From NCBI GenBank assembly GCA_046351155.1, contig JAXLYZ010000005.1, positions 43,254 through 107,253 on the forward strand: DNA of 64,000 nt, in the 5' to 3' direction. The notes under the pieces were generated by a model. That model had not been told where the DNA came from. It worked only from the letters and a program-made list of their open reading frames with translations, and did not search any database. The stretch is from Myxococcota bacterium (GTDB lineage: Bacteria > Myxococcota_A > UBA9042 > PHBI01). The position numbers and the translations under genes are program-made. Below, piece by piece: positions 1 to 64,000 of this stretch; the stretch's first letter is position 1, and each line of letters starts with the position of its first letter.

Positions 1-1332
1 CTGCTCACCGCGGGCATCGGCATCGCCATGATCGTCGCCGTGACGAAGCAGTTCGTGGCGCGCGCCGCGCACCTCGTGCCGCCGCCGCCCGACGACGCCA
101 TGGCGCGCTGCCGCGCCGCGCCCGAGAGCTGGTCCTACGCCTATCCGCGCGGCGGCATGGAGGCCTGGGCCTTCGACGCCGCCACGCTGCGCGCGGCCAA
201 CCCGCAGGCGCCCGAGCTCGACGAGCGCCTGGTCGAGCAGGTGCGGGACGGCGTCGAGACGCCGGCGCTGTCGACGCCCGGCAAGACCTGGGCCGTGGCC
301 TCGATGCTGCGCCTCGCGCCGGCCGGCCCGTGCAGCCTCCTGCTCGTGCGCTGGCCCTCGCCGATGGACGCGCGCCTCGACGTGCTCGGCCTGCTCGGCG
401 GCGTGGCGCTGGGCGGCGTGGCGCTCACGCTGGCGCTCATGGTGCTGCTCGTCTTGCGGCCGATGCTGCTGCGCCTGCGCCGCCTCGAGGCGGCCGCCAC
501 CGGCGTCGGCGACGCGGCCCGCTACCAGCCGCTGGGCGATCCGGCGGCCGACGAGATCGGCTCCATCGCGCGCGTGCTCGACCGCGCGCATGGCCGCATC
601 GTCGACGACGCGGCGCGCCTCGAGGCCGGCCGTCGGCGCCTGGAGCAGCACCTGGCCGACGTGGCCCACGACCTCCGGACGCCGCTCGCCTCGCTCGGCC
701 TGACGCTCGAGGAGCTCGGCCAGAACAGCCTCGACGCCGGCGCGCGCGAGCTCTCCGGCCGCGCGCTGGGCGACGTCGTCTACCTCGCGGCGCTGGTCGA
801 GAACCTCCACCTCGCCACGCGCCTGGCCGGCGACGAGCGCCTGCCGCGCGGCGAGGCCGAGCTCGGCGAGATCGTCGAGCGCGTGCGCCTCCGCTTCGCG
901 CTGCTCGGGCGCGAGCGCGGCGTCACCGTCGAGGCCGCGCGCCCCGAGGTCGACGTGCTGGTCGCCTGCGAGCCGGCCACCGCCGAGCGCGCCGTCGCCA
1001 ACCTGGTCCACAACGCGGTGGCCCACGGCGAGCGCGGCGGCCACGTCGCGCTGGTGCTCGACCGCGTCGACGAGGGTCGCGGCTTCCGCCTGCGCGTGCT
1101 CGACGACGGCCCGGGCGTGCCGCCGGCCGAGCTGCCGCGCCTCGGCAGCGGCACCTTCCGCTCCGACCCGGCGCGCGGCCGCGACACCAAGGGCACCGGC
1201 CTGGGCCTCATCATCACCGGCGAGGTGTGCCGGCGCGCGTGCTGGACGCTGGCGTTCGAGGCCGGCGATCCGCGCGGCCTGACGGTCGTCATCGCCGGCC
1301 CGACCCTGCCGTCGCCGGGCGCGGCGACCTGA
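1..1332 (+). CDS. Sensor histidine kinase (5-prime partial; frame is open from base 1)
   Basis: H-box HDLRTPLASL (HisKA) and HATPase_c motifs (HNAVAHGERGGHV, DDGPGVP, GTGLGLIITGE). The N-terminal part has TM-like hydrophobic stretches. The reading frame continues to position 1, so the gene starts upstream of the window. Confidence 0.85.
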   Translation: MLTAGIGIAMIVAVTKQFVARAAHLVPPPPDDAMARCRAAPESWSYAYPRGGMEAWAFDAATLRAANPQAPELDERLVEQVRDGVETPALSTPGKTWAVASMLRLAPAGPCSLLLVRWPSPMDARLDVLGLLGGVALGGVALTLALMVLLVLRPMLLRLRRLEAAATGVGDAARYQPLGDPAADEIGSIARVLDRAHGRIVDDAARLEAGRRRLEQHLADVAHDLRTPLASLGLTLEELGQNSLDAGARELSGRALGDVVYLAALVENLHLATRLAGDERLPRGEAELGEIVERVRLRFALLGRERGVTVEAARPEVDVLVACEPATAERAVANLVHNAVAHGERGGHVALVLDRVDEGRGFRLRVLDDGPGVPPAELPRLGSGTFRSDPARGRDTKGTGLGLIITGEVCRRACWTLAFEAGDPRGLTVVIAGPTLPSPGAAT

Positions 1333-1338
1333 CGCGCC

Positions 1339-2013
1339 TCACGGCGCGACGGCGGGCAGGCTCCAGTCCATCGCGGGCCGACCGCGCGCGCGCAGCGCCT
1401 GGTCGATGGCCGAGAAGGGCCGGCTGCCGACGAACTTGGCCGCCGACAGCGGCGAGGGGTGGGCGCCCTCGATGACGGCGTGGCGGCTCGTGTCGACGAG
1501 GCGCGCCTTCTTCCTGGCGTAGGCGCCCCAGAGGCAGAAGACGACCGGCGTCGGCAGCGCGTCGACGCGCCGGATCACCGCGTCGGTGAAGGTCTCCCAG
1601 CCCTTGCCCGCGTGCGAGCCCGGCGCGTGGGCCTGGACGGTGAGGACCGCGTTCAGGAGCAGCACGCCGCGGCGCGCCCAGGCGCTGAGGTCGCCGTGGC
1701 CAGGCGCCGCCACGCCGATGTCGCTCGCCAGCTCCTTGAAGATGTTGCGCAGCGAGGGCGGCGGCCTGGTCGGCGGCTTCACCGAGAAGCACAGGCCATG
1801 CGCCTGGCCGTCGTCGTGATACGGGTCCTGGCCGAGGATGAGCACGCGCACGTCGGCGAGCGGCGTCAGCGCCAGCGCGCTGAAGACGTCGGCCTCGGGC
1901 GGGAACACCGTCTTGGTCGCGCGCTCGGCCGCGACGAAGGCCTCGAGCGCCTTGAAGTAGGGCTGCTCGAGCTCGGCGCCGAGCGCGTCTTGCCATGCGG
2001 GCGGAAGCTTCAC
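1339..2013 (-). CDS. ung: Uracil-DNA glycosylase, family 1
   Basis: The full UDG-1 motif set is present: GQDPYH, LLLNAVLTV and HPSPLSA. Length of 224 aa is typical for the family. Confidence 0.9.
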   Translation of the reverse strand: MKLPPAWQDALGAELEQPYFKALEAFVAAERATKTVFPPEADVFSALALTPLADVRVLILGQDPYHDDGQAHGLCFSVKPPTRPPPSLRNIFKELASDIGVAAPGHGDLSAWARRGVLLLNAVLTVQAHAPGSHAGKGWETFTDAVIRRVDALPTPVVFCLWGAYARKKARLVDTSRHAVIEGAHPSPLSAAKFVGSRPFSAIDQALRARGRPAMDWSLPAVAP

Positions 2014-2115
2014 GGGGGTTCCTCGTGGGGTCGTCGCAGCGCCTGACTACGCCGCCCGGCGCATGCGCACAAGGCGGCCGAGACCCGTCGGCGCGCTCGC
2101 GCGTAGACTGCCGCC

Positions 2116-2853
2116 ATGGCCCAGCTCCCGCCCCTCGTCGCCCGCCTCGTCCCGCTCTCGCTGCCGGCCGCGCTCGCGCTCGCCTGCGCGCTGGCCGCGC
2201 CCGCCGCCGCCGCGCCCATGGACGGCATCCCCGATCCGAAGGTGGTCGACGCCATCTGCGGCTCGCGCTTCGGCGGCGACTTCGCCAGCGTCATCGTCTA
2301 CCGCGCCGACGAGGGCGAGGTCAGCGGCTACGAGCTGCGCCCCGACCTCACGCGCGTCTCGCACCCGCCGTCGACCATCTATGACGCGCGCGGCAACGAG
2401 ATCCTGGTCATCCCCGAGCACCCCGTCGTGCCCGGCTCCGACGAGGCGCTGGCCATCCAGAAGAAGCGCGCCGCCGCGACGCGCGACAGCAAGCCGGCCG
2501 AGACGCTGGCCTGCGCCGCGCCGCCGCGCGCCATCCACGAGCTCATCGGCAGGCCGGCCGCGCGCGCCGTCGTCGAGGGCGTCGTCGTGCGCCGCTACGC
2601 CTGCCCGCCCTGCCCGCCGGGCGCCGAGTGCAAGCCGTGCCTGCCCGATCACTTCGTGCTCTCCGAGCGCGCCGACCTGCCGCGCGACGCCGCGCTCGGC
2701 GACAGCGAGGTGGTCATCTTCGGCTGGGGCGGCCTGCCGCCGGTGACGGTCGGCCAGCGCGTGCGCGTGCGCGTGGTCGGGACGCAGATCCGCCAGACGT
2801 TCGACAACCGCGTCCCCGACCAGCACTTCCTCGGCTTCGCGCCGGCCAGGTAG
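2116..2853 (+). CDS. Hypothetical secreted protein
   Basis: N-terminal signal-peptide-like segment (LPAALALACALAAPAAAAP). Protein-like composition with no recognisable domain. Confidence 0.5.
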   Translation: MAQLPPLVARLVPLSLPAALALACALAAPAAAAPMDGIPDPKVVDAICGSRFGGDFASVIVYRADEGEVSGYELRPDLTRVSHPPSTIYDARGNEILVIPEHPVVPGSDEALAIQKKRAAATRDSKPAETLACAAPPRAIHELIGRPAARAVVEGVVVRRYACPPCPPGAECKPCLPDHFVLSERADLPRDAALGDSEVVIFGWGGLPPVTVGQRVRVRVVGTQIRQTFDNRVPDQHFLGFAPAR

Positions 2854-2855
2854 CC

Positions 2856-3746
2856 TCAGGCCGACGCCGCCGGCGCGCGCGGAGCGGGCGCGCGCCAGGC
2901 CGACGCGTGGCGCCGCGCGAAGTCGCGAAAGGCGGTCGGCGCCCGGCCCAGCACGCGCTCGACGTCGGGCGACACCGTCGCCGCCGCGCCCGAGCGTACC
3001 ACGCGATAGAAGCGCAGCAGGCGCTCGACGCGCGACGGCGGGAAGCCGGCAGCGCCGAGCGCGGCCGCGGCCTGGGCCTCGTCGAGCGCGACGTAGCGCA
3101 GCGCGCGCTCGGCCGCGAGGCCGACGAGGCGCGCCACCTCGGCATGATCGAGCGCGTCGGGACCGGTCAGCTCGTAGGCGCGCCCGGCGTGACCCGGCTC
3201 GGTCAGCGCGCGCACCGCCACGTCGGCGACGTCGCTGGCGTCGATGAAGGCGATGCGCGCGTCGCCCGCCGGCACCGCCAGCACGCCGCGCTCGCGCAGG
3301 CCGTCGGCCAGGGTCCCGGCGCTGAAGAGCTGCATGAAGAAGCTCGGCCGGAGGTGCGTGAAGGCGAGGCCCGAGGCCTCGAGCAGCAGCTCGGCGCGGC
3401 GCAGGCCGGGCGCGTGCGCGGCGCGCTCGATGCCCAGCGCGGTGAGGTCGACGACGCGCTCGACGCCGGCCTCGCGCATGGCCGCGATGAGCGGCGCCGC
3501 CACCACGTCAGGCGCCTCGTCGCCCGGCCGCGCGATGAGGAACACGCGCTGGATGCCGGCCAACGCCGGCGCGAACGTGGCGGGCCGCTCGAGGTCGAGC
3601 GCCACCGCCGCCACGCCCGGCAGCGCCGCCCGCGCCCGCTCCGGCTCGCGCGACGCCGCGCGCACCGGCACGCCGAGCGCGGCCAGCCGCGTCGCCACCA
3701 TCGAGCCCACCAGACCGGTCGCACCCAACACCAGCACTTCACCCAT
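2856..3746 (-). CDS. NmrA-like / atypical SDR NAD(P)-binding protein
   Basis: Rossmann motif VLVLGATGLVG at the N-terminus. The start at ATG 3746 is preceded by GAAGGAGG (a strong RBS). The ORF track extends to 3797, but the start supported by the RBS is 3746. Confidence 0.75.
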   Translation of the reverse strand: MGEVLVLGATGLVGSMVATRLAALGVPVRAASREPERARAALPGVAAVALDLERPATFAPALAGIQRVFLIARPGDEAPDVVAAPLIAAMREAGVERVVDLTALGIERAAHAPGLRRAELLLEASGLAFTHLRPSFFMQLFSAGTLADGLRERGVLAVPAGDARIAFIDASDVADVAVRALTEPGHAGRAYELTGPDALDHAEVARLVGLAAERALRYVALDEAQAAAALGAAGFPPSRVERLLRFYRVVRSGAAATVSPDVERVLGRAPTAFRDFARRHASAWRAPAPRAPAASA

Positions 3747-3793
3747 GACGACCTCCTTCGTGTACGGCGAATCGTGATTAGGCCGTTCGCGGA

Positions 3794-4432
3794 TCAACCG
3801 TCCGAGGGCGAGCCGCCGCCTCGGAAGAGCGCCTCCAGACCGGCCAGGTGGTAGCGCGAGTAGCGCGCCAGCGCGGCGGCGATGCGGCCCGGATCGCGGT
3901 AGTGGACCAGCACCGCCACCAGCGAGCCCAAGAGGTTGCGATACACCAGGCGCAGGTCGAAGCGCAGGCCGTCGCCGACCTCGAGCCCGGGCACGAGCTC
4001 GCGCGCGTGGGCCAGCGCCAGGCGCACCATGGTGCCGACCAGCTCCTCGGCGTAGCCGGCATGCGGCGTGCCCTCGGCGCGGCCGAGCAGGATCACCACG
4101 CGCAGGCGGTGCGTCGTCACCAGGTCGACCAGCGCCTGGGTGACGGCCTGGTGGGCGTCGGAGCCGGCGATGGCGCCGACGTCGGCGAGCCCGCGCGCGG
4201 CCAGCGCCCGCCCGCGCACCACGTGGGTGAAGCCGGCCACGAAGCTGTCGGGCAGCACCGCCGCGAAGAGGGCCTCCTTGGTCGCGAAGTAGCGATAGAT
4301 GTTGCCGGTGGACAGCCCGGCGGCGCGCGCGATGTGCGCCATGGTGGCGCTCGCATAGCCCTCGCGCGCGAACACCTCGAGCCCGGCATCGAGGATGCGC
4401 TGCCTCACCTCTTCCTTGAGTACCTGCGCCAC
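3794..4432 (-). CDS. TetR-family transcriptional regulator
   Basis: N-terminal HTH typical of TetR (RQRILDAGLEVFAREGYASATMAHIARAAGLSTGNIYRYFATKEALF). It lies immediately upstream of, and co-oriented with, the NmrA-like gene. Confidence 0.8.
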   Translation of the reverse strand: MAQVLKEEVRQRILDAGLEVFAREGYASATMAHIARAAGLSTGNIYRYFATKEALFAAVLPDSFVAGFTHVVRGRALAARGLADVGAIAGSDAHQAVTQALVDLVTTHRLRVVILLGRAEGTPHAGYAEELVGTMVRLALAHARELVPGLEVGDGLRFDLRLVYRNLLGSLVAVLVHYRDPGRIAAALARYSRYHLAGLEALFRGGGSPSDG

Positions 4433-4564
4433 GCCGTCCGCCCTCCCCGCCTAAACGCGATTTACGTGTTCACTTATGCGACCGGACGGCGCACGGCGTC
4501 AAGCGGCGGGTTCGAAAAGCTGGACCCGTTTGCGGCGACGCGGCTTTCGGGCAGAATCGCGCTC

Positions 4565-6412
4565 ATGGTTCGGCCACACTTTCTCAAGCTATCGATATTG
4601 CTGGCGTACGCCGCAGCCGGCTGCGGCGGCGACGGCGTGCTCTCCGACGCGACCTCGGGCGATGCGACCTCGGACGGCGACGCGACCTCGGGCGATGCGA
4701 CCTCGGGCGGCGATGCGACCTCGGGCGATGCGACCTCGGGCGATGCGACCTCCGGCGGCGACGCGACCGGCGACGGCGACAGCGCCTCCGGGCCCGACGA
4801 CATCATCCCGGTCGACTGGACGAGCGAGCGCGGCGAGCCCATCGCCAGCCACGTCGTGACGCTGCCGCGCCGCGACATCGTCGCCGCCTTCCCGGGCGGC
4901 GTGCTCACCGGCTACGGCTGCCAGCCCGAGCTCGGCTGCGACTACACCTGGCTCGACGCCACGGGTGCCGAGCAGCGCTCGATCGAGGACCGCTTCCTGA
5001 CCTTCACCAACATCGTGCCGTCGACCGCCGATCAGCTGCTGCTGGTGGCGCGCGAGGCCTACGAGGCCTGCGGACCGGGACCGGACCACACCATCGTCGT
5101 GTCGGGCCAGCTCGAGCTGCGCGACATCGCCAGCGGCGAGGTGAGCTACCAGCAGCCGATCCGCACCAACCTCATCCTCGGCCCGGCCTTCACCGACTCG
5201 GGCGAGTGGTTCCGCGTCATGCAGGCGCCCGAGCGCGCCTGCGGCTCGTCGCTGACCTGGCGCGCGACCGCCGCGCCGCACGACGTCGCGCCGGCCGCCG
5301 CCGCCGACATCATCTACGGCGGCGACCTGCCCGATGGTCGCTGGGTGGGGTGGCGCGGCGAGTCGTTCGGGGTGATCGATCCGCGAACCGACGGTTCTGT
5401 ATTCCAGGCGCTGGGCGACGGCATCGAGGACTGGCTGATCGGCGGCGGCTGGCTGCACGGGCTCGACGGCTACGGCGACTCGACCGAGGTCGACGAGGTG
5501 CTGGCACCGGACGGCGCGCGCTTCAGCATGCCCATCCCCGGCGACGACCTTTGGCGCGGCCAGGCGGCGTGGGGCCGCTGGCTCTTCGCCTGCACCACCG
5601 CCACCGTCGACGGGCTCAACAGCTGCGCCATCTTCGACGTGCGCGGTGAGCTGCCGACGCGCGACATCGGCGTGGCCACGGTGGTGCGCCCGCTGCTGTT
5701 CGTGGGTGGCGGCGAGGCCGCCGTGTTCGCGAGCGCCAGCGACGGCGAGCCGGCGCTGGCCCGGCTCGACCTCGAGAGCGGCGCGGAGACCATCGTGGCC
5801 CACGGCGCGGGCACGCTGCACCCGCTGGGCAACGGCGACGCCGTCGTGTGGGACGCCGGGGCCGACGGCGTGTGGCTCGTCGAGGCGACGCGCGCGGAGC
5901 GGCTGGTCGAGGGTCCGGTGGCGCAGGTGGCGACGCTCAGCGGCGTGCGGCGCGGCGCGCCGCTGCCGGGCGGCCTGCCGCTGGCGCGGCAGCGCTGGCT
6001 CGCGACCATCGTCACGAACGAGGCCGATCAGAGCCATCGCCTGCTGGCCTTCGACCTCGTGTCGCGGCGCCTGGCGACGCTCAGCAGCGACGTCTACTTC
6101 GCGCCGTTCGCGCAGGCGCCCCTCCTGGCCGACACCTGCGGACAGCCGTGGACCGTGCGCGCGGCCGGCGGGCCCATCGACGGTCTGCTGCAGGACCCGC
6201 GCTACCTCTTCTTCGTCGAGAACGGCGCGGACGGCGGCGCGGCGGCGATGTGGATCGCGCCGCTCGACCTCGCGTCGGCGCCGCGGCGGCTGGCCAACGT
6301 CGACCCCGCCGTCTGCCACACCCCGCTCGCCAGCAAGGACGGCACGCTGGTCGCGGTCGACGTCGACGGCGCCGACGGACAGTCCAGTATCTTGACCATC
6401 GGCGCGCCCTGA
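4565..6412 (+). CDS. Lipoprotein with N-terminal (DATSG)n repeat, hypothetical
   Basis: Start MVRPHFLKLSILLAYAAAGCGG (lipobox AAGC), followed by a low-complexity DATSG tandem repeat and then a long globular region. It diverges from the TetR gene. Confidence 0.6.
   Translation: MVRPHFLKLSILLAYAAAGCGGDGVLSDATSGDATSDGDATSGDATSGGDATSGDATSGDATSGGDATGDGDSASGPDDIIPVDWTSERGEPIASHVVTLPRRDIVAAFPGGVLTGYGCQPELGCDYTWLDATGAEQRSIEDRFLTFTNIVPSTADQLLLVAREAYEACGPGPDHTIVVSGQLELRDIASGEVSYQQPIRTNLILGPAFTDSGEWFRVMQAPERACGSSLTWRATAAPHDVAPAAAADIIYGGDLPDGRWVGWRGESFGVIDPRTDGSVFQALGDGIEDWLIGGGWLHGLDGYGDSTEVDEVLAPDGARFSMPIPGDDLWRGQAAWGRWLFACTTATVDGLNSCAIFDVRGELPTRDIGVATVVRPLLFVGGGEAAVFASASDGEPALARLDLESGAETIVAHGAGTLHPLGNGDAVVWDAGADGVWLVEATRAERLVEGPVAQVATLSGVRRGAPLPGGLPLARQRWLATIVTNEADQSHRLLAFDLVSRRLATLSSDVYFAPFAQAPLLADTCGQPWTVRAAGGPIDGLLQDPRYLFFVENGADGGAAAMWIAPLDLASAPRRLANVDPAVCHTPLASKDGTLVAVDVDGADGQSSILTIGAP
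4650..4790. repeat. Coding tandem repeat (15-18 bp units, GATGCGACCTCGGGC, encoding DATSG about 7 times)
   Basis: Directly visible periodicity in the sequence: gcgacctcgggcgatgcgacctcggacggcgacgcgacctcgggc and so on. Confidence 0.6.
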
Positions 6413-6445
6413 CCGGCGGCGCCGGAAGTGTGATATCTCCGCCTC

Positions 6446-7384
6446 ATGGCGACCCTCGACCAGCGTGTCCGGCCGGAGATCCTGCGCATCGCGACGCCCT
6501 CGGGCGGGCTCGACCTGGTCGACCTCGTGCTCGAGCGCATCACCTCGCTCGACGAGCTCGAGGCGCTGACGTTCCGCGCGGCGGTGGGCAGCGACGCCGG
6601 CGAGGGCGCGCTGGCGCTGCGCCTGGCCGACGCCCAGCTCTTCGAGGGCCCCGACAGCGACGAGCTGCGCCAGAGCGCCTGGGCCGGGCGCAAGGTGCGG
6701 CGGCCGCGCCCGATCGAGGGCCTGTTCGAGCCGGTGGCCGGCGACTGGGACGCGGCCAGCGCCCTGCCCGATCTGTTCGCCGAGGCGTGGCGCGAGCCCG
6801 AGCGCTGGCGGCGCCTGGCCGAGGACCACGCCGGCGGCCAGCGCTACCTCACGCTGCCCGGCCTCGTGCGGCGCGACGTGGCGCTGCGCATCCTGGCCGA
6901 GGTGCGCGCGCTGTCGATGACGCGGCTCGAGACCGAGCTCGTGCGGGCCGACCGGCACCTGCTCGGCAAGGACGATGTGCCGACCTGGCTCGACCTCCTG
7001 GGCGGCGAGGTGTTCCGCGGGCTGGTCGGCAGCGTGCTCGGGCGCCCGATGCCGCCGGGCCTGGTCGTCAACGCCTGGCGCCTCGGGCGCGGCGACATGA
7101 TGGGCGTGCACCCCGACGGCCGCGGCTACTTCGGCACCGTCTCGCTCGGCCTCGCCGAGGCGTGGTCGGCCTGCGACGGCGGCGCCATCGCCTTCGGGCT
7201 GCCGCGCCCGAGCGGCTTCGAGGTGCGCCAGCGCTGGTTCCCCCACCTCGGTGACGTTTGCCTGTTTGCGCCGGACGGTGACACCTGGCATGCCGTCGAA
7301 GCGGTGCGCACCAAGAAGGTGCGCCTGTCGCTGACGGGGTGGTGGGTATCACCCGAGAACGGGCTCACCCGAGGTGCCTCATGA
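6446..7384 (+). CDS. 2OG-Fe(II) oxygenase superfamily protein (prolyl-4-hydroxylase-like)
   Basis: HxD...H...RxS arrangement: VHPDGRG, then about 50 aa later WHAV, then VRLSLTGWW. The stop overlaps the next start (ATGA at 7381-7384). Confidence 0.55.
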   Translation: MATLDQRVRPEILRIATPSGGLDLVDLVLERITSLDELEALTFRAAVGSDAGEGALALRLADAQLFEGPDSDELRQSAWAGRKVRRPRPIEGLFEPVAGDWDAASALPDLFAEAWREPERWRRLAEDHAGGQRYLTLPGLVRRDVALRILAEVRALSMTRLETELVRADRHLLGKDDVPTWLDLLGGEVFRGLVGSVLGRPMPPGLVVNAWRLGRGDMMGVHPDGRGYFGTVSLGLAEAWSACDGGAIAFGLPRPSGFEVRQRWFPHLGDVCLFAPDGDTWHAVEAVRTKKVRLSLTGWWVSPENGLTRGAS

Positions 7385-8394
7385 AGATCGCGCGATCGCA
7401 ATGGACCTCGCTCCCGACCTCCCTCCGGACCTGGCTGCTCGGCCTCTCCGGCCTGCTCGCGCTGGCCGCAGCGGTCGCCACCGCCGCGTGCGACGACGTC
7501 AACCCGCAGGCGTGCGTCGTCGACGGCGAGAGCCACGCGCTGGGGACGACGTTCCCGTCGAGCGACGGCTGCAACACGTGCGCCTGCGGCCGCGACGGCG
7601 TCGTCAACTGCACGGCGCGCGCGTGCGTCACGACCTGCCAATATAACGGCGCGACGTGGCAGGTGAACGACACCTTCCCGGCCATTGATGGGTGCAACAG
7701 CTGCACCTGTCTGCCGAGCGGCGACGTCGGCTGCACGGTGATGGCGTGCGTGTGCGACCCGTCGGCCGAGTGGTGGCGCGACTACCACTCGACGAGCGCC
7801 TCCGAATGCGCGGCGATGCTCTTCGCGTGCCCGGAGCACACCACCAACTTCTCGAACGAGTGCGGCTGCGGCTGCCAGCAGGAGACCACCTGCGGCAAGG
7901 TGATCGCCTGCGCGCCGCCCGGCTGCGACCCGGCCGCGGCCCAGGCCGAGTGCCCGTTCTCGACCATCGACTCGACGCGCAAGTGCCAGGTCGAGTCGCC
8001 GTGTCCGAGCGACGGCTCGATGTGCTTCGCGCCGGGCGCCAGCATCGGCTGCGGAATATGCCAAAATCCGCCCGAGGAGGAGACCTGCGCCGACGACGCC
8101 GCGTGCGCCGAGGGTTCGATCTGCCAGCCGCTGCAGTGCGCCTGCTCGGGTCAGAAGACGTGCGTGCCGGGCTGCACCGCCAACGGCGACTGCGGGCTCG
8201 GCAAGACGTGCAGCGCCGGCCACCGCTGCGTGCCGGCGGCCTGCGGCACGGGAGCACCCTGCCCGGCGGACTTCGGCTGCGCGGGCGGCGCGTGCGTGCG
8301 GCGCGCGTGCACGACGAGCGCCGCGTGCGACGGCGTGTGCGTCAACGGCCAGTGTTTCGCCGAGCCGGGCTTCTGCTCGTTCCTGCCGCCGTGA
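7381..8394 (+). CDS. Secreted cysteine-rich repeat protein
   Basis: Signal peptide (LLGLSGLLALAAAVATAAC) followed by more than 40 Cys arranged in repeated modules (DGCNTCACGRDGVVNCT, DGCNSCTCLPSGDVGCT). It is translationally coupled to the upstream oxygenase-like gene. Confidence 0.6.
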   Translation: MKIARSQWTSLPTSLRTWLLGLSGLLALAAAVATAACDDVNPQACVVDGESHALGTTFPSSDGCNTCACGRDGVVNCTARACVTTCQYNGATWQVNDTFPAIDGCNSCTCLPSGDVGCTVMACVCDPSAEWWRDYHSTSASECAAMLFACPEHTTNFSNECGCGCQQETTCGKVIACAPPGCDPAAAQAECPFSTIDSTRKCQVESPCPSDGSMCFAPGASIGCGICQNPPEEETCADDAACAEGSICQPLQCACSGQKTCVPGCTANGDCGLGKTCSAGHRCVPAACGTGAPCPADFGCAGGACVRRACTTSAACDGVCVNGQCFAEPGFCSFLPP

Positions 8395-8418
8395 TTGGCG
8401 GCGCTCGGCGTCGCGGGT

Positions 8419-9322
8419 TCAGCCGGGGCTGACCTCGGCCGTGCGCGTGATCTCTCCCATCTTGCCCGACTGGTAGTCGCGGATGGCCTGGCGGATCTCG
8501 GACTCGGTGTTCATGACGAACGGACCGTAGCGGGCGATGGGCTCGCCGAGCGGCACGCCGCCCAGCACGAGGGCGCGCGCGTGGCCGTCGTCGGCGGTCC
8601 GGAGGCGCACGGCGTCGCCCGGGCCGAGCAGCGCCATCTGGCCGTCGACGATGGGGGTCGCGCGCTCGCCGACCGTGACGGCGCCGCCGAAGGCGTAGAC
8701 GAGGACGTTGTGATCGGCCGGCAGCGGCAGGGTCAGGTCGGCGCCGCCGTCGAGGGTCCAGTCCTGGTAGACGATGGGGGTGTGGGTGTCGATGACGGCG
8801 TGGACGTCGAAGGCCTGGCCGGCGACGATCTTGCCGCGCGCCTTGCCGTCGGGGCTCTGGGCCACGGGGATCTTGGCGCCGGGGACCTCCTGGTAGCGCG
8901 GCCGGGTCAGCTTGAGGCGCGCCGGCAGGTTCACCCAGATCTGGAAGCCGTGGACGCGGCCGCCTTCGGTCTGCATGCGGCGCGACGGCATCTCGGAGTG
9001 GATGATGCCGCCGCCGGCGGTCATCCACTGCACGTCGCCGCTCCGGAGCGCGCCGCGGTGGCCGGCCGAGTCCTCGTGCTCGAGCTCGCCCTCGAGGATG
9101 TAGCTGACGGTCTCGAAGCCGCGGTGCGGGTGGTCGGGGGCGCCGAGCGCCTCGCCGGGGGCGTAGTCGATGGGGCCCATCTCGTCGAGGAGGAGGAAGG
9201 GGTCGAAGGCGATGAGGCCACCGGTGGGGAGCGGGCGCCGCACGATGAAGCCGCCGCCCTCGGTCTGGCGGTGGGCGGTCACGGTGCGGGCCACTTCGCG
9301 AATCGTCGTCTGCGCGGTCATG
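8419..9322 (-). CDS. Pirin-family protein
   Basis: Pirin N-terminal cupin signature DHPHRGFETVSYILEG and a bicupin length of about 300 aa. The start MTAQTT at 9322 is preceded by GGAGAA. Confidence 0.85.
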
Positions 9323-9429
9323 CGTTCTCCTGCTGCGAGTATGTCATGAACCCTCGCGACCGGTCGTCCTCCAGCTAGCGGCCGGGCGACGAACACGTCG
9401 TTCTCGCCAGGAGAACGCCCGCGGTCTCC

Positions 9430-9504
9430 CCACCTGGGGTCAGACTACTTTTCTCATTTTCCGGGCGCAGAAAATGAGAAAGAAGTAGTCCTGACCCCAG
9501 GTGG
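9430..9504. repeat. 75-bp near-perfect inverted repeat (arms of about 32 bp, AT-rich centre)
   Basis: CCACCTGGGGTCAGACTACTTTTCTCATTTTC cgggcgcag GAAAATGAGAAAGAAGTAGTCCTGACCCCAGGTGG. The arms are complementary except for two single-base indels. It lies in the divergent intergenic region between pirin and the SNF2 pseudogene. Confidence 0.7.
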
Positions 9505-9517
9505 TGGCACCCGCATC

Positions 9518-12500
9518 ATGGTCACACAAGCCGCGGTGTTCGTGTGGGAATCGGATCATGGCGGGGCACTTGCGGCGGGCTCCAACGGTCGGCGCCGGGC
9601 GAAGATCGGCCTCTGCTTGCTCGCGGCTTCCGAGCTTCATCTCGTTGCCGAGCGGGCAACGCTCGGCAACGGTCCGAGGACGGGGTGGACGCCCCGCCTT
9701 CGATCGCCGGCCGTGCACGGGCGGCACGCTCCGCCCGCGAGGCGCCTCGACGCGGCCGAGCTCGCTCGTGCTTGCCGTCGACCGCCGCCGTGGCCATGCG
9801 GCGCCCGCGTGGCGATCGCCCTCAACCTGCCGACGGACCTCCTGCGCGCGCGCTGGTGGTCGCGCCACGTCGCCAACAAGCCGCTGGCCGACCTGCTCGA
9901 CGACCTCGAGCCGACCGAACCCGAAGCCGCTGGTGCTGCTGCGCGACTTCGGCCACCTTCGACCTGGGCCCAGGCCGACCGCGGCGTCGCGCTCGCGTTC
10001 CTCGAGACCCACGCGCTGGCCGAGTGGGTGAAGCGCTGGCGGCCACGCCCCGAGGTGGTGAAGGACGACCACATCGGCGAGCTGCGGCGCGCGCTCCACG
10101 CCGTGGCCGAGCTCTTCGAGGCGCCGCCCGAGGCGGTGCCCTCGGGGCTCACGCTGCTGGCGCCCATCGACCTCGGCATCCTCGCCCACCGGCTGCGCGC
10201 CCAGCCGGCCGAGCACCCGGCGCTGGCGGCCGACATGCCCTACTGGGTCGGCAACATGACGGTGGCGCGCTGGCTCACCACGCTCGATCGGCGCGAGCAG
10301 CGCATCCGAAAAGGACCTTGTCGATCTCGAGCAGCGGCTGGTGGCCGACGCCGCTCTCGGCGAGGCCGGGCTCGAGGCGCGCCGGGCCGCATGGCAGGCG
10401 GCCCCGACGACCCCGGTCACGGCCCACCTGCTGGCCCTGCACGAGCGCCTGGCGGCGAGCGAGCTGGCGTCGGGGCCGGCGCTCTCGGCCACGCCGCTCG
10501 TGGTGTGGGAAGCCCGAGGAGGAGCGCGCCCACCTCGAGCCGGTCGGCGCGCTGGCGTGCCTCCTCGACACCCGTCGCTCGGCCTGGCTCGGAGGTCGGT
10601 CCGAGGCGTCAGCGCCGTGCGGCCGCCGCGGCGACGCGCCGTGCCGCATGAAGCGCCTGCTCGTCGAGCGCGCGCTCGACGCCGTGACGGGCGACGATCT
10701 GGCCCATCGCGCCATGCGCGAGTACCTCGGCGCCGCCCTGGAAGCGGCTCCTGGCGCGCGCCTCGCCGCCGCCGGCCGCGGCCCCGACCTCGACGACGTC
10801 GAGGGGCATGTCGGCTGGGTGGTGCGCCCGCCCGACAGCCTCGTGCCGTCGCGCATCATGCCCAAGAAGGGCGGCGGCCTGAAGTCGCGCACGCTGCAGG
10901 CCGCCGAGCACGCCCAGCTCGAGCAGCGCGGCCACGCCCACGCCATCGCCATGACGCTCGTCGCGCGCGAGTCGCGCTACCACTTCAGCGAGCACGCCCA
11001 GATGACGCTGCAGGGGCTCGCGGTGCTGGCCGGCCAGGCCGGCGTCTACCTGCGCCGCACGCGCGACCTCGTGCCGGTGACGGTCGTGGCCGACTCGCCG
11101 CGCGTCGAGGTCATCCCCGGCGACGACGGCGCGGGCGCGCGCCTGGTGGTGCGCTGGGGCGACGGCAGCGACGGCACCGACGACACCGTGGTCGGCCGGA
11201 TGTCGCCGCCGCACGCCGGCCACTGGGTCATGCGCGTCGACGAGCAACACCTGAAGGTCTACGTTGGACGCTGGAGCGCCGCGGCCGTGCGCGTGTGGCG
11301 CTCGCTCAGCGGCGACGCGCCGGCCATCCCCGAGGAGGCCGCCCCCGAGCTGGCCGAGACGCTGCTCGGGCTGGCCGGGCACGTGGCGGTGAAGAAGGAC
11401 GCGAGCTGGCTCGGCGACGCGCTGGTTCGCCCGGGGCGTGGTCTTCCGGCTGCGCTTCGAGGGCCCGCGCGGCGAGAAGGCGCTCGTCGTCGAAGGTCGC
11501 GCGCGGCCGGTGGCCGAGCTCGGCGCGCTGGTGCCGTTCGATGGCGACAGCGTCATCCCGGTGCGGCGCGACGGGCGCATCGGCCACGTGGTGCGCGACA
11601 GCGAGGCCGAGGCCGCGGCCATCCACGACGTCGCGCGCACGGCCGGGCTGGAGGTCGGGCTGAGCGCCTTCGACTGGCGCGTCGAGGGCCTCGAGCCGGC
11701 CGCCGAGGTGTTGAGCGCGCTCGAGCATGCGCAGCGCGCACGACCTGCTGCTGGCGCTCGAGTGGGGCGGGTACAGGGCCGCGCATCCACCGCGCCACGG
11801 CGTCGACAAGCTGCGGCTGCGCGTCGGTCTGCGCAAGGACTGGCTCGACATCGCCGGCGGCCATGCTCGACGGCGCCGAGCTGCTGCTGCGCGCGCTGCT
11901 CGCGGCGCTGCGCGACGGCAAGCGCTTCGTGGCGCTCGACGACGAGCGCGTCATCGAGATCAACCAGGCGCTGGCGCGCGAGCTGGCGCCGCTGACCGCG
12001 CTCGGCCGCGCGCCGCGCGCCTCCGAGGCCGGTGGACGGCGAGGGCGTGGGCTACGCGCCAGCGCGCTGGCGGCGCCGCTCGTGGCCGAGCTGCAGGCCG
12101 CCGGCGCCACCGTCGATGGCCCGCCCGAGTGGCTGTCGGCGGCGTCCAAGCTCGACGAGGCCGCGGCCCTCGCGGTCGAGGTCCCGCCCGAGCTGGTGGC
12201 CGACCTGCGCCCCTATCAGAAGGAGGGGCTCAGCTGGCTCGCGCGCCTCGCGCACTGGGCGCGCGGCGCGTGCCTGGCCGACGACATGGGCCTCGGCAAG
12301 ACGCTGCAGGCGCTGGCCTTCCTGCTCCTGCGCGCGCCGGTCGGCCGCGCGCTGGTGGTGGCGCCGACCTCGGTGGTGTCGAACCGGCTCCGCGAGGCCG
12401 AGCGCTTCGCGCCGACGCTCGGCGTGGTGCCGACGCGCGCGGCGCGCACATCGCGCTGGTGGACGGCGACGCGCCGGGTGATCGTGACGAGCTGATCTGC

Positions 12501-13618
12501 TGGTGCGCCACCGCGAGCGCTTCGAGGCCGTGAGCTGGGCGACGCTCGTCCTCGACGAGGCGCACGCCATGAAGAACGCCACCACGCGCCGCGCAGGTGG
12601 CGCGCGCCATCCCGGCCGGCTTCGTGCTAGCGCTCACCGGCACGCCGGTCGAGAACCGGCCGAGCGAGCTCTGGAGCTTGTTCCAGGCGGTCGCGCCCCC
12701 GGACTCCTCGGCTCGGCCGAGAGCTTCCGCGACACCTTCGCCGCGCCCATCCAGAACGGCGACTCCGAGGCGCCGCGCCGCCTCGCGCGCCTGGTCCGGC
12801 CGTTCATCCTGCGCCGGAAGAAGGTCGAGGTGGCGGCCGATCTGCCGGCCAAGAGCGAGGTGCGCGTCGATGTCGTGCTCGGCGGCGACGAGCGCGCCCG
12901 CTACGAGAAGGTGCGGAAGGCGGTGCTGGCCGAGCTCGCCAAGGACGACGCCCACCCGCTCGACGGCGGCCGCGGCGTCATCAAGGTCCTGAGCGTGCTC
13001 ACGCGGCTGCGCCAGCTGGCCTGCCATCCGCGCCTCGTCGACCCGCACGCGCCGGCGACCTCGGCCAAGCTCGAGCGCCTGATGGAGCTCGTGCAGGAGC
13101 TCCGCGACGAGGGTCGCCGGACGCTGGTCTTCAGCCAGTTCACCGAGCTCCTCGGCCTGGTCCGGACCGCCTTCGACGAGGCCGGCGTGAGCTACGCCTA
13201 CCTCGACGGATCGACGCCGGCCGAGCGCCGCGAGGTGGAGATCGACACCTTCCAGAGCGGCGCGGTCGACGCCTTCCTGCTGTCGCTGAAGGCGGGCGGC
13301 GTCGGCCTGAACCTCACCGCCGCCAGCGAGGTCATCCACCTCGACCCGTGGTGGAACCCGGCCGCCGAGGACCAGGCCACCGATCGCGCCCACCGCATCG
13401 GCCAGGACAAGCCGGTGACGCTCTACCGGCTGGTGGCGCAGGGCACCATCGAGGAGCAGATCCTCGGCCTGCACGGCGACAAGCGCCGCATGGTGGCGAG
13501 CCTCCTCGAGGGCACCGGCTCGGCCGCCGCGCTCACCGTCGACGAGCTCATGGCGCTCCTCACCGAAGCGCCCGACGACGACGCGCTCAGAGCCCCGACG
13601 GCCCGATCCGCGCCTTGA
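9518..13618 (+). pseudogene. SNF2-family helicase (DEXDc + HELICc, long N-terminal region) disrupted by at least 8 frameshifts
   Basis: Protein-like segments hop between all three plus frames. The hops run: 9518-10320 in frame 2; 10341-10500 in frame 3; 10500-11430 in frame 1; 11438-11720 in frame 2; 11727-11860 in frame 3; 11870-12495 in frame 1, carrying motifs LRPYQKEGLSWL and DDMGLGKTLQ; 12503-12600 in frame 2, carrying the DEAH box LVLDEAHAMKN; 12597-12705 in frame 3, carrying LALTGTPVENRPSELWSLFQ; and 12705-13618 in frame 2, carrying the helicase C motifs FSQFTELL and QATDRAHRIGQ. Confidence 0.7.
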
Positions 13619-14687
13619 CGCCGGCGCCCCACCAGTAGACGCCGGGCTTGTGGCCGATGAGGTCGACGGCGCCGGTGTCGGTGTCGATGCTGAGGACGTC
13701 GCCGTCCTCGTCGAAGGCGAAGGCCATCTCGTACCAGCCGGCCAGGCCGTAGATGGCGGTGTAGTGCCCGATGGGTCCGATGACCGACGCGATGGCGCCG
13801 GTGGTGGGATCGATGACGGCCAGCTCGTCGACGGTGCCCTCGCCGTGATCGGCCACGGCGTAGGTGCCGAGCTCGACCACCGAGAAGGCGTCGCCGCTCG
13901 AGCCGCGGCCCTCGCCGAGCGAGCCGAGCAGCGTCGAGACGGCCACGCCGTCGGCGATGTCGAGGCGGAACCAGGCGCCGCCGACGGTGAGCCCGACCAG
14001 CACGTCGTCGTCGGGGTCGAGCGTGCCGCGCGGCAGGAAGGTGAGCCCGTTCCAGGCGCCGTCGAGGTTGGCGAGCCAGGTGCACTCGCAGGTGCGCGGG
14101 TGGATGACGTAGAGGCGATCGAAGGTGATGCCGTAGAGCACGCCCCAGCGGTCGACGGCGATGTCGGTCATGCCGTGGGTGCCGCCGTCGTCGGGGAACT
14201 CGAAGGCGCACTGGAGCTCGATCGGGTGGGTCTTCACGCCGAGCCGGTAGAGCTCGGCCCAGGTGTTGGCGTAGACGGTGCTCTCGGCCACCGTGCCCGG
14301 GCGCTCGGGGTCGTCGGGCCAGAGGTCGTCGTGGTCGGGCACGCCGTCCAGATCGGTGTCGTGGCAGCGCGGGTCGCTCGGGTCGACGCCGTCGTCGCAC
14401 ACGACCGGCACGACGACGACCTCGGGCTCGGCGTCCTGCGCGCCGGCGGTGTCGGGGTGGTAGATGTCGTGCGGCGCGCTGTCGGTGAGCGCGCTGTCGG
14501 CGAGCGCGCTGTCGGTGGCCGCGGTGGCGTCGGCGACGGCCTCCATGTCGGCGTCGGTCGCGGCGTCGGCGTCGGCGGCCAGCGCATCGGCGTCGTCGCC
14601 GCCCTGCGGCTGCCCGGCCTCGGACCCGCTGCAGGCGGCGCCGAGCGCGGTCCCCATCCACACGATGCTCGTCATCCGCAGGCGCAT
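13587..14687 (-). CDS. Lipoprotein, hypothetical
   Basis: Start MRLRMTSIVWMGTALGAACSG (signal peptide plus Cys). There is an acidic low-complexity region and then a beta-rich globular part. The alternative overlapping ORF 13423-14661 is Arg-rich antisense noise. Confidence 0.55.
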   Translation of the reverse strand: MRLRMTSIVWMGTALGAACSGSEAGQPQGGDDADALAADADAATDADMEAVADATAATDSALADSALTDSAPHDIYHPDTAGAQDAEPEVVVVPVVCDDGVDPSDPRCHDTDLDGVPDHDDLWPDDPERPGTVAESTVYANTWAELYRLGVKTHPIELQCAFEFPDDGGTHGMTDIAVDRWGVLYGITFDRLYVIHPRTCECTWLANLDGAWNGLTFLPRGTLDPDDDVLVGLTVGGAWFRLDIADGVAVSTLLGSLGEGRGSSGDAFSVVELGTYAVADHGEGTVDELAVIDPTTGAIASVIGPIGHYTAIYGLAGWYEMAFAFDEDGDVLSIDTDTGAVDLIGHKPGVYWWGAGVKARIGPSGL

Positions 14688-14795
14688 GGCGGCCTCCTCG
14701 CAGTGGCTGGCGCGCATCCTACGACGAGCGCCGGCTCGTTGCGAGATCGGGTGAGGCTCGCGTCCGACCTCGCGGCTGGCATCGCGCGCGCGGCG

Positions 14796-15305
14796 TCACG
14801 GACCGCAGTAGGAGCCCCACGGCCAGCCGGCGGCCGTCCCGAGCTCGACCAGGTCGAGGACCCAGGCGCTCTGGTCCGGGCAGACCAGGTCGACGCACGG
14901 CGCGTCGGCCTGCTCCCAGCCGTAGACGGCGGCGCTCACCGAGTCGGTGATGACGTAGGCCGTCTCGCTGGTGGGCTGGAGCCGGAAGCACTCGTGCCCG
15001 TCGGAGGCCGAGAAGATGACGCGCAGGGCCTGGGCGTCGGCGTGGACCTTGGCGCCGTTGGCGAAGGTCGAGGTCTGCGTCGCCTGGTCGTAGTCGCAGA
15101 GGCCGGCCGGGTCGAAGCAGGCGATCGTGGCGGTGACGCAGCTCGCGGCGGCGCTGATGGTGGCGGCCGGGCAGGCGGCGTCGGACGGGATGACCTCGAT
15201 GTCGCCATGGCCGTCGGCGTCGACGTCCTGGGTCCGGACGTCGTCGCCGCCGCAGGCGGCAGTGAGCACGAGCGAGAGTGACAAGGCGTGCGCGATTCGG
15301 CGCAT
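14796..15305 (-). CDS. Lipoprotein, hypothetical
   Basis: MRRIAHALSLSLVLTAACGGDD (lipobox LTAAC). 169 aa with several Cys. Confidence 0.55.
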   Translation of the reverse strand: MRRIAHALSLSLVLTAACGGDDVRTQDVDADGHGDIEVIPSDAACPAATISAAASCVTATIACFDPAGLCDYDQATQTSTFANGAKVHADAQALRVIFSASDGHECFRLQPTSETAYVITDSVSAAVYGWEQADAPCVDLVCPDQSAWVLDLVELGTAAGWPWGSYCGP

Positions 15306-15504
15306 ATCGCACCTCCACGATCGCGTTTGTCATATTCAATATCCGCACCACATCCGGCCGCCGCCACGACGCGACGAAGATGCCCGTGCGGAGCGCGCCC
15401 GGCCTCGGCCTTGCAAGACGTGACAGGGCCGCCCGGGCCGCGCGGCGAGCGCGCCTCCGGGGCCGGCCACGATCGGGTCCGCTCGGGCCAGGAGGTCACC
15501 GCCA

Positions 15505-16554
15505 TGGTCGCCGCGCGCAGGGCCGGAAGGCTCGGCCAATGTGCCAAAACCATCTGCCACAGTCTCGCCGCGCTGGCGCGGGTCGATGCCGTGGTCGCCG
15601 TCGTCGGCCTCGGCGGCGTCGTTGGCGTCGTCGGCCTCGCGGCGTGTCCGGGCGGCGAGCCGGCGGTGCACGACACGCTGCCGGGCGACGGCGGCGACGC
15701 CTGGCAGACGCTGGCCTCGGGCGCCTGGAGCGCGGCCGAGGCGCCCCTCGGCACGAGCCTCGCGCCGGCCGTCGCAGGCGTCGGTCGACCGGGCGATCTG
15801 CTCGCGCCCGAGAGCCTCGCCGTCACGGCTGGCGGCGTGCTGGTGCTCGACCCGGCGCGCGCGCGCATCGTGCGCATCGCCGCCGACGGCAAGGGCGACA
15901 TCGCGCGCTCCGATCCGCGCCTGGCCGACGCGACCGATCTCGCGGCGGCGACCGACGGCGCGCTCTGGGTCGCGCGCGGCGGCGGCGTCGCGCGCATCGC
16001 CGCCGACGGCGGCTGGCTCGACGTGGCGCTGGCGCCCGAGCTGGTCGGCTCCATGCTGGTCGCGACGGCCGACGGCCTGGTCGTGGGCGACCCGGGCGCG
16101 GCGCGGCGGAGCCCGGTCGTCGCTGGCGGCCAGGCGCTCGACCTCGACGCGCAGCGCGCGACCGCGCCGGCCGACGCCGCCCTCGGCTGGAGCGTCGAGC
16201 TCGCCCTCGACGGCCTCGCGCGCGCCACCCTGCGCGCGCCCGACGGCGCGGGCGCACGCCATCGACCTGCCCGGCGCGCCGCTCGCGGTCGAGCTCTTCG
16301 CCGCGCGCACGGCCTGCGGCTCGAGCGAGCTGGCGCTGGTCGTGAAGGTGCTGCGCGCCGACGGCGCGGCGCACGCGGTGCTGCGCGTCGGGCTCGACGG
16401 CCAGGTGCGGGCGACGCGCGTCGCGCCCGCGCCGGCGGCCTTCCATGTCCCGTTCCGCGCCTTCGCCCTCGGGCCCGACGGCGCGCTGGTCGAGCTCCGC
16501 CTCGAGCCCGACGGCTGGACGCTCGCCACCTGGGAGGTGGGCTGTGAGAGCTGA
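15505..16554 (+). CDS. Hypothetical lipoprotein/secreted protein with an apparent single frameshift near 16240-16265
   Basis: The N-terminal part (MVAARRAGRLGQCAK...VGLAACPGGEP, then DGKGDIARSDP, DGALWVARGGG) is in frame 3 up to about 16250. The C-terminal part (HAIDLPGAPLAVELFAARTACGSSELALVVKVL...WEVGCES) is in frame 1. The junction gcgggcgcacgcc is consistent with a 1-nt indel. Confidence 0.45.
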   Translation, partial: WSPRAGPEGSANVPKPSATVSPRWRGSMPWSPSSASAASLASSASRRVRAASRRCTTRCRATAATPGRRWPRAPGARPRRPSARASRRPSQASVDRAICSRPRASPSRLAACWCSTRRARASCASPPTARATSRAPIRAWPTRPISRRRPTARSGSRAAAASRASPPTAAGSTWRWRPSWSAPCWSRRPTAWSWATRARRGGARSSLAARRSTSTRSARPRRPTPPSAGASSSPSTASRAPPCARPTARAHAIDLPGAPLAVELFAARTACGSSELALVVKVLRADGAAHAVLRVGLDGQVRATRVAPAPAAFHVPFRAFALGPDGALVELRLEPDGWTLATWEVGCES

Positions 16555-16557
16555 CGT

Positions 16558-18724
16558 CATGCTGCTCGCGCTGGCGCTCGCGCTGGGGGACGGGCGCGCG
16601 CGCGCCGACCTCGGCTTCGACGCGATCTTCTATCGCGCCCGCGCCGGCTTCCACTTCTGCTACAGCTTCGCCGGCTCGGCCGGCTGGAGCCTGCGCCCCA
16701 TCGCCGCGCGCATCACCCACGACGGCGGCGCCAGCTGCGCCTCGGGCGCGACCGCGCTCGACCAGAAGGCCGCGCTCGCCGACTGCGACAACGGCGAGTG
16801 CCACGCCGACTGCGCCTCGTTCGTGCGGCGCGCCTGGGCCGCCGGCACGAACCTCCTGCTGCGCCCGGTCGAGACGCCGACGGGCGGCAACTGCGCCAAC
16901 CCGACGAGCTTCGGCGCCGACCACTTCCTGCCGGCCGATCTCGACGCCGACACCATGGCCACGCGCCTCGCCGACGCGCGCCCGGGAGACTGGTGCTCGA
17001 ACGCCGACCACGTGCTCATGCTGTTCGCGCGCCACTCGGGCGCGCGCTGGGTGACCTGGGAGGCCAACAGCTCGGCGGTCGGCATCGGCCCGCGCTCGGT
17101 CACGCTCGGACCCGACTGGTTCGGCTCCATGCCGAGGAACGACTGCGGCTTCCCCAGCGTCGCCGAGGCGCTGGCCCAGAGCGGCTGCTGGCACCCGCCG
17201 GCGGTGCGCACCGGCGCGCCGAAGCCGCTGCTCCCGGCCGAGGCGGCCGAGGTGGTGGGCGACGAGCTCGACCACCTGGCGCTGCGCGTGCAGCGACCCG
17301 ACAACCTGCCGGCGCTGGCCGACTACCTCCTGTGGCTGCGCTGGAACGATGGCAGCGCGTGGCAGCACCGGCTCGTGCGCATCCCCGCCTTCACCTATCG
17401 CGACCAGGCCGAGCGCCGCCTGGCGACGTTCCCGGGCCAGACCACGGCCGGCGCGCAGCCGCTCGACGTGAGCGACGTGACCACGCTCGAGGTGGCCTAC
17501 GCCGCGCTCCGGACCGCGCCGGCGGCCATCCCGAGCTCGTTCAAGGATCCCGACAGCGGCCTCGTCAGCGACGGCTGGACGCCGACGTCGAACCTCGTGC
17601 CGCGACCGCCCGAGCGCTTCGAGCTGAGCGGCCTCGACCTCGCCGAGGATCTGGTCGGCCCGCGCACCGTGACCTGGCGCGTGCGCGTCGATCGCTACGC
17701 CGAGGCGAGCGGCGACGGGCGCGGGCGGGTCAGCGTCATCCCGCCGTGCAAGGCCGACGCGAGCGGCCGCGAGACGGTCGAGTACTGCAAGGAGCCGGTC
17801 TGGTCCGAGGCCCGCACCTTCGTCGTCCGACCGTGCACGGTGCCCGGCTGCCCGCACTTCCGCGTCGCCCTGGGCGAGCTCACCAGCCCGTGGGGCAGCC
17901 GCGACGGCGCGCCGCCGAACGTCGTCCTGCGCGGCGCCGGCGCCTTCGACGTGACCATCGCCATCGAGCCCGCGCTGGCGCCGACCATCCCGATCGAGGT
18001 CGACCTCACCCTTCGCGGCTGCGAGTCCGGCGGCGCCGTGGTGCTGAGCGTCGGAGGCGCGACCATCCCCACCGATCCGGCCGGCGCCACGGCCTGGTAC
18101 ACCATGGCCGGCACCCGCCTCCGCTACGCCTTCCAGCCGTTCGCGCCGCCGCACGGCGCCTGGCCCGTCCTCTACGACGACTGCATGCTGTCGGCCTCGC
18201 CCAAGGCCCTCATCAACGGCGCGCGCGTGCCCATCCCGGCGGTGTCGGACGCGACCACCTGGGTCGAGATCGACGCGCGCCCGCTCTACGAGATCCCGGT
18301 CCAGTTCATCCAGGCGACGCAGGGCGCCAATGCCGTGAGTGGCGCATATTGCAAATTCGACGATTTAGCCAATATCGACGACTATCACACCTGGCCGCAG
18401 TACCGGTTCGACGACCAGACCTGGATCCAGCGCGGCGGCGGCGACCGCGGCTGGGGCTGGTCCGCCTTCCTCGCGCGCGCCGACGTGCTGGCCTGGTTCG
18501 GCGGCTGGGACCCGTTCGATCTCGACGCCGATCAGGCGGTGTGGGCCTGGGGCTCCGACTTCTACACCGAGTACCTGTGCGCGCTGCCGGTCTGGAACGC
18601 GGCCCACCCCTACGACCCCGGCAACGCCGGCGCGGCGGCGCTCTACGCGGCCTCGTACCAGGACGCCATCGCCGCCTACACCGGGCTCGTATGCGTCTTC
18701 GAGCCGTACGCGCCGGGCCAGTGA
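16558..18724 (+). CDS. Large secreted hypothetical protein (about 720 aa)
   Basis: Signal peptide MLLALALALGDGRARA with the start adjacent to the upstream stop (TGAcgtcATG). It is long, Cys-containing and protein-like, with no recognised catalytic motif. Confidence 0.55.
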
Positions 18725-18747
18725 TCGCCGGCGCGCGCGGCGTCGCG

Positions 18748-19137
18748 TCAGTCGGCCTTGGTCGGGCTCGGGGTCGGCGCGGCGGCGGCGGCCATGGTCG
18801 GCTTGGGCATGCCCGGACCGCGACCGCGCGCGGGCGTCGCGCCGCTCGAGACGACCAGGCCGATGACGATGGCGACGGCGCCGAGCCCGATGGCGATCTG
18901 GGCCGGGCGGCGCGTGAGCATCTTCATCAGCGCCTTGCCGTTCTTGATGACGTGGAGGACCGCGGTGGCGACGAAGGCGATGCCGGTGGCGACGTGCAGA
19001 CCGTTGAGCCCGCGGCCGCCGATGCCGAGCGCCATGGCCAGGCCGGTGAGGCCGACGCCGACGAAGGAGATGGCGGTGAGGGCGGTGGCGAAGCGCGCCA
19101 CGAGGGACTTCGGGGTCAGGTTCGACGAGGGCGACAT
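18748..19137 (-). CDS. Small integral membrane protein, hypothetical
   Basis: Three hydrophobic helices (LVARFATALTAISFVGVGLTGLAMALGI; ATGIAFVATAVLHVI; IAIGLGAVAIVIGLVV). Confidence 0.45.
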   Translation of the reverse strand: MSPSSNLTPKSLVARFATALTAISFVGVGLTGLAMALGIGGRGLNGLHVATGIAFVATAVLHVIKNGKALMKMLTRRPAQIAIGLGAVAIVIGLVVSSGATPARGRGPGMPKPTMAAAAAPTPSPTKAD

Positions 19138-19246
19138 CTGCGGGCTCCGGGAGTGGGTCACGCGATCGTCGACCGCGCCGGGCGGCTTCTATTCGGCGGC
19201 AGACAAAGGCGTGACAATTCGAAGGTGTCGTCATTACTGAGGGTTT

Positions 19247-19262
19247 CCTCAGCGACCTCTCA
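19247..19262. promoter_or_regulatory. Candidate operator: inverted repeat CTGAGG-N4-CCTCAG in a divergent intergenic region
   Basis: A perfect 6-4-6 palindrome between the membrane-protein gene (minus) and the CXXCH lipoprotein gene (plus). A second repeat, GGCAAC-N9-GTTGCC, lies at 19293-19313. Confidence 0.3.
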
Positions 19263-19331
19263 TGAGTGCGATGCGTGCGAGCGGCAACCAAGGGTCAGTT
19301 GCCACGGCAAGAACCCACCCGAGGAGAACCG

Positions 19332-19676
19332 ATGACCCGACTGAACAGCGCCTTCCTGACCCTCGCCGCCCTCGCCGTCGCCGCGCTCGGCGCCTGCGAC
19401 ACGAGCGGCGCCGGCTCGCCCACGGGCTGGGTCTGCCCCACCGACTCGGGGCTCACCTGGGACAACTTCGGCCAGGACTTCATGACCAGCTACTGCACCC
19501 GCTGCCACGGCAGCTTCGGCAGCCAGGGCGGCGTGCAGCGCTCGCGCGGCAGCATCGATCTCTACGCCGCCGACGGACCCAACGCCTCGAACCACGGCAT
19601 GCCCACCAGCAGCCCGACGCCGACCACCGAGGAGCGCCAGCTGCTCGGCGAGTGGCTGTCGTGCGGCGCGCCCTGA
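19332..19676 (+). CDS. Small lipoprotein with a single CXXCH heme-binding motif (putative monoheme c-type cytochrome)
   Basis: RBS GAGGAGAA is followed by ATG 19332. Signal and lipobox LTLAALAVAALGAC. Motif YCTRCHG. Confidence 0.5.
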   Translation: MTRLNSAFLTLAALAVAALGACDTSGAGSPTGWVCPTDSGLTWDNFGQDFMTSYCTRCHGSFGSQGGVQRSRGSIDLYAADGPNASNHGMPTSSPTPTTEERQLLGEWLSCGAP

Positions 19677-19700
19677 CGGCGCTGCGCCGCGGCGGCGCGC

Positions 19701-20185
19701 TCAGGCCTCGGCGCGAACGACAAGCGGCTTTCGCATCTTGAAGCCGGTCGTGCGGTAGCCGAGGCGCTCGTTGAGCGCGAAGGCGCGCGGGTTGTGCGCG
19801 TAGACGTGGAGGTCGACGCGCGTCGCGCCGAGCCCGACGAGGAGCGCCTCCATGGCCACGAGCGCCGCGCGGCCGTAGCCGCGACCGCGCTGCGAGGCGG
19901 CGATGGTGACCTCCTCGAGGAAGGCGCCGGCGCCGCTCACCGAGAACCACAGCTGCCGACCGGCTCGTCGCCGGCCATGACGACGTGGAAGTGCTGGCCC
20001 GGCGTGGCCAGGCCGCGGCCGAGCTCGGCGGCGACGCGCGAGGTGGCCTCGGCCAGCGCGGCCTCGGGGGTGAGGTCGTCGAGGCGGGCGAGATCGGCCG
20101 CCCAGTCGGCGGCGAAGATCTGCCGGAAGGCGGCGAGCTCGGGCTCGGTCATGGGGCGGAGCGTCACGGCGGAAGCGGTCGGCAT
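19701..20185 (-). CDS. GNAT-family N-acetyltransferase, interrupted by a 1-nt frameshift at about 19954
   Basis: Two abutting ORFs (19937-20185 and 19701-19940) together give a GNAT. The first reads ...HFHVVMAGDEPVG. The second reads SGAGAFLEEVTIAASQRGRGYGRAAL with the acetyl-CoA motif Q/RxxGxG/A. Adding a single C or G within cacagctgcc (about 19954) yields the continuous sequence ...DEPVGSLWFSVSGAGAFLEEV... Confidence 0.65.
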
Positions 20186-20204
20186 GGACGTGTCCTCGCC
20201 CCGA

Positions 20205-20831
20205 ATGGCGCGGATGTCACGCGCCGCGGCTGCGACGGCGCGCGCGCTCGGCTATGCTCGGGCGGTGACCTCGCGCGCCCTCGAGCATGCCTTCTTCGCC
20301 ACCGCCATCGGCCGCTGCGCCATCGTGTGGAGCGCCGACGGCGTGGCCGGCGTGCACCTGCCCGCGCTCGACGACGACGCTGCCGGGGCCGCCGGCGCGG
20401 CGGCGCTGGCCGCGCGCTTCTCCGGCTCGCGCGAGGCGATCGCGCCGGCGCGGATCGCGCGCGCCATCGAGGCCATCACGGCGCTCCTCGCCGGCGAGCC
20501 GCGCGACCTCGGCTTCATCGCCCTCGACCTGGCCGACGTGCCCGAGGCGGCGCGGCGCGTCTACGCCGTGGCGCGCACCATCGGCCCGGGCGAGACGCTG
20601 ACGTACGGCGAGGTCGCGGCGCGCCTCGGCACGCCCGGCGCGGCGCGCGCCGTGGGCCAGGCGCTCGGGCGGAATCCGTTCCCGATCGTGGTGCCGTGCC
20701 ATCGCGTGCTGGCCGCCGGCGGCCAGGACGGCGGCTTCTCGGCGCCGGGCGGCGTCGCGACCAAGCGCCGGCTGCTGGCCCTCGAGGGCGCGCGGCTGGC
20801 GCCGGTGCAGCTCGATCTGCTCGGCCGCTGA
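20205..20831 (+). CDS. ogt: Methylated-DNA-[protein]-cysteine S-methyltransferase
   Basis: Active-site PCHRV and DNA-binding-domain motifs (TYGEVAARLG, RAVGQALGRNPFPIVVPCHRVL). The start is uncertain: ATG 20205 or 20214, or GTG 20265. Confidence 0.8.
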   Translation: MARMSRAAAATARALGYARAVTSRALEHAFFATAIGRCAIVWSADGVAGVHLPALDDDAAGAAGAAALAARFSGSREAIAPARIARAIEAITALLAGEPRDLGFIALDLADVPEAARRVYAVARTIGPGETLTYGEVAARLGTPGAARAVGQALGRNPFPIVVPCHRVLAAGGQDGGFSAPGGVATKRRLLALEGARLAPVQLDLLGR

Positions 20832-21692
20832 CGGCCAGATCCGGCCGCCGACGCGCGTGGCCGCGTACAGCGCGATGCCGCTGCACACCGCGACGTTGAG
20901 CGAGTCGAAGCCCGCGGCCATGTCGATGCGCACGCCGCGGCAGCGCGCGGCGAGCGCGTCGGGCAGGCCCGGGCCCTCGCTGCCGAGGATGAGCGCGCGG
21001 CGCGGCGCGGGTCCGAGGTCCTCGAGGCGCTCGGCGCCGCGCAGCGTGAGCGCGACCGGCTCGTAGCCGTGGCCGAGCAGCGCGTCGACCAGCGCGTCGC
21101 CGCTCTTGGCGCGAGCGAACGGCACGAGCAGCGCGCCGCCGACGGAGACGCGCACCGCCTTCCTATATAAGGGGTCGCAGGTCGCGTCATCGAGCAGCAC
21201 GCCGCGCACGCCGAAGGCGGCCGCGTTCCGGAAGACGCCGCCGACGTTGTCGTGGTTGGTGAGCCCGACCAGCGCGACGACCAGGCCGTCGCCGTCCAGC
21301 AGCTCGTCGGGGGACGGCCCGAGCGCGCGCCCGCCGAGCGCCAGCACGCCGCGGTGGATGGCGAAGCCGACGATGCCGTCCATCACCGCCTGCGTGACGA
21401 CGTAGGCGGGCACGTTGTCGGGCAACGCCGCGAGCACGTCGGCCATGGCGCGCACGCGCTTCTCCTCGAGCAGGAGCGAGCGCACCGGGAAGCGCCGCTG
21501 GCCGACGAGCACGCGCACGACCACCTCGCCCTCGGCGATGAAGGCGCCGGCGCGCGCGCCGTCCAGGGCCGCGCCCGGCTCGGCCAGCGCCAGCAGATCG
21601 CGGTCGCGCACGCAGCGATACGGCGCGAGCGCGGGGTCGTCGGGGTCGGTCAGCGGGACGATCGAGGCAGCCACGGTCGACCGGTGTGCCAC
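20217..21692 (-). CDS. TrmH/SpoU-family RNA 2-prime-O-methyltransferase (3-prime end uncertain)
   Basis: SpoU motifs GLTNHDNVGGVFRNAAAFG, LILGSEGPGL and SLNVAVCSGIALY sit within the first 280 codons. The ORF then continues as Arg-rich low-complexity sequence for about 200 more codons, fully antisense to ogt. The true stop is probably near 20830-20850 and appears lost. Confidence 0.65.
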   Translation of the reverse strand: MAHRSTVAASIVPLTDPDDPALAPYRCVRDRDLLALAEPGAALDGARAGAFIAEGEVVVRVLVGQRRFPVRSLLLEEKRVRAMADVLAALPDNVPAYVVTQAVMDGIVGFAIHRGVLALGGRALGPSPDELLDGDGLVVALVGLTNHDNVGGVFRNAAAFGVRGVLLDDATCDPLYRKAVRVSVGGALLVPFARAKSGDALVDALLGHGYEPVALTLRGAERLEDLGPAPRRALILGSEGPGLPDALAARCRGVRIDMAAGFDSLNVAVCSGIALYAATRVGGRIWPSAAEQIELHRRQPRALEGQQPALGRDAARRREAAVLAAGGQHAMARHHDRERIPPERLAHGARRAGRAEARRDLAVRQRLARADGARHGVDAPRRLGHVGQVEGDEAEVARLAGEERRDGLDGARDPRRRDRLARAGEARGQRRRAGGPGSVVVERGQVHAGHAVGAPHDGAAADGGGEEGMLEGARGHRPSIAERARRRSRGA

Positions 21693-21711
21693 ACTCGCGG
21701 GCCGGCGGACA

Positions 21712-24700
21712 TCACAGCCTGACGGTCCACGCGCCGACCACCTCGCCGCTGGTCAGGCTCACGGCGCGGACGCGGCCGTCGCGGCTGAAGGCGGTGAGGA
21801 TCGGGCCGAGGCGGCAGTCGACGCGCTCGGCGCCCTCGAAGCGCAGGCTGGCCAGCGTCAGCGCCGGCTGCACGGTGCGCACGCGGCGCACCAGGATCGA
21901 CGGCGGGCTCGCGACGACCTCGGCCACGAGCTTGCCGTCGAGCGGGGTCGTCACCGTGAGCGGCGTCATGGGGTGGTCGGCGCTCCGGCCCTGGCGCTCG
22001 AAGCGGAAGCTCGGCAGCTCGAAGCGCCAGTGGAGGTCGGGCGCGACGGCGACGCTGAGGTGGTCGGGGTGGCGCTCGAGGCCGGTGATCGGGCCGCCGA
22101 GGTCGCTCACGTACCAGGTCGCCTCGGGCGGCGTGGAGTGGACGTCGAGCGCCGTCACGCTGGTCGCGTCGGCCAGGATGAGCTGCCGGCCATCGAAGGT
22201 GCGCGCCACGGCGCGCGCCGGCAGCGTCTGCCACGGGATGGCGACGCGCCGCTCGAGGTCGAGGCGGGCGATGCGCGCCAGCGCGCCGCGAAGGCCACCG
22301 CCGCCGCGGCCTGGCCGTGGTCGGCGACGACGAGCTGGTGGGCGGGCTCGGTCATGTGCGCCAGGCGGCGGCCGCGGCGATCGAGCAGCAGCACGCCCAG
22401 CTCGCCCAGCGCGACGAGCAGGCGCTGGCCCGGCAGCGCGGCGGCGTCGAGCACGGACAGCGGCCCGCGCTCGCTCGACGGCACGTCGATGACCAGCGGC
22501 GCGCGCGCCGAGCGAGCGCTGCGCCCGCGGCAGCGGCGGCAGGTCGGCGGCGAAGCTCTGGTCGAAGCGCGCGCGCTGGATCACGTCGCGCACGAGCTCG
22601 GGCCGGAGGTCGCCGCGCAGCACGTCGCCCAGCAGGACGCGCGCGGCCGCGTCGGCCAGGCGCTCGAGGCGCGGGTGCGGCGCGACCTGGCGCAGGCGCT
22701 CGGCCAGGATGCCGCGGGCGGTCGCGTCGGGGTCGTCGCGCAGCGCGGCCAGCGCGGCCAGCGCCTCGGGCTCGCGCGCCGGCGCCACCTCGAGCAGCTT
22801 CGGCAGGACGGCCGCCGCGCTCGGGCCGCCGAGCGCCAGCGCGCGCTCGATCCACGGCAGCGCCAGCGGGCGCTGCGCGGCGGGCAGGGGCCAGTAGATG
22901 TCGAGCGCGCGCACGACGTCGCCGGTCGCGGCGATGGACTCGGCCCAGGCGCTGCGCAGCGCGGCGGCGCGCGGGTCCTTCTCGCGCTCGAGGCGGCTCA
23001 GCGCGGCCGCGAAGGCGCCCTTCTGCACGGCGAAGGCGACGGCGCGATCGCGCTCGCCGGCGCGCATGAGGGCGATGACGACGAGGCTCGGCTCGAGCTG
23101 CTCGCCGCCGCCATGGTCGCCGCCAGCTCGAAGCGCTCGTGCTTCACGAGCAGCTCGTAGGCCTCGAGCGGCCGCTCGAGCAGCTCGGCGTGGACGAACG
23201 CAGCCTCGTCGACGCGACCCTCGGCCATCAGGCGATTGAGCATGACGCCGTAGCGATCGCGCAGGTGCTGGAACAGCTCGGGGACGACGCCGAGGCTGGC
23301 CTGGCCGCCGGCGCCGGGCACGCTGTAGGTCAGCGCCGTGCGCGGGCTCGGCGCGCGCGCGCGTCAGCGGCCCGGCGGCGCCCGGCGTGGTGTGGAGCGG
23401 GATGGCGTGGCGCAGCGCGGCGTCGAGGTCGCCGCGATCGAGCATGCCGAGCAGATCGCCGAGGTAGCGCGAGGCGGCGCGGCCGAAGAGCGAGCCGATA
23501 CCGGCGCGCACGGCGAGGCGCTCGAGCCAGCGCGAGATGCGCCCGAAGAGACCGACGCGCGCGGTCGGCGCGGGCGCGGCGAGGGTTCGACCGGACGCGA
23601 CGCCGGCCGGGTCGCGCGACGGCCTCCGAAGAGGCGGCGCAGCGCCTGCGCGAAGCGGCCGGGGCGGCGCGGCGGCGTCTTCAGCGCGCGGGCGACCTCG
23701 TCGCGCGCGGCGGCCAGCTCGAACGAGGGGCCGAGGTATTGTTGCGGCGTCAGCGGCCGCGCGACGGCGAGCGCGGGCAGGCGCGGCTCCGGCCCGAGCG
23801 GCGCGACCGATGCGACGGGGACGGCGGCGAGATCGATCCACGCCACCGGATCGAGCGCGCGCGCCTCGGCCAGCGGCGTCGCGGCAATGGCGCCGCCCAT
23901 GACCGCAACCAGCGCCGCCGGGCGCGGCTCCGGGCCGAGCACCTGCGCCAGCTCGGCGGCCTCGAGCGGCGCGGCCAGGAGGTCGGCGCCGCGGCGCACC
24001 AGCACGAGCCCGGGCGCGCCGGCGCACGACATGCGCCGCGGCGCGTCGAAGACCAGCAGCACGCCCCACGGCGTCCGGGCCACGCGGTCGCCCATGCCCC
24101 ACAGGCCGAGCGCGCGCCTCGGCGTCGACCTGGAGGACCAGACCGGCGGCGACGACCGAGCCGCGATGCAGCACCTGGCGCGGCGTGGCTCGGCTCACGC
24201 GCCGTCCTTCGCGCCTGTCGCGAGCGTGACCAGGTTCGCGCCGCTGACGATGTCGACGACGGCGATCTCGCCGCTCTCGGCGCGCCAGGCGAGGTGGCCG
24301 AAGGCGCGGCTGACGCACGCCGAGGCGACCGGGCGCGGCGCGCGCGCGATCTCCTTCACGCCGTCGGGCAGGAGGTGCGAGGCCTGCCGCCGCTCCGCGT
24401 CGAGCACGACCAGCCCGAGCACGGGCGACGACGGCGCGGCGCGGGCCAGGCCGATGACCTCGCAGCCTTCGGCCAGCGACACGCCCCGCGGCGCGCGCGC
24501 CGCGTCGAAGAGGGTCCACGCCCGCGCGCCGGTCTCGACCGCGACCGCGCCGGACGCGTGGCCGGCCGCGTCCGGCCCGAAGAACACGCGCGCGCCGGGC
24601 GCGAAGTCGAAGACCGCCAGCTCCATCGGCGCGGCCGGCGCCGCGTCCGGGTCCCCAGTCCTTGGGCAGGAGCAGCAGGCGGCCGCGGCCCGCGCCGAGC

Positions 24701-25956
24701 GCGGCCGAGGTGCCGACGCAGACGATGCCGTCGCGCCGGACGGCGAAGGCGTGGATGGTGTCGGAGTGGTTGCGCGTGCCGAGGGTCGGCGCGTGCGACC
24801 AGGCCACCAGGCGCCCGAGGCCGTCGAGCGTCATCCAGCGCAGGTGGAGGTAGCCGGCCTGGCCCACGCCCTCGACGCGAAAGGGCAGGCCATCGATGGC
24901 CGCCACGGCCTCGCGCGGCGGGTGGAGGTGGGGCGCGCCGCGGGACGACGCGAGGACGTGCGCCCCGCGCAGGGCGAAGGCCGCGAGCACGCGACCGATG
25001 GAGCCGACGGCGAAGAGCTCGCCCTCGGGCAGGTGCACGATCAGCGGCTTGCCCGCCTTGATGGCCGCCGAGTGCGGCACGTGGAAGGCGGTGAGCTTGT
25101 CGGCGCTGCGCACGAGCAGCCGGTGGCCGTCGCCGGAGAACATCGGCGCGCCGATCGCGGCATCGCGCGCGCGCTTGGCGTTGGGCTGCGGGGTCGTGCC
25201 CGGGTCGCCGAGGAGCGCCGCGCCGGACCAGTCCGACGGCAGGCTCAGCGCCACGCCGCGGCTCGCTGCCCCCTTGCGCGTGACCTCGACGCGCAGCTCG
25301 CGCTCGCCGCTCGCGACGCTGATGGCGTGCGCGCCGATGGCCGCGGCGCGGGTCGGCGTGTCGACGTCGCCGACCAGCCACAGCTCGCCGGCCCCGTGCT
25401 CCAGGGCGCGCGCCCGGGCGCGCGCGACGTCGGCGAGGACGAGCTGACGCAGGCTGCGCGCGGCGAGCAGCGCGCGGGCGTCGAGCCGCTCGTCGAGCGC
25501 GTCGCGCTCCGACTGGAGGACGCCCCAGGCGAAGCGCGCGCCGGCCTCGCGCGCGCGGCGACCGAGCGCGACCAGCAGCGCGACGTGGGCGAGGCGCATG
25601 ACGCCGAGCTGGCTCGGGCCGACGTCGAAGAGCACGGCCGTGGCGCGCCCACCGCTCGGCGCGCGGCGCTGCAGCTCGAGGAAGGTGTGCTCGCTGGCGG
25701 CGGCGCGGCGCAGGAACTCGTCGGGCAGCTCGTCGGCCAGGAGCCACTCGCTGGACAGCAGGCGCTGGTACGGCCCGCGCCGCGCCAGGCCGCCGAAGCC
25801 GTCCGGCTCACCGCTGCCCGGCGGTGGCGAGCCGCCGAGCGGACCGAGCGCGTGCAGCAGCCGGTCGAGCCACGGCGTGATGGCGCGGGCCAGCGCCTCG
25901 GGCACGAGCGCCAGGCTGTCGGCCCAGCGCGAGACCGGCTGACCGAGGCGCGTCAT
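21712..25956 (-). pseudogene. Large gene(s) downstream of the RavA-like ATPase, disrupted by multiple frameshifts (degenerate VWA-like N-terminus, beta-propeller-like and helical-repeat segments)
   Basis: Starts at ATG 25956, overlapping the upstream stop (ATGA). Protein-like sequence runs 25956 to about 24650 in one frame. It continues 24626-24195 in a second frame ending in a stop, then 24095 to about 23620 in a third frame. The rest is islands of protein-like sequence in the long-ORF frame (about 23130-22480 and 22270-21712), separated by Arg-rich out-of-frame stretches. Confidence 0.5.
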
Positions 25957-26363
25957 CGGGCCTGCCGCCAGGCTTCGAGCGCGGCCGCGCTCAGGCGACG
26001 CGCGTGCCCGAGCGGCACCAGCAGCGACGGCTCGGTCAGCAGCGCCACCGGGGTCGAGCCGGCGCGCGCGACCGCGGCGCGCGCGAGCAGCGTCGTCGCG
26101 AACGGCGGCGCCAGCGTCGTCGGCAGGTAGAGCTCGGGGCACAGCGGCTCGCGCCCGAGGTATTCGACGCCGTCGACCCAGGGCAGCGCGTCGCTCGGCC
26201 CCAGCAGCACGATCAGGTCGGCGCCGGCCACGCCCTCGAGGCGCGCGCGCCGCTCGTCGGCGAGCTCCAGCGCGGCCTGGACCAGCGCGCGCGCCACCGC
26301 GCCCCGACCGACGGCGGCCTCGGGTGCGAGCGGCTCGACGCGCGGCACGAGCGCCGGCGTCAT
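25953..26363 (-). CDS. Small hypothetical protein (137 aa), translationally coupled on both sides
   Basis: The ATG overlaps the RavA-like stop (ATGA at 26360-26363), and its own stop overlaps the next ATG (25953-25956). The sequence is protein-like. Confidence 0.45.
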   Translation of the reverse strand: MTPALVPRVEPLAPEAAVGRGAVARALVQAALELADERRARLEGVAGADLIVLLGPSDALPWVDGVEYLGREPLCPELYLPTTLAPPFATTLLARAAVARAGSTPVALLTEPSLLVPLGHARRLSAAALEAWRQAR

Positions 26364-27649
26364 GCGGAATCGCCAAGCACCTTGACGATGCGCGCGCGCA
26401 GCGTCGCGATGGGCGCGGGCCGGGCGTCGGCCGCGAAGCTGGCGTCGATCTCGCGCGCGATGCCCTCCACGCGCAGGCGCCAGGCGCGCAGCGCGTCGCG
26501 GCCGTCGGCGCCGGCCGCGCTCGGGACCTCGGCGAGCAGCGCTTCGCCGAGGCGCGCGATGCGCTCGGCGCGCGCGTGCGGGCCCTGCGAGGCGTCGAGC
26601 GCGGCGGCGGGCAGGGCCGGGTTGTGCGCGTGGGCGAAGACCTCGCGCAGCGCGTCGCGCGCCAGCGCCTGGCCCTCGGCGCTCGGCACCACATAGAGGA
26701 GCGGCCACAGGTCGGCCGGCGTCGGATCGGCTCGGCCGGCCAGCACGGCGGCGGCGGCCGTGAGCGCCTGGGCCTTCACGATGCGCCGATCGGTGAGCGC
26801 GATGCCGGCGTCGCGCAGCGTGCGCACGACCTCGGCCAGACGCGGCCGGAGCGCGCTGGTGTCGGCGACGCGCGCGGCCTCGACCAGCACGTCGATGTCG
26901 GCGACGCTGGCCGGCGGCGGCCCGAGCGCGTCGCGCTGCAGGCTGGCGCCGGCCGCGAGCAGGTCCTCGAGGGCCGGGTCGGGGATGGGCTGCACGAAGA
27001 CGTGGAGCAGGAAGCGATCGGCGAAGGCGGCCAGCGTCGGATCCTCGGGCAGCGCGTTCGACGCGCCGACGCACACGCGCAGCGGGCAGGCGATGTCGCT
27101 GTGGCCGCGGCGGAAGCGGCGCTCGTTGAGGACGCCGAGGAGCGAGTTGAGGATGGCCGTCGAGCCGAGGAACACCTCGTCGAGGAAGGCCAGGTCGGCT
27201 TCGGGCAGCATGCCGTGGGTGTCGGTCTCGACGCGCCCGGCGCGGAGCTTCTGCAGATCGACCGCGCCGAAGATCTCGCTCGGCTCGGTGAAGCGGCCGA
27301 CCAGGTACTCGAAGACGCGGCCGTCGATGCCGCGCGCCACGCGCCGCACCGCCTCGCTCTTGGCGGTCCCGGGCGGGCCGATGACGAGCAGGTGCTCGCG
27401 CGCGACGGCGGCCAGGACCACGAGCTCCACCACCAGCTCGCGCTCGACCAGGCCGCGCGAGGCGCGCTCGATGGCGAGCCGCAGCCGTCGCGACGCATCG
27501 GCCAGGCCCGCGCGCGCGAGACGATTCTCGGGGTCATGGCGGGCGGTCGTGGACATTGGCGCAAGATAGCTGCTATCCGCACAGAGCGCATCCCACGTGT
27601 CGAGGTAGCGAGCCGTCGCGCCACCACCCGGTTTGCTCATGCGCGACAC
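26360..27649 (-). CDS. MoxR-family AAA+ ATPase, RavA-like
   Basis: Walker A LVIGPPGTAKSE. There are blocks closely resembling E. coli RavA: FEYLVGRFTEPSEIFGA against RavA FEYLMTRFSTPEEVFGP, and LPEADLAFLDEVFLGSTAILNSLLGVLNERRF against RavA [32 protein letters not shown]. The start is GTG 27649 or ATG 27640. Confidence 0.8.
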   Translation of the reverse strand: MSRMSKPGGGATARYLDTWDALCADSSYLAPMSTTARHDPENRLARAGLADASRRLRLAIERASRGLVERELVVELVVLAAVAREHLLVIGPPGTAKSEAVRRVARGIDGRVFEYLVGRFTEPSEIFGAVDLQKLRAGRVETDTHGMLPEADLAFLDEVFLGSTAILNSLLGVLNERRFRRGHSDIACPLRVCVGASNALPEDPTLAAFADRFLLHVFVQPIPDPALEDLLAAGASLQRDALGPPPASVADIDVLVEAARVADTSALRPRLAEVVRTLRDAGIALTDRRIVKAQALTAAAAVLAGRADPTPADLWPLLYVVPSAEGQALARDALREVFAHAHNPALPAAALDASQGPHARAERIARLGEALLAEVPSAAGADGRDALRAWRLRVEGIAREIDASFAADARPAPIATLRARIVKVLGDSA

Positions 27650-27699
27650 AACGGGGCAGCTCGATCCTCGATGGATCGGCCTGCCCTCGAGGGGGCCAT
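27650..27699. promoter_or_regulatory. 50-bp divergent intergenic region between the RavA-like operon (minus) and the K/E-rich-protein/kinase/AAA operon (plus)
   Basis: Only about 50 bp separate the two divergent start codons. GAGGGGG lies 5 nt before ATG 27700. Confidence 0.4.
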
Positions 27700-29856
27700 A
27701 TGGTGCTGAAGTCTGCGAAGAAGCTGATCGACAACGTCAGCGGCAAGAAAGACAAGTCGAAGGGCGCTCCGACCACACCGCCGCCGCGGCCGACCACGCC
27801 GGCGCCGACGACGAACAAGCAGGCACCGCCGCGGCCGACCACGCCCGCGCCGACCGACAAGCAGGCGCCGCCGCGACCGACCACGCCGGCGCCCGGTACG
27901 CCGACCGTCGCCCAGGCGCCGAAGGCCTTCGTGAAGGGCGCCAAGCCCGGCACGCCGCAGCCCGAGGGCTCGCAGCTGGGCGCCCAGCGCGCCTGGAAGA
28001 AGACGACGCCGAAGGCGAACGACAAGGCGCCGACCAGCCCCAAGAAGATCGGCGAGAACCGCAAGATCACGAAGGCCCTCGAGAAGCAGGAGTCGAAGAC
28101 GCCGCTGCCGACCGAGGTCAAGGAGAAGGTCGAGGAGGCCAAGGAGGTCGAGAAGGTCGCGCCCGTGGTCGAGAAGGCCAAGCACGAGACCCCGCCGGCC
28201 AACAAGTACAGCGCCTCGGCCTACACGACGACGGTCGCCGACGACGAGGCGAAGAGCCCGTACACGACCACCGTCGACGACGGCGAGAGCCCGCTGCGCC
28301 AGAGCCAGGGCAAGGTCGGCGCCTACAGCTCCGAGCAGAAAGACGCCGAGGACGACATGTCCTCCCAGGACGACGTCTCGTCCGACGCGCTCGAGGTCCA
28401 GGGGCTCGACCCCAACCGCTACGCGGCCGTGCAGCACAGCGACGTGGCCACGTTCTCGTCGTCCGACGACGGCTTCGTGAGCGAAGAGGAGACGAGCTCG
28501 AGCGGCGAGGTCGGCGCCCCGATGCAGATCCCCAAGGCCCAGCTGCTGATGCGCATCAAGGCGGCCAAGGTCGCCAAGCTGCGCGCCGACCGGGCCAAGG
28601 AGAAGGAGGCCGAGAAGGCCAAGCAGGAGGACGAGGCCAAGCAGAAGAGCAACGAGACGCCGAAGGAGGAGGTCAAGGAGGAGGTGAAGGAGGATGCGCC
28701 GCCCACCAACTACGGCTCGGCCACCAACTACGCCTCGGCCAGCAGCTACACCATGACCGGCTCGGACTCCATGGCCCACTACGGCAACCGGTACAGCAGC
28801 ATATCGAGCGACGACGAGCCCGACCTGTCGTCGACCGGCTTCCGCACCGACGACATGAGCGCGCACACCGCCGAGATCGACATGGCCTCCGACCTCGAGG
28901 ACGCCGCGGCGGCCATCCCCAACGTCCAGGAGCGCCACACCGCCTCGAAGAACCCCGAGGTGAAGGCCATGCAGCAGAAGCTGCGCGACGGCCGGCGCAA
29001 CCTGAAGGACGCCCCCGAGGTCGTGAACGACTCGGTGACCGGGCAGCACATCGCCACCAACCAGATCGAGCGCGAGCGCATGAGCTCGAACGAGCGCAAG
29101 TCCGAGGGCTGGGCGCTGCTCGGCATGCGCACCGAGCACCGCGAGCAGGACCTCGGCAAGAAGGGCGGCCGCTGGGACGTCAAGTACGCGCTCTCCGAGT
29201 TCGCCGAGATCGAGGCCGGCGTCGAGCAGCTGCTGGGCGACAAGCTCCGCACCGGGCGCGAGGAGATGCTGTGCGAGGTCTACGGCGGTCGCCTCGTCGA
29301 CGTGGCGGGCCGCGGCGTCGACACCTCGAGCGCCGGCGTCAGCGGACAGGCGCAGCACGATCGCACCGACAAGCTGCGCGAGAAGATCGAGAAGGCCAAG
29401 CAGGCCGGCTTCGGCGACAAGGTCGCCAAGCTCGAGAAGAAGCTCGACACCGCCGTCAAGGACCCGCGCAAGGACAAGAGCATCTCGGGCCGCTTCATCT
29501 ACGTGATGAACGCCAGCGGGCAGTTCTTCGCCTGCAAGCCCGAGCTCTACAAGGTCCACCACTCGGCCATGCTGGCGGGCGGCGCGGTCGCGTGCGCCGG
29601 CGAGATGCTGGTGTCGGGCGGCACCATCCAGGCCATCAACAACTCGAGCGGCCACTACCGGCCGGGGCCGGCCTTCCTGTGGCAGGCCGTGAAGCAGCTC
29701 GAGATGAGCGGCGCGTCGATGGGCTTCCAGGTCGAGTGCGCGGCCGTGACGCGCAAGTTCAAGACCGGCACCGACTTCCTGAGCGCCATGGATCCGACGA
29801 CCGACGCCAAGCTCTTCGACGGCGTCTACGCCGTGAAGAAGCTGAACGCCCGATGA
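27700..29856 (+). CDS. K/E/P/T-rich intrinsically disordered protein with an unrecognised C-terminal globular domain (about 130 aa)
   Basis: 718 aa with no signal peptide. It has three 11-aa PT repeats (APPRPTTPAPT), charged K/E blocks (KAAKVAKLRADRAKEKEAEKAKQEDEAKQK) and a Y/S/N-rich segment. The C-terminal segment is GRFIYVMNASGQFFACKPELYKVHHSAMLAGGAVACAGEMLVSGGTIQAINNSSGHYRPGPAFLW. Codon usage is native-like (AAG/GAG). The stop overlaps the next ATG (ATGA). Confidence 0.65.
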   Translation: MVLKSAKKLIDNVSGKKDKSKGAPTTPPPRPTTPAPTTNKQAPPRPTTPAPTDKQAPPRPTTPAPGTPTVAQAPKAFVKGAKPGTPQPEGSQLGAQRAWKKTTPKANDKAPTSPKKIGENRKITKALEKQESKTPLPTEVKEKVEEAKEVEKVAPVVEKAKHETPPANKYSASAYTTTVADDEAKSPYTTTVDDGESPLRQSQGKVGAYSSEQKDAEDDMSSQDDVSSDALEVQGLDPNRYAAVQHSDVATFSSSDDGFVSEEETSSSGEVGAPMQIPKAQLLMRIKAAKVAKLRADRAKEKEAEKAKQEDEAKQKSNETPKEEVKEEVKEDAPPTNYGSATNYASASSYTMTGSDSMAHYGNRYSSISSDDEPDLSSTGFRTDDMSAHTAEIDMASDLEDAAAAIPNVQERHTASKNPEVKAMQQKLRDGRRNLKDAPEVVNDSVTGQHIATNQIERERMSSNERKSEGWALLGMRTEHREQDLGKKGGRWDVKYALSEFAEIEAGVEQLLGDKLRTGREEMLCEVYGGRLVDVAGRGVDTSSAGVSGQAQHDRTDKLREKIEKAKQAGFGDKVAKLEKKLDTAVKDPRKDKSISGRFIYVMNASGQFFACKPELYKVHHSAMLAGGAVACAGEMLVSGGTIQAINNSSGHYRPGPAFLWQAVKQLEMSGASMGFQVECAAVTRKFKTGTDFLSAMDPTTDAKLFDGVYAVKKLNAR
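27775..27900. repeat. Coding 33-bp tandem repeat, 3 copies (encoding PPRPTTPAPT[TD]KQA)
   Basis: ccgccgcggccgaccacgccggcgccgac... is repeated three times with minor variation. Confidence 0.55.
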
Positions 29857-30371
29857 GCGACCTCGCAGCCGCGGTCGGCCGCGCCGCCGATCTCGTGGGA
29901 CGCATCGTCGACGACCCCACCGAGCACGGCCTGGCCGCGGCGGTGGCGGCCGATCCGGGGTCGCTCGACGCGCTCTTCGCGGTGCTGCGCGACCGCTTCG
30001 TCGAGCGCGGCGAGGGCTTCGGCGACCTCGAGGGCGACGACACCTTCTGGCGCATCATCGCCATCGCGCTGACGACGTGGGCGCCGGCGCTGCGCGAGCG
30101 CTTCGCCGCCGAGGTGCTGTTCAAGGCCGCGGCGCCCGACGCGTATCGCTGGATCGCGCCGCTGGCGCGCGCGCTCTATCGCGCCGACGCGGCCGAGCGG
30201 CTGGTGCTGGCGGCCGTCGAGCGCGGCGACGCGGCGACGCGCGTGAACGCGTCGCACCTGGCGTACTACCTCTTCGACGGCTCGCCCGAGTACGCCCTGT
30301 CGGACATCGGGGCGCGTCGCCTCGCCGATGCGGACCCGCTCCGCTCGCCGCGGGCGGCGGACGGTGACTGA
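29853..30371 (+). CDS. Hypothetical helical protein (172 aa), translationally coupled
   Basis: The ATG overlaps the upstream stop. The protein is protein-like with no known motif. Its stop TGA overlaps the GTG 30364 start candidate of the kinase. Confidence 0.55.
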   Translation: MSDLAAAVGRAADLVGRIVDDPTEHGLAAAVAADPGSLDALFAVLRDRFVERGEGFGDLEGDDTFWRIIAIALTTWAPALRERFAAEVLFKAAAPDAYRWIAPLARALYRADAAERLVLAAVERGDAATRVNASHLAYYLFDGSPEYALSDIGARRLADADPLRSPRAADGD

Positions 30372-33342
30372 CCTGCCCTACGAGCTGGGCCCGCTCATCG
30401 GGCACGGCGGACAGGCGGATGTGCACGCGGCGACCGAGCCCATGACGGGCGCGCCGCTGGCCGTGAAGGTGCAGCACCTCTCGGCCAATCGCCACGCCGG
30501 GCCGAGCCTGCTGCGCGAGTACCAGCTGCTGCGCGAGATCGATCATCCGGCCTTCGCCGTGGCGCACGCCGCCGGTCGGCTGGCCGACGGTCGCGTGTGG
30601 CTCGCCATGCAGCGGCTCGACGGCGTGGCCGCGGCCGACTGGGCGCGCGGCCTCGGCCCGCCCGCCACGCGCCACCGCACGCGGCGCGTGCTCGAGCGCA
30701 TGGTGGCCATCGCCGACGCGGTGGCCTACCTGCACCGGCAGGGCGTGGTCCACGGCGACCTCAAGCCCGGCAACATCCTCGTCGCGGCCGACGGCTCGCC
30801 GCGCATCCTCGATCTCGGCGGCGTCCACTTCGACCCGGGCCTGGCCCCGGGCGCGCGCGGCATGTTCCGCACGGTGCCGTACGCCTCGCCCGAGCAGCTC
30901 GACAAGGGCGTCCTGGCGGCGAGCGCCGACGTGTTCTCGCTGGCCGCGACGTGCGTGCGGCTCCTGAGCGACGAGCATCCCTTCGGGGCCGGTGCCAAGG
31001 ACGCGGTGCGCGCGCGCCAGGGCGCGGCGAGCGCGGCGAGCGCGGCGCTCGATCGCTCGGGGCCGCTGTCCGAGGCTACGCGCGCGCTGCTCCTGCGCTG
31101 CTTGAGCGTCGAGCCCGCCGCGCGGCCGTGCGACGCCGGTGCGCTGCGCGACGCGCTGCGCGCGCGCCTGCCGACGCCGGTGGCCTGGCCGACGGCCGAG
31201 CCGCGCGCGGCCAGCCAGGCCGAGGCGCTGGGTACGCTGCGGGCGCTGCTGGTCGACGCGCCCGGCCTCGCGCCGGTGGCGCTCATCGGGCGCCCCGGTG
31301 GCGCCGCGGCGCTGCTCGCGCAGCTCGCGCTGGATGCGGCCGCGCTCGGTGCGAGCGTGCTCGAGGTCGGCGGCGACGCGCCCGAGCGCCTGCGCGACGC
31401 GCTCGACGCGCTGCTCGAGGGCGCGACGCCGACCAGCGAGGCGCCGCAGCTGGTGGTGCTCATGCGCCGCGCGGAGCGCTTCCCGGCGAGCGACCGCCGC
31501 GCGCTCGAGGTGCGCCTGGCCACGCTGGTCGAGCGCGGCTGGCGCGTGGCCCTGGTCGCGGCCACCCACGAGGCCGGGATGGCCCACGTCGCGCGCTGGC
31601 TGCATCGGCCGACGGCGATCCGACTCGCGCCCGAGGCCTCGGTCGAGGTCGACGAGCCCGAGGCGGAGGCGGAGACGAACGAGCCGGCGTGGCCGGGCGA
31701 CGCGCAGCTGGCGGCGATCCTCGAGGCCACCGCGCTGGTCGCGGCCAGCCCCGACGGCCGCGCCGACCTGGCCACGCTGGCGTCCGGGCTCGCGCTGACG
31801 CCGGCCGCGGTGCGGCGCGGGCTCGATCGACTGGCGCGCCACGGCTGGGTGCGCGGCGACGCCGACGGCGGCTGGGCGTTGGCCGAGCCCGAGCTGCGGC
31901 GCACGTTGCACCGACACGGCGAGGGCCGCGCGGCGCTGGCCGAGCGCCTCGCCAACGAGTGGGAGGTCGAGCCGCACGCGCTCGGCCGCGCCAACTGCCT
32001 GCTCGTCGCCGGGCGCGTGGTGGCCGCGGCCGACAACGCCGCGCGCTGGGCACGGGCCGCGCTGCGCCACGACGACGTCGCGCGCGTGGCCGACGGCCTC
32101 GACCGGCTCGGCGCGCTCGACGACGCGCTCGAGCCCGGCGCGGCGCGCACCTCGTGGCTGCTGTTGCGGGCGCGCACGGCCGCGCTCGCCGACTGCACCG
32201 ACCCGCGCGTCGCCGGATGGCTCGCCGAGCTCGGCGCCCGCGCCGAGACGCGCGAGGCCCAGCGCGCCGACGAGCTGGCCGCGGTCGTCGCCGGCTGGCG
32301 CGGCGAGCCGCCCGAGCGCGCGCTGGTGCTGGCCCAGCGCGAGCTCGACCAGGGCCGCTACGAGCGCGCGCTGGCGCTGGCGCGCGGCGAGGTGAGCCAG
32401 GCCCACGAGGCCGGCGCGCTCGACGTCGCGGCGCGCGCGGCGCTCGTCGCCGGACAGGCGCTGGCGGCGCTCGGCCGCCTCGAGGAGGCGGCGCGCGCGC
32501 TGGCCGACGCGGCCGACGGCTGGCCTGATGCGCCCGGCGCGGGCGCCGTCGCGTACGAGCGCGCCGAGGTGCTGGCGGCGCTCGGGCGCTGGGGCGAGGC
32601 CGGGCGCGTCCTGGCGCGCGCGCACGCCCGAGCGACGACGCCGTGGGATCGCGCCGCGACCGCCATCGGCGCGGCCGCGCGGGCCACCGATCGCGGCCAT
32701 GCGCGCGGCGCGCTGGCGCTGCTCGAGGCGCTCGCCGCCGAGCCGTTCGTCGCGCGCCACCCGCGCCTCCAGCTCGGCTGGCACGTCGAGCGCCTGCGCG
32801 CCATCGCGCTGCACGGCAGCGACGACGCGCTCGCCGCGGCGCGCGCCGCCGAGCCGGTCGTGGCCGAGCTCATGCGCGCCGGTCGCCGCGCACACGCGGC
32901 GCGCCTCGGCGCCTGGCAGGCGGCCGCGGCCTGGACGGCCGGCGACCATCAGACGCCGAGCACCGAGGCGAGCGGCCTCGCGACGTGGGCCGCCAGCATC
33001 CTGGGCGAGCTCGGCCATCGCCTGTGGTGGGCCGAGGCCGCCACCGTCGACGTGTGGCTCGCGCGTAGCCAGGGCGGCGACGCGCGCATGCCGCCGGCGC
33101 TCGTCGCGCAGCTGACGGAGGCCGAGGCGTGGCCGCTGGCGATGCGCGCGGCGCTGGCCGAGGGCGACGTGCAGCGGGCGTGGGGCGCGGCCGAGATGTT
33201 CCTGGCGCACGTCGACAGCGCCGGCGCGATCGCGCTCGAGCTGATGCCGTGGGCGGTGCGGGCGCGCGCGCTCACGGCCGAGGCGGCACACCACGCGAGC
33301 CTGGCGAGCACGTCGAGCACGTCGAGCACGGAGGACGGCTGA
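30328..33342 (+). CDS. Ser/Thr protein kinase fused to STAND-like NTPase (degenerate P-loop), winged helix and TPR-like repeats
   Basis: Hanks kinase motifs GHGGQADVH, AVK, HGDLKPGNIL, DLGG and VPYASPEQ. They are followed by ALIGRPGGAAALLAQ (a P-loop lacking Lys), LVVLM (Walker B-like) and a long Ala/Leu-rich helical repeat region. Start is ATG 30328 or, more likely, GTG 30364. Confidence 0.85.
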   Translation: MRTRSARRGRRTVTDLPYELGPLIGHGGQADVHAATEPMTGAPLAVKVQHLSANRHAGPSLLREYQLLREIDHPAFAVAHAAGRLADGRVWLAMQRLDGVAAADWARGLGPPATRHRTRRVLERMVAIADAVAYLHRQGVVHGDLKPGNILVAADGSPRILDLGGVHFDPGLAPGARGMFRTVPYASPEQLDKGVLAASADVFSLAATCVRLLSDEHPFGAGAKDAVRARQGAASAASAALDRSGPLSEATRALLLRCLSVEPAARPCDAGALRDALRARLPTPVAWPTAEPRAASQAEALGTLRALLVDAPGLAPVALIGRPGGAAALLAQLALDAAALGASVLEVGGDAPERLRDALDALLEGATPTSEAPQLVVLMRRAERFPASDRRALEVRLATLVERGWRVALVAATHEAGMAHVARWLHRPTAIRLAPEASVEVDEPEAEAETNEPAWPGDAQLAAILEATALVAASPDGRADLATLASGLALTPAAVRRGLDRLARHGWVRGDADGGWALAEPELRRTLHRHGEGRAALAERLANEWEVEPHALGRANCLLVAGRVVAAADNAARWARAALRHDDVARVADGLDRLGALDDALEPGAARTSWLLLRARTAALADCTDPRVAGWLAELGARAETREAQRADELAAVVAGWRGEPPERALVLAQRELDQGRYERALALARGEVSQAHEAGALDVAARAALVAGQALAALGRLEEAARALADAADGWPDAPGAGAVAYERAEVLAALGRWGEAGRVLARAHARATTPWDRAATAIGAAARATDRGHARGALALLEALAAEPFVARHPRLQLGWHVERLRAIALHGSDDALAAARAAEPVVAELMRAGRRAHAARLGAWQAAAAWTAGDHQTPSTEASGLATWAASILGELGHRLWWAEAATVDVWLARSQGGDARMPPALVAQLTEAEAWPLAMRAALAEGDVQRAWGAAEMFLAHVDSAGAIALELMPWAVRARALTAEAAHHASLASTSSTSSTEDG

Positions 33343-35516
33343 TGGCGAACCGCGCGCTGGAGGATCTGGCCGAGCGACACCTCGACGCCGAGCTCGGCTG
33401 GCGGCGCGTGGCGCTCGACGTCCACAGCGCCCGCGTGATGCGCGCGCGCAGCGTCGGCCTCGGCCGCGGCCAGCTCGAGCCCGACGAGGTCGAGGCGCTG
33501 GTCGACGCCGCGCGCCGCCGCGACGAGCTGGTGGCCGACCTGGCCGCCGGCGACGAGAAGCCGCCGCTGGTGCTGCTCGCCGAGCGGCTCGGCCTGAACG
33601 ACGACGATCGGCTCCTGTGGGCCGCGGCCATCGGCGCCGAGGTCGACCCGGCCATCGCGCGCCGCTTCGCGCAGCTCGACGATCACGGCGCGCGCTGGCC
33701 GACGCTGGCCACGCTCATCGAGACGGTCATCGAGCCGCGGCGCCGCCTGCAGGTGCGCGGCCGCCTCGAGCCGTGGTCGCCGCTCGTGCGCTACGAGCTC
33801 CTCGTGGTCGACCCGCGCTTCGGCCTCGACGCCAGCGGGCCGCTGCGGCCGTCGACGCGGCTCGTGCGCCTGGCGCGCGGCGAGATGGGGCTCGACCCGT
33901 CGATGGAGTCGTACGGCGCGCTGTGGACCGCGCCCGATCCGCGGCCGATGGCGCTGTCGGACAAGGCGCGCGAGAAGTTCGAGTGGTTCGCCAAGGGCTT
34001 TCGCACGCTGCGCGCGGGCGGCTCGCAGCCGCTGTGGATCCTGAAGGGCCCGGTCGGCGTCGGGCGCACGCGCTGGGTGCGCGAGGCGGCGGCGGCGTGC
34101 GGCTGGTCGACGCTGGCCATCGACCTCGCCGGCGCGGCGGCCTGGAACACGCGCGACGACGGCAGCCACGCGGCGGTGCTGGCCGAGGCCATGCGCGAGG
34201 CGCGGCTCCAGGACGCGGTGCTGGTGCTGCGCGGCTGGGACACGCTGGTCGACGGCTCGCTGACCTCGAGCGGCGGCGGCGGCGAGGACGAGTCGTCGAT
34301 CGGCGAGAAGTCGGCCGAGCTGGTGCGGCGCATGTCGGTAGGCCTCGAGCAGAGCCTGCGCGAGCACCCGCTGCCGGTGACGCTGGTGGTCGGCCCGAGC
34401 TTCGACGAGCTGCCCGACGTGCAGCGCGGGCTCTCGCTCATCGAGGTGCCGATGCCCGACGCCGCCGCCTCGAACGCGCTGTGGGCGCGCGCGGCCGGGC
34501 CCGGCACGCTGGCCGACGGCGTTACGCCGCAGCAGCTGACCGAGGCCTTCCGGCTGACGCCGGGCGAGATCGAGGCGGTGGCGACGGCGTGCGAGCGCGT
34601 GGCGCGCGTGGCCGAGAAGGGCGTCACCGTCGACGAGGTGCGCGCCGAGGTGAAGACGTTCCTGCGCCATCGGCTGCGCCAGATCGCCACGCTGGTCGAG
34701 CACCGCTACGACTGGCCGCAGCTCATCTGCCCGAGCTCGGTGGTCATCAACCTCCGGAGCCTGGTCGACCGCTACCGCATGCGCCACAAGGTCATGGTCG
34801 ACTGGAAGATGGGCGAGCGCTTCGGCGAGGCGCGCGGCATCAGCGTCCTCTTCGAGGGCCCGCCCGGCACCGGCAAGACCATGGCCGCCAACATCATCGC
34901 GCGCGAGCTCGGCCTCGACCTCTTCCAGGTCGACCTCTCGAAGGTGATGAGCAAGTACATCGGCGAGACCGAGAAGCACCTCGGCATGCTCTTCGACGAG
35001 GCCGAGCGCGCCCAGGCGCTCATCCTCTTCGACGAGGCCGACAGCCTCTTCGCCAAGCGCACCGAGGTGAAGGACTCGCACGACCGCCACGCCAACCTGA
35101 AGGTCAACTTCCTTTTGCAACGCATCGAGCGCTTCAGCGGCCTGGCCATCCTGACGACCAACCTGGCCGAGAGCATCGACGAGGCGTTCGGCCGGCGCGT
35201 CACGGTGCGCGTGCACTTCCCGAAGCCCGAGCTCGACATGCGCGTCCTGCTCTGGAAGAGCATGCTCGACGGCCTGCCGCAGGCGGTCGACGACGCCGAC
35301 ATCGCCGACCTGGCCAAGGAGTTCGAGCTCACCGGCGGCCTCATCCGCAACGCCGTCCTGCGCGCGGCCTTCTTCGCCGCCTCGGCCGATCGGCCCATCG
35401 ACTACCGCCTGCTCGAGATCGCCACGCGCATGGAGCAGAAGAACCAGTCGATGCTCTTGCGCGGCGACCCGATGCAGGACCTGATGCAGACCATGCAGCA
35501 GGACGAGTCGGGATGA
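33342..35516 (+). CDS. Tandem AAA+ ATPase (N-terminal degenerate module, C-terminal classic-clade AAA)
   Basis: The C-terminal module has Walker A GPPGTGKT, Walker B ILFDEADSL and an SRH-like region (TTNLAESIDEAFGRR). The N-terminal module has GPVGVGRT with Arg replacing Lys. The ATG overlaps the kinase stop (TGATG). Confidence 0.85.
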   Translation: MANRALEDLAERHLDAELGWRRVALDVHSARVMRARSVGLGRGQLEPDEVEALVDAARRRDELVADLAAGDEKPPLVLLAERLGLNDDDRLLWAAAIGAEVDPAIARRFAQLDDHGARWPTLATLIETVIEPRRRLQVRGRLEPWSPLVRYELLVVDPRFGLDASGPLRPSTRLVRLARGEMGLDPSMESYGALWTAPDPRPMALSDKAREKFEWFAKGFRTLRAGGSQPLWILKGPVGVGRTRWVREAAAACGWSTLAIDLAGAAAWNTRDDGSHAAVLAEAMREARLQDAVLVLRGWDTLVDGSLTSSGGGGEDESSIGEKSAELVRRMSVGLEQSLREHPLPVTLVVGPSFDELPDVQRGLSLIEVPMPDAAASNALWARAAGPGTLADGVTPQQLTEAFRLTPGEIEAVATACERVARVAEKGVTVDEVRAEVKTFLRHRLRQIATLVEHRYDWPQLICPSSVVINLRSLVDRYRMRHKVMVDWKMGERFGEARGISVLFEGPPGTGKTMAANIIARELGLDLFQVDLSKVMSKYIGETEKHLGMLFDEAERAQALILFDEADSLFAKRTEVKDSHDRHANLKVNFLLQRIERFSGLAILTTNLAESIDEAFGRRVTVRVHFPKPELDMRVLLWKSMLDGLPQAVDDADIADLAKEFELTGGLIRNAVLRAAFFAASADRPIDYRLLEIATRMEQKNQSMLLRGDPMQDLMQTMQQDESG

Positions 35517-35567
35517 CGCTACGGCTCCGGCCGCCGGCGACGCCCTGAATTTGTCACATTAAGCGTG

Positions 35568-36692
35568 TCACATTCCCGGCAGCCGCTCGAGCCGCAGCGT
35601 GGTCGTCAGCGTCCGGTCGACGAGGTTCCCGACCAGCGCGCTGCCGTTCGGGTACATGGTGCCGTGCAGCCGGTGCGACGCGCCGTCGGGGCCCTCCAGC
35701 GCCACGTCGAGCGCGAACGACTGGGCCGCGAAGGTGAAGAGCGCGACCGGATCGCCGATGCGGTAGCCGCAGCCGCCGCAGTCGCCGGGCGTGAAGGTGA
35801 AGCCGAAGTCGGGCGGAAAATAGCCGGCGGCGGCGTCCAGCGGAATCTGCCAATCTCCGCCGTCCAGCGTCCCGCGGTAGTGGCCCTGCAGGTTGCCGGG
35901 CGACGTCACCAGGCAGAAGCCCTCGACCGGGAACAGCCCGGGCGTCGCGCCGCGCCCCCACACCACGTAGCGCAGGCCGGCGATGAGCGGCGAGCAGTCC
36001 CACGGCGCGCCCGCGTCGCAGGTATCGACCCGGCACCCGAGGTCGGGGACGGCCGGCGTCGCCACCAGCCGGAGCGCGCCCGACGCCGTGATCGGGCCGA
36101 GCGCCACGTCCTCGCGGCACGTGCACGCCTCGGCCTCGGAGCACGGCGCCGTCGCGCTCTCGATCGGCGTCGGCACGCCGCCGGCCGTGCCGTAGCCATC
36201 CCACTCCGGCGCGAGGAGGAAGCGGCCGCTCTGGAACTGGCCGCGGCCGCACATGTACTGGCACAGCGGCTGGCTCTCGTAGACGCAGGCGTGCTCGACG
36301 CAGCGCTCGACGGTGCAGTCGTTGCCGTCGTCGCAGCCGAGGCTGAGGCCGTCCTCGCACTGCTGGCAGCCGTTGGCGAAGGTGTGCCGGCAGCGCTGGA
36401 AGCCGCAGCCGTCGATGACGCAGGCGTCGTCGGTGCAGGCGTTGTGGTCGTCGCAGTGGAGGTCGGTGCGGCACGCGTTGGCGGCGTCCTCCGGCACGAA
36501 GACGCAGCGGTCGGCGACCTGGTCGCAGCGGTCCTCGGTGCACGGATCGCCGTCGTCGCACGGCAGCCCGCCGGTCTCGGGGTCGCGCTCGAGGCAGAAC
36601 GGCGTCGCGAGGTCGTCGCCGCCGCAGCCGACCAGCGCGGCCAGCCCGGCGAGGGCGCCGCGCGCGCAGAAGACCACCAGGGCGCGGCGCAT
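35568..36692 (-). CDS. Lipoprotein with myxobacterial-type Cys-rich repeats
   Basis: Lipobox LVGCGG. Repeated DxxxCTxDxC modules (DGDPCTEDRCD, DHNACTDDACV, DGNDCTVERCV). Confidence 0.65.
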   Translation of the reverse strand: MRRALVVFCARGALAGLAALVGCGGDDLATPFCLERDPETGGLPCDDGDPCTEDRCDQVADRCVFVPEDAANACRTDLHCDDHNACTDDACVIDGCGFQRCRHTFANGCQQCEDGLSLGCDDGNDCTVERCVEHACVYESQPLCQYMCGRGQFQSGRFLLAPEWDGYGTAGGVPTPIESATAPCSEAEACTCREDVALGPITASGALRLVATPAVPDLGCRVDTCDAGAPWDCSPLIAGLRYVVWGRGATPGLFPVEGFCLVTSPGNLQGHYRGTLDGGDWQIPLDAAAGYFPPDFGFTFTPGDCGGCGYRIGDPVALFTFAAQSFALDVALEGPDGASHRLHGTMYPNGSALVGNLVDRTLTTTLRLERLPGM

Positions 36693-36701
36693 GCCGGCGC
36701 C

Positions 36702-37712
36702 TCAGGGCACGACGCGCAGCGTGCTCACGAGCTGCTGCAGCCGGTCGCGCTCGGCCACGGTCGGGGCGGCGCAGAACGCGTGCACGCGCAGCGACGGCTG
36801 CAGCGGATGGTCGACCATGGCCTCGGTGGTCGTGCCGCCGCCGTCGCCCCACTGGTGCCACGCCGTCGCGACGCCGATGAGCACGCCCATGACGGTCGTC
36901 ACCTTGTCGGCCGGGATGTCGCGCTGGCTGTGCTGGTAGCTCGGGTGCCCGCCGAGATAGATGCCGCACAGCGGCTGCGGCTGGCCCAGCGTCACCACCT
37001 GGCGGATGCGGTAGACCGAGAAGTCGGGGCCGTCCTGCGTGGCGGTGACGAAGCCCGGTGGCAGCGTCAGCACGAGCTTGTCCTTGCCGGCGCCGGCGAA
37101 GGCCACCTCGCCGCCGCCCAGCGCCAGGGCGCGCTTGCCGGCCTCGAGCGTGCCGACCACGGCGCGCGCCAGCGCCACCCAGCGCGCCGCGTCCTGCAAG
37201 CCCTCGGGGCTCACGTAGAAGGCGATGAGCTCGACCGTGCCGTCGGCCTGCTTGACGTAGGCCTCGTAGATGACGTTGCCGTCGCGCGGCGGGCTCGGCG
37301 GCGGCGGCGTGACCGCCAGCGCGCTCAGCGGCGCCGCCACCGTCGGCGTCTCGAGCGCCGGCGGCGCGGCCATGCCGCCGGCCGCGAGGTCGGCCTTCAC
37401 GGCGGCCGCGAAGTCGTCGCCGGCGCGCGTGTAGAGCTCCCACACCATCATCACCAGGCGCACGTCGCCCTTGTCGACGACGGCGCGCGTCTCGTCCTCC
37501 TGGGCCGCGTCGGCCGCCATCAGGCTGTGGCCGCGCGCCTCGACCTTCATGCCCTCGGCCAGGCGCACGCTGAGCCGCCCGCCGAGGAGCGGCGTGCGCG
37601 CGGCCGCGAGCGCCGGGTCGGCCGGCGCGGCGGCGCGCGTCAGCGGATCGACGGTGAGCGTGGCGACGACAGCGACGACAGCGACGACAGCGACAGCGAG
37701 CGAGCGGAGCAT
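36702..37712 (-). CDS. Secreted hypothetical protein
   Basis: Signal peptide MLRSLAVAVVAVVAVVATLTV, encoded by a 9-bp tandem repeat. The body is protein-like. Confidence 0.55.
   Translation of the reverse strand: MLRSLAVAVVAVVAVVATLTVDPLTRAAAPADPALAAARTPLLGGRLSVRLAEGMKVEARGHSLMAADAAQEDETRAVVDKGDVRLVMMVWELYTRAGDDFAAAVKADLAAGGMAAPPALETPTVAAPLSALAVTPPPPSPPRDGNVIYEAYVKQADGTVELIAFYVSPEGLQDAARWVALARAVVGTLEAGKRALALGGGEVAFAGAGKDKLVLTLPPGFVTATQDGPDFSVYRIRQVVTLGQPQPLCGIYLGGHPSYQHSQRDIPADKVTTVMGVLIGVATAWHQWGDGGGTTTEAMVDHPLQPSLRVHAFCAAPTVAERDRLQQLVSTLRVVP
37662..37704. repeat. Coding 9-bp tandem repeat (GTCGCTGTC)n encoding (VAV)n in a signal peptide
   Basis: gcgacgacagcgacgacagcgacgacagcgacagcgag on the plus strand. 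Confidence 0.55.
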
Positions 37713-37758
37713 GCTCCGGTCGTAGTCGATGGACCGCGCGAAGACAACCGCCGCGCGC

Positions 37759-38214
37759 TCACGACGTCGGCGCGCCGGCCAGGGCGGTGCGCACGCGCGC
37801 GAGCAGCTCGCGCTGCGGGATGTCCATCCAGTCGTGGGCGATGCTGCCGACGAGGCAGCGCTCGGTGTCGACGTCGAGGTGGCTCCGGATGAGGCCGAGC
37901 AGCCGCGGCGGCGCCACCACGATGAGCTCCTCGAACTCGTGCTCGACGCGCCCGCTCCGGGCCGCCGCGGCGAGCTCGCGCGCGAAGCTCTCGATCTCGA
38001 CGCGGTGGGGATCGGTGTGGCGCTCGAACGAGCTGTGCGCGCCGCCAGGACCCGCGGTCATCGAGCCGCGCGGGCCGGAGACGAGGTCGTGGGTCTCGAT
38101 CCGGCTCGCCGGATGGACATGGGACTGGACGGGCTCGAGCACATCGTGGACGGCATCGGTCGCGAAGATCTGGGCCCGACCGGCATCTGCCACCATCAGC
38201 CATTGCGTCCTCAT
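37759..38214 (-). CDS. Host-attachment-protein-like (Hap family) protein
   Basis: Start MRTQWLMVADAGRAQIF is preceded by GGAGGT. The N-terminus resembles the Hap family consensus (WVLVADGxRARIF). About 151 aa. Confidence 0.5.
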   Translation of the reverse strand: MRTQWLMVADAGRAQIFATDAVHDVLEPVQSHVHPASRIETHDLVSGPRGSMTAGPGGAHSSFERHTDPHRVEIESFARELAAAARSGRVEHEFEELIVVAPPRLLGLIRSHLDVDTERCLVGSIAHDWMDIPQRELLARVRTALAGAPTS

Positions 38215-38417
38215 CGCAACCTCCGACGGCGATCGGAGCAAGGCCCATGCCGCCGGCCGACGCGCGGCGCGACGGCCGGCCATGCGCTCGCGCGAGGCCG
38301 CGCGGGTCGCTGGCGCACGATCGATCGGGCAGAACACCCCGTCGTGACGGCGCGCACGGCAACCTTTTCCGGTAACGTCGACCGCACGCCGCCCGAACAC
38401 CCCGAGCGAGGGCATCC

Positions 38418-39407
38418 ATGACCAAGCACGACCAGGGCCTCGACGCCGAGGTCACCCCAGCTTCGACCTACTTCAACCGCCGCGCGCTCATGCGCGGCGG
38501 CCTCGTCGCCGCGACCGCGGTCGGCAGCGGCCTCCTCTATAGAGCGCTGAACGGCGTGTCGACCGAGGCCGTCGAGACCAAGAAGCTGGCCGGCCTGACC
38601 GTCCCCGCCCCCGGCGCCGCGCCGGCCGCCGCGGCCGCCGGCTTCCGCACCGACGAGCCGATGACGTCGCTGGCCGACATCACCCACTACAACAACTTCT
38701 ACGAGTTCTCGACCAACAAGGACGGCGTCGCCGGCAAGGCCGCCGGCTTCTCGACCGCGGGCTGGAAGCTGGCGGTGGGCGGCCTGGTCAAGAAGCCGCG
38801 CGTCTTTGACCTGGCGGATGTCCTGGCCATCGCGCCGCCCGAGGAGCGCGTCTATCGCATGCGCTGCGTCGAGGCCTGGTCGATGGTCATCCCCTGGGCC
38901 GGCTTCCCGCTCTCGAAGCTCATCGACCAGGTCGAGCCGCTGGGCAGCGCCAAGTACGTGGCCTTCGAGACGCTGCTCGACCCGACGCGCATGCCCGGCC
39001 AGGAGACCGACGTGCTCGACTGGCCCTACGTCGAAGGCCTGCGCCTCGACGAGGCCATGCACCCGCTGACGCTGCTCGCGAGCGGCCTCTACGGCCGCGA
39101 GCTGCCGCCGCAGGACGGCGCGCCGCTGCGCCTCGTGGTGCCGTGGAAGTACGGCTTCAAGGGCATCAAGTCGATCGTGAAGATGACGCTCGTGGCCGAG
39201 CAGCCGCCGACCAGCTGGAGCCGCTACGCGCCGAGCGAGTACGGCTTCTTCGCCAACGTGAACCCCGAGGTGGCGCACCCGCGCTGGAGCCAGGCCACCG
39301 AGCAGCGCATCGGCGAGTCGGGGCGCCGGAAGACGCTGCCGTTCAACGGCTACGCCGAGCAGGTCGCGGGCCTCTACGCCGGGATGGATCTCCGTGCCAA
39401 CTTCTGA
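38418..39407 (+). CDS. msrP: Protein-methionine-sulfoxide reductase catalytic subunit (Mo-molybdopterin)
   Basis: Tat signal [17 protein letters not shown]. YedY-family blocks are present ([48 protein letters not shown]). Confidence 0.85.
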
Positions 39408-41211
39408 CCTCACCTCCGCCGCTCCGGCGACGCTCGCCCGGCCCGCCGCGCGCCGCTTCGCCATCGACCTGCCGCTGGCCAAGACGCTGGTCGTCGTCAA
39501 CGGCCTCGTGCCGATGGCGCTGCTCGTGTGGGACGCGCTCCACCACGAGCTCGGCGCCAACGACGTCAACTTCGCCATCCGCACGACCGGCCTGGTCGGC
39601 CTGGTCATGCTGATGCTGTCGCTGGCGGTGACGCCGCTCCGTCGCATCACCGGCTGGAACGTGATCATCGGCGTGCGGCGCGCGCTGGGCCTGCTGGCGT
39701 TCTTCTATCTGGCCAGCCATTTTGTCATATTCTTCGTCTTCGACCGCGCCGGCTCGCTCTCGAGCACCATCGACGAGATCCTGACGCGCACCTACCTCCA
39801 GATCGGCACCATCGCGCTCGTGCTCATGTCGGCGCTGGCGCTGACCTCGACCGACAAGATGGTGCAGCGCCTGGGCGCCAAGCGCTGGAAGCTCCTGCAC
39901 CGCCTGGCCTACCCCATCGCCATCCTGGCGGTCATCCACTTCCTCCTGCTGGTGAAGTCCGACATCCGCGCGCCGCGCGCCTTCGCCATCGTGCTGGGCG
40001 TGCTGCTGGTCTATCGAGTCGTGCGCCACTACCTCGACCTGCGCCAGCGCGCGCACGCGCCGCGCGCCGCCCCGGCGACGGCCTCGGCGAACGCCGCGCG
40101 GGCCGCTGCGGCGGCGGCCCGCCAGCGCCGCTTCTGGTCGGGCGAGCTGCGCGTCGCACGCGTCTTCCAGGAGACGCACGACGTGAAGACGTTCCGCCTG
40201 GTGTCGCCCGACGGCGGCCCCCTGCCCTTCGACTACCGCCCCGGGCAATATCTCAATATCAAGCTCGATATCAGCGGTCGCCGCGTCAATCGCTCCTACA
40301 CCATCGCCTCGTCGCCGAGCCGCGGCCAGCACTGCGAGCTCAGCGTGAAGCGCGCCAAGGACGGCTACGCCTCGCACTTCCTGCACGACGCCGTGCGCGA
40401 GGGCGACCTCGTCAAGGTCTCGGCGCCGGCCGGCCGCTTCGTCTTCGATGGCGCCAGCGCCGAGCGCGCGCCGTCGGAGCGCGTGCTGCTCGTGGCCGGC
40501 GGCGTCGGCATCACGCCGCTCATGTCGATGGTACGCTGGCTCACCGATCGCGCCTGGCCCGGCGACATCTATTTGGCAATATCAGTGCGCACGCGCGCCG
40601 ACATCATCTTCCAGGACGAGCTGGCCTACCTCGAGCGCCGCTTCCCCAACCTGCACGTGGTCGTCACGCTGAGCCAGCCCGACGCCGACTGGGCCGGCGC
40701 GCGCGGCCACGTCTCGGCCGCGCTCCTGGCCGGCCTGGTGCCCGACCTCGGACGCCGGCGCACGCCCGTCTTCCTGTGCGGCCCCGAGCCGATGATGCTG
40801 GCCGTGCGCGCGCTGCTCGGCACGCTCGGCGTCGCGCCCGAGGACGTCGCCACCGAGGAGTTCGTCTCGCCGCCGGCCGGCGCCGAGGCGGCCGTCGACG
40901 CCGCGCCCATCGCGAGCGACGCCGGCCCGGCCGACGACGACGCGAGCGCGACCGCGACGGTGGCCTTCGCGCGCTCGGCGGTGACGACCGAGGTCGAGGC
41001 GCCGACGACCTTGCTCGAGGCCGCCGAGAGCTGCGGCGTGAGCATCCCCTTCGAGTGCCGCTCGGGCATCTGCGGCCAGTGCAAGACGCGCCTCACCGCC
41101 GGCCGCGTGGTGATGGAGGTGCAGGACGCGCTGTCCGCCGTCGACCGCCAGCGTGGCCTGGTGCTCGCCTGCCAGGCGCGCCCGCGCGGGCCGGTCACGC
41201 TCGACGCCTGA
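39394..41211 (+). CDS. msrQ: MsrQ-like heme-binding membrane subunit fused to FNR-type FAD/NAD-binding and 2Fe-2S ferredoxin domains
   Basis: The N-terminus has a 6-TM ferric-reductase-like domain with conserved His residues (LHHELG, ASHF, LHRLAY, IHFLL). The FNR-like region has [20 protein letters not shown] and VFLCGPEPM. The C-terminus has the cluster [10 protein letters not shown]...LACQ. It overlaps the msrP stop by 14 nt. Confidence 0.75.
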
Positions 41212-41289
41212 GGCGTTCCGGGGCTGGTACGGGCGCCTCGACGAGCGGGCGCCGCTCATCGCGTCGGCAACGGCTCGTTCGTCGCCGCC

Positions 41290-41538
41290 ATGGCGCTCCG
41301 CGCCGCCGACGTGGCCGCGCGCATCCCGTCCATCCCGGCGGCCGATCCGGCGCGCGGCTGGATCGTCGCCGTACCGAACTGGCACGCCTTCGTGCTGGCG
41401 CCGGCCGGCGCCGACGACGCCGACCAGGCGTGGGCCGGCGAGCTGCGGCCCGTGGTGGCGCGCCTCTTCGACTACGTCGACAGCGTCAGCCCGGACCTCT
41501 TCCGCGTGCGCGGCGAGGCGTGGACGCGCATGTCCTAG
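41290..41538 (+). CDS. Small hypothetical protein (82 aa)
   Basis: Protein-like composition. The conserved 16-mer CGCCCTGAATTTGTCA lies 23 nt 3-prime of its stop, as it does after the AAA ATPase gene. It may start earlier at CTG or GTG. Confidence 0.25.
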   Translation: MALRAADVAARIPSIPAADPARGWIVAVPNWHAFVLAPAGADDADQAWAGELRPVVARLFDYVDSVSPDLFRVRGEAWTRMS

Positions 41539-41548
41539 CGAGGCTGCG

Positions 41549-43008
41549 TCACTTCAGGAGCGCCCTGAATTTGTCAATCTCCATGGACGGCGCGATCACC
41601 GTGAGGTGGGTGCCGTCCTCTTCGTGCTTCTCGCCGAGCACGCGCATGCTGGCCCGCACCTGTCCGGTGAGCTGGCCGCGCGCGTAGGGGATGACCAGCG
41701 TGGCGGTCTCGAACTCGGCCTCGAAGAAGGCGATGATGGTGTCGCGGAGGCGGGCCACGTCGGCCGGATCGTGGGCCGAGAGCTGGATGGCGTCGGGCCA
41801 CTCGACGGCCAGCATCTCGCGCTGCTCGGGCGCGACGCGGTCGACCTTGTTCAAGAGGATGCGGCTCGGGATGTCGTCGGCGCCGATCTCGGTGAGCACC
41901 GTCTTCGTCACCCGGAGCTGGTCCCGGAAGCTCGGGTCGGAGCTGTCGACCACGAACAGGAGCAGCGAGGCCTCGAGCGCCTCGTCGAGCGTCGAGCGGA
42001 ACGACGCCACCAGGTCGTGGGGCAGCTTCTTGATGAAGCCGACCGTGTCCGACACGAGGATGCGCGGCAGCACCTCGGGCTGGAGCGCGCGCACGGTGGT
42101 GCCGAGCGTCGCGAACAGCTTGTCCTCGACCAGCACCTCGCTGCCCGTCAGCGCGCGCATGAGCGACGACTTGCCGGCGTTGGTGTAGCCGACCAGCGCC
42201 ACGCGCCGCACGCCCTGGCGCCGCTGGCGGCGGTTCTCCTCGTCGCGCGCGATGGCGACGAGCTCGGCGCGCAGCTCGGCGATGCGGTCGCGCACCTTGC
42301 GGCGGTCGAGCTCGAGCGCCGACTCGCCGGCGCCCTTGCCGGCGCCGACGCCGCCGCGCTGGCGTTCGGTGCCGCGCACGCCGGCGCGGAGCCGCGGCAC
42401 GACGTAGGCGAGGCGCGCGATCTCGACCTGCAGGCGCGCCTCGCGCGTGTTGGCGTGGCGGTGGAAGATCTCGACGATGACGCCGGTGCGGTCGAGCACC
42501 TCGGCGTCGGTCGCCTTCTCGAGGTTGCGCGCCTGGCGCGGGCTGATCTCGTGGTCGACCACCACCACGTCGGCGCGCGGATAGGCGCCGTCGGGGTGCG
42601 GCGGGGCCTGGGCGATGGCCGCGCCGTCGGGCGCCGCGGCGGCGGCTGCGCCGTCCTCGTCCGCGTCGGGCTCGGCGGCCTCGGCGGCGTCGCTCGCGCC
42701 CTCGGCGTCGTCGCCGTCGTCGTCCTCGTCGTCGCCCTTGGCCTTCTTCTTCCCGGTCGGCACGTAGGTCGGCACGACGCCGCTGCCGCCGGTGTAGGCG
42801 GCCAGCTCCATGAGCTTGCCCGAGCCGAAGATGGCGGCGGTGCTGAGGCTCTTCCGCTTCTGGGTGACGGCGCCGACGACCTTCAGGCCGAGCGTCTCGA
42901 TGAGGCGCGTGAGCTCGGCGATGTCGCCGGCGTGGGCGGCGTCGTCGACGTCGGGGAGCTGGACGGCGGCGATGACAGCGGTCTTTTTCGGTGTCTCGGT
43001 CGAGTGCA
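41549..43008 (-). CDS. hflX: GTPase HflX
   Basis: G1 GYTNAGKSS, G3 DTVGF and G4 NKVD, plus HflX N-terminal-domain blocks. The start MHSTETPKK is at 43008. It contains an acidic low-complexity insertion (DDEDDDGDDAEGASDAAEAAEPDADEDG). Confidence 0.85.
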
Positions 43009-43232
43009 TCGGGCGCGAGCGTATGCCCCGAGCCGGCCCGGACCACAAGCGCCATGTCGCGGGCGTGACCGCGCGGGGCCGCGTCATTGGCCGCGGCCGT
43101 GGAATCAGGTAAGAAATCCTCCGCGGGTTTTTCGGATCGCCGAGGCAGTGGTGTCGGTGGCCGCGAACCTCGGGCAAGGCGCCCGACGCCGCCCGACCCT
43201 GCCCCGAACCCGACCGTACCCCGGAGAACTCG

Positions 43233-44228
43233 ATGCGCGCTCACCTCGTCCTGCTCTGCTCACTGCCGCTCGCAGCCGCGTGCGACGGCGCCTCCAACTC
43301 GAGCCCCGGCCAGACCCGGGCGAGCCTCCAGCCCGGCGCCGACTGCGGCGCCGACTTCGACGCCTGCCTCGCGTCGGGCAGCGACCCGCTCGCCTGCAAG
43401 CTGGCCTTCATCGACTGCACCGGCGAGGGCGCCGCCCCCGACTCGAGCGGCGCCCCCGACGGCGACAAGCCCGACCCCGTCGACCCCAACGGCAACCCGA
43501 CGCCCGGCGACGGCTCGGCCGCCGACCCGTGGGACCAGTGCAAGGCCGACTTCCTGGCCTGCGCCGGCCAGGGCTACGACCTCGCGCTGTGCCTCGAGAA
43601 GGTGCGCTGGTGCGCCGGCGTGTGCGGGCCCGAGGCCGGCGGCGGCGGCCAGCCCGGCGACCCGTGCGCCCCGAAGCTCGACGCGTGCCTCGCCTCGGGC
43701 GGCGAGCCGACGGCCTGCAAGGACGACTACATGGCCTGCGTCGAGTCGATCGGTGGAACGGGCAGCGGGACGGGCGACCCGGGCCAGCCGTCGGAGGATC
43801 CGTGCATGCCGATCTACGACGACTGCGTGAAGGCCGGCGGCGACCCGGTCGCGTGCAAGGAGCGCTACAGCGAGTGCTGGGGCCAGCTGCCGAGCGACCC
43901 GGTCGACCCCGGCCAGCCGGCGCCCGACGCCTGCAGCGCCGACCTCGATAGCTGCCTCGCCTCGGGCTACGACCCGACCGCGTGCAAGGAGAAGTTCGAG
44001 GCCTGCCTCGGCGGCAGCGCCGGCGGCTACGACCCCAACGGCAACCCCGACGGCTCGAAGCCCGACGACGGCGCCGGCGCCGACGGCTCGACGACCGACC
44101 CTGCCACCGGCTCGCCCTGCGAGGACGGCTTCCAGGCCTGCCTGCGCGCCACCCCCGACGGCTCGGCCCTGCCGGCCTGCGTGGCGGCGCTCGAGGCGTG
44201 TAAGACGGCGTTCGACGCGACGCGCTGA
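43233..44228 (+). CDS. Lipoprotein with five about-40-aa Cys modules (DxCLASGxDPxACKxx[FY]xxC)
   Basis: Lipobox LAAAC. The repeats include DFDACLASGSDPLACKLAFIDC, LDACLASGGEPTACKDDYMAC, YDDCVKAGGDPVACKERYSEC and LDSCLASGYDPTACKEKFEAC. Confidence 0.6.
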   Translation: MRAHLVLLCSLPLAAACDGASNSSPGQTRASLQPGADCGADFDACLASGSDPLACKLAFIDCTGEGAAPDSSGAPDGDKPDPVDPNGNPTPGDGSAADPWDQCKADFLACAGQGYDLALCLEKVRWCAGVCGPEAGGGGQPGDPCAPKLDACLASGGEPTACKDDYMACVESIGGTGSGTGDPGQPSEDPCMPIYDDCVKAGGDPVACKERYSECWGQLPSDPVDPGQPAPDACSADLDSCLASGYDPTACKEKFEACLGGSAGGYDPNGNPDGSKPDDGAGADGSTTDPATGSPCEDGFQACLRATPDGSALPACVAALEACKTAFDATR

Positions 44229-44234
44229 AGTCGC

Positions 44235-44756
44235 TTGGGCGTCACCCCCGAGGATCGCGGCGAGGTCCCCGAGCTCGATCTCGAGGACCTCTACCGCCGC
44301 TTCGCGCCGCAGGTGCTGCGGCGCGGGCGCTACTTCCTCGGCCCGTCGGAGGCCGAGGAGCTGGTCCACGAGGTGTTCGTGCGCGCGCTCGAGCAGAAGG
44401 ACCGCTTCCGTGGCGAGAGCTCGCCCGCGACGTGGCTCTTCCGCATCGCCACCCACCTGTGTCTCAACCGCCTGCGCGACCGGAAGCGCCAGGCGGCGCT
44501 GCTGGTCCGCCACGGCCCGACCGTGTGGGCGCAGAGCGATCCCGGGAGCTCTCCCGAAGCGCGCGCGTTCCTGAGCTCACTGTGGCGTACCCTCGACGAG
44601 GAGCTCGCTATGATCGGTACCCTCTATTACGTCGACGGCCTCACCACCGCCGACATCGGCGAGATGCTCGAGGTCTCGGATCGCACCATCGCCAATCGCC
44701 TGAAGACCCTCACCGAGCTGGCCCGCCGCCACGCCGGCGTGGAGGACGGGGCGTGA
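44235..44756 (+). CDS. ECF (sigma-70 family) RNA polymerase sigma factor
   Basis: Region 2 (LVHEVFVRALEQKDRFRGESSPATWLFRIATHLCLNRLRDRKR) and region 4 HTH (LYYVDGLTTADIGEMLEVSDRTIANRL). The track start is TTG 44235. Confidence 0.8.
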   Translation: MGVTPEDRGEVPELDLEDLYRRFAPQVLRRGRYFLGPSEAEELVHEVFVRALEQKDRFRGESSPATWLFRIATHLCLNRLRDRKRQAALLVRHGPTVWAQSDPGSSPEARAFLSSLWRTLDEELAMIGTLYYVDGLTTADIGEMLEVSDRTIANRLKTLTELARRHAGVEDGA

Positions 44757-45664
44757 GCACGCGGCCCCCGCAGGCGTCCCAGGCGTCGGACGCCGCATCG
44801 GACGCCCCGCCCCGCGGCCTCGACCGCGGCGGCCACCTGTCCGAGCTGGCGTTCGACCGCCTGCGCTCCGACCGGCCCGGCAGCCACGACGCCTTCCGCG
44901 CCGGCGCGCTCGCGCATCTGGCCGAGTGCGCGCGCTGCCAGGCGGCGCAGGCCGCGCTGGCCGCCGCCGACGCCGAGGTCGGCCTGCGCCCGCCGGCCGC
45001 GCCGATGCGCTCGACGCCGACGGCGACGCCGACGCCGATCGCCCAGGCCCGCGCCGCGCGCGTGCGCCGCGCCCTGACCCTGGGAGCGCCGCTGGCGGCC
45101 GCCGCGCTCGCGCTGGTCATCGCCCTGCCGAGCGGCCAGGCGCCGGTCGGCCCCGGCCCCGGCGTCCCGCCCGACGCCGACCTCGACGCCGGCGACCACA
45201 TCATCCTGAAGAGCGGCGCCCTCGACTTCGAGGTCTACATCCACGACGGCACGGCCAGCCGCCTGGTGCAGAGCGGCGCCGAGGTCCACCCGGGCGACCG
45301 CGCCAGCTTCCGCGTCAACCTGCGCGCGCCCGGCTACCTCCTGGTCGTCGGCTCCGACGAGGCCGGCCACACCTACCTGTGCTGGCCGCAGGACGGCGTC
45401 GTCGCGGCCGACAGCGCCGAGGCCGTGGCCATCGGCCCGACCGCCGCGCCCGAGCAGCTCGAGGCCGCCATGCGCTTCGACGACGTGCTCGGCGACGAGC
45501 ACCTGGTGGCGGTCTTCTGCCCCGGCCGCTTCGCCTACCCCGACGTCGCCACGCGTGAGCTGGTCGGTCGCGATGAGGCATTGCTCGCCCGTTTCCGGCA
45601 GACTCACGCCGACTGCACCATCCGGGCGGTCGTGCTCCACAAGGTGTCGGGGGCCAAGCCATGA
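44753..45664 (+). CDS. Anti-sigma factor (zinc-binding ZAS-type, single TM)
   Basis: GTG overlaps the sigma stop (GTGA). Motif HLAECARCQAAQ (HxxxCxxC). TM segment LTLGAPLAAAALALVIAL, then a periplasmic domain. Confidence 0.65.
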   Translation: MSTRPPQASQASDAASDAPPRGLDRGGHLSELAFDRLRSDRPGSHDAFRAGALAHLAECARCQAAQAALAAADAEVGLRPPAAPMRSTPTATPTPIAQARAARVRRALTLGAPLAAAALALVIALPSGQAPVGPGPGVPPDADLDAGDHIILKSGALDFEVYIHDGTASRLVQSGAEVHPGDRASFRVNLRAPGYLLVVGSDEAGHTYLCWPQDGVVAADSAEAVAIGPTAAPEQLEAAMRFDDVLGDEHLVAVFCPGRFAYPDVATRELVGRDEALLARFRQTHADCTIRAVVLHKVSGAKP

Positions 45665-47253
45665 GCGCGCGCGGATCGATGGGTGTGGTCGGGCTGGCGT
45701 GCGCGCTGTGGCTCATCGGCGTCGGCGCGAGCGGCACGGCCCACGCCGGCGAGCGCTTCGCCATCGTCATCGGCGCCAACGTCGGCGAAGCCGACGAGCC
45801 GCGCCTGTCCTTCGCCGAGCGCGACGCGCAGAAGATGGCCGAGGTGCTGACGCGGCTCGGCGGCGTCGACTCCGAGGACCTCATCCTCCTGCTCTCGCCC
45901 GACGCCGGCGACGTGCGCCGCTCGCTGGCCGCGCTGAAGGGCCGCATCCAGGCGCCCATGCCACCGGGCGGCGAGAGCGGCGGGCCGGTGCTGTTCATCT
46001 ATTATAGTGGGCATGCCGACGGCCAGGCGCTCCACCTCCGCGGCACCGAGCTGCCGTTCGCCGACCTGAAGGCGGCCGTGCGCGCCATCGGCGCCGACAT
46101 GAGCGTGTTCCTGGTCGACGCCTGCCGCTCGGGCGGCCTCGTGCGCCTGAAGGGCGCGGTGCCGGCCGAGCGCTTCCGGATCGACGCGCAGGACGAGCTC
46201 TCGAGCGAAGGCCTGGCCATCATCACCAGCTCGGCCGAGAGCGAGGACGCGCAGGAGTCCGAGCGGCTGGGCGGCGGCGTCTTCACCCACCACCTCGTGA
46301 CCGGCCTCCTCGGCGCCGCCGACGCCTCGGGCGACGCGCGCGTGACGCTGTCCGAGGCCTATCGCTATGCCTACGTGCAGACGCTCAGCGCCACATCCAC
46401 AACCGCGGTTGTGCAACACCCGACCTTCGCCTTCGACATGCAGGGCCAGCGCGAGCTGGTGCTGACCCACATGGGCGGCGACACCGGCCAGGGCCTGCTC
46501 GAGCTGGTCGCGGCCGGCCACTACGTCGTCTTCGAGCGCTTCGGCGCGCGCGAGGTGGCGGCCGAGCTCGACGCGCGCCCCGAGACCGAGCTGGTGCTGC
46601 CGCCCGGGCCCTACCTCGTGCGGCGGCGCGAGACGGCGCGCGTCTTCGAGACCGAGCGCGCGGTGGTGGCTGGCGCGGTCACCAAGGTCGCCGACGGCGA
46701 CTTCGTGCAGGTGCCGTATCGGCACGCGGTGCGGAAGGGCTACGGCCAGGCCGAGCGGCGCGCCCTGTCGTTGGGCGCCGACCTCGAGGTGGCCGGCGCG
46801 CTGCTACCGTCGACCGACCCGTTCGTGCTCGGCGCCGTCACCGGCCAGCTCGACTTCGCCGACCTGGCGCTGCGGCTCCGCTTCCGCTACGGCCGGAGCG
46901 GCGGCGAGAACGCGCACGTGAGCCTGAGCCAGGGCCTCATGGGCCTCGACGTCGGGCTCTACAAGCTCTTCGACATCGGCCGCCACGGCGTCGGCTTCGG
47001 CCTCCGCGGCGGCGTCGACTGGCTGTCGCAGTCGTTCGACAGCGAGGGTCGCGCGCCCGCCAAGAACCAGGTGCTCGGGCGCTTCGGGCCGTTCCTGCGC
47101 GTGGAGCTCGCGCTGTCGGGCTCGGTCACGCTGCAGATCGACGTCGGCGACGAGCTCTACTTCCTCGATGTGGCGCACGGCGCCGGCGCGAGCCGGACCG
47201 AGACGCGCGCCGCGCCGACGGCCTCCCTCGGCTTCGGAGTGCTCCTGCCATGA
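45661..47253 (+). CDS. Secreted caspase-like (peptidase C14) protein with a C-terminal beta-rich domain
   Basis: Signal peptide. Caspase His/Cys dyad context: FAIVIGAN, YYSGHADG (His) and VFLVDACRSGG (Cys). The C-terminal about 200 aa is beta-strand-like with alternating hydrophobics. ATGA overlap with the anti-sigma stop. Confidence 0.7.
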   Translation: MSARGSMGVVGLACALWLIGVGASGTAHAGERFAIVIGANVGEADEPRLSFAERDAQKMAEVLTRLGGVDSEDLILLLSPDAGDVRRSLAALKGRIQAPMPPGGESGGPVLFIYYSGHADGQALHLRGTELPFADLKAAVRAIGADMSVFLVDACRSGGLVRLKGAVPAERFRIDAQDELSSEGLAIITSSAESEDAQESERLGGGVFTHHLVTGLLGAADASGDARVTLSEAYRYAYVQTLSATSTTAVVQHPTFAFDMQGQRELVLTHMGGDTGQGLLELVAAGHYVVFERFGAREVAAELDARPETELVLPPGPYLVRRRETARVFETERAVVAGAVTKVADGDFVQVPYRHAVRKGYGQAERRALSLGADLEVAGALLPSTDPFVLGAVTGQLDFADLALRLRFRYGRSGGENAHVSLSQGLMGLDVGLYKLFDIGRHGVGFGLRGGVDWLSQSFDSEGRAPAKNQVLGRFGPFLRVELALSGSVTLQIDVGDELYFLDVAHGAGASRTETRAAPTASLGFGVLLP

Positions 47254-48263
47254 GCGACCGCGCAATCCATCGCATCGCCGTGGCGACGCTCGGCCTCGCG
47301 GCCGGCCTGGCATGCGGCGTCGCGGCCTGCGGCGACGCGGTCGTCGACGGCACCTGGCCGGGCGAGGCGCTGTTCCAGCTCGAGGGCTGGGTCGAGCTCG
47401 AGGCCGGCACCTCGACGCTGCTCGGCGACGGCCATCGCGACCAGGGCGAGCTGCGCGTCGGCATCTTCTGGACGCCCACCAAGGGCACCGACTTCCAGCT
47501 CGAGACCGCCGTCGAGCAGGAGGTGTCGACGGCCGGCACGTTCCCGGCGCGCTTCACCGTGACGCTCTACGAGCCGCCGCCCGACTCGCTGCTGCACGCG
47601 GTCGCCGACGGCAGCGGCCAGGTGGCGCAGGCGCTGCTCTTGGCCTACCTCGACCAGGATGGCGACGGCCAGTGGGACCGCGCCAGCGAGATCCTGGTCG
47701 GCGGCGCCGCCCAGCGCGTCATCCTCTACACCCCCGACGGCATCGTCAGCGACGCGCTCGGCACGCTCGGCCCGGGCTTCCATCGCGTGGTGCCGACCGG
47801 CGTCTGCGACAGCGGCGCCGGCGCGCGCTTCGCCGCCGACACCGAGGCCGACATCGACCTGACCGTGAGCATGGCATTTCCCGTCGACGCGCTGCTGGAT
47901 GTCAATTGCGACGGCAAGAAGGACGAGTGGTCGGGCGTCTGTCCGCCGCTCGAGAACGTGCGCCTGCGCTGCGGCGATCCCGCGGTGGAGCCCGTCATGT
48001 GCGCCTCGTGCACGGCCTACCTGTGGACGCCGGGCTCGGACGTGGCGGCCTGCGACCAGTGGTTTGACAAATGCCTGTCCGTCTATTTCGCACCGAATGA
48101 GTGCGAGTCGGAATGGCATATCTGCCGCGGCGAGCCGGTCAGCGTCGATCCCAGCTGCGGCGACCTCGCCTGCCAGTGCAAGGGCGTCTACACGGACTGC
48201 CTGGCCAGCGGCTACGCCGAGGACGTCTGCCGGCCGAAGTACGACAGCTGCGTCGGCCAGTGA
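47250..48263 (+). CDS. Lipoprotein; the C-terminus carries the same Cys module as the 43233-44228 lipoprotein
   Basis: Lipobox LAAGLACG. The C-terminus reads CGDLACQCKGVYTDCLASGYAEDVCRPKYDSC. ATGA overlap with the caspase-like gene stop. Confidence 0.6.
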   Translation: MSDRAIHRIAVATLGLAAGLACGVAACGDAVVDGTWPGEALFQLEGWVELEAGTSTLLGDGHRDQGELRVGIFWTPTKGTDFQLETAVEQEVSTAGTFPARFTVTLYEPPPDSLLHAVADGSGQVAQALLLAYLDQDGDGQWDRASEILVGGAAQRVILYTPDGIVSDALGTLGPGFHRVVPTGVCDSGAGARFAADTEADIDLTVSMAFPVDALLDVNCDGKKDEWSGVCPPLENVRLRCGDPAVEPVMCASCTAYLWTPGSDVAACDQWFDKCLSVYFAPNECESEWHICRGEPVSVDPSCGDLACQCKGVYTDCLASGYAEDVCRPKYDSCVGQ

Positions 48264-48275
48264 TCGGGCCGGCGC

Positions 48276-49442
48276 TCACAGGACCGGCGCGTCGGCGACG
48301 AAGCCCTTCCAGCGGCGCAGGTACTGGACGAAGGTCGGGCTGACGTCGGCCGCGCCGAGCTCGGCCGCGGTCATCGGCGGGCGCCGCGGCAGCCAGCCCG
48401 GCGTCGCGGCGAGGCGCGGCCACTCGGGGTTGAGGATGGCGGCGCGACCGAGGGCGACCGGCGCGCTCCCGACCGGTCCACCGACCGAGCCGACCCAGCT
48501 CGCGACCTCGTCGGGCGTCCAGAACTGACCCGCCGCGACCATCGGCACGTCCGCCGGGACGGCCGCGCGCACGCGCCGATACGGGTTCTCGTCCGGGTAC
48601 TTGCGCGACGGCAGGCGGTGGTCCCAGAGCGACAGGTGGAGGAAGTCGATGCCGTCCTCGACGAGGTCGCGCGCGACGATGGCCGTCTCGTCGAGGTCGA
48701 GGCCGGTGATGGCGCCGTAGTTCTCGGGCGAGAGTCGCACGCCGACCAGGAACGGCGGCGGCACCGCCTGGCGGATGGCGCGCACCACCTCGCGCAGGAG
48801 GCGCGCGCGGCCCTCGAGCGAGCCGCCCCAGCGATCGTCTCGCGCCGGCGCGACCGCCGACAGGAACTGGCACAAGAGGTAGCCGTGCGCGCCGTGCACC
48901 TCGATGCCGTCGAAGCCGGCCGCGTGCGCGCGCAGCGCGGCGGCGCGGAAGTCGTCGATGACGCGCGCCAGGTCCTCCTCGCTGCCGGCGCGCGCGGGCT
49001 CCATGCCGGCGCCCGCGGTGGTCACCGCCGTGGCGCTCCACGGCTCGAGGCCCGACACCGCGCGCGCGGCGCGAGCGCCGCCGTGGAAGAGCTGCACCAG
49101 GCCGAGCGCGCCGCGCGAGCGCAGGCCGGCCGCCAGCTCGGCCAGGCGCGGCACGCACGCGTCGCGGTCGATGCCGAGCTCGCCCGGCCAGGCCTTGCCG
49201 TCCTGCGCCACGTAGGCGGCGCAGGTCTCGACGACGCCGAAGCCGCCCTCGGCGCGGCGCAGGAGCCAGCGCTCCTCGGCGCTCGACAGCGTGCCGTCGG
49301 GCTCGCTCTGCAGGTTGGTGAGCGGCGCGAGCCAGAGCCCGTTGCGCGCTTCGGTGCCGCGCGGGAAGCGCATCGGCCGCAGGACGTCGTCGATCGTCAC
49401 AGCGTGGCTAATCGGCTCATCTGACATGGCTTCGCTCCGCAC
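48276..49442 (-). CDS. NADH:flavin oxidoreductase, Old Yellow Enzyme family
   Basis: OYE signatures FDGIEVHGAHGYLLCQFLS, plus GGSLEGRARL and a TIM-barrel length. Confidence 0.8.
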   Translation of the reverse strand: MRSEAMSDEPISHAVTIDDVLRPMRFPRGTEARNGLWLAPLTNLQSEPDGTLSSAEERWLLRRAEGGFGVVETCAAYVAQDGKAWPGELGIDRDACVPRLAELAAGLRSRGALGLVQLFHGGARAARAVSGLEPWSATAVTTAGAGMEPARAGSEEDLARVIDDFRAAALRAHAAGFDGIEVHGAHGYLLCQFLSAVAPARDDRWGGSLEGRARLLREVVRAIRQAVPPPFLVGVRLSPENYGAITGLDLDETAIVARDLVEDGIDFLHLSLWDHRLPSRKYPDENPYRRVRAAVPADVPMVAAGQFWTPDEVASWVGSVGGPVGSAPVALGRAAILNPEWPRLAATPGWLPRRPPMTAAELGAADVSPTFVQYLRRWKGFVADAPVL

Positions 49443-49472
49443 GGGTCGCCCGGGTCGGCCACCCGGCTCCGC

Positions 49473-49796
49473 TCAGGTGACGGGCACCGGTGCCGCGCGC
49501 AGGATGTCCATGCCGGCCATGATCGGGCTCATCGCGTCCCAGATGGCGGTGACCTCGGCGTTCTCGCCAGCGCGGTCGAGCGCGGTCGCGTCGGTCCAGG
49601 TGAACACCTCGAAGAAGGTCGTGCCGCCGTTGGCGTCGAGCGCGCGCCAGACCTGCGCGGTCTTGGCGGTGGCCATGCCGAGGCGGTGGAGCGTCGGCCA
49701 GTTCTTCTGGATGAGCGCCTCGGCGGCGTCCTCCTGCCCGGGCTGAGGACGATACATGACGAGCACGTCGAGGGTGCCGCTCGGATTCGAAGCCAT
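49473..49796 (-). CDS. Small ABM/Dabb-like protein (putative antibiotic-biosynthesis-monooxygenase fold)
   Basis: 107 aa with an alpha+beta-like pattern. This is a weak call from size and pattern only. Confidence 0.35.
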   Translation of the reverse strand: MASNPSGTLDVLVMYRPQPGQEDAAEALIQKNWPTLHRLGMATAKTAQVWRALDANGGTTFFEVFTWTDATALDRAGENAEVTAIWDAMSPIMAGMDILRAAPVPVT

Positions 49797-49922
49797 GAGA
49801 ACCTCCGGCCGCCATGATGGACACGCCGAGGCGTTCGCACCAGCCGCCGTGGTTCAAATCGGAGAACGAACGCCCGCGGCGCCGCCGACCGACGATACTG
49901 CCGCTGGTCGATCGGAGGACCC

Positions 49923-51311
49923 ATGACGACGCGCCACCTCGCCCTCACCGCCCTCGCCCTCATCGCCGCCTGCGGCGACTCGGCCCCCGACGCGACCGCG
50001 ACCATCGACGCCACCGCGACCCCGGACGCCCTCGCCGACGCGACCGCGACCGCCGACGCGACCGCGACCCCCGACGCCATCGCCGACACGACCGCGGTCG
50101 ACAGCGCGGACGCGGACACCAGCGACGACCGCACCATCTTCCCCGGCCTCTACCGCATGGACGGCCTCGACCCGACGCTGCCCGACGACGACCTCGCGCC
50201 GCTCTGGGACCTCGTGCTCGACGCCGACGTCGTCGGCCTCGGCGAGAGCGTCCACACGTCCGGCGGCTTCTACGCGACGAAGGAGCGCCTCGTGCGCGAC
50301 CTCGTCCTCGGCCACGGCGTGCGCGTCCTGGCCATGGAGACGCCGCACACCGCCGCGACCTGGCTCGACCGCTACCTCCAGGAAGGCCCGTGCGACGCCG
50401 ATCCGGTGGCGGTCTTCGGCCCGCCGCACTACCCCATCTTCGGCGTCTTCGTCGACGACCACACGGCCGCCCTCTTCCGCTGGCTGTGCGAGTGGAACGC
50501 CGCCCACGGCGACGACCGCGTGCGCTTCTTCGGCTTCGACGCGCAGCAGCCGAGTGACGACCTCGACGCCTTCGCCGCCTTCCTCGACGCCCACGCCGCC
50601 GATCGCAAGGAGGCGGCCATGGCCTCGCTGGCGCCGTGCAACTCCGTCTATGGCGAGGCCTACCCGGCCGAGGACTTCGCGGCCTGCAACGCCGCCATCG
50701 ACGCGCTCGAGGCCGATCTCGCCGCGAGCGTCGAGGCGCAGGTGCCGGCCCACGACTGGGCCGAGCTGGCGATCGACCTCCGCTCGTTCCGCTCGTGGCA
50801 GGGCCAGGCCTTCTACGACGTGATCGACGTCCGCCGTTCGTGGGAGTCGCGCGACGTCGCCATGGCCGACATCTTCGAGGCGCGCGCCGCCCTCGACTTC
50901 CCCGGCCAGCGCATCGCCCTCTGGGCCCACAACTACCACCTCGCCGCCGACCACCCGCACATCGCGAAGACCAACTTCGTGGCCAACGCCCGGACCCTCG
51001 GCTCCGAGCTGCGCCTGCGCCGCGGTCGCGCCTATCGCCCGGTGGCCATCACCGCCTACCACCCCGGCATCAACTGGCCCGGCGTCAGCACCGGCGACGG
51101 CTCGACCGAGCAGGGCCAGGGCGACGGCGACATCGAGCAGGCCTTCTTCGACGACACCGACGCCGACCAGCTCATCTACGATCCGCGCTCGGAGTGGGCG
51201 CCGCCCGAGGCCGAGTGGTTCCTCTCCGAGGAGAAGATGATCATGCGCGACAACTTCGACGCCATCGTGTGGCTGCGCGCCTCGCCGCCCATGCACGCCG
51301 TCCTCTGGTGA
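49923..51311 (+). CDS. Erythromycin esterase (EreA/EreB) family lipoprotein
   Basis: RBS GGAGGAC. Lipobox LIAACG. Ere-family block VVGLGESVHTSGGFY. The N-terminus has an (ATAT-DA)n low-complexity repeat. Confidence 0.7.
   Translation: MTTRHLALTALALIAACGDSAPDATATIDATATPDALADATATADATATPDAIADTTAVDSADADTSDDRTIFPGLYRMDGLDPTLPDDDLAPLWDLVLDADVVGLGESVHTSGGFYATKERLVRDLVLGHGVRVLAMETPHTAATWLDRYLQEGPCDADPVAVFGPPHYPIFGVFVDDHTAALFRWLCEWNAAHGDDRVRFFGFDAQQPSDDLDAFAAFLDAHAADRKEAAMASLAPCNSVYGEAYPAEDFAACNAAIDALEADLAASVEAQVPAHDWAELAIDLRSFRSWQGQAFYDVIDVRRSWESRDVAMADIFEARAALDFPGQRIALWAHNYHLAADHPHIAKTNFVANARTLGSELRLRRGRAYRPVAITAYHPGINWPGVSTGDGSTEQGQGDGDIEQAFFDDTDADQLIYDPRSEWAPPEAEWFLSEEKMIMRDNFDAIVWLRASPPMHAVLW
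49975..50100. repeat. Coding tandem repeat GCGACCGCGACC... (ATATxDA)n
   Basis: Visible periodic repeat in the esterase N-terminal linker. Confidence 0.5.
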
Positions 51312-51413
51312 CCCGCTCGGGCGCGCCCGCGCGCCCCCACGTCGCGCATCGCGCGCGCGCTTTCGCTTTCGCCGACCGAGCGCCGTTCCACGAGGGCCAG
51401 TCCGGAGGTCCTC

Positions 51414-52904
51414 ATGGTCCGTCACCACGCCCCTGCCCCCATGCCCGCGCCCGCCACCCGCCCGCGCGAGCCGCGCTCGGGCGCGCCCGCGGGGGCTCCG
51501 GCCGCGGTCCCCGGCTTCGCCAGCGGTCCCGCGGGCGGCGGCCTGCGCGCCGCCTCCGAGGCCGCCGCGCGCAGCATCCAGGACGCCGGCGCCGAGGCCG
51601 CGACGGCGCGACTCGGACGCGAGCGCGTGCTGGCGATGATCTACGACCCGGCGCTCCTGTCGCAGCGCTTCCGCCTCGTGAGCGACCTCGCCGACGCCGA
51701 TCGAGCCGCCACCCAGCGCGACGCGACCAGCCGGCAGCAGTCGAACGCGATCCAGGCGGTCGTCCTCGGCGAGGCGCTGACGCTGTCGCGCGCCGACCTG
51801 CCCGGCCTCATCCGCGAGGCCGAGCGGCTGCCCGAGGGTCCCGACCCCGAACCGCCGGCCCCGCTCGGGCGCGGCCGCTCGGCCAACCAGGCGCTGCCGG
51901 TCGATCTCGGCGCGCTGCGCCTGAGCTTCACGCTGCCGGGCAGCACCATCATCAACCACTCGCGCGAGGCCGACCTGCTGACGACCGCCGAGACCCAGGT
52001 CTACCTGACGGTGTCGACGACCGGCATCGAGCTCCGCATGGAGCCGCCCATCGAGGTCAACCCGCGCTCGGCCACGCACGACGGCATCGGCGGCCTGCTC
52101 CGCGGCGCCGCGCCCGACTTCGACCTGTCGACGGTCTACTACGACTTCACCAGCGGGACCTTGCGCGTGGCCGGCGACGGCATGCTGCGCGAGCGCGTGC
52201 AGGCGGCCCTGGCGGCGGTCGTCATGCCGGCGCTGGCGGGCACGCCGCTGCGCAGGCCGGGCTACAATCCGGCCGAGGACCCGAACCTGCTGGCGACGCT
52301 CGAGCAGGTGCAGGCCAACTTCGCGCGCCTGCCGCACACCTCGGAGACGCGCGTCGGCGCGGCCGACGTGCGGCGCCCGTCGCTGGGCGCGACCTTCTCG
52401 CTGCGCGACCCGGTCGCGGCCGGCAGCGACCGGGCCGGCGTGCGCATCGCGGGCGGCACGGCCGTCAGCGTGTCGCTCCAGCTCGGCGGCAGCGCCGCCG
52501 AGATCGGCGGCGAGGCGAGCGCCCAGGCGATGGCCAACCACGTCGAGCGCGTGAGCCTCACCAGCGAGGGCATCACGCTCATGGTCGGCGGCTCGCCGGC
52601 GGCGCGCATCGAGGCCCTCGAGGTGAGCGGCGGCCAGGTCCGCGTGACGCGCGTGACCATGCTCGGCGACGCGCGCGCGGTGGGCTTCCTCATCTCGTAC
52701 TTCGGCAGCGCCGTGCAGGGCGCGCCACCGCAGCTCGCCGGCGCCATCGCCGAGCGCGATGGCGACGAGACCATCGCCGGCATCACCCGCGCCACCCTGA
52801 GCGGCCTCCTCACCGAGGCCGCGCGCGGCCTCGTCGGGCAAGCCCGCGGCGCGATCCCGGGCGTCGACCTGGGCGAGGTCTTCCACCTGGCGCCGGCCCG
52901 CTGA
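51414..52904 (+). CDS. Hypothetical protein (496 aa)
   Basis: RBS CCGGAGGT precedes the ATG. Protein-like sequence. The huge overlapping antisense ORF (49854-52886) is Arg/Gly noise. Confidence 0.5.
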   Translation: MVRHHAPAPMPAPATRPREPRSGAPAGAPAAVPGFASGPAGGGLRAASEAAARSIQDAGAEAATARLGRERVLAMIYDPALLSQRFRLVSDLADADRAATQRDATSRQQSNAIQAVVLGEALTLSRADLPGLIREAERLPEGPDPEPPAPLGRGRSANQALPVDLGALRLSFTLPGSTIINHSREADLLTTAETQVYLTVSTTGIELRMEPPIEVNPRSATHDGIGGLLRGAAPDFDLSTVYYDFTSGTLRVAGDGMLRERVQAALAAVVMPALAGTPLRRPGYNPAEDPNLLATLEQVQANFARLPHTSETRVGAADVRRPSLGATFSLRDPVAAGSDRAGVRIAGGTAVSVSLQLGGSAAEIGGEASAQAMANHVERVSLTSEGITLMVGGSPAARIEALEVSGGQVRVTRVTMLGDARAVGFLISYFGSAVQGAPPQLAGAIAERDGDETIAGITRATLSGLLTEAARGLVGQARGAIPGVDLGEVFHLAPAR

Positions 52905-52922
52905 TCGACGCGCCTCGCGAGC

Positions 52923-54623
52923 TCAGGGGTCGGACACGCCGTCGATGGCGGCGCGCACGCGGCGCGCGAGACCGTCGGGCGTGAACGGCTTGGGGATGTA
53001 GTTGACGTCGGCGTCGAGGATGCCCTGGTGGGCGATGGCGTTCTCGGTGTAGCCGGACATGAAGAGGACGCGCGTGTCGGGCCGCCGCGCGACCAGCGCG
53101 TGCGACAGCTCGCGCCCGCCCATCGGGCTCATGACGACGTCGGTGAGCAGGAGGTGGATGGGACCGACGCGCGCGTCGGCCATGGCCAGCGCCTCGGGAC
53201 CGCCGCTCGCGACCATGACCTCGTAGCCGTAGCGCTGGAGGATGCGCGAGGCGACCTCGCGCACGAGCGGCTCGTCCTCGACCACCAGCACCACCTCGTG
53301 GCCGGTCGGCGTGGCCTCGGGGCGCGGCGCACGCTGCGGCACGACGGCCTGGGCGCTGCGCGGGAAGTAGAGCTTGAAGCTCGAGCCGCGGCCGGGCTCG
53401 CTGTAGACGAGGATGCTGCCGCCGCTCTGCTTGACGATGCCGAAGGCGCTCGACAGCCCGAGGCCGGTGCCGCCGCCCGGACCCTTGGTGGTGAAGAACG
53501 GCTCGAAGATGCGCGCCATCACCTCGGGCGTCATGCCGCTGCCGGTGTCGCTCACCGCGATGAGCACGTGCGGCCCACCGCGGCCGATGTCCTTCACGCG
53601 CGCCTGCCCCTCGTCGAGCTCGACGTTGGCCGTCTCGATGGTGAGGCGCCCGCCCTGCGGCATGGCGTCGCGCGCATTCAGCGCCAGGTTCATCAGCACC
53701 TGCTCGAGCTGACCCGGGTCGACCTCGATGGGCCAGGCGTCGGGCTGCAGCTCGAGGCGCGTCTCGATGCCGTCGCTCATGAGGCGCGTCACCATGCGCT
53801 CGAGCTCGCGCACGGTGGCGTTGGGGTCGATGGTGCGCGGCGCCAGCACCTGGCGCCGCCCGAAGGCGAGCAGCTGGCGCGTCAGATCGGCGGCGCGCCC
53901 GGCCGCGCCGCGGATGGCCTCGACGCTCTTCCGGCGCTCGCCGTCGAAGCTCGCGTCGGCCAGCATCTCGGCCGAGTAGCCGATGATGACCGAGAGGAGG
54001 TTGTTGAAGTCGTGGGCGATGCTGCCGGCCAGACGCCCGATGGCCTCCATCTTCTGGCCTTCGCGCACGCGCTCGGCGGCCTGCTCGAGCGCGGCGTCGG
54101 CGCGGCGGCGCTCTTCGACGAGGCGGATGCGGCCGGCGGCGACCGACAGCTGGCTGGCCATGCCGAGGAGGTAGTCGAGCTGCTCGGGCTTCGGCGGGCG
54201 GCAGCCCTCGTCGGCGAAGGTGCCGATGCCGAGCACGCCGAGCGACTGATCGACCAGGCGCAGCGCCACGTTGATGATGGTGCGGTTGCCCAGCGCCTCG
54301 ACGAAGACCTTGTTGGTGCGCGGGTCGGTGCGCGCGTCCTCGACCACGACGATCGAGTCGCCGCGCATGATCTCCTCGATCATCGCGTCGCCCTTGATCG
54401 GGATGGTCGCCGCCACGGCCAGCACCTGGCCGGCCTGCGCGCCGGCCACGTCGATGAGCCGGAGCTCGGTGGCGTGCTCGCTCTCGGCGACGCAGACCCA
54501 GGCGTGGCGATAGCCCAGCGAGGCCTCGACCTCGTCGCGCGCGATGAGCAGGAGCTCGCCGAAGGTCGACGCCCGCTGCAGCTCGCGGGCGAAGTGGAGG
54601 AGCCGGGTCGTGGGAATCGTCAT
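52923..54623 (-). CDS. Hybrid sensor histidine kinase (GAF - HisKA - HATPase_c - REC)
   Basis: H-box AHDFNNLL; N/G boxes LNLALNARDAM, DTGSGM and GTGLGLS. The C-terminal receiver has VLVVEDEP, LLLTDVVMSPMGG and YIPKPF. The start is ATG 54623 or GTG 54644. Confidence 0.85.
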   Translation of the reverse strand: MTIPTTRLLHFARELQRASTFGELLLIARDEVEASLGYRHAWVCVAESEHATELRLIDVAGAQAGQVLAVAATIPIKGDAMIEEIMRGDSIVVVEDARTDPRTNKVFVEALGNRTIINVALRLVDQSLGVLGIGTFADEGCRPPKPEQLDYLLGMASQLSVAAGRIRLVEERRRADAALEQAAERVREGQKMEAIGRLAGSIAHDFNNLLSVIIGYSAEMLADASFDGERRKSVEAIRGAAGRAADLTRQLLAFGRRQVLAPRTIDPNATVRELERMVTRLMSDGIETRLELQPDAWPIEVDPGQLEQVLMNLALNARDAMPQGGRLTIETANVELDEGQARVKDIGRGGPHVLIAVSDTGSGMTPEVMARIFEPFFTTKGPGGGTGLGLSSAFGIVKQSGGSILVYSEPGRGSSFKLYFPRSAQAVVPQRAPRPEATPTGHEVVLVVEDEPLVREVASRILQRYGYEVMVASGGPEALAMADARVGPIHLLLTDVVMSPMGGRELSHALVARRPDTRVLFMSGYTENAIAHQGILDADVNYIPKPFTPDGLARRVRAAIDGVSDP

Positions 54624-54692
54624 GGGCGGGCCCCCATAGCACACCCCGCGCGCGTCTGGTCGAGGACAGAATCCAGTGGCCGCGCGGCGAAG

Positions 54693-55682
54693 CTAGGGCG
54701 CGGCCGGCTGCGGATAGTGCGGCGCCGGCGCGCCGGGCGGACGGCAGTGGATGGCGCTCAGCAGCGCGCGCATCGAGCCGAAGGGACCGTACGAGCGCGC
54801 CTCGCCCGGCGCCGCCTTCGACGCCGGCTCGAGCAGCTGGGCCATGATCCAGGGGCCGTCGCCGCAGAACCACAGCGCCGTGACGCCGACGCTGGTCTGG
54901 CCCTTGGCCACGACCGTGGTCGGCCAGAAGTGGCGGCGGCCGTCGTCGACGGCGGCCTCGTCGCGCGCGCCGTAGCTGACCTCGACCCCGAGCTTGGCGA
55001 CGGCCGCGCTCATGGTCGCCGCGAACTTGTCGATGTCGACGAGCTCCAGCGACGTGAGCGACAGCGTGGCGCCGTCGCCGTGGAAGATCTCCTGGGCCGC
55101 CGTCGGCGTGCCCTGCGTCCAGCCCGGCGGCAGCGTCACGACCACCGGCGCGCCGGTGATGTCGGCCTGTCGGCTCGCGTCGGGGTGGCAGCGCGCCGAG
55201 GCGACGATGGCGCCGTGGCGCGCCACCAGCTCATCGCTCTGGCCCATGCTGCGGAGCTTGTAGCGCACGCCGCCACACAGGATCTCGCTCGTCTCGGAGG
55301 CGTAGCCCGAGCCGCGCACCGACACCGAGCGCGTCGGCAGATCGCCGGCGCGATACTCGACCGCGCTGGCGCGGGCATCGCTCGCGCCGGTGGTGACCGC
55401 GACGCCGACCTCGGTGCGCGCCAGCACCTCGGGCTCGAGCAGCTTGGCCGGCCGCCACACCAGCGCCAGGGACACGCCGAGCCCGTGGTGGGTGATGACC
55501 TTGCCGTAGCCGTAGCTGCCGACCACCTCGGCGCCCTCGGGCAGCGACAGCGTGAGCGCGCCGAGGTCGATCGGCGCCAGCGTCGCGCCCCGCACCATGC
55601 CGGCCGCGAGCCGCCACACGCCGAGGACGGCGGCGACGCCGACCACGATCCACAGGACGATGCGACCACGCGTGCCCAGCAT
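54693..55682 (-). CDS. Membrane-anchored hypothetical protein
   Basis: N-terminal TM (IVLWIVVGVAAVLGVW), then a protein-like extracytoplasmic domain. Confidence 0.5.
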   Translation of the reverse strand: MLGTRGRIVLWIVVGVAAVLGVWRLAAGMVRGATLAPIDLGALTLSLPEGAEVVGSYGYGKVITHHGLGVSLALVWRPAKLLEPEVLARTEVGVAVTTGASDARASAVEYRAGDLPTRSVSVRGSGYASETSEILCGGVRYKLRSMGQSDELVARHGAIVASARCHPDASRQADITGAPVVVTLPPGWTQGTPTAAQEIFHGDGATLSLTSLELVDIDKFAATMSAAVAKLGVEVSYGARDEAAVDDGRRHFWPTTVVAKGQTSVGVTALWFCGDGPWIMAQLLEPASKAAPGEARSYGPFGSMRALLSAIHCRPPGAPAPHYPQPAAP

Positions 55683-55722
55683 GCTCCCTCGGCCCGGACC
55701 ATAGCGCCGGGCCGACGGGACG

Positions 55723-56370
55723 TCACGCCGCGTGGCCGCCGCGCGTCGACGGGTGGTAGGCGTCGAGGCCGTGCGGCACGAGCGCCATCACCGCCAGCGC
55801 CAGCGCGCCGGCGACGAGGCCGAGGTCGAGGACCACGCCCAGGCGCGCCACGCCGAAGACGCCGAAGAACAGGCCGACCGCGGCCAGGACGAGCGACCAC
55901 GCGCGCGAGCCGAAGCCGCCGGCGACCAGCGTCGCGCCGATGACGAAGGCCAGCGTCGGGCACGGCAGGAGGCCGAGCGGCGAGCGATAGAGGTAGGCGC
56001 CGAGCCCGGTGGGCGTCACGAAGTGCGGATAGAGCCAGCCGAACGCCAGCATGGCGACGCCGGCGACGTCGGACCAGATGGCCCCGGCGTGGACGGGCTC
56101 GCGCTCGAGGCGCAGCGCCAGGCCGAACATGAAGAACGCCAGCGCGCCCAGCACCACGGCGTTGAAGACCAGGCCGACGCCGAGCGCGAGCACCACCACC
56201 GAGACCAGCGGCAGCGCCAGCAGCGCGCCGGCCATGCGCGCCGACGGACGCCAGCCCATGAGCAGCGCGATGGCCACGCTGGCGGCGGCGAGGTGCCAGA
56301 GGACGGCGAGCAGCGAGTCGTCGTGGGCGACGAGGTCGAGACGATCGAGGATCTCCTGGGTGGTAGGCAT
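55723..56370 (-). CDS. Integral membrane protein, hypothetical (about 6 TM)
   Basis: Multiple hydrophobic helices throughout. Confidence 0.5.
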   Translation of the reverse strand: MPTTQEILDRLDLVAHDDSLLAVLWHLAAASVAIALLMGWRPSARMAGALLALPLVSVVVLALGVGLVFNAVVLGALAFFMFGLALRLEREPVHAGAIWSDVAGVAMLAFGWLYPHFVTPTGLGAYLYRSPLGLLPCPTLAFVIGATLVAGGFGSRAWSLVLAAVGLFFGVFGVARLGVVLDLGLVAGALALAVMALVPHGLDAYHPSTRGGHAA

Positions 56371-56433
56371 GGCACACCTCCGCCCCGGCTCGATGCAATG
56401 CGCGTACCCCGCGCGAGCCGCGCCGCGACGGCC

Positions 56434-57060
56434 TCAGCCGCGATCGGGCGCCGCGCCGATCGGGCGCAAGCGCGCGCGCTCCGTGGCGCTCAGCACCTCG
56501 GGCGTGGCGCGCGGCCGGCGCTCGGCGGTGAACACCGGCGACGGCTGCGCGCCGCCGCTCAGCGACCAGCTGACGAAGCGGAAAAGGAACTTGACCATCG
56601 CGCCGGGCGCGATGGTGGCCGGGGCGTCGGGCGGCCGCCCGCCGATGGCGGAGCGCCCGTGCACACGGATGGGCTTGCCGAACACGGCGTCGCGCTCCGG
56701 GCCCGCCGGCGGCAGCTCGATGAAGTTGTGGAGCAGGCCGATGAAGGCCATGCGCGGGCCCATGGTGTTGCCGATGGGCGTCCGGCAGCAGGCGGCGTAC
56801 CAGCGGTGCATGCCCTTGTCCGACAGGCGCACGCAGGCCAGGCGATCGGCGCCGGCGGTGAACGTCACCTGCGCCGGCGGCATCTGGAAGATGGCGCTGC
56901 CGCCGCGCTCGTCGAGGATGTCGTCGCGGCCGAGCCAGCGCGCGAACGCCTGGCAGTCGGCGCAGTAGCAGATGAGCTGCGTGGCGGTGCTCGGCGCGAG
57001 GCCGCTGGCTCGGCCGCGCAGCTCGCCGCAGCGACAGCGCAACATCAGATCGGTCGTCAT
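56434..57060 (-). CDS. Cys-rich hypothetical protein, GFA/CENP-V-like zinc motif
   Basis: CRCGE ... CYCADCQ ... CC spacing resembles the GFA family. The start MTTDLM is chosen within the longer ORF. Confidence 0.35.
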   Translation of the reverse strand: MTTDLMLRCRCGELRGRASGLAPSTATQLICYCADCQAFARWLGRDDILDERGGSAIFQMPPAQVTFTAGADRLACVRLSDKGMHRWYAACCRTPIGNTMGPRMAFIGLLHNFIELPPAGPERDAVFGKPIRVHGRSAIGGRPPDAPATIAPGAMVKFLFRFVSWSLSGGAQPSPVFTAERRPRATPEVLSATERARLRPIGAAPDRG

Positions 57061-57068
57061 CGGCGTCC

Positions 57069-57383
57069 TCAGGGCGCGGTCTTGGCCGCGTAGTCCATCA
57101 TGCAGTCCATGAACTCGTCGCACTTCGTCTTGACGAGGCAGGTGTCGTACATGCGCACGGTCATGTCGTCACCGACGCAGCTGTCGATGTCCTTCTTCTG
57201 GGCGGCGAGCGCCGCGGCCTCGGGCCCGAGCAGCTCGAGCACGCACTGCTGGTAGCGATCGCCGGCGCGCTCGCAGGTGGCGCGCGCGGCCTTCTTGTCG
57301 CCGCCGCAAGCGGGCGCGGCGGCGAGCGCGACGACGGCGAGGACCGAGCCAGCCAGGACGACGATGCGGGGCGCGTTCGACAT
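57069..57383 (-). CDS. Small lipoprotein, hypothetical
   Basis: MSNAPRIVVLAGSVLAVVALAAAPACGG, with several Cys in the mature part. Confidence 0.45.
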   Translation of the reverse strand: MSNAPRIVVLAGSVLAVVALAAAPACGGDKKAARATCERAGDRYQQCVLELLGPEAAALAAQKKDIDSCVGDDMTVRMYDTCLVKTKCDEFMDCMMDYAAKTAP

Positions 57384-57480
57384 GGGCGCGAAGGTAGCGC
57401 ACGTGGCCGCGCGGCGCACCCCCGGCGAGCCGCACCACGTCGGGCTTGCCAAGACCGGGACCGCCCCGCATGGTCCGCGC

Positions 57481-58308
57481 ATGTCGCCCTCCTCGCTGCC
57501 GGTCGTCCGCGCGGGTCTCCTCTTCGTCGACATCGACGGCACGCTGGTCGGGCCCGACGGCGTGCACGCGCGCGTGTGGCCGGCCTTCGAGCGCCTGCGC
57601 GCGGCCGGCTGGGGCATCGGCCTCTGCACCGGCCGACCCGGCAGCGGCGAGGCCCTGGCGCTGGCGCGCCGCGCCGACCCCGACGGCCTGCACATCTTCG
57701 AATCGGGCGCCTCGGTGATGCGCGCCGACGGCGAGGTCGTCGCCTCGGCGCTCCTGCCCACCGAGCTGCTCGCCGCCATCGTCGCGCTCGGCGACGCCCA
57801 CGGCGCGACCGTCGAGGCCTACACCGCGGCGGGCCGCTTCCTGGCGCGCGAGCGCGACGAGCTCATCGCGCGCCACGAGGTGCTGCTCGGCGCTGGCGCC
57901 GAGCTGGTGCCCGCGCTCGACCGGCTGAGCGGCCTCGTGCGCATCCAGTGGGTGGTGACGCATGCCGCCTGGCCCGCCCTGCGCGCGGCCGCCAAGGCCG
58001 GCCTCGGCGACGTCGACGTGCACGAGGGCCGCTCGCCCAAGATGCCCGACGTCGTCTTCGCCGCGGTCACCGCGCGCGGCGTCTCCAAGGCCTGGGGCAT
58101 CCGCCGCGCCGCCGAGCACTTCGGCGTGCCGCTCGCGCGCGCGGCCATGGTCGGCGACGCGCTCAACGACGTGTCGGCCTTCCGCATCGTCGGCCGGACC
58201 TACGCCACCGCCGACGGCGTGCCGGGGGCCCAGGCCGAGGCCCAGCGCCTCGTGCCCGGACCCGCCGACGGCGGCGTCGCCGACGCCGTCGCCGATCTGC
58301 TCGGCTGA
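57481..58308 (+). CDS. HAD-superfamily hydrolase (Cof-like, subfamily IIB)
   Basis: Motif I FVDIDGTL and motif IV GDALND. Confidence 0.75.
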   Translation: MSPSSLPVVRAGLLFVDIDGTLVGPDGVHARVWPAFERLRAAGWGIGLCTGRPGSGEALALARRADPDGLHIFESGASVMRADGEVVASALLPTELLAAIVALGDAHGATVEAYTAAGRFLARERDELIARHEVLLGAGAELVPALDRLSGLVRIQWVVTHAAWPALRAAAKAGLGDVDVHEGRSPKMPDVVFAAVTARGVSKAWGIRRAAEHFGVPLARAAMVGDALNDVSAFRIVGRTYATADGVPGAQAEAQRLVPGPADGGVADAVADLLG

Positions 58309-58337
58309 CGGCGTCCGCGCGCCTTCACCGTGTCACC

Positions 58338-60434
58338 TCACAGCGACGGCAGCCCGGGGATCTGCGACTTGCCCTCGAGCACCTGGATGCTCGAGCCGGC
58401 GAAGTCGTCCTTGGTCATGGGCTGGTAGGTCCCGCCGAGGTGCGCCGACAGGAACGACTCGGCCACCGCGAAGAAGGCGAGGCTGTTCTCCGGCCGCGCG
58501 AAGCCGTGGCCCTCGTCGGGGAAGAGCACGTAGCTCACCGGGATGCCGCGCGCCTTCATGGCGCTGACGATCTGATCGGACTCGGCCTTGTTGACGCGCG
58601 GGTCGTTGGCGCCCTGGCCGATGAGCAGCGGGCGCTTGATGGCCGCCACGTGGGTGAGCGGCGACACGGCGGTGAGCGCGGCCTTCCCGTCCTCGGTCTG
58701 CCAATCTCCCATGCGCGTCCGGAATTGGGCAATCGCCGGCGCCCAATAGGGCGGAATCGTCGCCAGCAGCGTGAGCAGGTTCGACGGGCCGACGATGTCG
58801 ACGCCGCAGGCGAACACGTCGGGCGTCAGCGTGAGGCCGGCCAGCGTGGCGTAGCCGCCATACGAGCCGCCCATGATGGCGATCTGGTCGCGCGGCGCGA
58901 TCTGCTGCAGCACCGCCCAGTTCACGGCGTCGAGCAGGTCGTCGTGCATCTTCTTGCCCCACTGCAGATTGCCGGCATTGACAAACGATTTGCCAAATCC
59001 GGTCGAGCCGCGGTAGTTCACCTGCAGCACGGCGTAGCCGCGGTTGGCGAGCATCTGCACGAGGCCCGAGTAGCTCCAGCCGTCGCGCGCCCACGGCCCG
59101 CCGTGGACCAGCAGCACCAGCGGGCCGGGGCTGTTGGCCTTGCCGTCGCCGTCGGGGTCGGCCGCCAGCGGCAGCGTCAGGTACGACACCAGGTCGAGCC
59201 CGTCGCGGCTCTTGATGACGACCGGGTTCATGTGGGCGAGCTTCAGCTTGTCGAGCTCGGGGCGGGCCGAGAAGAGGAAGGTGGCCTTCTTGGCGCGGCG
59301 CTCCCAGGTGTAGTAGGCGGCCGGCTGCACGTCGCTGCGGAAGACGACCACCCAGGTGCGGTCGTCGAGGGTGCGCGACACGACCGAGAAGGCGCCCGGC
59401 GCGACCTTCGCGAGCGCGTCGAAGTCGCCCTGCAGGCTCTTGTCGAGCACCTGCCAGCGCGGCTTGTCGTAGTCGAAGCGCACCGCCTGGACGGTGGCCT
59501 TGGTCGGGTGCATGAGCAGCTCGGCCACGTCGGCGTGGGGGTCCTCGGCGGCGAGGCGCGCCTTGCCGGTGGCCATGTCGACCTCGAAGAGGGCGCCGGT
59601 GTCGCGCTTGCGCGAGTCGATGAGGTGGAGCGTCTTGCCGCTGGCGTCGAAGCCGCTCGGGTCGGTGGTGAGCGAGTCCTCGGGCGGGATCTCCAGCAGG
59701 AAGGGCTTCTTGCCCTTGGCCGGCGCGAGGTCGCTCACGAGCGAGCTGCCGTCGTCCTTCATCTCGACGGCGAGGCGCACGTTCAGGTCCTCGTCGATGA
59801 CGAAGCCCGCGTACTTCGTGTTCTCGAGCACCTTCGTGCGCGCGCCGCTGGCGAGGTCGATGGAGTAGACGTCGTGGTACTTCGGGTCGCGGTCGTTGAG
59901 CCCGACCAGCACCACGCCGGGCTTCTTCGACGAGGCCGCGAACAGCTCGGCGCGCGTCTTCTCGAGCGGCGTGAGGTCGACGTCACCGCCGGCCACGACG
60001 TCGACGCGGTGGAGGTGGAAGTTCTCGTCGCCGCCGGCATCCTGCATGTAGAGGACGTGGGTGCCGTCGAAGGCCCAGCGGTAGGTGCGCACCGGCCGCG
60101 TGTGATCGGCGGTGACGGCCTTGGCCTGCGTGAGGTCCTTCCGCGGCGCGACCCACAGGTTGAGCACGCCGTCGCTCGGCGCGAGCCAGGCCAGGAACTT
60201 CCCGTCCGGGCTCATGGTGACGTTGGTGCGCTCGGGGTTCCCGAAGAACGTCTTGCGCGGGATGAGGTCGTTCGATGGATGCCCGACGGCCGCGGCCGGC
60301 TCGGGCGTCGTCGGCGTCGGCGTGGGCTTCGAGACCGGATCGGGCGTCGCCTTCGTCTCGGGCGTGCTCCCGCACGCGGACGCGACGAGGCAGAGCAGCG
60401 CGGGCAGACCGCGCAGGAACGGGGTGAGCTTCAT
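58338..60434 (-). CDS. Prolyl oligopeptidase family (S9) peptidase lipoprotein
   Basis: Lipobox LCLVASACG. N-terminal beta-propeller region. Catalytic Ser in GGSYGGY, plus the Asp and His blocks (GANDPRV, DEGHGF). Confidence 0.85.
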   Translation of the reverse strand: MKLTPFLRGLPALLCLVASACGSTPETKATPDPVSKPTPTPTTPEPAAAVGHPSNDLIPRKTFFGNPERTNVTMSPDGKFLAWLAPSDGVLNLWVAPRKDLTQAKAVTADHTRPVRTYRWAFDGTHVLYMQDAGGDENFHLHRVDVVAGGDVDLTPLEKTRAELFAASSKKPGVVLVGLNDRDPKYHDVYSIDLASGARTKVLENTKYAGFVIDEDLNVRLAVEMKDDGSSLVSDLAPAKGKKPFLLEIPPEDSLTTDPSGFDASGKTLHLIDSRKRDTGALFEVDMATGKARLAAEDPHADVAELLMHPTKATVQAVRFDYDKPRWQVLDKSLQGDFDALAKVAPGAFSVVSRTLDDRTWVVVFRSDVQPAAYYTWERRAKKATFLFSARPELDKLKLAHMNPVVIKSRDGLDLVSYLTLPLAADPDGDGKANSPGPLVLLVHGGPWARDGWSYSGLVQMLANRGYAVLQVNYRGSTGFGKSFVNAGNLQWGKKMHDDLLDAVNWAVLQQIAPRDQIAIMGGSYGGYATLAGLTLTPDVFACGVDIVGPSNLLTLLATIPPYWAPAIAQFRTRMGDWQTEDGKAALTAVSPLTHVAAIKRPLLIGQGANDPRVNKAESDQIVSAMKARGIPVSYVLFPDEGHGFARPENSLAFFAVAESFLSAHLGGTYQPMTKDDFAGSSIQVLEGKSQIPGLPSL

Positions 60435-60495
60435 GGTCCCTCCTGGCTGTGAGCGCGCATCCCCGGCGCGCGACGCCGCGGCCATAGCACGATTC

Positions 60496-62520
60496 TCAGC
60501 GCGCGCGGAGCGCGATCCCCGGCGCCAGCTCGCGCCCCCACAGCCGGGCGCGACGACCGTCGTGCGCCACCGGCGAGCGCGGCGCCGGGCGCCTCACGAC
60601 GCCGCGGATGTGCCAGCCCGGACCGTCGAGGCGCAGCGCCAGCGCGGGCCCCGTCGCCTGACCTCCGGTTCGCGCGGCGCGCAGGCGCAGCGCGCCCGGC
60701 GCGCGACCGGCCCGGTGCGCGCGCGCGCTCGCCGGCTCACCGACGATCGCCACGTGCAGGTCGGCCTCCAGCGGCGCGAGCCAGCGCACCTCGGCCTCGG
60801 GCTCCGCAGCGTCCGACCAGCTCACGCTGACCGGCAGGCGCGCCGAGCGACACAGCGGATCGCGGCTCGGATACGGGTAGTGGAGCGCCGGCTCGGTCAC
60901 CGCGTCGACATCGCCGGGCGCGACGACCCCGCCGCAGACCAGCGCGTCGAGGAAGTCGGCGAGGTGCGGCGCGCTGATACCCGTGCTCTGGAACGGCACG
61001 GGGTTGCCCTGGTCGTCGAGCCCGTCCCAGGTGCGCCGGAGGTAGCCGCGCAGGAACGGCGCGACGGTCATGCGCGGCGAGGCGAGCGCGGCCAGCATGT
61101 GGTCGACGTCGCTGCGATCGCCGAGCGCCAGCAGCATGCGCGCGACCTCGTTCTCGTCGATGCGCTGCTCGAGCCCGAGCGCGGCGTCCGGCCGGACCAG
61201 CGGCTGACCGGACGAGGTGGTGGCCGCGTCGAAGTCGATCCACAGGAAGAGGCCGCCCTGCTTGTCGTAGTAGTAGCGCTCGCCGCGCGCCAGCGAGCTG
61301 AACCAGGTCGCGAAGCCCTCGGACCAGGCCAGCCCGGGGTGCGCCGGGACGCCGAAGACGTGGGTGCCGCCCTCGCCCGGCGAGACGCCGTAGGTCGACA
61401 TGACCCAGTGGCCGAGCTCGTGGGCGAGCACGGCGCCGCTCCAGTAGCCCTCGTCGGCGCCGCCGCTCACGAAGATCTGGTTCCGCGCGGCGAGGTCGCC
61501 GCCCTGCCACGGCAGGTCGACGAAGCAGGCCCCGCAGGTCCAGTCGACGCCCAGCCCGAGCCAGAACGCGAGCGAGGTCCCGGCGCGGAAGCCGAAGAAC
61601 GACTCGGCGAAGTCGTAGACGGCGGTGAGGTAGGAGAAGGCGAAGGCGGCGCCCGAGCCGGCGCCGACCGGCACGAAGACGCCGTCACCGCTGGCGATGT
61701 CGGCCACGGTCCAGGTCCAGTACCACGGCGACCCCTGGCCGAGATCGGCGTCGATGTCCCAGCCGCCCGCCCCGAGCATCGGATCGAACAGGCCATACGC
61801 CAGCGAGCCGTCGTCCGCCGCCCGCAGCGCGAACGCGGCGAGGTAGTCGTCGCCGTCGATGGCGTCGGCGCGCACGGTCCGGAGCGCGAAGCTGGCCAAG
61901 TCGTCGCCGCTCGTCGTGGTGGCGTCGAGCACCTCGCCGTCGGCGAAGGACACGATGAGGAAGCCGCGCCCCGGCAAGGACTGCGTCGTCGCATCCCAGT
62001 CGTCGAAGTCGGCGTTGGGCACCCGCGCCTCGAACGACAGCGTCCCCTCGTAGCGCACGAGCGGCAGGTCGGGCAGGCATCCCGCGCCGAGCAGGTTCGA
62101 GGCGCAGCCCTGGTCGCAGCTCGTCTCGCGCCAGCTCCCGCCGTTGCAGGCCGCCAGCCGATCGCCGTGGCACTCGCGCGCGCCGTCGGCGCACTCGGCC
62201 ACCAGCACGCAGCTCGCCGCGCCACCCGACTCGCGACAGTCGTGGCCAGCGCCGCAGGGCACGCTCGTGACGAACGGCTGGCTGCTGCCGGTGCCGACGA
62301 CGCACAGCTCGAGGCTGTCGCCGACGCAGCGCCCGCCGGTGGGCACGCCGCCGCAGGGATCGGCCGCCGCGTCCGCTGGCGCGGTCGTGTCGTCGGACCC
62401 GACCGCGTCGGGCGCCGCGGTGTCCGTGGCGGTCGTCGGGTCGGGCGGCTCGTCGCTGCCGCCGTGGTCGCAGGCGCCGAGGGCGAGGCAGGAGAGGAAG
62501 GCCAGGCGCTGGTGGGTCAT
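60496..62520 (-). CDS. Zinc metalloprotease-like lipoprotein (HExxH)
   Basis: RBS GGAGAC. Start MTHQRLAFLSCLALGACDHGG. Cys-rich N-terminal region. AHELGHW. The C-terminal tail of about 100 aa is Arg-rich and may not be real. Confidence 0.6.
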   Translation of the reverse strand: MTHQRLAFLSCLALGACDHGGSDEPPDPTTATDTAAPDAVGSDDTTAPADAAADPCGGVPTGGRCVGDSLELCVVGTGSSQPFVTSVPCGAGHDCRESGGAASCVLVAECADGARECHGDRLAACNGGSWRETSCDQGCASNLLGAGCLPDLPLVRYEGTLSFEARVPNADFDDWDATTQSLPGRGFLIVSFADGEVLDATTTSGDDLASFALRTVRADAIDGDDYLAAFALRAADDGSLAYGLFDPMLGAGGWDIDADLGQGSPWYWTWTVADIASGDGVFVPVGAGSGAAFAFSYLTAVYDFAESFFGFRAGTSLAFWLGLGVDWTCGACFVDLPWQGGDLAARNQIFVSGGADEGYWSGAVLAHELGHWVMSTYGVSPGEGGTHVFGVPAHPGLAWSEGFATWFSSLARGERYYYDKQGGLFLWIDFDAATTSSGQPLVRPDAALGLEQRIDENEVARMLLALGDRSDVDHMLAALASPRMTVAPFLRGYLRRTWDGLDDQGNPVPFQSTGISAPHLADFLDALVCGGVVAPGDVDAVTEPALHYPYPSRDPLCRSARLPVSVSWSDAAEPEAEVRWLAPLEADLHVAIVGEPASARAHRAGRAPGALRLRAARTGGQATGPALALRLDGPGWHIRGVVRRPAPRSPVAHDGRRARLWGRELAPGIALRAR

Positions 62521-63175
62521 GCGGTCTCCGAGAGGGGGCTGGGGTGGCTGAGCGCGCCAGCCAGTGGCGCACGAGGTGGCGGTCGCGCGAGCCGACGATG
62601 GCGCTGCGACCGTGCAGGATGCGGCGGTTGTCGACGACGAGGACGTCGCCGGCGCTGAGGCGGAAATTCGCCACACGCTGGGCGCGCACCGCCGCCGCGA
62701 AGGCGTCGAAGGCGTCGCGCTCGGCCCCGGCCAGGTCGCCGGCGAGCCAGAAGGAGTAGTAGAAGAGCAGCCGATCGCCGCGCCGCTCGACCAACGCGTG
62801 CGTCTCCGCATCGCCCGGCCACAACGAGTGCTCGAACAGGCGAATCTTCGCCAGGTGCTCGCGCGCCGTGGGCGAGAGGCTCGCGAACGCCGCGCCGGCG
62901 TCGGCGAGCAGGGTCTCCCCGCCCTCGGAGGTCTGGCGCAGGCAGTGCCAGGCGATCCAGTCGGCGCGGTGATGGTCGGTGTGGAAGTCGAGCGCGCGGT
63001 CCGACGTCACCAGCGCGCGGCCCGGGCGCACGGCCACGTCGGTGCGATGGATGACGCGCGCGTCGAGCAGCGCGGGCAGGGCCTCGAACCCGGCGGCGCC
63101 GGCCGCCGGGATCAAGCTCCAGCCGCGCGTCTCGAGCTCGTCGAGGGCGGGCTCCAGACGAGCGGCCGGCCTCAT
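61685..63175 (-). CDS. TauD/TfdA-like 2OG-Fe(II) dioxygenase (probable lost stop; the conserved region ends near 62500)
   Basis: Motifs FHTDHH (HxD), VVDNRRILHGR (distal His/Arg). The ORF then reads about 270 further codons of low-complexity sequence across the downstream protease gene on the same strand. ATGA overlap with the upstream gene. Confidence 0.5.
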   Translation of the reverse strand: MRPAARLEPALDELETRGWSLIPAAGAAGFEALPALLDARVIHRTDVAVRPGRALVTSDRALDFHTDHHRADWIAWHCLRQTSEGGETLLADAGAAFASLSPTAREHLAKIRLFEHSLWPGDAETHALVERRGDRLLFYYSFWLAGDLAGAERDAFDAFAAAVRAQRVANFRLSAGDVLVVDNRRILHGRSAIVGSRDRHLVRHWLARSATPAPSRRPHDPPAPGLPLLPRPRRLRPRRQRRAARPDDRHGHRGARRGRVRRHDRASGRGGRSLRRRAHRRALRRRQPRAVRRRHRQQPAVRHERALRRWPRLSRVGWRGELRAGGRVRRRRARVPRRSAGGLQRRELARDELRPGLRLEPARRGMPARPAARALRGDAVVRGAGAQRRLRRLGCDDAVLAGARLPHRVLRRRRGARRHHDERRRLGQLRAPDRARRRHRRRRLPRRVRAAGGGRRLAGVWPVRSDARGGRLGHRRRSRPGVAVVLDLDRGRHRQR

Positions 63176-63681
63176 GCGGCCAACCGCTCGGCCGGCGCCA
63201 GCTCGATGCTGGAGCAGGCGTGCCAGCAGCGCCCGGAGCAGTCGTGCCAGCAGTTGGTGGCCGCGCCGCCGCCGGCGGCCATCGCGGCCGGGACGACATA
63301 GCTCTCGCCGAAGGCCGCGAGCCAGCGCGCCGCGGTGCGCTCGAAGCAGGCGATGAGCACCGGCTCCTCGTCGGCGGTCTGGCCGAAGCCACCGTCATGG
63401 TCGAGGACGGCGCCGAAGAGGCGCATGCAGTCCGCCTGATAGGCGCGCGGGCTGAGCATGTGCAGGTGCCAGATGAAGTCGATGTCGCGCGTCGGCGCGA
63501 TGGGCGTCGTCGGGCTCAGCCCCACCAGGTGGAGGAAGCGCCGGTAGCGCAGGATGGCCTGGGCGATGGCGGCGTCGTCCCAGTCGGACGGGAGCTGCTC
63601 GGAGCGGCGCGCCGCGCGCGCGAGGTCGACGGTCGGGTTCGGCAGCTCGACGGCCGCCGGCAGGCTGATCTCAGGGTGCAT
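63172..63681 (-). CDS. Hypothetical protein, possibly DUF1399 (GRDP-like)
   Basis: RBS GGAGG before ATG 63681. Block DIDFIWHLHMLSPRAYQADC resembles the WHxHxLxPxxYxxDC signature. Confidence 0.4.
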   Translation of the reverse strand: MHPEISLPAAVELPNPTVDLARAARRSEQLPSDWDDAAIAQAILRYRRFLHLVGLSPTTPIAPTRDIDFIWHLHMLSPRAYQADCMRLFGAVLDHDGGFGQTADEEPVLIACFERTAARWLAAFGESYVVPAAMAAGGGAATNCWHDCSGRCWHACSSIELAPAERLAA

Positions 63682-63874
63682 GGAGCCTCCTCCGCGGCGC
63701 GCCGCTCCGCGGACGTGACGCGGCGCCGAGCCGTCGTGGTCGGTCGCCGTGTGGCGCGCTGGGCCGAAGAGCAGCTTCCATGCCACGGCGCTCGAGCGCG
63801 CGGCGCGTCGCCGACCCTCGCTCGAGGCCCCGCGCTACGGCGGATTCTCGCCGCCCGGTGGCGGCGCCTCGCCG

Positions 63875-64000
63875 TCAGGCGTGACGGCTACGCGACCCGA
63901 GCTTGCGCCAGCGGTACTCGAAGGTCTTGCGCGCGAGCCCGAGCAGCTCGGCCGCCTTGGCCTTGTTGCCGCCGGTGCGCTCGAGCGCGAGCGCGAGCCA
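63875..64000 (-). CDS. Sigma-54-dependent transcriptional activator, C-terminal Fis-type HTH (partial; continues beyond the window)
   Basis: The minus-strand translation WLALALERTGGNKAKAAELLGLARKTFEYRWRKLG matches the NtrC-family C-terminal HTH. Confidence 0.5.
   Translation of the reverse strand, partial: WLALALERTGGNKAKAAELLGLARKTFEYRWRKLGSRSRHA

Follow-up and report, generated by a model that had tools for sequence, protein, structure and literature searches.

A 75-bp palindrome between divergent genes of a Myxococcota genome, a probable non-autonomous dimer of TIRYT-type terminal inverted repeats

The near-perfect palindrome at positions 9430-9504 of the 64-kb stretch of Myxococcota DNA analysed here (the window) is very probably a non-autonomous miniature mobile element, a MITE- or REPIN-like dimer of two TIRYT terminal inverted repeats (TIRs) from which the transposase gene is missing. 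We favor this reading, made by sequence comparison, because the motif and the hairpin form of the palindrome recur around Y1/TIRYT genes in metagenomes. TIRYTs are RAYT-like, IS200-related HUH Y1 tyrosine transposases with a C-terminal helix-turn-helix (TnpA_Y1 subclass 2.1). They were named by Di Nocera et al. 2013 for RAYT-like genes flanked by terminal inverted repeats and not by REPs, the whole units being called TIRtrons; many of the flanking TIRs share the sequence GGGGWSAS, and the repeats, which may be single, dimeric or clustered, belong to families of moderate abundance (PMC3733652). Quentin et al. 2018 placed them in subclass 2.1, described the proteins as long and ending in a DnaA_C/HTH-like domain, gave the motif again as GGGG[AT][CG]A[CG], and found no REP-like sequences next to subclass 2.1 genes (PMC6006769). 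The string "Myxococc" is absent from the main text of both papers.

Results

The palindrome and its motif

The palindrome is 75 bp long and runs in the order CCACCTGGGGTCAGACTACTTTTCTCATTTTC - CGGGCGCA - GAAAATGAGAAAGAAGTAGTCCTGACCCCAGGTGG, with a left arm of 32 nt, a loop of 8 nt and a right arm of 35 nt. The original prediction, made from the letters of the window, had described the same near-perfect palindrome with arms of about 32 bp, two 1-nt indels and a loop of 9 nt. The arm length held for the left arm and not for the right, the loop was one of 8 nt, and the 3 additional nucleotides of the right arm gave one 1-nt and one 2-nt bulge in the predicted fold in place of the two single-base indels. 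Imperfect and weaker pairing extended outward beyond these arms (Table 1). The calculated fold energies were -63.4 kcal/mol (z -10.2) for RNA of the plus strand, -67.3 kcal/mol (z -10.6) for RNA of the minus strand, and -36.6 kcal/mol (z -9.7) for single-stranded DNA, while none of 200 shuffled sequences folded as well. The palindrome is real and far beyond chance. The lowest-GC 50-nt stretch of the window also falls within it (0.40 vs 0.745 overall), which bears out the unusual AT-richness that had been remarked on.

Near the outer end of both arms we observed the sequence CTGGGGTCAGR. Its core, GGGGTCAG, is found at 9436-9443 on the plus strand and at 9491-9498 on the minus strand, 6 nt inside the perfect pairing, and fits both published forms of the consensus, GGGGWSAS and GGGG[AT][CG]A[CG]. 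The bases outside the GGGG/CCCC are inverted complements (CACCT / AGGTG). A single arm is not self-complementary, and the CTAC/GTAG at 9445-9448 and 9486-9489 lies within the long stem and is not an end tag. The palindrome thus has the layout of a head-to-head dimer, with the arms inverted around an 8-nt spacer at an extragenic site.

No second copy of the palindrome was found in the window using the arms, the inner core or the motif pair, even with 2 mismatches allowed per motif. A search of Rfam 15 assigned the palindrome to no family; the best matches were miRNA hairpin models at 28 bits against cut-offs of 70-97, scores that we discounted because any hairpin would give such noise. No promoter-like or terminator-like site was found at the palindrome, and there was no T tract.

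Table 1. Coordinates of the palindrome, its parts and the two neighboring genes (window positions).
Feature	Coordinates	Strand	Remarks
Whole palindrome	9430..9504	.	Probable head-to-head dimer of two TIRYT-type TIRs with no gene between them (MITE/REPIN-like)
Outer stem, imperfect pairing beyond the perfect arms	9423..9511	.	In metagenomic relatives the outer stem pairs up to ~10 nt
Left motif copy CTGGGGTCAGA, containing GGGGTCAG	9434..9444	+	Fits the published GGGGWSAS
Right motif copy, minus-strand reading CTGGGGTCAGG	9490..9500	-	
Left inner arm, AT-rich, ACTACTTTTCTCATTTTC	9444..9461	+	Lineage-specific; likeness to sampled relatives at chance level
Loop/spacer CGGGCGCA	9462..9469	.	
Right inner arm GAAAATGAGAAAGAAGTAGTC	9470..9489	+	Holds the extra bases behind the 2-nt and 1-nt bulges
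Pirin-family gene	8419..9321	-	Start codon 108 bp from the palindrome
SNF2-family helicase pseudogene	9827..13618	+	At least 6 frameshifts; not interrupted by the palindrome

A family of hairpins with the same outer motif

Metagenome contigs were scanned for the inverted pair CTGGGGTCAG-N30-58-CTGACCCCAG. At least 120 loci were recovered from contigs of GC 0.37 to 0.73, a count that is not significant alone, since in so large a collection a pattern with 20 fixed bases could be matched tens of times by chance. Nearly all of the matches listed were long hairpins laid out like the palindrome at 9430-9504, with an invariant motif between an outer stem that varied and an inner stem that varied but remained self-complementary, and with a loop that differed from one to the next. 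Across the 242 arms of the matches listed, position 11, directly beside the fixed 10-mer, was a purine in 94%, positions 12-15 were C/T-rich and positions 18-21 T-rich. Arm-to-arm complementarity at positions 11-16 was ~85% among these same matches, with all four bases used, and the outer stem was complementary in 59% at position -1, declining to background by -11. Among the matches listed, whose hosts range from 37% to 73% GC, the roughly 10-nt motif was unchanged; the stems outside and inside it varied freely and remained complementary.

Two further properties were measured on the matches listed. The inner stem was less GC-rich than the host in 53 of the 67 high-GC loci, so that AT-richness is a trait of the family, and 45% of the hairpins were not spanned by a long open frame, a fivefold excess over random segments (9%). 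At six of the loci listed a Y1 transposase gene (IS200-like) was observed within ~100 nt of the hairpin, and in four of these (L103, L109, L059, L076) hairpins stood on both sides of the gene. From the position bias, the arm complementarity and the adjoining Y1 genes we conclude that the hairpins are a real family.

The palindrome shares the traits of this family. Both of its arms have the 11-nt motif, correctly oriented and correctly spaced from the outer end, and it has the hairpin form, the AT-rich inner stem and the extragenic site. Its arms also fit the family bias at the positions flanking the 10-mer. We assign it to the family on the strength of the motif, which occurs in each arm at the expected place and in the expected orientation, together with the shared architecture. 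This agrees with the MITE-like or REP-like element that was among the candidates originally named. The inner arms showed a similarity to the sampled elements that was no better than that of shuffled controls, and an assignment of the inner arm, by eye, to the "AGTnnACTTTTCC" group was dropped when the shuffle control put the similarity at chance level.

An Rfam search of 15 related hairpin loci gave no match, the loci listed included no close relatives of the source organism, and the outer motif pair had no match in viral contigs. A search of published full text for the motif strings returned only eukaryotic primer matches. Separately, eight loci from soil contigs contained tandem 11-12-nt units in which GGGGTCAGAC was repeated and then followed by its inverse; these runs are clustered arrays and not simple dimers.

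The inner core, taken as the inverted pair TTCTCATTTTC-N-GAAAATGAGAA, was found at 25 genome-contig loci, in unrelated taxa with unrelated flanks and with no Y1 genes, which points to chance or to other repeat families, and it had no match in viral contigs. Six loci from Coriobacteriaceae / Eggerthellaceae belong to a separate multi-copy palindrome family of ~75 bp, GATGAGAAAAAGGGACGGAGGTTTTTTCTCATTTTCGCGAAAATGAGAAAAAACCTCCGTCCCTTTTTCTCATC, which has a 13-nt AT-rich core in common with the palindrome at 9430-9504 and unrelated outer arms.

Transposases associated with the repeats

The protein of locus L103 contains Pfam Y1_Tnp and a C-terminal HTH. Its best NCBIfam match was the REP-associated tyrosine transposase (NF047646), at 64 bits against a cut-off of 80 bits, and it had no sequence match in the PDB. 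A profile built from four metagenomic transposases identified at least 7,861 homologues at E of 1e-10 or better, and many of the homologues listed were annotated as "REP element-mobilizing transposase RayT" and carried Y1_Tnp with HTH_23.

The association was then examined from the protein side, with six TIRYT genes (L149, L151, L152, L153, L155, L156) from different hosts, including an Acetothermia MAG, a Nitrospirota MAG and a Dehalococcoidia genome, at GC 0.44-0.66. All six had a GGGGTCAGG-type repeat ~45-55 nt upstream of the start codon. An inverted copy overlapped the stop codon in five of the six, and no downstream copy was seen for L156, where the gene lies at the contig end. The motif was exactly GGGGTCAGGTCT in four genes, while the upstream copies of the others had diverged (L151, GGGTCAGGTCT; L156, GGGGGTCAAGTCT). 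Y1 genes next to the repeats were in this way observed in relatives both motif-first (6 loci, 4 of them with hairpins on both sides) and protein-first (6/6 genes). No Y1 transposase or TIRYT gene, or remnant of one, was detected in the window itself (tblastn, all E above 0.1).

At four loci (L103 at 7096-7935, L059, L108 and L109) the TIRYT frames run into the downstream repeat, where the motif GGGTCAGACCCC encodes a conserved C-terminal ..LGSDP, which ties the repeat physically to the gene's end. Locus L153 also contains two hairpins, at 5685-5743 and 6991-7044, with the variant motif GGGGACAG / CTGTCCCC, itself compatible with GGGGWSAS. The TIRYT gene a few kb away has repeats of its own that read GGGGTCAGGTCTTG, which suggests that one genome can hold more than one lineage of the repeat.

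Neighboring genes

The palindrome is extragenic and lies between divergent genes, with the pirin start on one side, whose ATG is at 9321 and not at 9322 as first given, and the start of SNF2 homology at ~9827 on the other. The pirin translation (8419-9321) is 100% identical to the annotated P0001, and its next best relatives are at 80% and 75% identity. Full-length SNF2 homologues align from ~9827 to 13585 in frames 2, 3, 1, 2, 3, 1, 2, and the decay of this gene, already part of the original prediction, was confirmed by at least six frameshifts. The damage indicates either a recent pseudogene, the GC3 signal being still strong, or a locally error-rich assembly. The apparently sole part of the gene that was called in the source annotation is P0241, a 615-aa piece starting at 10648. 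The divergent setting proposed at the outset therefore stands, while the SNF2 start at 9518 does not: over the ~300 bp that follow the ATG at 9518 the coding signal is weak and homology absent, and this ATG is not an established start because SNF2 homology begins only at ~9827. An insertion scar linked to the decay of the SNF2 gene had also been suggested, and we saw nothing to support it. The palindrome lies at least 100-300 bp upstream of the coding region or homology start, neither gene is interrupted by it, and the frameshifts are internal and unrelated to it.

Three pirin orthologue loci (the closest at 80% and 75% identity) had no upstream palindrome and no synteny with the window, and so they provide no conservation evidence in either direction. 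Between the pirin gene and the palindrome we observed an 11-nt perfect inverted repeat in which 9322-9332 (the pirin Shine-Dalgarno/start region, CAGGAGAACGC) pairs with an anti-SD at 9408-9418. A 126-nt pirin leader was predicted to fold at -55 kcal/mol (z = -2.2), and the inverted repeat may form a translational control hairpin. On the other side, at 9643-9671, there is a perfect 12-bp GC-rich stem with a 5-nt loop and no T tract (CGTTGCCGAGCG-GGCAA-CGCTCGGCAACG), located in the poorly coding stretch upstream of the SNF2 homology start.

Discussion

Comparison with known systems

The closest resemblance is to the TIRs of TIRYTs and TIRtrons, which have GGGGWSAS (here GGGGTCAG) near the outer end of each repeat, occur as extragenic dimers away from the transposase gene, and are associated with RAYT-like Y1 HUH proteins with a C-terminal HTH. 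The palindrome differs in being a lone dimer in 64 kb that contain no TIRYT gene, and in having unique inner arms that are much more AT-rich than its Myxococcota MAG host.

REPINs are REP doublets that form hairpins and are mobilised by RAYTs (Bertels & Rainey 2011, PMC3116915; PMC3337134). The palindrome is like them in having two inverted units and a short spacer that together make one long hairpin, presumably a single-stranded DNA substrate, and in its non-autonomous nature, REPINs being regarded as dependent on a single-copy Y1 transposase that acts in trans and whose gene has the repeat on either side. Unlike REPINs, its arms are not short GTAG-tagged palindromes and the conserved tag is CTGGGGTCAGR, while the associated transposases fall below the NCBIfam REP_Tyr_transpos cut-off (64 vs 80 bits) and have an extra HTH domain. 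Nor does either arm form the short self-palindrome of 20-40 bp, tagged at one end by GTAG or CGTC, that is typical of a classical REP or REPIN. The ends of IS200/IS605 elements and their MITE-like derivatives share the Pfam Y1_Tnp superfamily, the use of DNA secondary structure and the absence of target-site duplications, but they have a short subterminal hairpin at each end and no long TIRs, whereas the ends of the palindrome are inverted copies of each other.

Several other candidates were set aside. Long hairpins are known in myxobacterial retrons; a retron msd hairpin was rejected after the flanking ORFs gave no Pfam match to reverse transcriptase, and the motif evidence points elsewhere. 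An intrinsic bidirectional terminator was dismissed given that there is no terminator-like site and both neighboring genes point away from the palindrome, in line with the earlier view that this is not a simple convergent terminator. The palindrome carries a biological family motif and is not known to match any adapter, and we therefore do not regard it as a sequencing adapter or assembly artefact.

Alternative explanations

A palindrome of this kind could also arise in isolation, by a local inverted duplication or template switch, with its likeness to TIRYT repeats a coincidence. Its single copy in the window (a lack of other copies was one of the observations that the original prediction had named as together pointing to chance) and inner arms unlike those of any sampled family member are both consistent with such an origin. 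Against this, both arms have the 11-nt motif, with the proper orientation and the proper spacing from the outer end; by our own estimate from base composition, a random hairpin in the source genome would have GGGGTCAGR rightly placed in about 1 in 1000 cases. The extreme AT content in a 74.5% GC genome further argues for foreign or element-specific sequence rather than copied local DNA, and we consider an isolated origin highly unlikely. A large palindromic operator or cruciform, at which a dimeric regulator would control the pirin and/or SNF2 gene from the divergent promoter, was one of the candidates first proposed. The position between divergent genes, the perfect dyad symmetry and the easily melting AT-rich core would suit it, but 75 bp far exceeds the length of an operator and the closest pirin orthologues (80%, 75%) have neither the palindrome upstream nor synteny. 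Moreover, the inner core occurs nowhere else in the window, its 25 matches in genomes all have unrelated hosts and surroundings, and the outer motif is one by which a transposon family is recognised. This explanation we regard as extremely doubtful.

The very stable RNA fold on both strands would be expected of a structured RNA, either a hairpin in the pirin 5' leader or a small RNA (the latter another of the original candidates), acting on mRNA stability, termination or translation. The anti-SD pairing of 9322-9332 with 9408-9418 indicates that the pirin leader may reach close to the palindrome, and REP-type repeats are known to act at the RNA level (PMC3733652). Neither the palindrome nor any of the 15 related loci searched matched an Rfam family, however, the promoter-like and terminator-like sites and T tract that such an RNA might have are missing, and the pirin orthologues do not have the hairpin. 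We find a structured RNA very improbable as the explanation; being compatible with a mobile origin, an RNA-level role would be a secondary effect and not an alternative origin. The same holds more generally, in that an operator or regulatory-RNA role, for neither of which we found positive support, would be secondary to the mobile origin.

Elements derived from DDE transposons, such as the TIMEs of Tn3, are likewise short and have two inverted repeats that begin with GGGG. The 38-bp inverted repeat of Tn3 begins GGGGTCTGAC, and we take GGGGTCAGAC to agree with its first ten bases at nine positions. The palindrome differs in having no 5-bp direct target duplication, its flanks (CACCT / AGGTG) being inverted, and no inner TAAG, and pairing runs on outside the GGGG. 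A Tn3-type origin is largely refuted by the missing target duplication, and it is also contradicted by the relatives with the identical 10-mer, which flank Y1 (HUH) and not DDE transposases; a miniature element from a DDE transposon thus has next to no probability here.

A model for the origin of the palindrome

In the TIR-dimer reading, two TIRs of a TIRYT transposon (TIRtron) would have been joined head to head with loss of the gene, each arm having CTGGGGTCAGR a few bases in from its outer end and, further in, a relatively AT-rich stem peculiar to its lineage. What has been observed is the structure, the motif and the link between the motif and Y1 genes; from here the steps of movement are modeled on better-known systems. 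When single-stranded, for example in the lagging-strand template, the element would fold into one long hairpin, as IS200/IS605 and REP/RAYT elements suggest. With its two ends side by side in the hairpin, it would be recognised and cut by a TIRYT acting in trans and encoded, at present or formerly, at another site of the same genome. This HUH Y1 enzyme would, on the model of IS200/IS605 and the E. coli RAYT, cut and rejoin the single-stranded DNA and so move the element in trans, and mobilisation of this kind could account for its arrival in the pirin/SNF2 intergenic region. The divergent upstream position is probably where a tolerated insertion happened to land. The palindrome is probably not a designed regulatory site, and an effect on pirin expression is possible.

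Implications

The palindrome is most likely an example, in a Myxococcota MAG, of a known and little-studied type of repeat, and its explanation is an ordinary one. It should be annotated as a repeat or mobile element and not as a regulator or gene. The main value of the finding is at the level of the family, in a widespread hairpin form with one motif across very different hosts. The matches suggest that TIRYT repeats in the hairpin (dimer) form are spread widely among environmental bacteria and have one invariant 10-mer in common. The REPIN/RAYT idea would thereby reach a further branch of the Y1 transposase superfamily, and experiments would gain a defined substrate. More tentatively, with chances that we put a little short of even, the CTGGGGTCAG hairpins may be a REPIN-like population across many phyla that is served by subclass 2.1 TnpA_Y1 (TIRYT) enzymes, the Myxococcota copy being one member. 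The literature searched, in which TIRYTs appear only in PMC3733652 and PMC6006769, reports no TIRYT biochemistry. If the hairpins are such a population, TIRYTs would share one universal and easily synthesised DNA substrate, and their biochemistry would be directly testable; it could also be asked by experiment whether they have been domesticated or remain selfish.

What the first reader, a model, noticed from the sequence alone, without database searches (positions are those of the whole stretch)
21712..27649. RavA-like MoxR AAA+ ATPase operon whose large partner gene is heavily frameshifted
The ATPase (26360-27649) shows block-level similarity to E. coli RavA. It is followed, with ATGA overlaps, by a 137-aa protein and then a very large gene. 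That gene's protein-like sequence is scattered over three frames: 25956 to about 24650, 24626-24195, 24095 to about 23620, about 23130-22480 and about 22270-21712. It has a possible degenerate-MIDAS VWA start (VLFDVGPSQ) and beta-propeller-like and helical-repeat parts. RavA normally pairs with a VWA protein (ViaA). Here the partner appears to be decaying while the ATPase is intact.
Basis: partly seen in the sequence, partly recalled or inferred. Interest (0 to 1): 0.6.

Follow-up and report, generated by a model that had tools for sequence, protein, structure and literature searches.

The report
Frameshifted MoxR-vWA-propeller conflict operon, probably misassembled
This is an ordinary four-gene MoxR-vWA-beta-propeller 'ternary' conflict operon from a Myxococcota metagenome bin, and the seven reading-frame breaks in its two large genes are more likely uncorrected assembly errors than real gene decay.

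Summary
The frame scatter is real in the deposited sequence. Its interpretation needs correcting.

- **System identity.** The ATPase is a bpMoxR-family MoxR (Pfam PF20030, 5e-83; P-loop GPPGTAKS), not RavA. It is followed through ATGA overlaps by bpX5 (PF19921).
- **Two genes, not one.** Next come a ~590-aa vWA + beta-propeller protein (X, 25956-24195) and a ~830-aa bpX6 protein (Y, 24198-21712). They are joined by a GTGA overlap. This is the beta-propeller-containing MoxR-vWA ternary system of Kaur et al. 2020.
- **Frameshifts.** Profiles of intact homologues map colinearly onto alternating frames. There is 1 shift in X and 6 in Y, with no in-frame stops.
- **Comparison with other genomes.** In 49 related operons X and Y are single-frame. 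The only exceptions are two Nanopore-only MAGs, which show the same kind of patch.
- **Other broken genes.** The window holds a second patch (8 or more shifts) in an unrelated SNF2 helicase, plus isolated shifts elsewhere.
- **The 1660-codon ORF.** It is a by-product of about 97% GC3.

Most likely (~0.6) the breaks are consensus indel errors. Real recent pseudogenisation (~0.33) cannot be excluded without reads. Interest is low.

The parts
26360..27649 (-). bpMoxR-family MoxR AAA+ ATPase, intact. ORF from GTG 27649; homology and coding signal begin near ATG 27556. Walker A GPPGTAKS (residue 91), Walker B FLDE (155), sensor-1 GASN (195).
   Evidence: Pfam PF20030 bpMoxR 5.4e-83 and AAA_5 3e-20. 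RavA equivalog only 146 of 681 bits. Motifs. 55-65% identical to 50 homologues. Normal conservation at conserved columns.
25953..26363 (-). bpX5 accessory protein, 136 aa, intact. ATGA overlap with the ATPase stop. Annotated in GenBank as U1F43_02295.
   Evidence: Pfam PF19921 bpX5 8e-34. ATGA verified. Exact protein MFO0744487.1.
24655..25956 (-). Gene X, 5' part in its original frame: N-terminal helices, a vWA-like alpha/beta domain (MIDAS position reads D-V-G-P-S-Q), and the first beta-propeller blades. ATGA overlap with the bpX5 stop.
   Evidence: Profile of intact X homologues, positions 14-363, maps to 25935-24949 (2.5e-66). 77 homologues of about 600 aa. AF2 models. Best PDB fold hits are the NorD vWA of NorQD, integrin beta-I and the CLCA1 VWA. 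The D111/G113/P114/Q116 motif is conserved across the family.
24640..24700 (-). Frameshift site in X. The net frame change is equivalent to a 1-nt insertion or a 2-nt deletion.
   Evidence: GC3 phase change at about 24654 with no stop. The spliced protein folds as a continuous propeller across the junction, with pLDDT 85-94.
24195..24654 (-). Gene X, 3' part (last propeller blades) in the shifted frame. It ends at TGA 24197-24195.
   Evidence: Profile positions 551-633 map to 24473-24222 in the shifted frame (7e-9). PDB fold hits are WD40-type propellers.
21712..24198 (-). Gene Y, the bpX6-domain third component (about 830 aa when reconstructed). GTG start in a GTGA overlap with the stop of X. 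The coding path alternates between two frames:
- 24198-24112 (A)
- 24110-23628 (B)
- 23625-23365 (A)
- 23360-23106 (B)
- 23103-22501 (A)
- 22496-22284 (B)
- 22281-21712 (A)
   Evidence: PF19922 bpX6 3.5e-16 on the spliced protein. A 925-position profile of 8 intact homologues maps colinearly onto the alternating frames. GenBank protein U1F43_02275 (451 aa) reads through the out-of-frame stretch 22496-22284 as Arg-rich junk.
24110..24117 (.). Y frameshift 1, inside a (GC)4 run.
   Evidence: Profile positions 4-38 and 30-176 overlap here in the two frames. Run listed; sequence.
23600..23650 (.). Y frameshift 2, in the low-complexity linker. Located by GC3 phase only.
23351..23363 (.). Y frameshift 3, inside a 13-nt alternating G/C run, (GC)6G on the + strand.
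   Evidence: Profile junction 316/317 at 23357. Run. Frame-B stop at 23366-23364 lies just upstream.
23095..23112 (.). Y frameshift 4, at a GCGGCGGCG repeat.
   Evidence: Profile junction 401/402 at 23103. Sequence.
22499..22508 (.). Y frameshift 5, inside a (GC)5 run.
   Evidence: Profile positions 602-608 overlap at 22520-22495. Run.
22271..22295 (.). Y frameshift 6, at GGCGCGCTGGCGCGCA, just before the conserved LARLDL motif.
   Evidence: Profile junction 677/679 at 22293/22290. Sequence. The Nanopore MAG locus L036 has a private 1-nt deletion at the homologous spot.

Best explanation
**What it is.** The locus is a four-gene, translationally coupled operon of the beta-propeller-containing MoxR-vWA ternary system: bpMoxR ATPase, bpX5, a vWA + beta-propeller protein (X) and a bpX6 + helical + beta-rich protein (Y).

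**How it probably works (inferred from the family description, not shown here).** The MoxR hexamer uses ATP to remodel the vWA-propeller adaptor. That adaptor docks the bpX6 'third component', whose variable N-terminus is the presumed sensor or effector of a biological-conflict system.

**State of the deposited sequence.** In the deposited MAG sequence X carries one small frame-shifting indel and Y carries six, so neither full-length protein is encoded.

**Most likely cause of the breaks.** They are uncorrected consensus indel errors in a locally poor patch of the metagenome assembly. On this reading the organism has an intact operon.
For: **Identity**
- Pfam bpMoxR, bpX5 and bpX6 all hit, and the P-loop is GPPGTAKS.
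- The gene order is the same in intact loci L001 and L002 and in 49 related loci.
- X has a vWA-like fold plus a propeller.
- The family description is in PMC7159879, section 22.

**Artefact**
1. Among the 49 related operons, X or Y is split over frames only in L036 and L048.
   - Both come from the Nanopore-only, Medaka-polished Microflora Danica catalogue (PMC12313526).
   - That is 2 of 5 MFD loci against 0 of 44 others, Fisher p about 0.009.
   - L036's breaks are private 1-nt indels relative to two short-read relatives that are 88% identical and intact.
   - In L048 the patch covers the ATPase and X instead, so patch position is not tied to gene function.
2. This window has a second patch of similar density, about 1 shift per 350-400 nt, in an unrelated SNF2 helicase with at least 8 shifts. 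These are verified against six homologues. There are also single breaks in a GNAT gene and in two other genes.
3. No other lesion type is present.
   - There are 0 in-frame stops over the 1408-codon spliced path and no large deletions.
   - GC3 is 0.92-1.0 in every segment's own frame.
   - The spliced X folds confidently across the junction.
4. The patch (24655-22282) crosses the X/Y boundary and leaves the first 1.3 kb of X and the last 0.57 kb of Y clean.
Against: - The sequencing technology of this MAG is unknown. I could not retrieve the record, the reads or any near-identical sequence.
- About 50 kb of the window is free of unexplained frame changes, even though it holds 33 G5/C5 runs and over 100 (GC)>=4 runs. 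Any error process must therefore be very patchy.
- The indel spectrum here is about 13 events of '+1/-2' type against 4-5 of '-1/+2' type. L036 is deletion-biased instead (7 deletions, 2 insertions).
- Y matches only 76% of family-conserved columns. That is the lowest of 20 phylogenetically isolated controls (median 90%), whereas the ATPase, bpX5 and X are normal.
- The six shifts in Y alternate strictly. That has about a 1 in 20 to 1 in 64 chance under random indels.
Confidence: 0.6

Rival explanations
1. Real, recent pseudogenisation. The bpX6 gene (6 indels) and the vWA-propeller gene (1 indel) have been inactivated by slippage-type indels, several of them in (GC)n runs. The bpMoxR ATPase and bpX5 are still maintained.
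For: - The frame breaks are strongly clustered. The neighbouring ATPase, bpX5, ogt and SpoU-methylase genes, and about 50 kb of the window, are clean despite similar GC content and (GC)n content.
- All broken genes are accessory or conflict-type genes: the bp system, an SNF2 helicase and a GNAT.
- Three of the six sites in Y sit in (GC)4-6 runs, a classic -2 slippage context.
- Y has excess substitutions at family-conserved columns: 0.756 against a median of 0.898.
Against: - There are no nonsense codons and no large deletions, and the codon-position GC signature is undisturbed. The stop test is weak, however: P(0 stops) is 0.14-0.32 at a 10:1 substitution-to-indel ratio for this locus alone.
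- The substitutions in Y are mostly multi-nucleotide changes, and they are equally frequent in the in-frame and out-of-frame segments. That looks like long-term divergence rather than recent decay.
- Overall Y identity is normal for the ATPase distance.
- Identical-looking patches occur only in Nanopore-only MAGs of this operon.
- A second unrelated gene 9 kb away is broken at the same density.
Confidence: 0.33
2. The breaks are real and constrained. Only indels that keep the frame starting at 25956 free of stops were tolerated. The selective reason could be that premature termination would be polar on the SpoU-type methylase gene, which starts 20 nt after Y. Alternatively, a 1415-residue X-Y chimera might retain a function.
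For: - All seven shifts, together with the GTGA junction, keep one frame open from 25956 to 21712.
- Every shift goes in the direction that avoids the stop-rich frame.
- The naive probability of this is about 1/128. Given three events of each type in Y, it is about 1/20.
Against: - The out-of-frame stretches include the most conserved parts of Y: the bpX6 domain, the central helical block and the first propeller blades. They would be translated as Arg/Ala/Pro junk, as in GenBank protein P0001.
- The SNF2 gene's shifts do not preserve its ORF.
- Conserved-column mismatches do not differ between the in-frame and out-of-frame segments.
- This reading also requires that the indels are real.
Confidence: 0.04
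3. A RavA-ViaA system (the E. coli-type MoxR ATPase with its ViaA vWA partner) whose ViaA-like gene is degenerate.
For: The NCBIfam RavA model hits the AAA+ core at 2.4e-42. RavA and this ATPase both belong to the MoxR clade.
Against: - The score is 146 bits against an equivalog cut-off of 681, and only profile positions 11-278 of 498 are matched.
- The best family is bpMoxR, at 277 bits.
- The partner has no ViaA or VWA Pfam hit and carries a propeller.
- bpX5 and bpX6 genes are present, and RavA-ViaA systems lack them.
Confidence: 0.01

Closest known systems
Beta-propeller-containing MoxR-vWA ternary system (Kaur, Burroughs, Iyer & Aravind 2020, eLife 9:e52696, 'vWA-MoxR subsystem 4'; Pfam bpMoxR PF20030, bpX5 PF19921, bpX6 PF19922)
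   Same: - A MoxR ATPase with the GxxxTAKS P-loop.
- A divergent vWA lacking the canonical MIDAS serines, fused to a C-terminal beta-propeller.
- A large third component with an N-terminal bpX6 domain followed by helical and beta-rich regions.
- A small accessory bpX5 gene.
- The same gene order as in 49 other genomes.
   Different: - As deposited, the vWA-propeller gene has 1 frame break and the third component has 6.
- No member of the family has been studied experimentally, so the function (conflict or defence) is a prediction.
- The family is not represented in PADLOC v2.
NorQ-NorD (MoxR AAA+ with a vWA partner that matures nitric oxide reductase; PDB 9qhe, 9qhd)
   Same: It is a MoxR-class ATPase paired with a vWA protein. 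NorD is the best solved-structure match of the X N-terminal domain (E 1.7e-3, probability 1.0).
   Different: The match is weak (TM about 0.35). NorD has no propeller, bpX5 or bpX6 partners and sits in a different genomic context. The NorD-type MIDAS residues are not conserved here.
RavA-ViaA of E. coli
   Same: The same MoxR clade of AAA+ ATPases, and the same logic of an ATPase working with a vWA cofactor.
   Different: It fails the RavA equivalog threshold. Only profile positions 11-278 of 498 align, so RavA's C-terminal part is unmatched. The partner is not ViaA-like, and two extra conserved genes are present.
Frameshift patches in long-read (Nanopore-only) metagenome-assembled genomes
   Same: These are clusters of small indels over 2-4 kb that break otherwise well-conserved genes, with no stops or large deletions. 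They are seen in the orthologous operon of MFD02979.bin.2.191 (L036) and MFD04580.bin.2.50 (L048).
   Different: The technology of the present MAG is unknown. Its indel spectrum is not deletion-biased and favours (GC)n runs rather than short homopolymers.

Membership tests
MoxR-vWA-beta-propeller ternary system | MoxR-clade AAA+ ATPase of the bpMoxR family | tested here: met
   PF20030, 5.4e-83, 277 bits, profile positions 2-188 of 205.
MoxR-vWA-beta-propeller ternary system | P-loop variant GxxxTAKS (PMC7159879, section 22) | tested here: met
   GPPGTAKS at residue 91; Walker B FLDE at residue 155.
MoxR-vWA-beta-propeller ternary system | [quoted passage not shown] | tested here: met
   - Tested on the spliced reconstruction only.
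- AF2 model: pLDDT 83, pTM 0.70.
- The C-terminal ~330 residues match WD40-type propellers (E 1e-7 to 1e-8).
- The N-terminal alpha/beta domain matches the NorD, integrin and CLCA1 vWA domains best, but weakly (E 1.7e-3).
- There is no sequence-level vWA hit.
MoxR-vWA-beta-propeller ternary system | Third component: variable N-terminus (bpX6), then helical repeats, then a beta-propeller | tested here: inconclusive
   - The bpX6 domain is met (PF19922, 3.5e-16).
- The protein is colinear with 890-999-aa homologues over profile positions 4-921.
- The C-terminal propeller has only a marginal hit (designed propeller Tako8, E 0.023).
- There is no detectable profile similarity to X (hhalign probability 1.4%).
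MoxR-vWA-beta-propeller ternary system | Conserved operon bpMoxR-bpX5-X-Y | tested here: met
   Same order and close coupling in L001, L002 and 49 loci from Acidobacteriota, Myxococcota, Armatimonadota and others.
MoxR-vWA-beta-propeller ternary system | All components encoded as intact ORFs (a functional system) | tested here: not met
   Seven frame shifts in X and Y in the deposited sequence. Whether they exist in the organism is not testable here.
MoxR-vWA-beta-propeller ternary system | Role in biological conflict or defence | not testable with these tools
   This is a prediction of Kaur et al. only. There is no PADLOC model. Some homologues of Y carry N-terminal PP2C phosphatase domains (P0007, P0009-P0013), which fits a variable effector position.
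RavA-ViaA | RavA equivalog score and full-length match | tested here: not met
   NF010054: 145.6 bits against a cut-off of 681. Only profile positions 11-278 of 498 are matched.
RavA-ViaA | ViaA-type vWA partner | tested here: not met
   X has no Pfam or NCBIfam hit. It carries a propeller and has homologues only among ~600-aa 'hypothetical proteins' of bp systems.
Genuine pseudogene | Frame-disrupting mutations relative to intact orthologues | tested here: met
Genuine pseudogene | Mutations supported by reads or present in an independent sequence of the same lineage | not testable with these tools
   No reads are available. No relative is closer than 65% (ATPase) or 38% (Y). The contig is not retrievable.
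Genuine pseudogene | Accompanying signs of relaxed selection (nonsense codons, deletions, loss of conserved residues) | tested here: inconclusive
   - There are no stops over 1408 codons, which is a weak test.
- There are no large deletions.
- Y is the lowest of 20 controls at conserved columns (0.756 against a median of 0.898), but its overall identity is normal and the pattern looks like old divergence.

The most novel reading that the evidence does not exclude
The indels are real and the same thing has happened independently in at least two lineages: this Myxococcota MAG and the Holophagales MAG L036. In both, the 3' half of the vWA-propeller gene and the bpX6 gene are riddled with small indels while bpMoxR and bpX5 stay intact.

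That would point to one of two things. Either the presumed sensor/effector half of this conflict system is recurrently and rapidly inactivated, for example because it is costly or autoimmune. Or local indel hypermutation occurs at GC-rich simple sequence in these genes. In this window only stop-free frame changes would have been tolerated.
Probability: 0.07. Interest if true: 0.55.

Novelty: new member of a known kind. Interest (0 to 1): 0.17.

Why it matters
**If the frameshifts are artefacts.** This is the more likely case. The value is practical.
- The GenBank annotation of this MAG turns out-of-frame DNA into 'hypothetical proteins' such as U1F43_02275 and the 615-aa SNF2 fragment. Such products pollute protein databases.
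- In genomes with about 97% GC3, frameshifts of one direction do not create stops, so ORF-based checks miss them.

**If they are real.** The locus would be an example of a predicted conflict system losing its sensor/effector genes while keeping its ATPase. No member of this system has been characterised. Either way the operon itself adds only one more member to a family already described in 2020.

Tried and rejected
- **RavA/ViaA membership.** Rejected: 146 of 681 bits, and no ViaA-type partner.
- **'One giant gene'.** Rejected: GTGA junction at 24198/24195, and two genes in all 49 related loci.
- **The 1660-codon ORF as evidence of a real long gene.** Rejected as a GC3 by-product.
- **Retrieving the source contig or its reads.** The look-up of encoding contigs failed for three GenBank proteins of the MAG. 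The MAG is not among the GTDB representatives. A JGI metagenome scan with Y peptides found nothing. A literature search for the locus-tag prefix found nothing.
- **Homopolymer truncation as a long-read signature.**
  - The window has no G/C run of 6 or more, where 4-7 are expected.
  - However, 33 of 35 G5/C5 runs lie in unbroken frames.
  - I therefore give this no weight.
- **Nonsense-codon test for neutral decay.** Too weak for this locus alone.
- **GC3-phase scan of the related loci.** Unreliable at 68% GC or below.
- **Sequence-level detection of the vWA domain.** No PDB profile hit. Only fold-level support was obtained.
- **Homotypic similarity between the X and Y propellers, as suggested by Kaur et al.** Not detected by hhalign.
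- **Apparent in-frame stops in X of 13 loci.** These were an artefact of using envelope coordinates.


Full report
**Source and composition.** The window is about 75% GC. Two of its ORF products are exact GenBank proteins of a 'MAG: Myxococcota bacterium'. They carry locus tags U1F43_02275 and U1F43_02295 and lie on a 377-kb contig. At this GC content stop-free ORFs are everywhere, so I located coding frames in two independent ways.
- I used the third-codon-position GC signal, which is 0.92-1.0 in the true frame.
- I used homology to intact relatives.

**The observation.**
- On the minus strand an intact 429-codon AAA+ ORF (27649-26360) is followed through an ATGA overlap by a 136-aa ORF (26363-25953).
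- A second ATGA overlap leads to an ORF starting at 25956.
- From there the coding signal switches between two frames without stop codons, at about 24655, 24110, 23626, 23357, 23103, 22500 and 22290.
- One frame stays open from 26775 to 21712.
- That openness is expected. In intact genes of this window, a frame starting at codon position 3 has 0.11 stops per 100 codons, against 1.59 for position 2. The 1660-codon ORF is therefore a by-product.

**What the genes are.**
- Pfam assigns the ATPase to bpMoxR (PF20030, 5e-83).
- It assigns the small protein to bpX5 (PF19921, 8e-34).
- It assigns the N-terminus of my spliced downstream protein to bpX6 (PF19922, 3.5e-16).
- The NCBIfam RavA equivalog scores only 146 bits against a cut-off of 681.
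- The P-loop is GPPGTAKS. This is the GxxxTAKS variant that Kaur et al. 2020 describe for the beta-propeller-containing MoxR-vWA ternary systems (PMC7159879, section 22).

**Two genes, not one.** Intact relatives show four genes: bpMoxR, bpX5, a ~600-aa protein (X) and a ~900-aa bpX6 protein (Y).
- The first examples were a Logan contig (L001) and GCA_040961615.1 (L002).
- The pattern then held across 49 loci from Acidobacteriota, Myxococcota, Armatimonadota and others.
- In the window, X ends at TGA 24197-24195 in the shifted frame, and Y starts at GTG 24198. This forms a GTGA overlap.
- The 'very large gene' is therefore two genes.

**The frameshifts are in the sequence.**
- A 925-position profile of eight intact Y homologues maps colinearly onto alternating frames:

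| Profile positions | Window coordinates | Frame |
|---|---|---|
| 4-38 | 24189-24097 | A |
| 30-176 | 24131-23676 | B |
| 181 to ~316 | — | A |
| 317-401 | 23357-23103 | B |
| ~402-608 | to 22495 | A |
| 602-677 | 22520-22293 | B |
| 679-921 | 22290-21733 | A |

- For X, profile positions 14-363 lie in the starting frame and positions 551-633 in the shifted frame.
- That gives 1 shift in X and 6 in Y.
- There are no in-frame stops on the 1408-codon spliced path.
- None of the sites lies at a homopolymer of 5 or more. Three sites in Y lie inside alternating G/C runs of 8-13 nt. Another lies at a GCG repeat, and another at GGCGCGCTGGCGCGCA.

**Architecture of X.**
- The spliced X (587 aa, with 65 homologues) gives an AF2 model with pLDDT 83 and pTM 0.70. 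It has a continuous beta-propeller across the frameshift junction.
- The propeller matches WD40-type propellers in the PDB.
- The N-terminal domain modelled alone (pLDDT 80.5) matches vWA domains best, though weakly. The hits are NorD of the NorQD complex (E 1.7e-3, probability 1.0), the integrin beta-I domain and the CLCA1 VWA.
- Sequence profiles detect no vWA.
This agrees with the remark by Kaur et al. that these vWA domains often lack MIDAS residues. It is not a decay feature.

**Architecture of Y.**
- The C-terminal propeller of Y could not be tested properly. The only hit was marginal (Tako8, E 0.023).
- There is no profile similarity to X.
- Some Y homologues carry N-terminal PP2C phosphatase domains, which fits a variable effector position.

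**Real decay or assembly error: evidence for error.**
1. *Only Nanopore-only MAGs show the same breaks.*
   - With the most sensitive settings, X and Y are single-frame in 47 of 49 related operons.
   - The exceptions are L036 and L048. L036 has at least 1 shift in X and at least 6 frame changes in Y. L048 has a split ATPase and at least 3 shifts in X, while its Y is intact.
   - Both come from the Microflora Danica catalogue. It was assembled from Nanopore reads only with metaFlye and one round of Medaka, and its authors note Nanopore-associated errors at lower coverage (PMC12313526).
   - That is 2 of 5 MFD loci against 0 of 44 others.
   - L036's breaks are private 1-nt indels (7 deletions, 2 insertions) relative to two short-read relatives that are 88% identical and intact. 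They are confined to a 4.3-kb patch.
2. *Unrelated genes in this window are broken too.*
   - A second patch of the same density lies in an unrelated SNF2-family helicase (about 9790-13615, + strand).
   - It has at least 8 shifts, mapped colinearly to six homologues.
   - These include a 2-nt loss in the Tyr codon of the VIVTSY motif and a shift at a C5 run.
   - Single breaks also occur in a GNAT gene (19940), in an unknown gene (16244) and possibly at the end of a TauD gene (62550).
3. *No other lesion type accompanies the indels.* Conserved motifs and the codon-position GC signal are undisturbed.
4. *The patch ignores gene boundaries.*

**Real decay or assembly error: evidence for real decay.**
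- I could not learn the MAG's sequencing technology or find any near-identical sequence.
- About 50 kb of the window is clean despite many G5/C5 and (GC)n runs.
- The indel spectrum is about 13 events of '+1/-2' type against 4-5 of '-1/+2' type, which differs from L036.
- Y matches only 76% of family-conserved columns. This is the lowest of 20 phylogenetically isolated controls (median 90%), while the ATPase, bpX5 and X are normal.
- That excess has limited weight, for three reasons.
  - It is equal in the in-frame and out-of-frame segments.
  - It consists largely of multi-nucleotide replacements.
  - It leaves overall identity normal for the ATPase distance.
  - It therefore looks like old divergence rather than recent decay.
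- The strict alternation of the six shifts in Y, which keeps one frame open from X's start to Y's stop, has only about a 1 in 20 to 1 in 64 chance. I note it but cannot build on it.

**Verdict.**
- The locus is a new, unremarkable member of a known and experimentally uncharacterised kind of system.
The RavA/ViaA label and the single-gene model are wrong.
- 'Decaying partner' is unproven.
- I put about 0.6 on assembly indel errors, about 0.33 on real recent pseudogenisation, and a few per cent on more exotic readings.
- The question can be settled with the MAG's metadata and read pile-ups at the listed coordinates.

Noticed in passing
window 9790-13615 (+): An SNF2-family helicase is broken by at least 8 frame shifts (probably 10-11).
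- Its homologues are 974-1435 aa. The C-terminal part matches PADLOC DpdE/ZorD-type helicase models.
- The frame order is 2>0>1>2>0>1>2>0>2.
- One shift is a 2-nt loss in the Tyr codon of VIVTSY at about 12491. Another lies at a C5 run at 12696.
- GenBank protein P0093 (615 aa) reads through out-of-frame stretches.
   Followed up: yes
window 19701-20185 (-): A GNAT acetyltransferase domain is split into two ORFs (82 aa and 79 aa) that abut at 19937-19940. The C-terminal ORF matches Acetyltransf_1 positions 60-116 only. This is probably another single frameshift.
   Followed up: partly
window 16229-16244 (+): The coding phase changes without a stop inside an unknown gene (15564-16552; no Pfam hit). 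The junction reads ...LRAPDGAG | AHAIDLPGAPL...
   Followed up: partly
window 62520-62560 (-): A TauD-family dioxygenase (62552-63154) reaches the end of its Pfam profile, but its frame has no stop until 61685. The next gene (lipoprotein-like signal peptide, ATG 62520) starts in another frame. A G5 run lies at 62534. This may be a 3'-end frameshift.
   Followed up: partly
window 20217-21692 (-): The ORF of the SpoU-type RNA methylase starts 20 nt after Y's stop. Its domain ends near 20860, yet the ORF has no stop until 20217. It therefore runs about 200 codons antisense through the convergent ogt (MGMT) gene (20229-20831, +).
   Followed up: no
window 21712-23064 (-) and 10648-12495 (+): The GenBank (PGAP) annotation of this MAG calls ORFs that read through out-of-frame DNA. 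Examples are U1F43_02275 (451 aa, with an ~80-residue Arg/Ala/Pro-rich stretch) and P0093. The X N-terminal part is not in the protein collection at all.
   Followed up: partly
L036:12604-16858 and L048:10450-13850: Two Nanopore-only Microflora Danica MAGs (MFD02979.bin.2.191 and MFD04580.bin.2.50) carry multi-frameshift patches in the orthologous operon. L036's indels are private relative to short-read relatives L021 and L018 (88% identical). One lies at the position homologous to the window's Y shift 6.
   Followed up: yes
whole window: There is no G or C homopolymer of 6 or more in 64 kb (counts for lengths 4, 5 and 6+ are 229, 35 and 0). Other high-GC loci have a 6+/5 ratio of about 0.26. 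Most G5/C5 runs lie in unbroken frames, so this is probably natural avoidance.
   Followed up: partly
window 27556-29856 (+): Divergently upstream of the ATPase lies a 717-766-aa ORF with a Pro/Thr/Lys/Glu-rich low-complexity N-terminal half. It has lower GC (67-70%), strong AT skew (0.49 at 28-29 kb) and no Pfam hit. It is followed by a Ser/Thr protein kinase (30364-33339) and an AAA ATPase with a winged-helix domain (33306-35513).
   Followed up: no
P0007, P0009-P0013 (homologues of Y): Some bpX6 proteins (1171-1226 aa) carry N-terminal PP2C-type phosphatase domains (PF13672, PF00481, PF07228). This suggests that the variable N-terminal position of the third component can hold a signalling enzyme.
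   Followed up: no
window 7367-8395 (-): One coding phase is maintained over about 1 kb, but there are three in-frame stops (first bases at 8153, 7784 and 7367). These could be several short same-frame genes or nonsense codons. I did not examine this.
   Followed up: no

Follow-up and report, generated by a model that had tools for sequence, protein, structure and literature searches.

The question raised by this locus is whether four overlapping plus-strand genes of a Myxococcota bacterium form a functional unit and, if so, what such a unit could be doing. The window, meaning the whole stretch of DNA that was analysed, is 64,000 nucleotides long. Gene calls for 27700-35516 were made from GC3 frame analysis and translations, and gave the following layout:

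27650-27699, no strand: intergenic region of 50 bp separating g1 from the divergent bpMoxR gene (minus strand, start 27649), presumed promoter
27700-29856, plus strand: g1, 718 aa, ATG start with GAGGGGG 5' of the ATG, annotated 'hypothetical protein' (NCBI MFO0744489.1)
29853-30371, plus strand: g2, 172 aa, all-helical, annotated hypothetical (NCBI U1F43_02310)
30364-33342, plus strand: g3, 992 aa, GTG start, Ser/Thr protein kinase whose STAND-like module is apparently decayed and whose C-terminal region is TPR-like
33342-35516, plus strand: g4, 724 aa, tandem AAA+ ATPase, by homology of the eCIS type (Afp15/Pvc15 family)

The overlapping stop and start codons described in the original prediction were confirmed by direct reading of all three junctions: g1 and g2 share ATGA at 29853-29856, g3 begins with a GTG at 30364, so that its first 8 nt overlap the end of g2 (TGA at 30369-30371), and g3 meets g4 at TGATG (33340-33344), with GGAGGA 5' of it. 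The start of g1 had been placed at 27640 and is corrected here to 27700. No terminator-like site was found on the plus strand from 27300 to 35800. The 50-bp intergenic region is a putative promoter; a search for a sigma-70-like site within it found none, which carries little information for a myxobacterial genome of 75% GC.

The same four gene families recur in at least six diverged lineages, represented by metagenomic contigs, and the overlap of the genes is more than chance, since junctions that overlap or lie no more than 15 nt apart are also found in the related loci L008, L013, L014 (the closest relative) and L015. The order g1-g2-kinase-ATPase is colinear in L008, L013, L014 and L100, in L009-L011 the ATPase comes before the kinase, and in L098 the ATPase is 4.3 kb off on the opposite strand. 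Orthologues of g1 stand first in the module at L008, L009, L013, L014, L015 and L097-L100, and the flanking genes are different at every locus. The four genes do belong together, as had been proposed, and are inherited as one unit; their neighbourhood is conserved through changes of gene order. It was also correct that this is not a named operon: Pfam, NCBIfam, PADLOC and the literature place the four genes in no named system, and the combination of a toxin-like protein, a small partner, a kinase and an eCIS-type ATPase has not been described in the literature searched. This absence from Pfam, NCBIfam and PADLOC systems is the single point in favour of unrelated genes having come to overlap by chance, an explanation that we consider extremely improbable and that is refuted by the conservation data, given the recurrence of the four families with different flanks and rearranged order and the monophyly of their ATPases.

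The divergent neighbour, described earlier as RavA-like, is indeed a MoxR protein, its specific identity being bpMoxR (PF20030) instead; it is part of a MoxR-vWA-beta-propeller ternary system, with bpX5 and bpX6 also upstream. A functional link between the operon and this locus did not hold, since none of the other module loci examined, L014 included, has the bpMoxR locus or any MoxR neighbour. We therefore rejected the ternary system as part of the four-gene operon and treat it as a separate system, predicted to be a conflict system.

In regards to the ancestry of the module, three segments of g4 can be compared with known ATPases:

33486-33815, plus strand: N-terminal winged-helix domain PF22977 (E 1.8e-10)
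34047-34070, plus strand: degenerate Walker A of D1, GPVGVGRT (Lys replaced by Arg)
34845-35222, plus strand: D2, active classic-clade AAA module with GPPGTGKT, pore loop SKYIGETEK and DEAD (PF00004, E 7.5e-31)

The original prediction of a classic-clade tandem AAA+ protein with an inactive-looking first module (GPVGVGRT) holds, the second module being the classic-clade one (GPPGTGKT, DEAD). The D1 Walker A Arg is found in 9/9 module ATPases, the D2 motifs are invariant among them, and PF22977 also occurs in those of L008 and L009; for D2 the best solved relatives are VAT, p97 and Cdc48. The homology of g4 to the ATPases of eCIS clusters is full-length, with 33.6% identity (E 1e-72) to the one in the eCIS cluster of Rhodococcus pWB1, which is also the only plasmid match in tblastn of the N-terminal 493 aa. 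Our marker screen for eCIS linkage, which used a distance of 10 kb, found one or more structural markers (sheath, tube, Pvc16 and others) near 45 of the 80 best genomic relatives of g4. Several of the nearest relatives of the module ATPases, themselves without nearby eCIS genes, have a giant effector-like protein encoded 3' of the ATPase: those of L021 and L064 carry eCIS_core/DUF4157, and that of L023 is a calpain-type protease. Pvc15 has the same Lys-to-Arg change in the Walker A of D1, and DEAD and a KY pore loop in D2 (PMC11495950). The domain order, the D1 Arg and the active D2 of g4 are those of the eCIS loaders Afp15 (Serratia Afp), Pvc15 (Photorhabdus PVC) and Alg15 (AlgoCIS), and judged by its sequence g4 belongs to the Afp15/Pvc15 family of eCIS AAA+ ATPases.

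However, the module differs from eCIS in several respects. There are no eCIS structural genes in the 64-kb window, and none of the module loci is flanked by genes for sheath, tube, baseplate or Pvc16; a protein kinase and a small partner with a gene of its own come in addition. The module ATPases (40-79% identical to each other) are monophyletic and form a separate clade within the relatives sampled; their nearest relatives are other myxobacterial ATPases, likewise without nearby eCIS genes, and neither the module ATPases nor the sister clade are eCIS-linked in the sample examined. The module may be autonomous.

The first gene has no family match in Pfam, NCBIfam or PADLOC, and its product divides as follows:

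27700-27765, plus strand: Lys-rich N-terminal leader MVLKSAKKLIDNVSGKKDKSKG, with similar leaders in orthologues
27700-29049, plus strand: disordered N-terminal region (about aa 1-450) with Pro-rich repeats, K/E blocks, acidic Ser clusters and Tyr-containing low-complexity motifs
29260-29853, plus strand: C-terminal globular region (aa 521-718) with a beta-hairpin, a helical hairpin insert, the core domain and C-terminal helices
29473-29853, plus strand: core domain, putative effector (aa 592-718), with three near-invariant motifs
29560-29565, plus strand: near-invariant H621-S622, inside the HHS triplet at 29557-29565
29596-29604, plus strand: near-invariant AG[ED]
29647-29658, plus strand: near-invariant SGHY

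The disorder that had been predicted for g1 is supported by charge-hydropathy, since residues 1-500 contain 15% hydrophobic residues with a net charge of about 0, and five orthologues give the same outcome; the K/E-rich composition is too narrow a description, the leader being a P/S/T/K/E/D polyampholyte. A GC3 of 0.92 shows the disordered region to be coding sequence. Leaders resembling that of g1 (M.[LF]KS..KK..., or KKAFKKVGQKVK in L100) are found in L008, L013, L014, L015 and L100, and could act as a recognition signal. The expected globular C-terminus was recovered by AF2 (pLDDT 95.5), the model of aa 521-718 (m6cf6b74a4281) having a pLDDT of 81. In cargo proteins of eCIS the N-terminal region serves for loading and is disordered and specific to the system, while the C-terminal effector varies (PMC11495950; bioRxiv 10.64898/2026.05.27.728243), and the predicted features of g1 give the same layout. 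The g1 protein differs from such cargo in having no match to eCIS_core/DUF4157 (PF13699) and in its leader of about 450 residues, which in our judgement looks longer than the 50-70-residue signal peptides of PVC cargoes (PMC11495950).

A profile of the g1 C-terminal region (A3) recovers 8,541 clusters, and no Pfam or NCBIfam model matches the core domain. The domain is found near the C-terminus of a TpsA exoprotein (TPS/Fil_haemagg) adjoining TpsB and followed by a 111-aa ORF; on a Nocardia plasmid it ends a protein 3' of two WXG100 genes, with a 195-aa ORF next; and in Eleftheria it ends a 660-aa protein, with an 86-aa ORF next. It also occurs in a gene 1.7 kb upstream of a VgrG-like ORF, in giant proteins with up to six copies, and in stand-alone proteins of ~346 aa with no obvious adjoining immunity gene. 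Because TPS- and WXG100-linked proteins carry it at their C-terminal end and it also lies upstream of a VgrG-like ORF, the domain would be part of delivered effectors. By this distribution it is toxin-like and behaves like a domain of a widespread, unannotated polymorphic-toxin family, and g1 as a whole looks like a cargo or toxin-like protein. As in the polymorphic toxins (CdiA-CT/CdiI, WXG100/LXG T7SS, VgrG-linked T6SS), the domain is C-terminal under different N-terminal delivery modules, although g1 departs from them in its disordered leader, in lacking a recognisable trafficking domain and in having an AAA+ ATPase and a kinase as partners. Tentatively, the core could be a PHPT1-like phospho-hydrolase that relies on His621 and the SGHY loop. 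The likeness to PHPT1 (the 14-kDa phosphohistidine phosphatase of the Janus/Ocnus family) is a lead and not a membership, as there was no sequence or profile similarity by hhalign, no Foldseek match and no match to Pfam Ocnus.

A small ORF typically lies directly 3' of the core domain, an arrangement that fits a polymorphic toxin-immunity system, and g2 has this position: wherever a module-type g1 is found, g2 comes directly downstream, and the codons at the junction overlap or nearly abut. It is 33-62% identical in L005, L008, L014 and L015, weaker copies in L009 and L013 were found with a g2 profile, and only three other word-index homologues were recovered among 5.8 billion sequences; Pfam, NCBIfam and PADLOC gave no family match. 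From its gene position g2 is a candidate immunity protein or chaperone. However, the small ORFs 3' of the core domain elsewhere (111, 195 and 86 aa) share no homology with g2 or among themselves, and since these ORFs are unrelated and the ~346-aa proteins lack an obvious immunity gene, toxicity and immunity are candidate roles only. The toxin/immunity-like position of g2, the eCIS ancestry of g4 and the wide distribution of the g1 domain are points that go beyond the original prediction.

The third gene contains three recognisable regions:

30379-31131, plus strand: kinase domain with the catalytic Lys (LAVKV), HGDLKPGN, DLG and SPE motifs
31288-31476, plus strand: STAND-like module with a degenerate P-loop, GRPGGAAALL (no Lys), and a Walker-B-like strand, LVVLMRRAE
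32041-33339, plus strand: Ala/Leu-rich helical-repeat (TPR-like) C-terminal region with weak TPR_16 (E 1e-3) and ANAPC3 matches

In the proposed kinase-STAND-TPR architecture, the kinase is clear (Pfam Pkinase, E 6e-28), the TPR part agrees with the weak matches, and the STAND part can be read only through the L014 orthologue. A kinase is found at every module locus long enough to show one, and since the catalytic motifs are kept in 7/7 aligned module kinases, that of g3 is probably active. The STAND module of g3 itself has no Pfam match and no AAA_16 match; in an alignment its degenerate P-loop falls opposite GPLGSGKS, which is intact in the L014 orthologue, and that orthologue has sub-threshold matches to AAA_16 (E 9e-5) and nSTAND_NTPase5 (E 2e-4). 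The P-loop is degenerate in L013 and L100 too, making it decayed in three of the four module kinases having one, and by comparison with L014 the module in g3 is apparently a decayed relic and not an active STAND. The C-terminal region varies in length, the orthologous kinases ranging from 629 to 1014 aa.

The reading that we prefer, tentatively and with a little less than even confidence, is that the module serves to handle a toxin by means of an unfoldase of the eCIS type, with the kinase as a gate. The AAA+ ATPase of eCIS is needed for cargo loading, probably through unfolding (PMC11495950; bioRxiv 10.64898/2026.05.27.728243). In the module, g1 would be the substrate or cargo, with its Lys-rich leader, ~450 disordered residues and C-terminal effector domain, and g2, translationally coupled to it, would bind the C-terminal domain and keep g1 harmless in the producer. 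The g4 hexamer, its first ring structural and its second active, would engage the disordered leader and thread or unfold g1, thereby stripping off g2. From there g1 would enter a pathway of export or delivery, for which the simplest candidate is a contractile injection particle with its genes at another place in the genome. The step could be gated by g3, with its sensor-like STAND/TPR tail, through phosphorylation of the Ser/Thr/Tyr-rich leader, g2 or g4. Delivery by such a particle is unsupported, because the module ATPases and their sister clade were never eCIS-linked and canonical eCIS clusters encode their own ATPase (PMC6899500). No precedent for a kinase in eCIS cargo loading was found in the literature searched. 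In the T6SS threonine phosphorylation pathway PpkA/PppA/Fha1, a Ser/Thr kinase gates the activity of a contractile injection machine, and there too an AAA+ ATPase is used. The likeness is by analogy, as the module has no FHA protein, phosphatase or T6SS genes, and we do not claim orthology of the kinases.

Two other explanations have to be weighed against this one. Signalling in Myxococcota is typically kinase-rich, and the module could be regulatory with no toxin involved, the g1 domain being a PHPT1-like phosphatase for phosphohistidine or phospholysine whose targets are two-component or phosphotransfer proteins of the cell itself, paired with the Ser/Thr kinase, while the AAA+ protein would remodel or turn over g1 as a disordered scaffold and g2 would be a regulatory subunit. 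The ~346-aa proteins without an adjoining immunity-like gene would fit this explanation, but we hold it to be quite improbable: PHPT1 similarity was confirmed by neither Foldseek nor hhalign, the ATPase comes from a cargo-loading family, and the domain reaches six copies in giant proteins, ends TPS- and WXG100-linked proteins with a small ORF after each, and lies just upstream of a VgrG-like ORF.

An autonomous intracellular conflict system of the abortive-infection or stress-suicide type is less improbable, although still unlikely; here the kinase-STAND-TPR protein would sense an invader or stress, and g4 would free the toxin inside the producer with no export, by pulling the immunity protein g2 off g1 or by unfolding an autoinhibitory leader. 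This explanation is compatible with a toxin and neutraliser gene pair, and the lack of injection-system genes near any module locus, the ATPase clade never linked to eCIS and the predicted conflict system adjoining the module point the same way, although that MoxR neighbour is not conserved. Its sensor could be the STAND/TPR tail of g3, but the P-loop is decayed in most of the module kinases that have one. PADLOC gave domain-level matches of g3 to PD-T4-6, Mad6 and MkoA and of g4 to IetA and TRIP13. These cover only generic kinase and AAA cores, whereas the architectures and partner proteins of the anti-phage systems (PD-T4-6/Stk2-like kinases, IetAS, Mokosh MkoA) differ and g1 and g2 have no match; a known anti-phage system (IetAS, PD-T4-6, Mokosh or MADS) was rejected since partner genes, the IetS protease among them, are missing. 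The viral contigs searched contained no relative, a long disordered leader whose N-terminal tip is conserved would sooner be expected of a targeting signal, and elsewhere the g1 domain occurs in exported toxins (TPS, WXG100-linked and VgrG-linked). The original prediction had left open an effector-handling or a defence-like system. Defence draws only on the generic PADLOC matches, and the effector-handling reading is better supported by the eCIS-type g4 and the toxin-like domain of g1.

Because the GC content of the window is approximately 75%, raw ORF lists are crowded with spurious frames; the gene calls used here were made from third-position GC analysis together with translation and give four overlapping genes:

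27700-29856, plus strand: g1, toxin- or cargo-like protein, 718 aa
29853-30371, plus strand: g2, small partner protein, 172 aa
30364-33342, plus strand: g3, Ser/Thr kinase, 992 aa, GTG start
33342-35516, plus strand: g4, AAA+ ATPase, 724 aa

The overlapping junctions of the original prediction hold in all three cases, with ATGA read in the sequence at 29853-29856 (g1/g2), the g3 GTG at 30364 lying 8 nt ahead of the g2 end, and TGATG at 33340-33344 preceded by GGAGGA (g3/g4), and no terminator-like site was found on the plus strand inside the four-gene block. NCBI annotates both g1 (U1F43_02305) and g2 (U1F43_02310) as hypothetical; the 377-kb contig that carries them belongs to a Myxococcota MAG.

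A profile of the g1 C-terminus was searched exhaustively, and carrier contigs of the matching proteins were inspected. The same order of g1-like, g2-like, kinase and WHD-AAA genes was found in loci L008, L013 and L014, the kinase and ATPase genes are swapped in L009-L011, and the short contig L015 holds the g1-like and g2-like pair only. A metagenome scan added L097-L100, of which L100 is colinear with the window module. Identity to the window proteins among module loci is 32-49% for the C-terminal part of g1, 33-62% for g2, 30-50% for g3 and 40-79% for g4; the gene junctions are likewise overlapping or at most 15 nt apart, and every module locus has different flanking genes. Since the module recurs across loci with differing flanks, the four genes behave as a unit, as had been proposed, and a chance juxtaposition is hardly credible; the lack of a conserved neighbourhood that was to refute the original prediction is not observed. 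The module sources so far are a Myxococcota MAG and high-GC metagenomic contigs; a genome-collection scan with one genome per species gave no close module orthologue, the best ATPase identity being 38%. No relatives were found in viral contigs, and a phage origin was rejected on these grounds.

Some of these loci show peculiarities of their own. L098 and L099 are 98.7% identical over approximately 5 kb (g1-g2-kinase) and diverge completely beyond, the ATPase gene being present in L098, on the opposite strand (convergent) and 4.3 kb downstream, but not in L099; this difference is either strain variation or an assembly chimera. In L009, a fifth co-directional gene (18493-19185) without family follows the kinase and encodes 230 aa; it has no counterpart in the window. 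The 4-kb contig L005 has no kinase or ATPase directly after its g1-like/g2-like pair, downstream of which (1719-3308) a 529-aa protein carries the motif LSMDHVEVHHNSAQ, reminiscent of the eCIS_core domain; a Pfam search of this protein gave no match and we do not claim that domain.

Afp15-like ATPases are among the core components of extracellular contractile injection systems (eCIS) (PMC6899500). Pfam assigns to g4 a winged-helix domain (PF22977) and a single AAA module, for which the solved relatives are VAT, p97 and Cdc48. Its N-terminal 493 residues had a single match among 72,556 plasmids, an AAA ATPase in the eCIS cluster of Rhodococcus pWB1 whose neighbours are Pvc16, sheath, tube, LysM, gpD, VgrG, PAAR and gp25 genes, and the full-length comparison of the two gave 33.6% identity (E 1e-72). 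In a marker screen of the best 80 g4 relatives, taken from a scan of one genome per species, 45 had one or more eCIS structural markers no farther than 10 kb away. In all nine module ATPases, Arg takes the place of the Walker A lysine in the first AAA module (D1). Pvc15 is reported to have this substitution in its own, inactive D1, together with DEAD and a Lys-Tyr pore loop in the second module (D2) (PMC11495950); g4 resembles Pvc15 in all three features. Given the full-length match, the marker-linked relatives and the Pvc15-like D1/D2 motifs, g4 is, judged by sequence and architecture and not by context, a member of the Afp15/Pvc15 family of eCIS ATPases. No eCIS markers were found in the 64-kb window or in any module locus, and an eCIS in cis was thus rejected for all of them.

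The module ATPases group as one clade in a rough neighbour-joining tree, closest to other myxobacterial ATPases that likewise lack eCIS genes within 10 kb. Large proteins follow such unlinked ATPases in three loci:

L021, 9373-16850: ATPase followed by an eCIS_core/DUF4157 protein
L064, 9356-15621: ATPase followed by an eCIS_core/DUF4157 protein
L023, 3-11524: ATPase followed by a protein with a calpain-type (calpain C2) protease

The first two proteins have 1,400-1,700 residues and the protease-bearing one more than 3,300. From these effector-like proteins, an ATPase and a large effector apart from particle genes seems to be a recurrent myxobacterial arrangement, and the data suggest that myxobacteria have a clade of "orphan" eCIS-type ATPases, each with a large effector as its partner. 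Should such ATPases operate in the absence of a particle, proteins would be handled or exported by a new route. An N-terminal motif, FL.EN...IG.P.P.EL, unlike the g1 leader, is shared by the proteins of L021 and L023. Separately, in a few canonical eCIS clusters (genome loci L019 and L067) a protein kinase is encoded no more than 10 kb from the ATPase, a hint that kinases may control contractile injection systems more generally.

The first ~450 residues of g1 are a low-hydrophobicity polyampholyte, and the N-terminal region holds Pro-rich repeats, K/E blocks, acidic Ser clusters and Tyr-containing low-complexity motifs. Charge and hydropathy predict disorder for residues 1-500 and also for the corresponding N-terminal parts of five orthologues, and g1 opens with a conserved Lys-rich leader. 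The C-terminal ~200 residues have a confidently predicted fold (pLDDT 81), rising to 95.5 when the core (aa 592-718) is modelled alone. Across 203 copies of this core, His621, Ser622, Gly641 and Ser-Gly-His-Tyr 650-653 are near-invariant. It has no sequence match in Pfam, NCBIfam, PADLOC or PDB, the g1 C-terminus gave nothing in PDB by single sequence or by profile, and its carriers are annotated as hypothetical in RefSeq. A fold search with the 198-residue model was swamped by trivial helical-hairpin matches; with the core-only model from a deeper alignment, the phosphohistidine phosphatase PHPT1 was the single outlier. Foldseek against PDB gave no significant match, the best hits (cytidine/blasticidin deaminases, E 0.19, TM 0.28) being rejected since the HxE/PCxxC zinc motifs are absent, and hhalign of the core family with PHPT1 gave no signal.

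The core is nonetheless widespread, with 8,541 clusters (formed at 50% identity) at E<1e-3 in a profile search. Two copies lie near the C-terminus of a 3,101-aa TpsA beside TpsB, with a 111-aa ORF 9 nt downstream; on a Nocardia plasmid the core ends a 502-aa protein after two WXG100 genes and before a 195-aa ORF; in Eleftheria it ends a 660-aa protein followed by an 86-aa ORF, and another carrier gene precedes a VgrG-like ORF by 1.7 kb. Two to six copies occur in giant proteins (P0009, P0013, P0016, P0037 and others), which reach 7,287 aa in length; in P0009 the copies are regularly spaced at ~480 residues, which suggests large repeated modules. The HHS and SGHY motifs have been lost from some copies, for example in P0069. 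Taken together, these contexts show the defining pattern of polymorphic toxin domains, with the caveats that the ORFs downstream of carriers are unrelated to g2 and to one another and that stand-alone carriers of ~346 aa have no obvious partner gene. The domain defines a very large candidate effector family in TPS, T7SS-like and T6SS-like contexts without a Pfam or NCBIfam model.

The helical protein g2, to which our searches assigned no family, is rare in databases and always lies immediately downstream of a module-type g1, a position that suggests an immunity protein or chaperone. In g3 all kinase catalytic motifs are present and they are conserved in seven module kinases. The "degenerate STAND" module originally proposed for g3 is reasonable as a relic: a P-loop-like segment follows the kinase domain, intact only in the L014 orthologue (GPLGSGKS, with sub-threshold AAA_16 and nSTAND5 matches); the copies of the window, L013 and L100 have decayed. 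The protein ends in a helical-repeat tail of variable length.

Cargo of eCIS carries a system-specific disordered N-terminal loading region, and an Afp15-type ATPase is required for its loading, probably by unfolding (PMC11495950; bioRxiv 10.64898/2026.05.27.728243). The best-supported reading of the four genes, which we advance tentatively, is toxin handling: g4 would engage the g1 leader and thread g1, thereby freeing it from g2, and the kinase g3 would control this step. The presence of a kinase in the module suggests post-translational gating of toxin handling. In the favoured version g1 would be destined for a particle encoded elsewhere; alternatively it would have no such destination, the system being autonomous and intracellular. 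With no eCIS markers in cis, an autonomous suicide or defence system is possible, if unlikely. It is rather doubtful that the module is a self-contained, kinase-gated toxin-handling machine, no longer tied to a contractile injection system and with no phage-tail particle, in which the myxobacterial Afp15-like unfoldase clade would activate or export a leader-bearing toxin, the first of phosphohistidine/phosphoramidate-phosphatase type among polymorphic toxins, whose C-terminal domain would attack phosphotransfer signalling in the target. Genuine PHPT1-like chemistry would amount to a new toxin mechanism. A non-toxic signalling module, against which the toxin-type contexts of the g1 core speak, is quite improbable.

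Taken singly, the parts are of known kinds (eCIS ATPase, cargo-like or polymorphic toxin, Hanks-type kinase). Pfam, NCBIfam, PADLOC and the literature searched do not describe the combination of the four genes, its separation from any injection locus, or the family of the effector domain; the literature gave nothing relevant on the module, a phosphohistidine-phosphatase toxin or the SGHY motif. The choice of eCIS cargo and the way in which it is loaded are still to be explained, a matter of practical importance since the particles are being engineered for protein delivery. With one each of loader ATPase, leader-bearing cargo, partner and regulator, separated from particle genes, the module offers a natural, compact minimal system for studying recognition and unfolding.

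On the flanks, two minus-strand genes (35568-38057) convergent to g4 are not conserved beside the module in other loci; one encodes a Cys-rich protein of 377 aa, whose start resembles a signal peptide and which has a sub-threshold match to the Dictyostelium CTDC repeat, the other a 451-aa protein without family. The link proposed earlier to the divergent MoxR locus is unsupported because this locus has no counterpart in other module loci, the closest relative L014 included, and it was rejected as a module component. This neighbour (21712-27649, minus strand) is itself a MoxR-vWA-beta-propeller ternary system:

26360-27649, minus strand: bpMoxR (PF20030)
25953-26357, minus strand: bpX5 (PF19921)
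23364-24095, minus strand: bpX6 (PF19922)

From 26.4 to 21.7 kb the coding frame, as judged by GC3, switches about seven times within one 1,660-codon ORF, which indicates either several short genes or frameshifts in large genes (assembly errors or pseudogenes).
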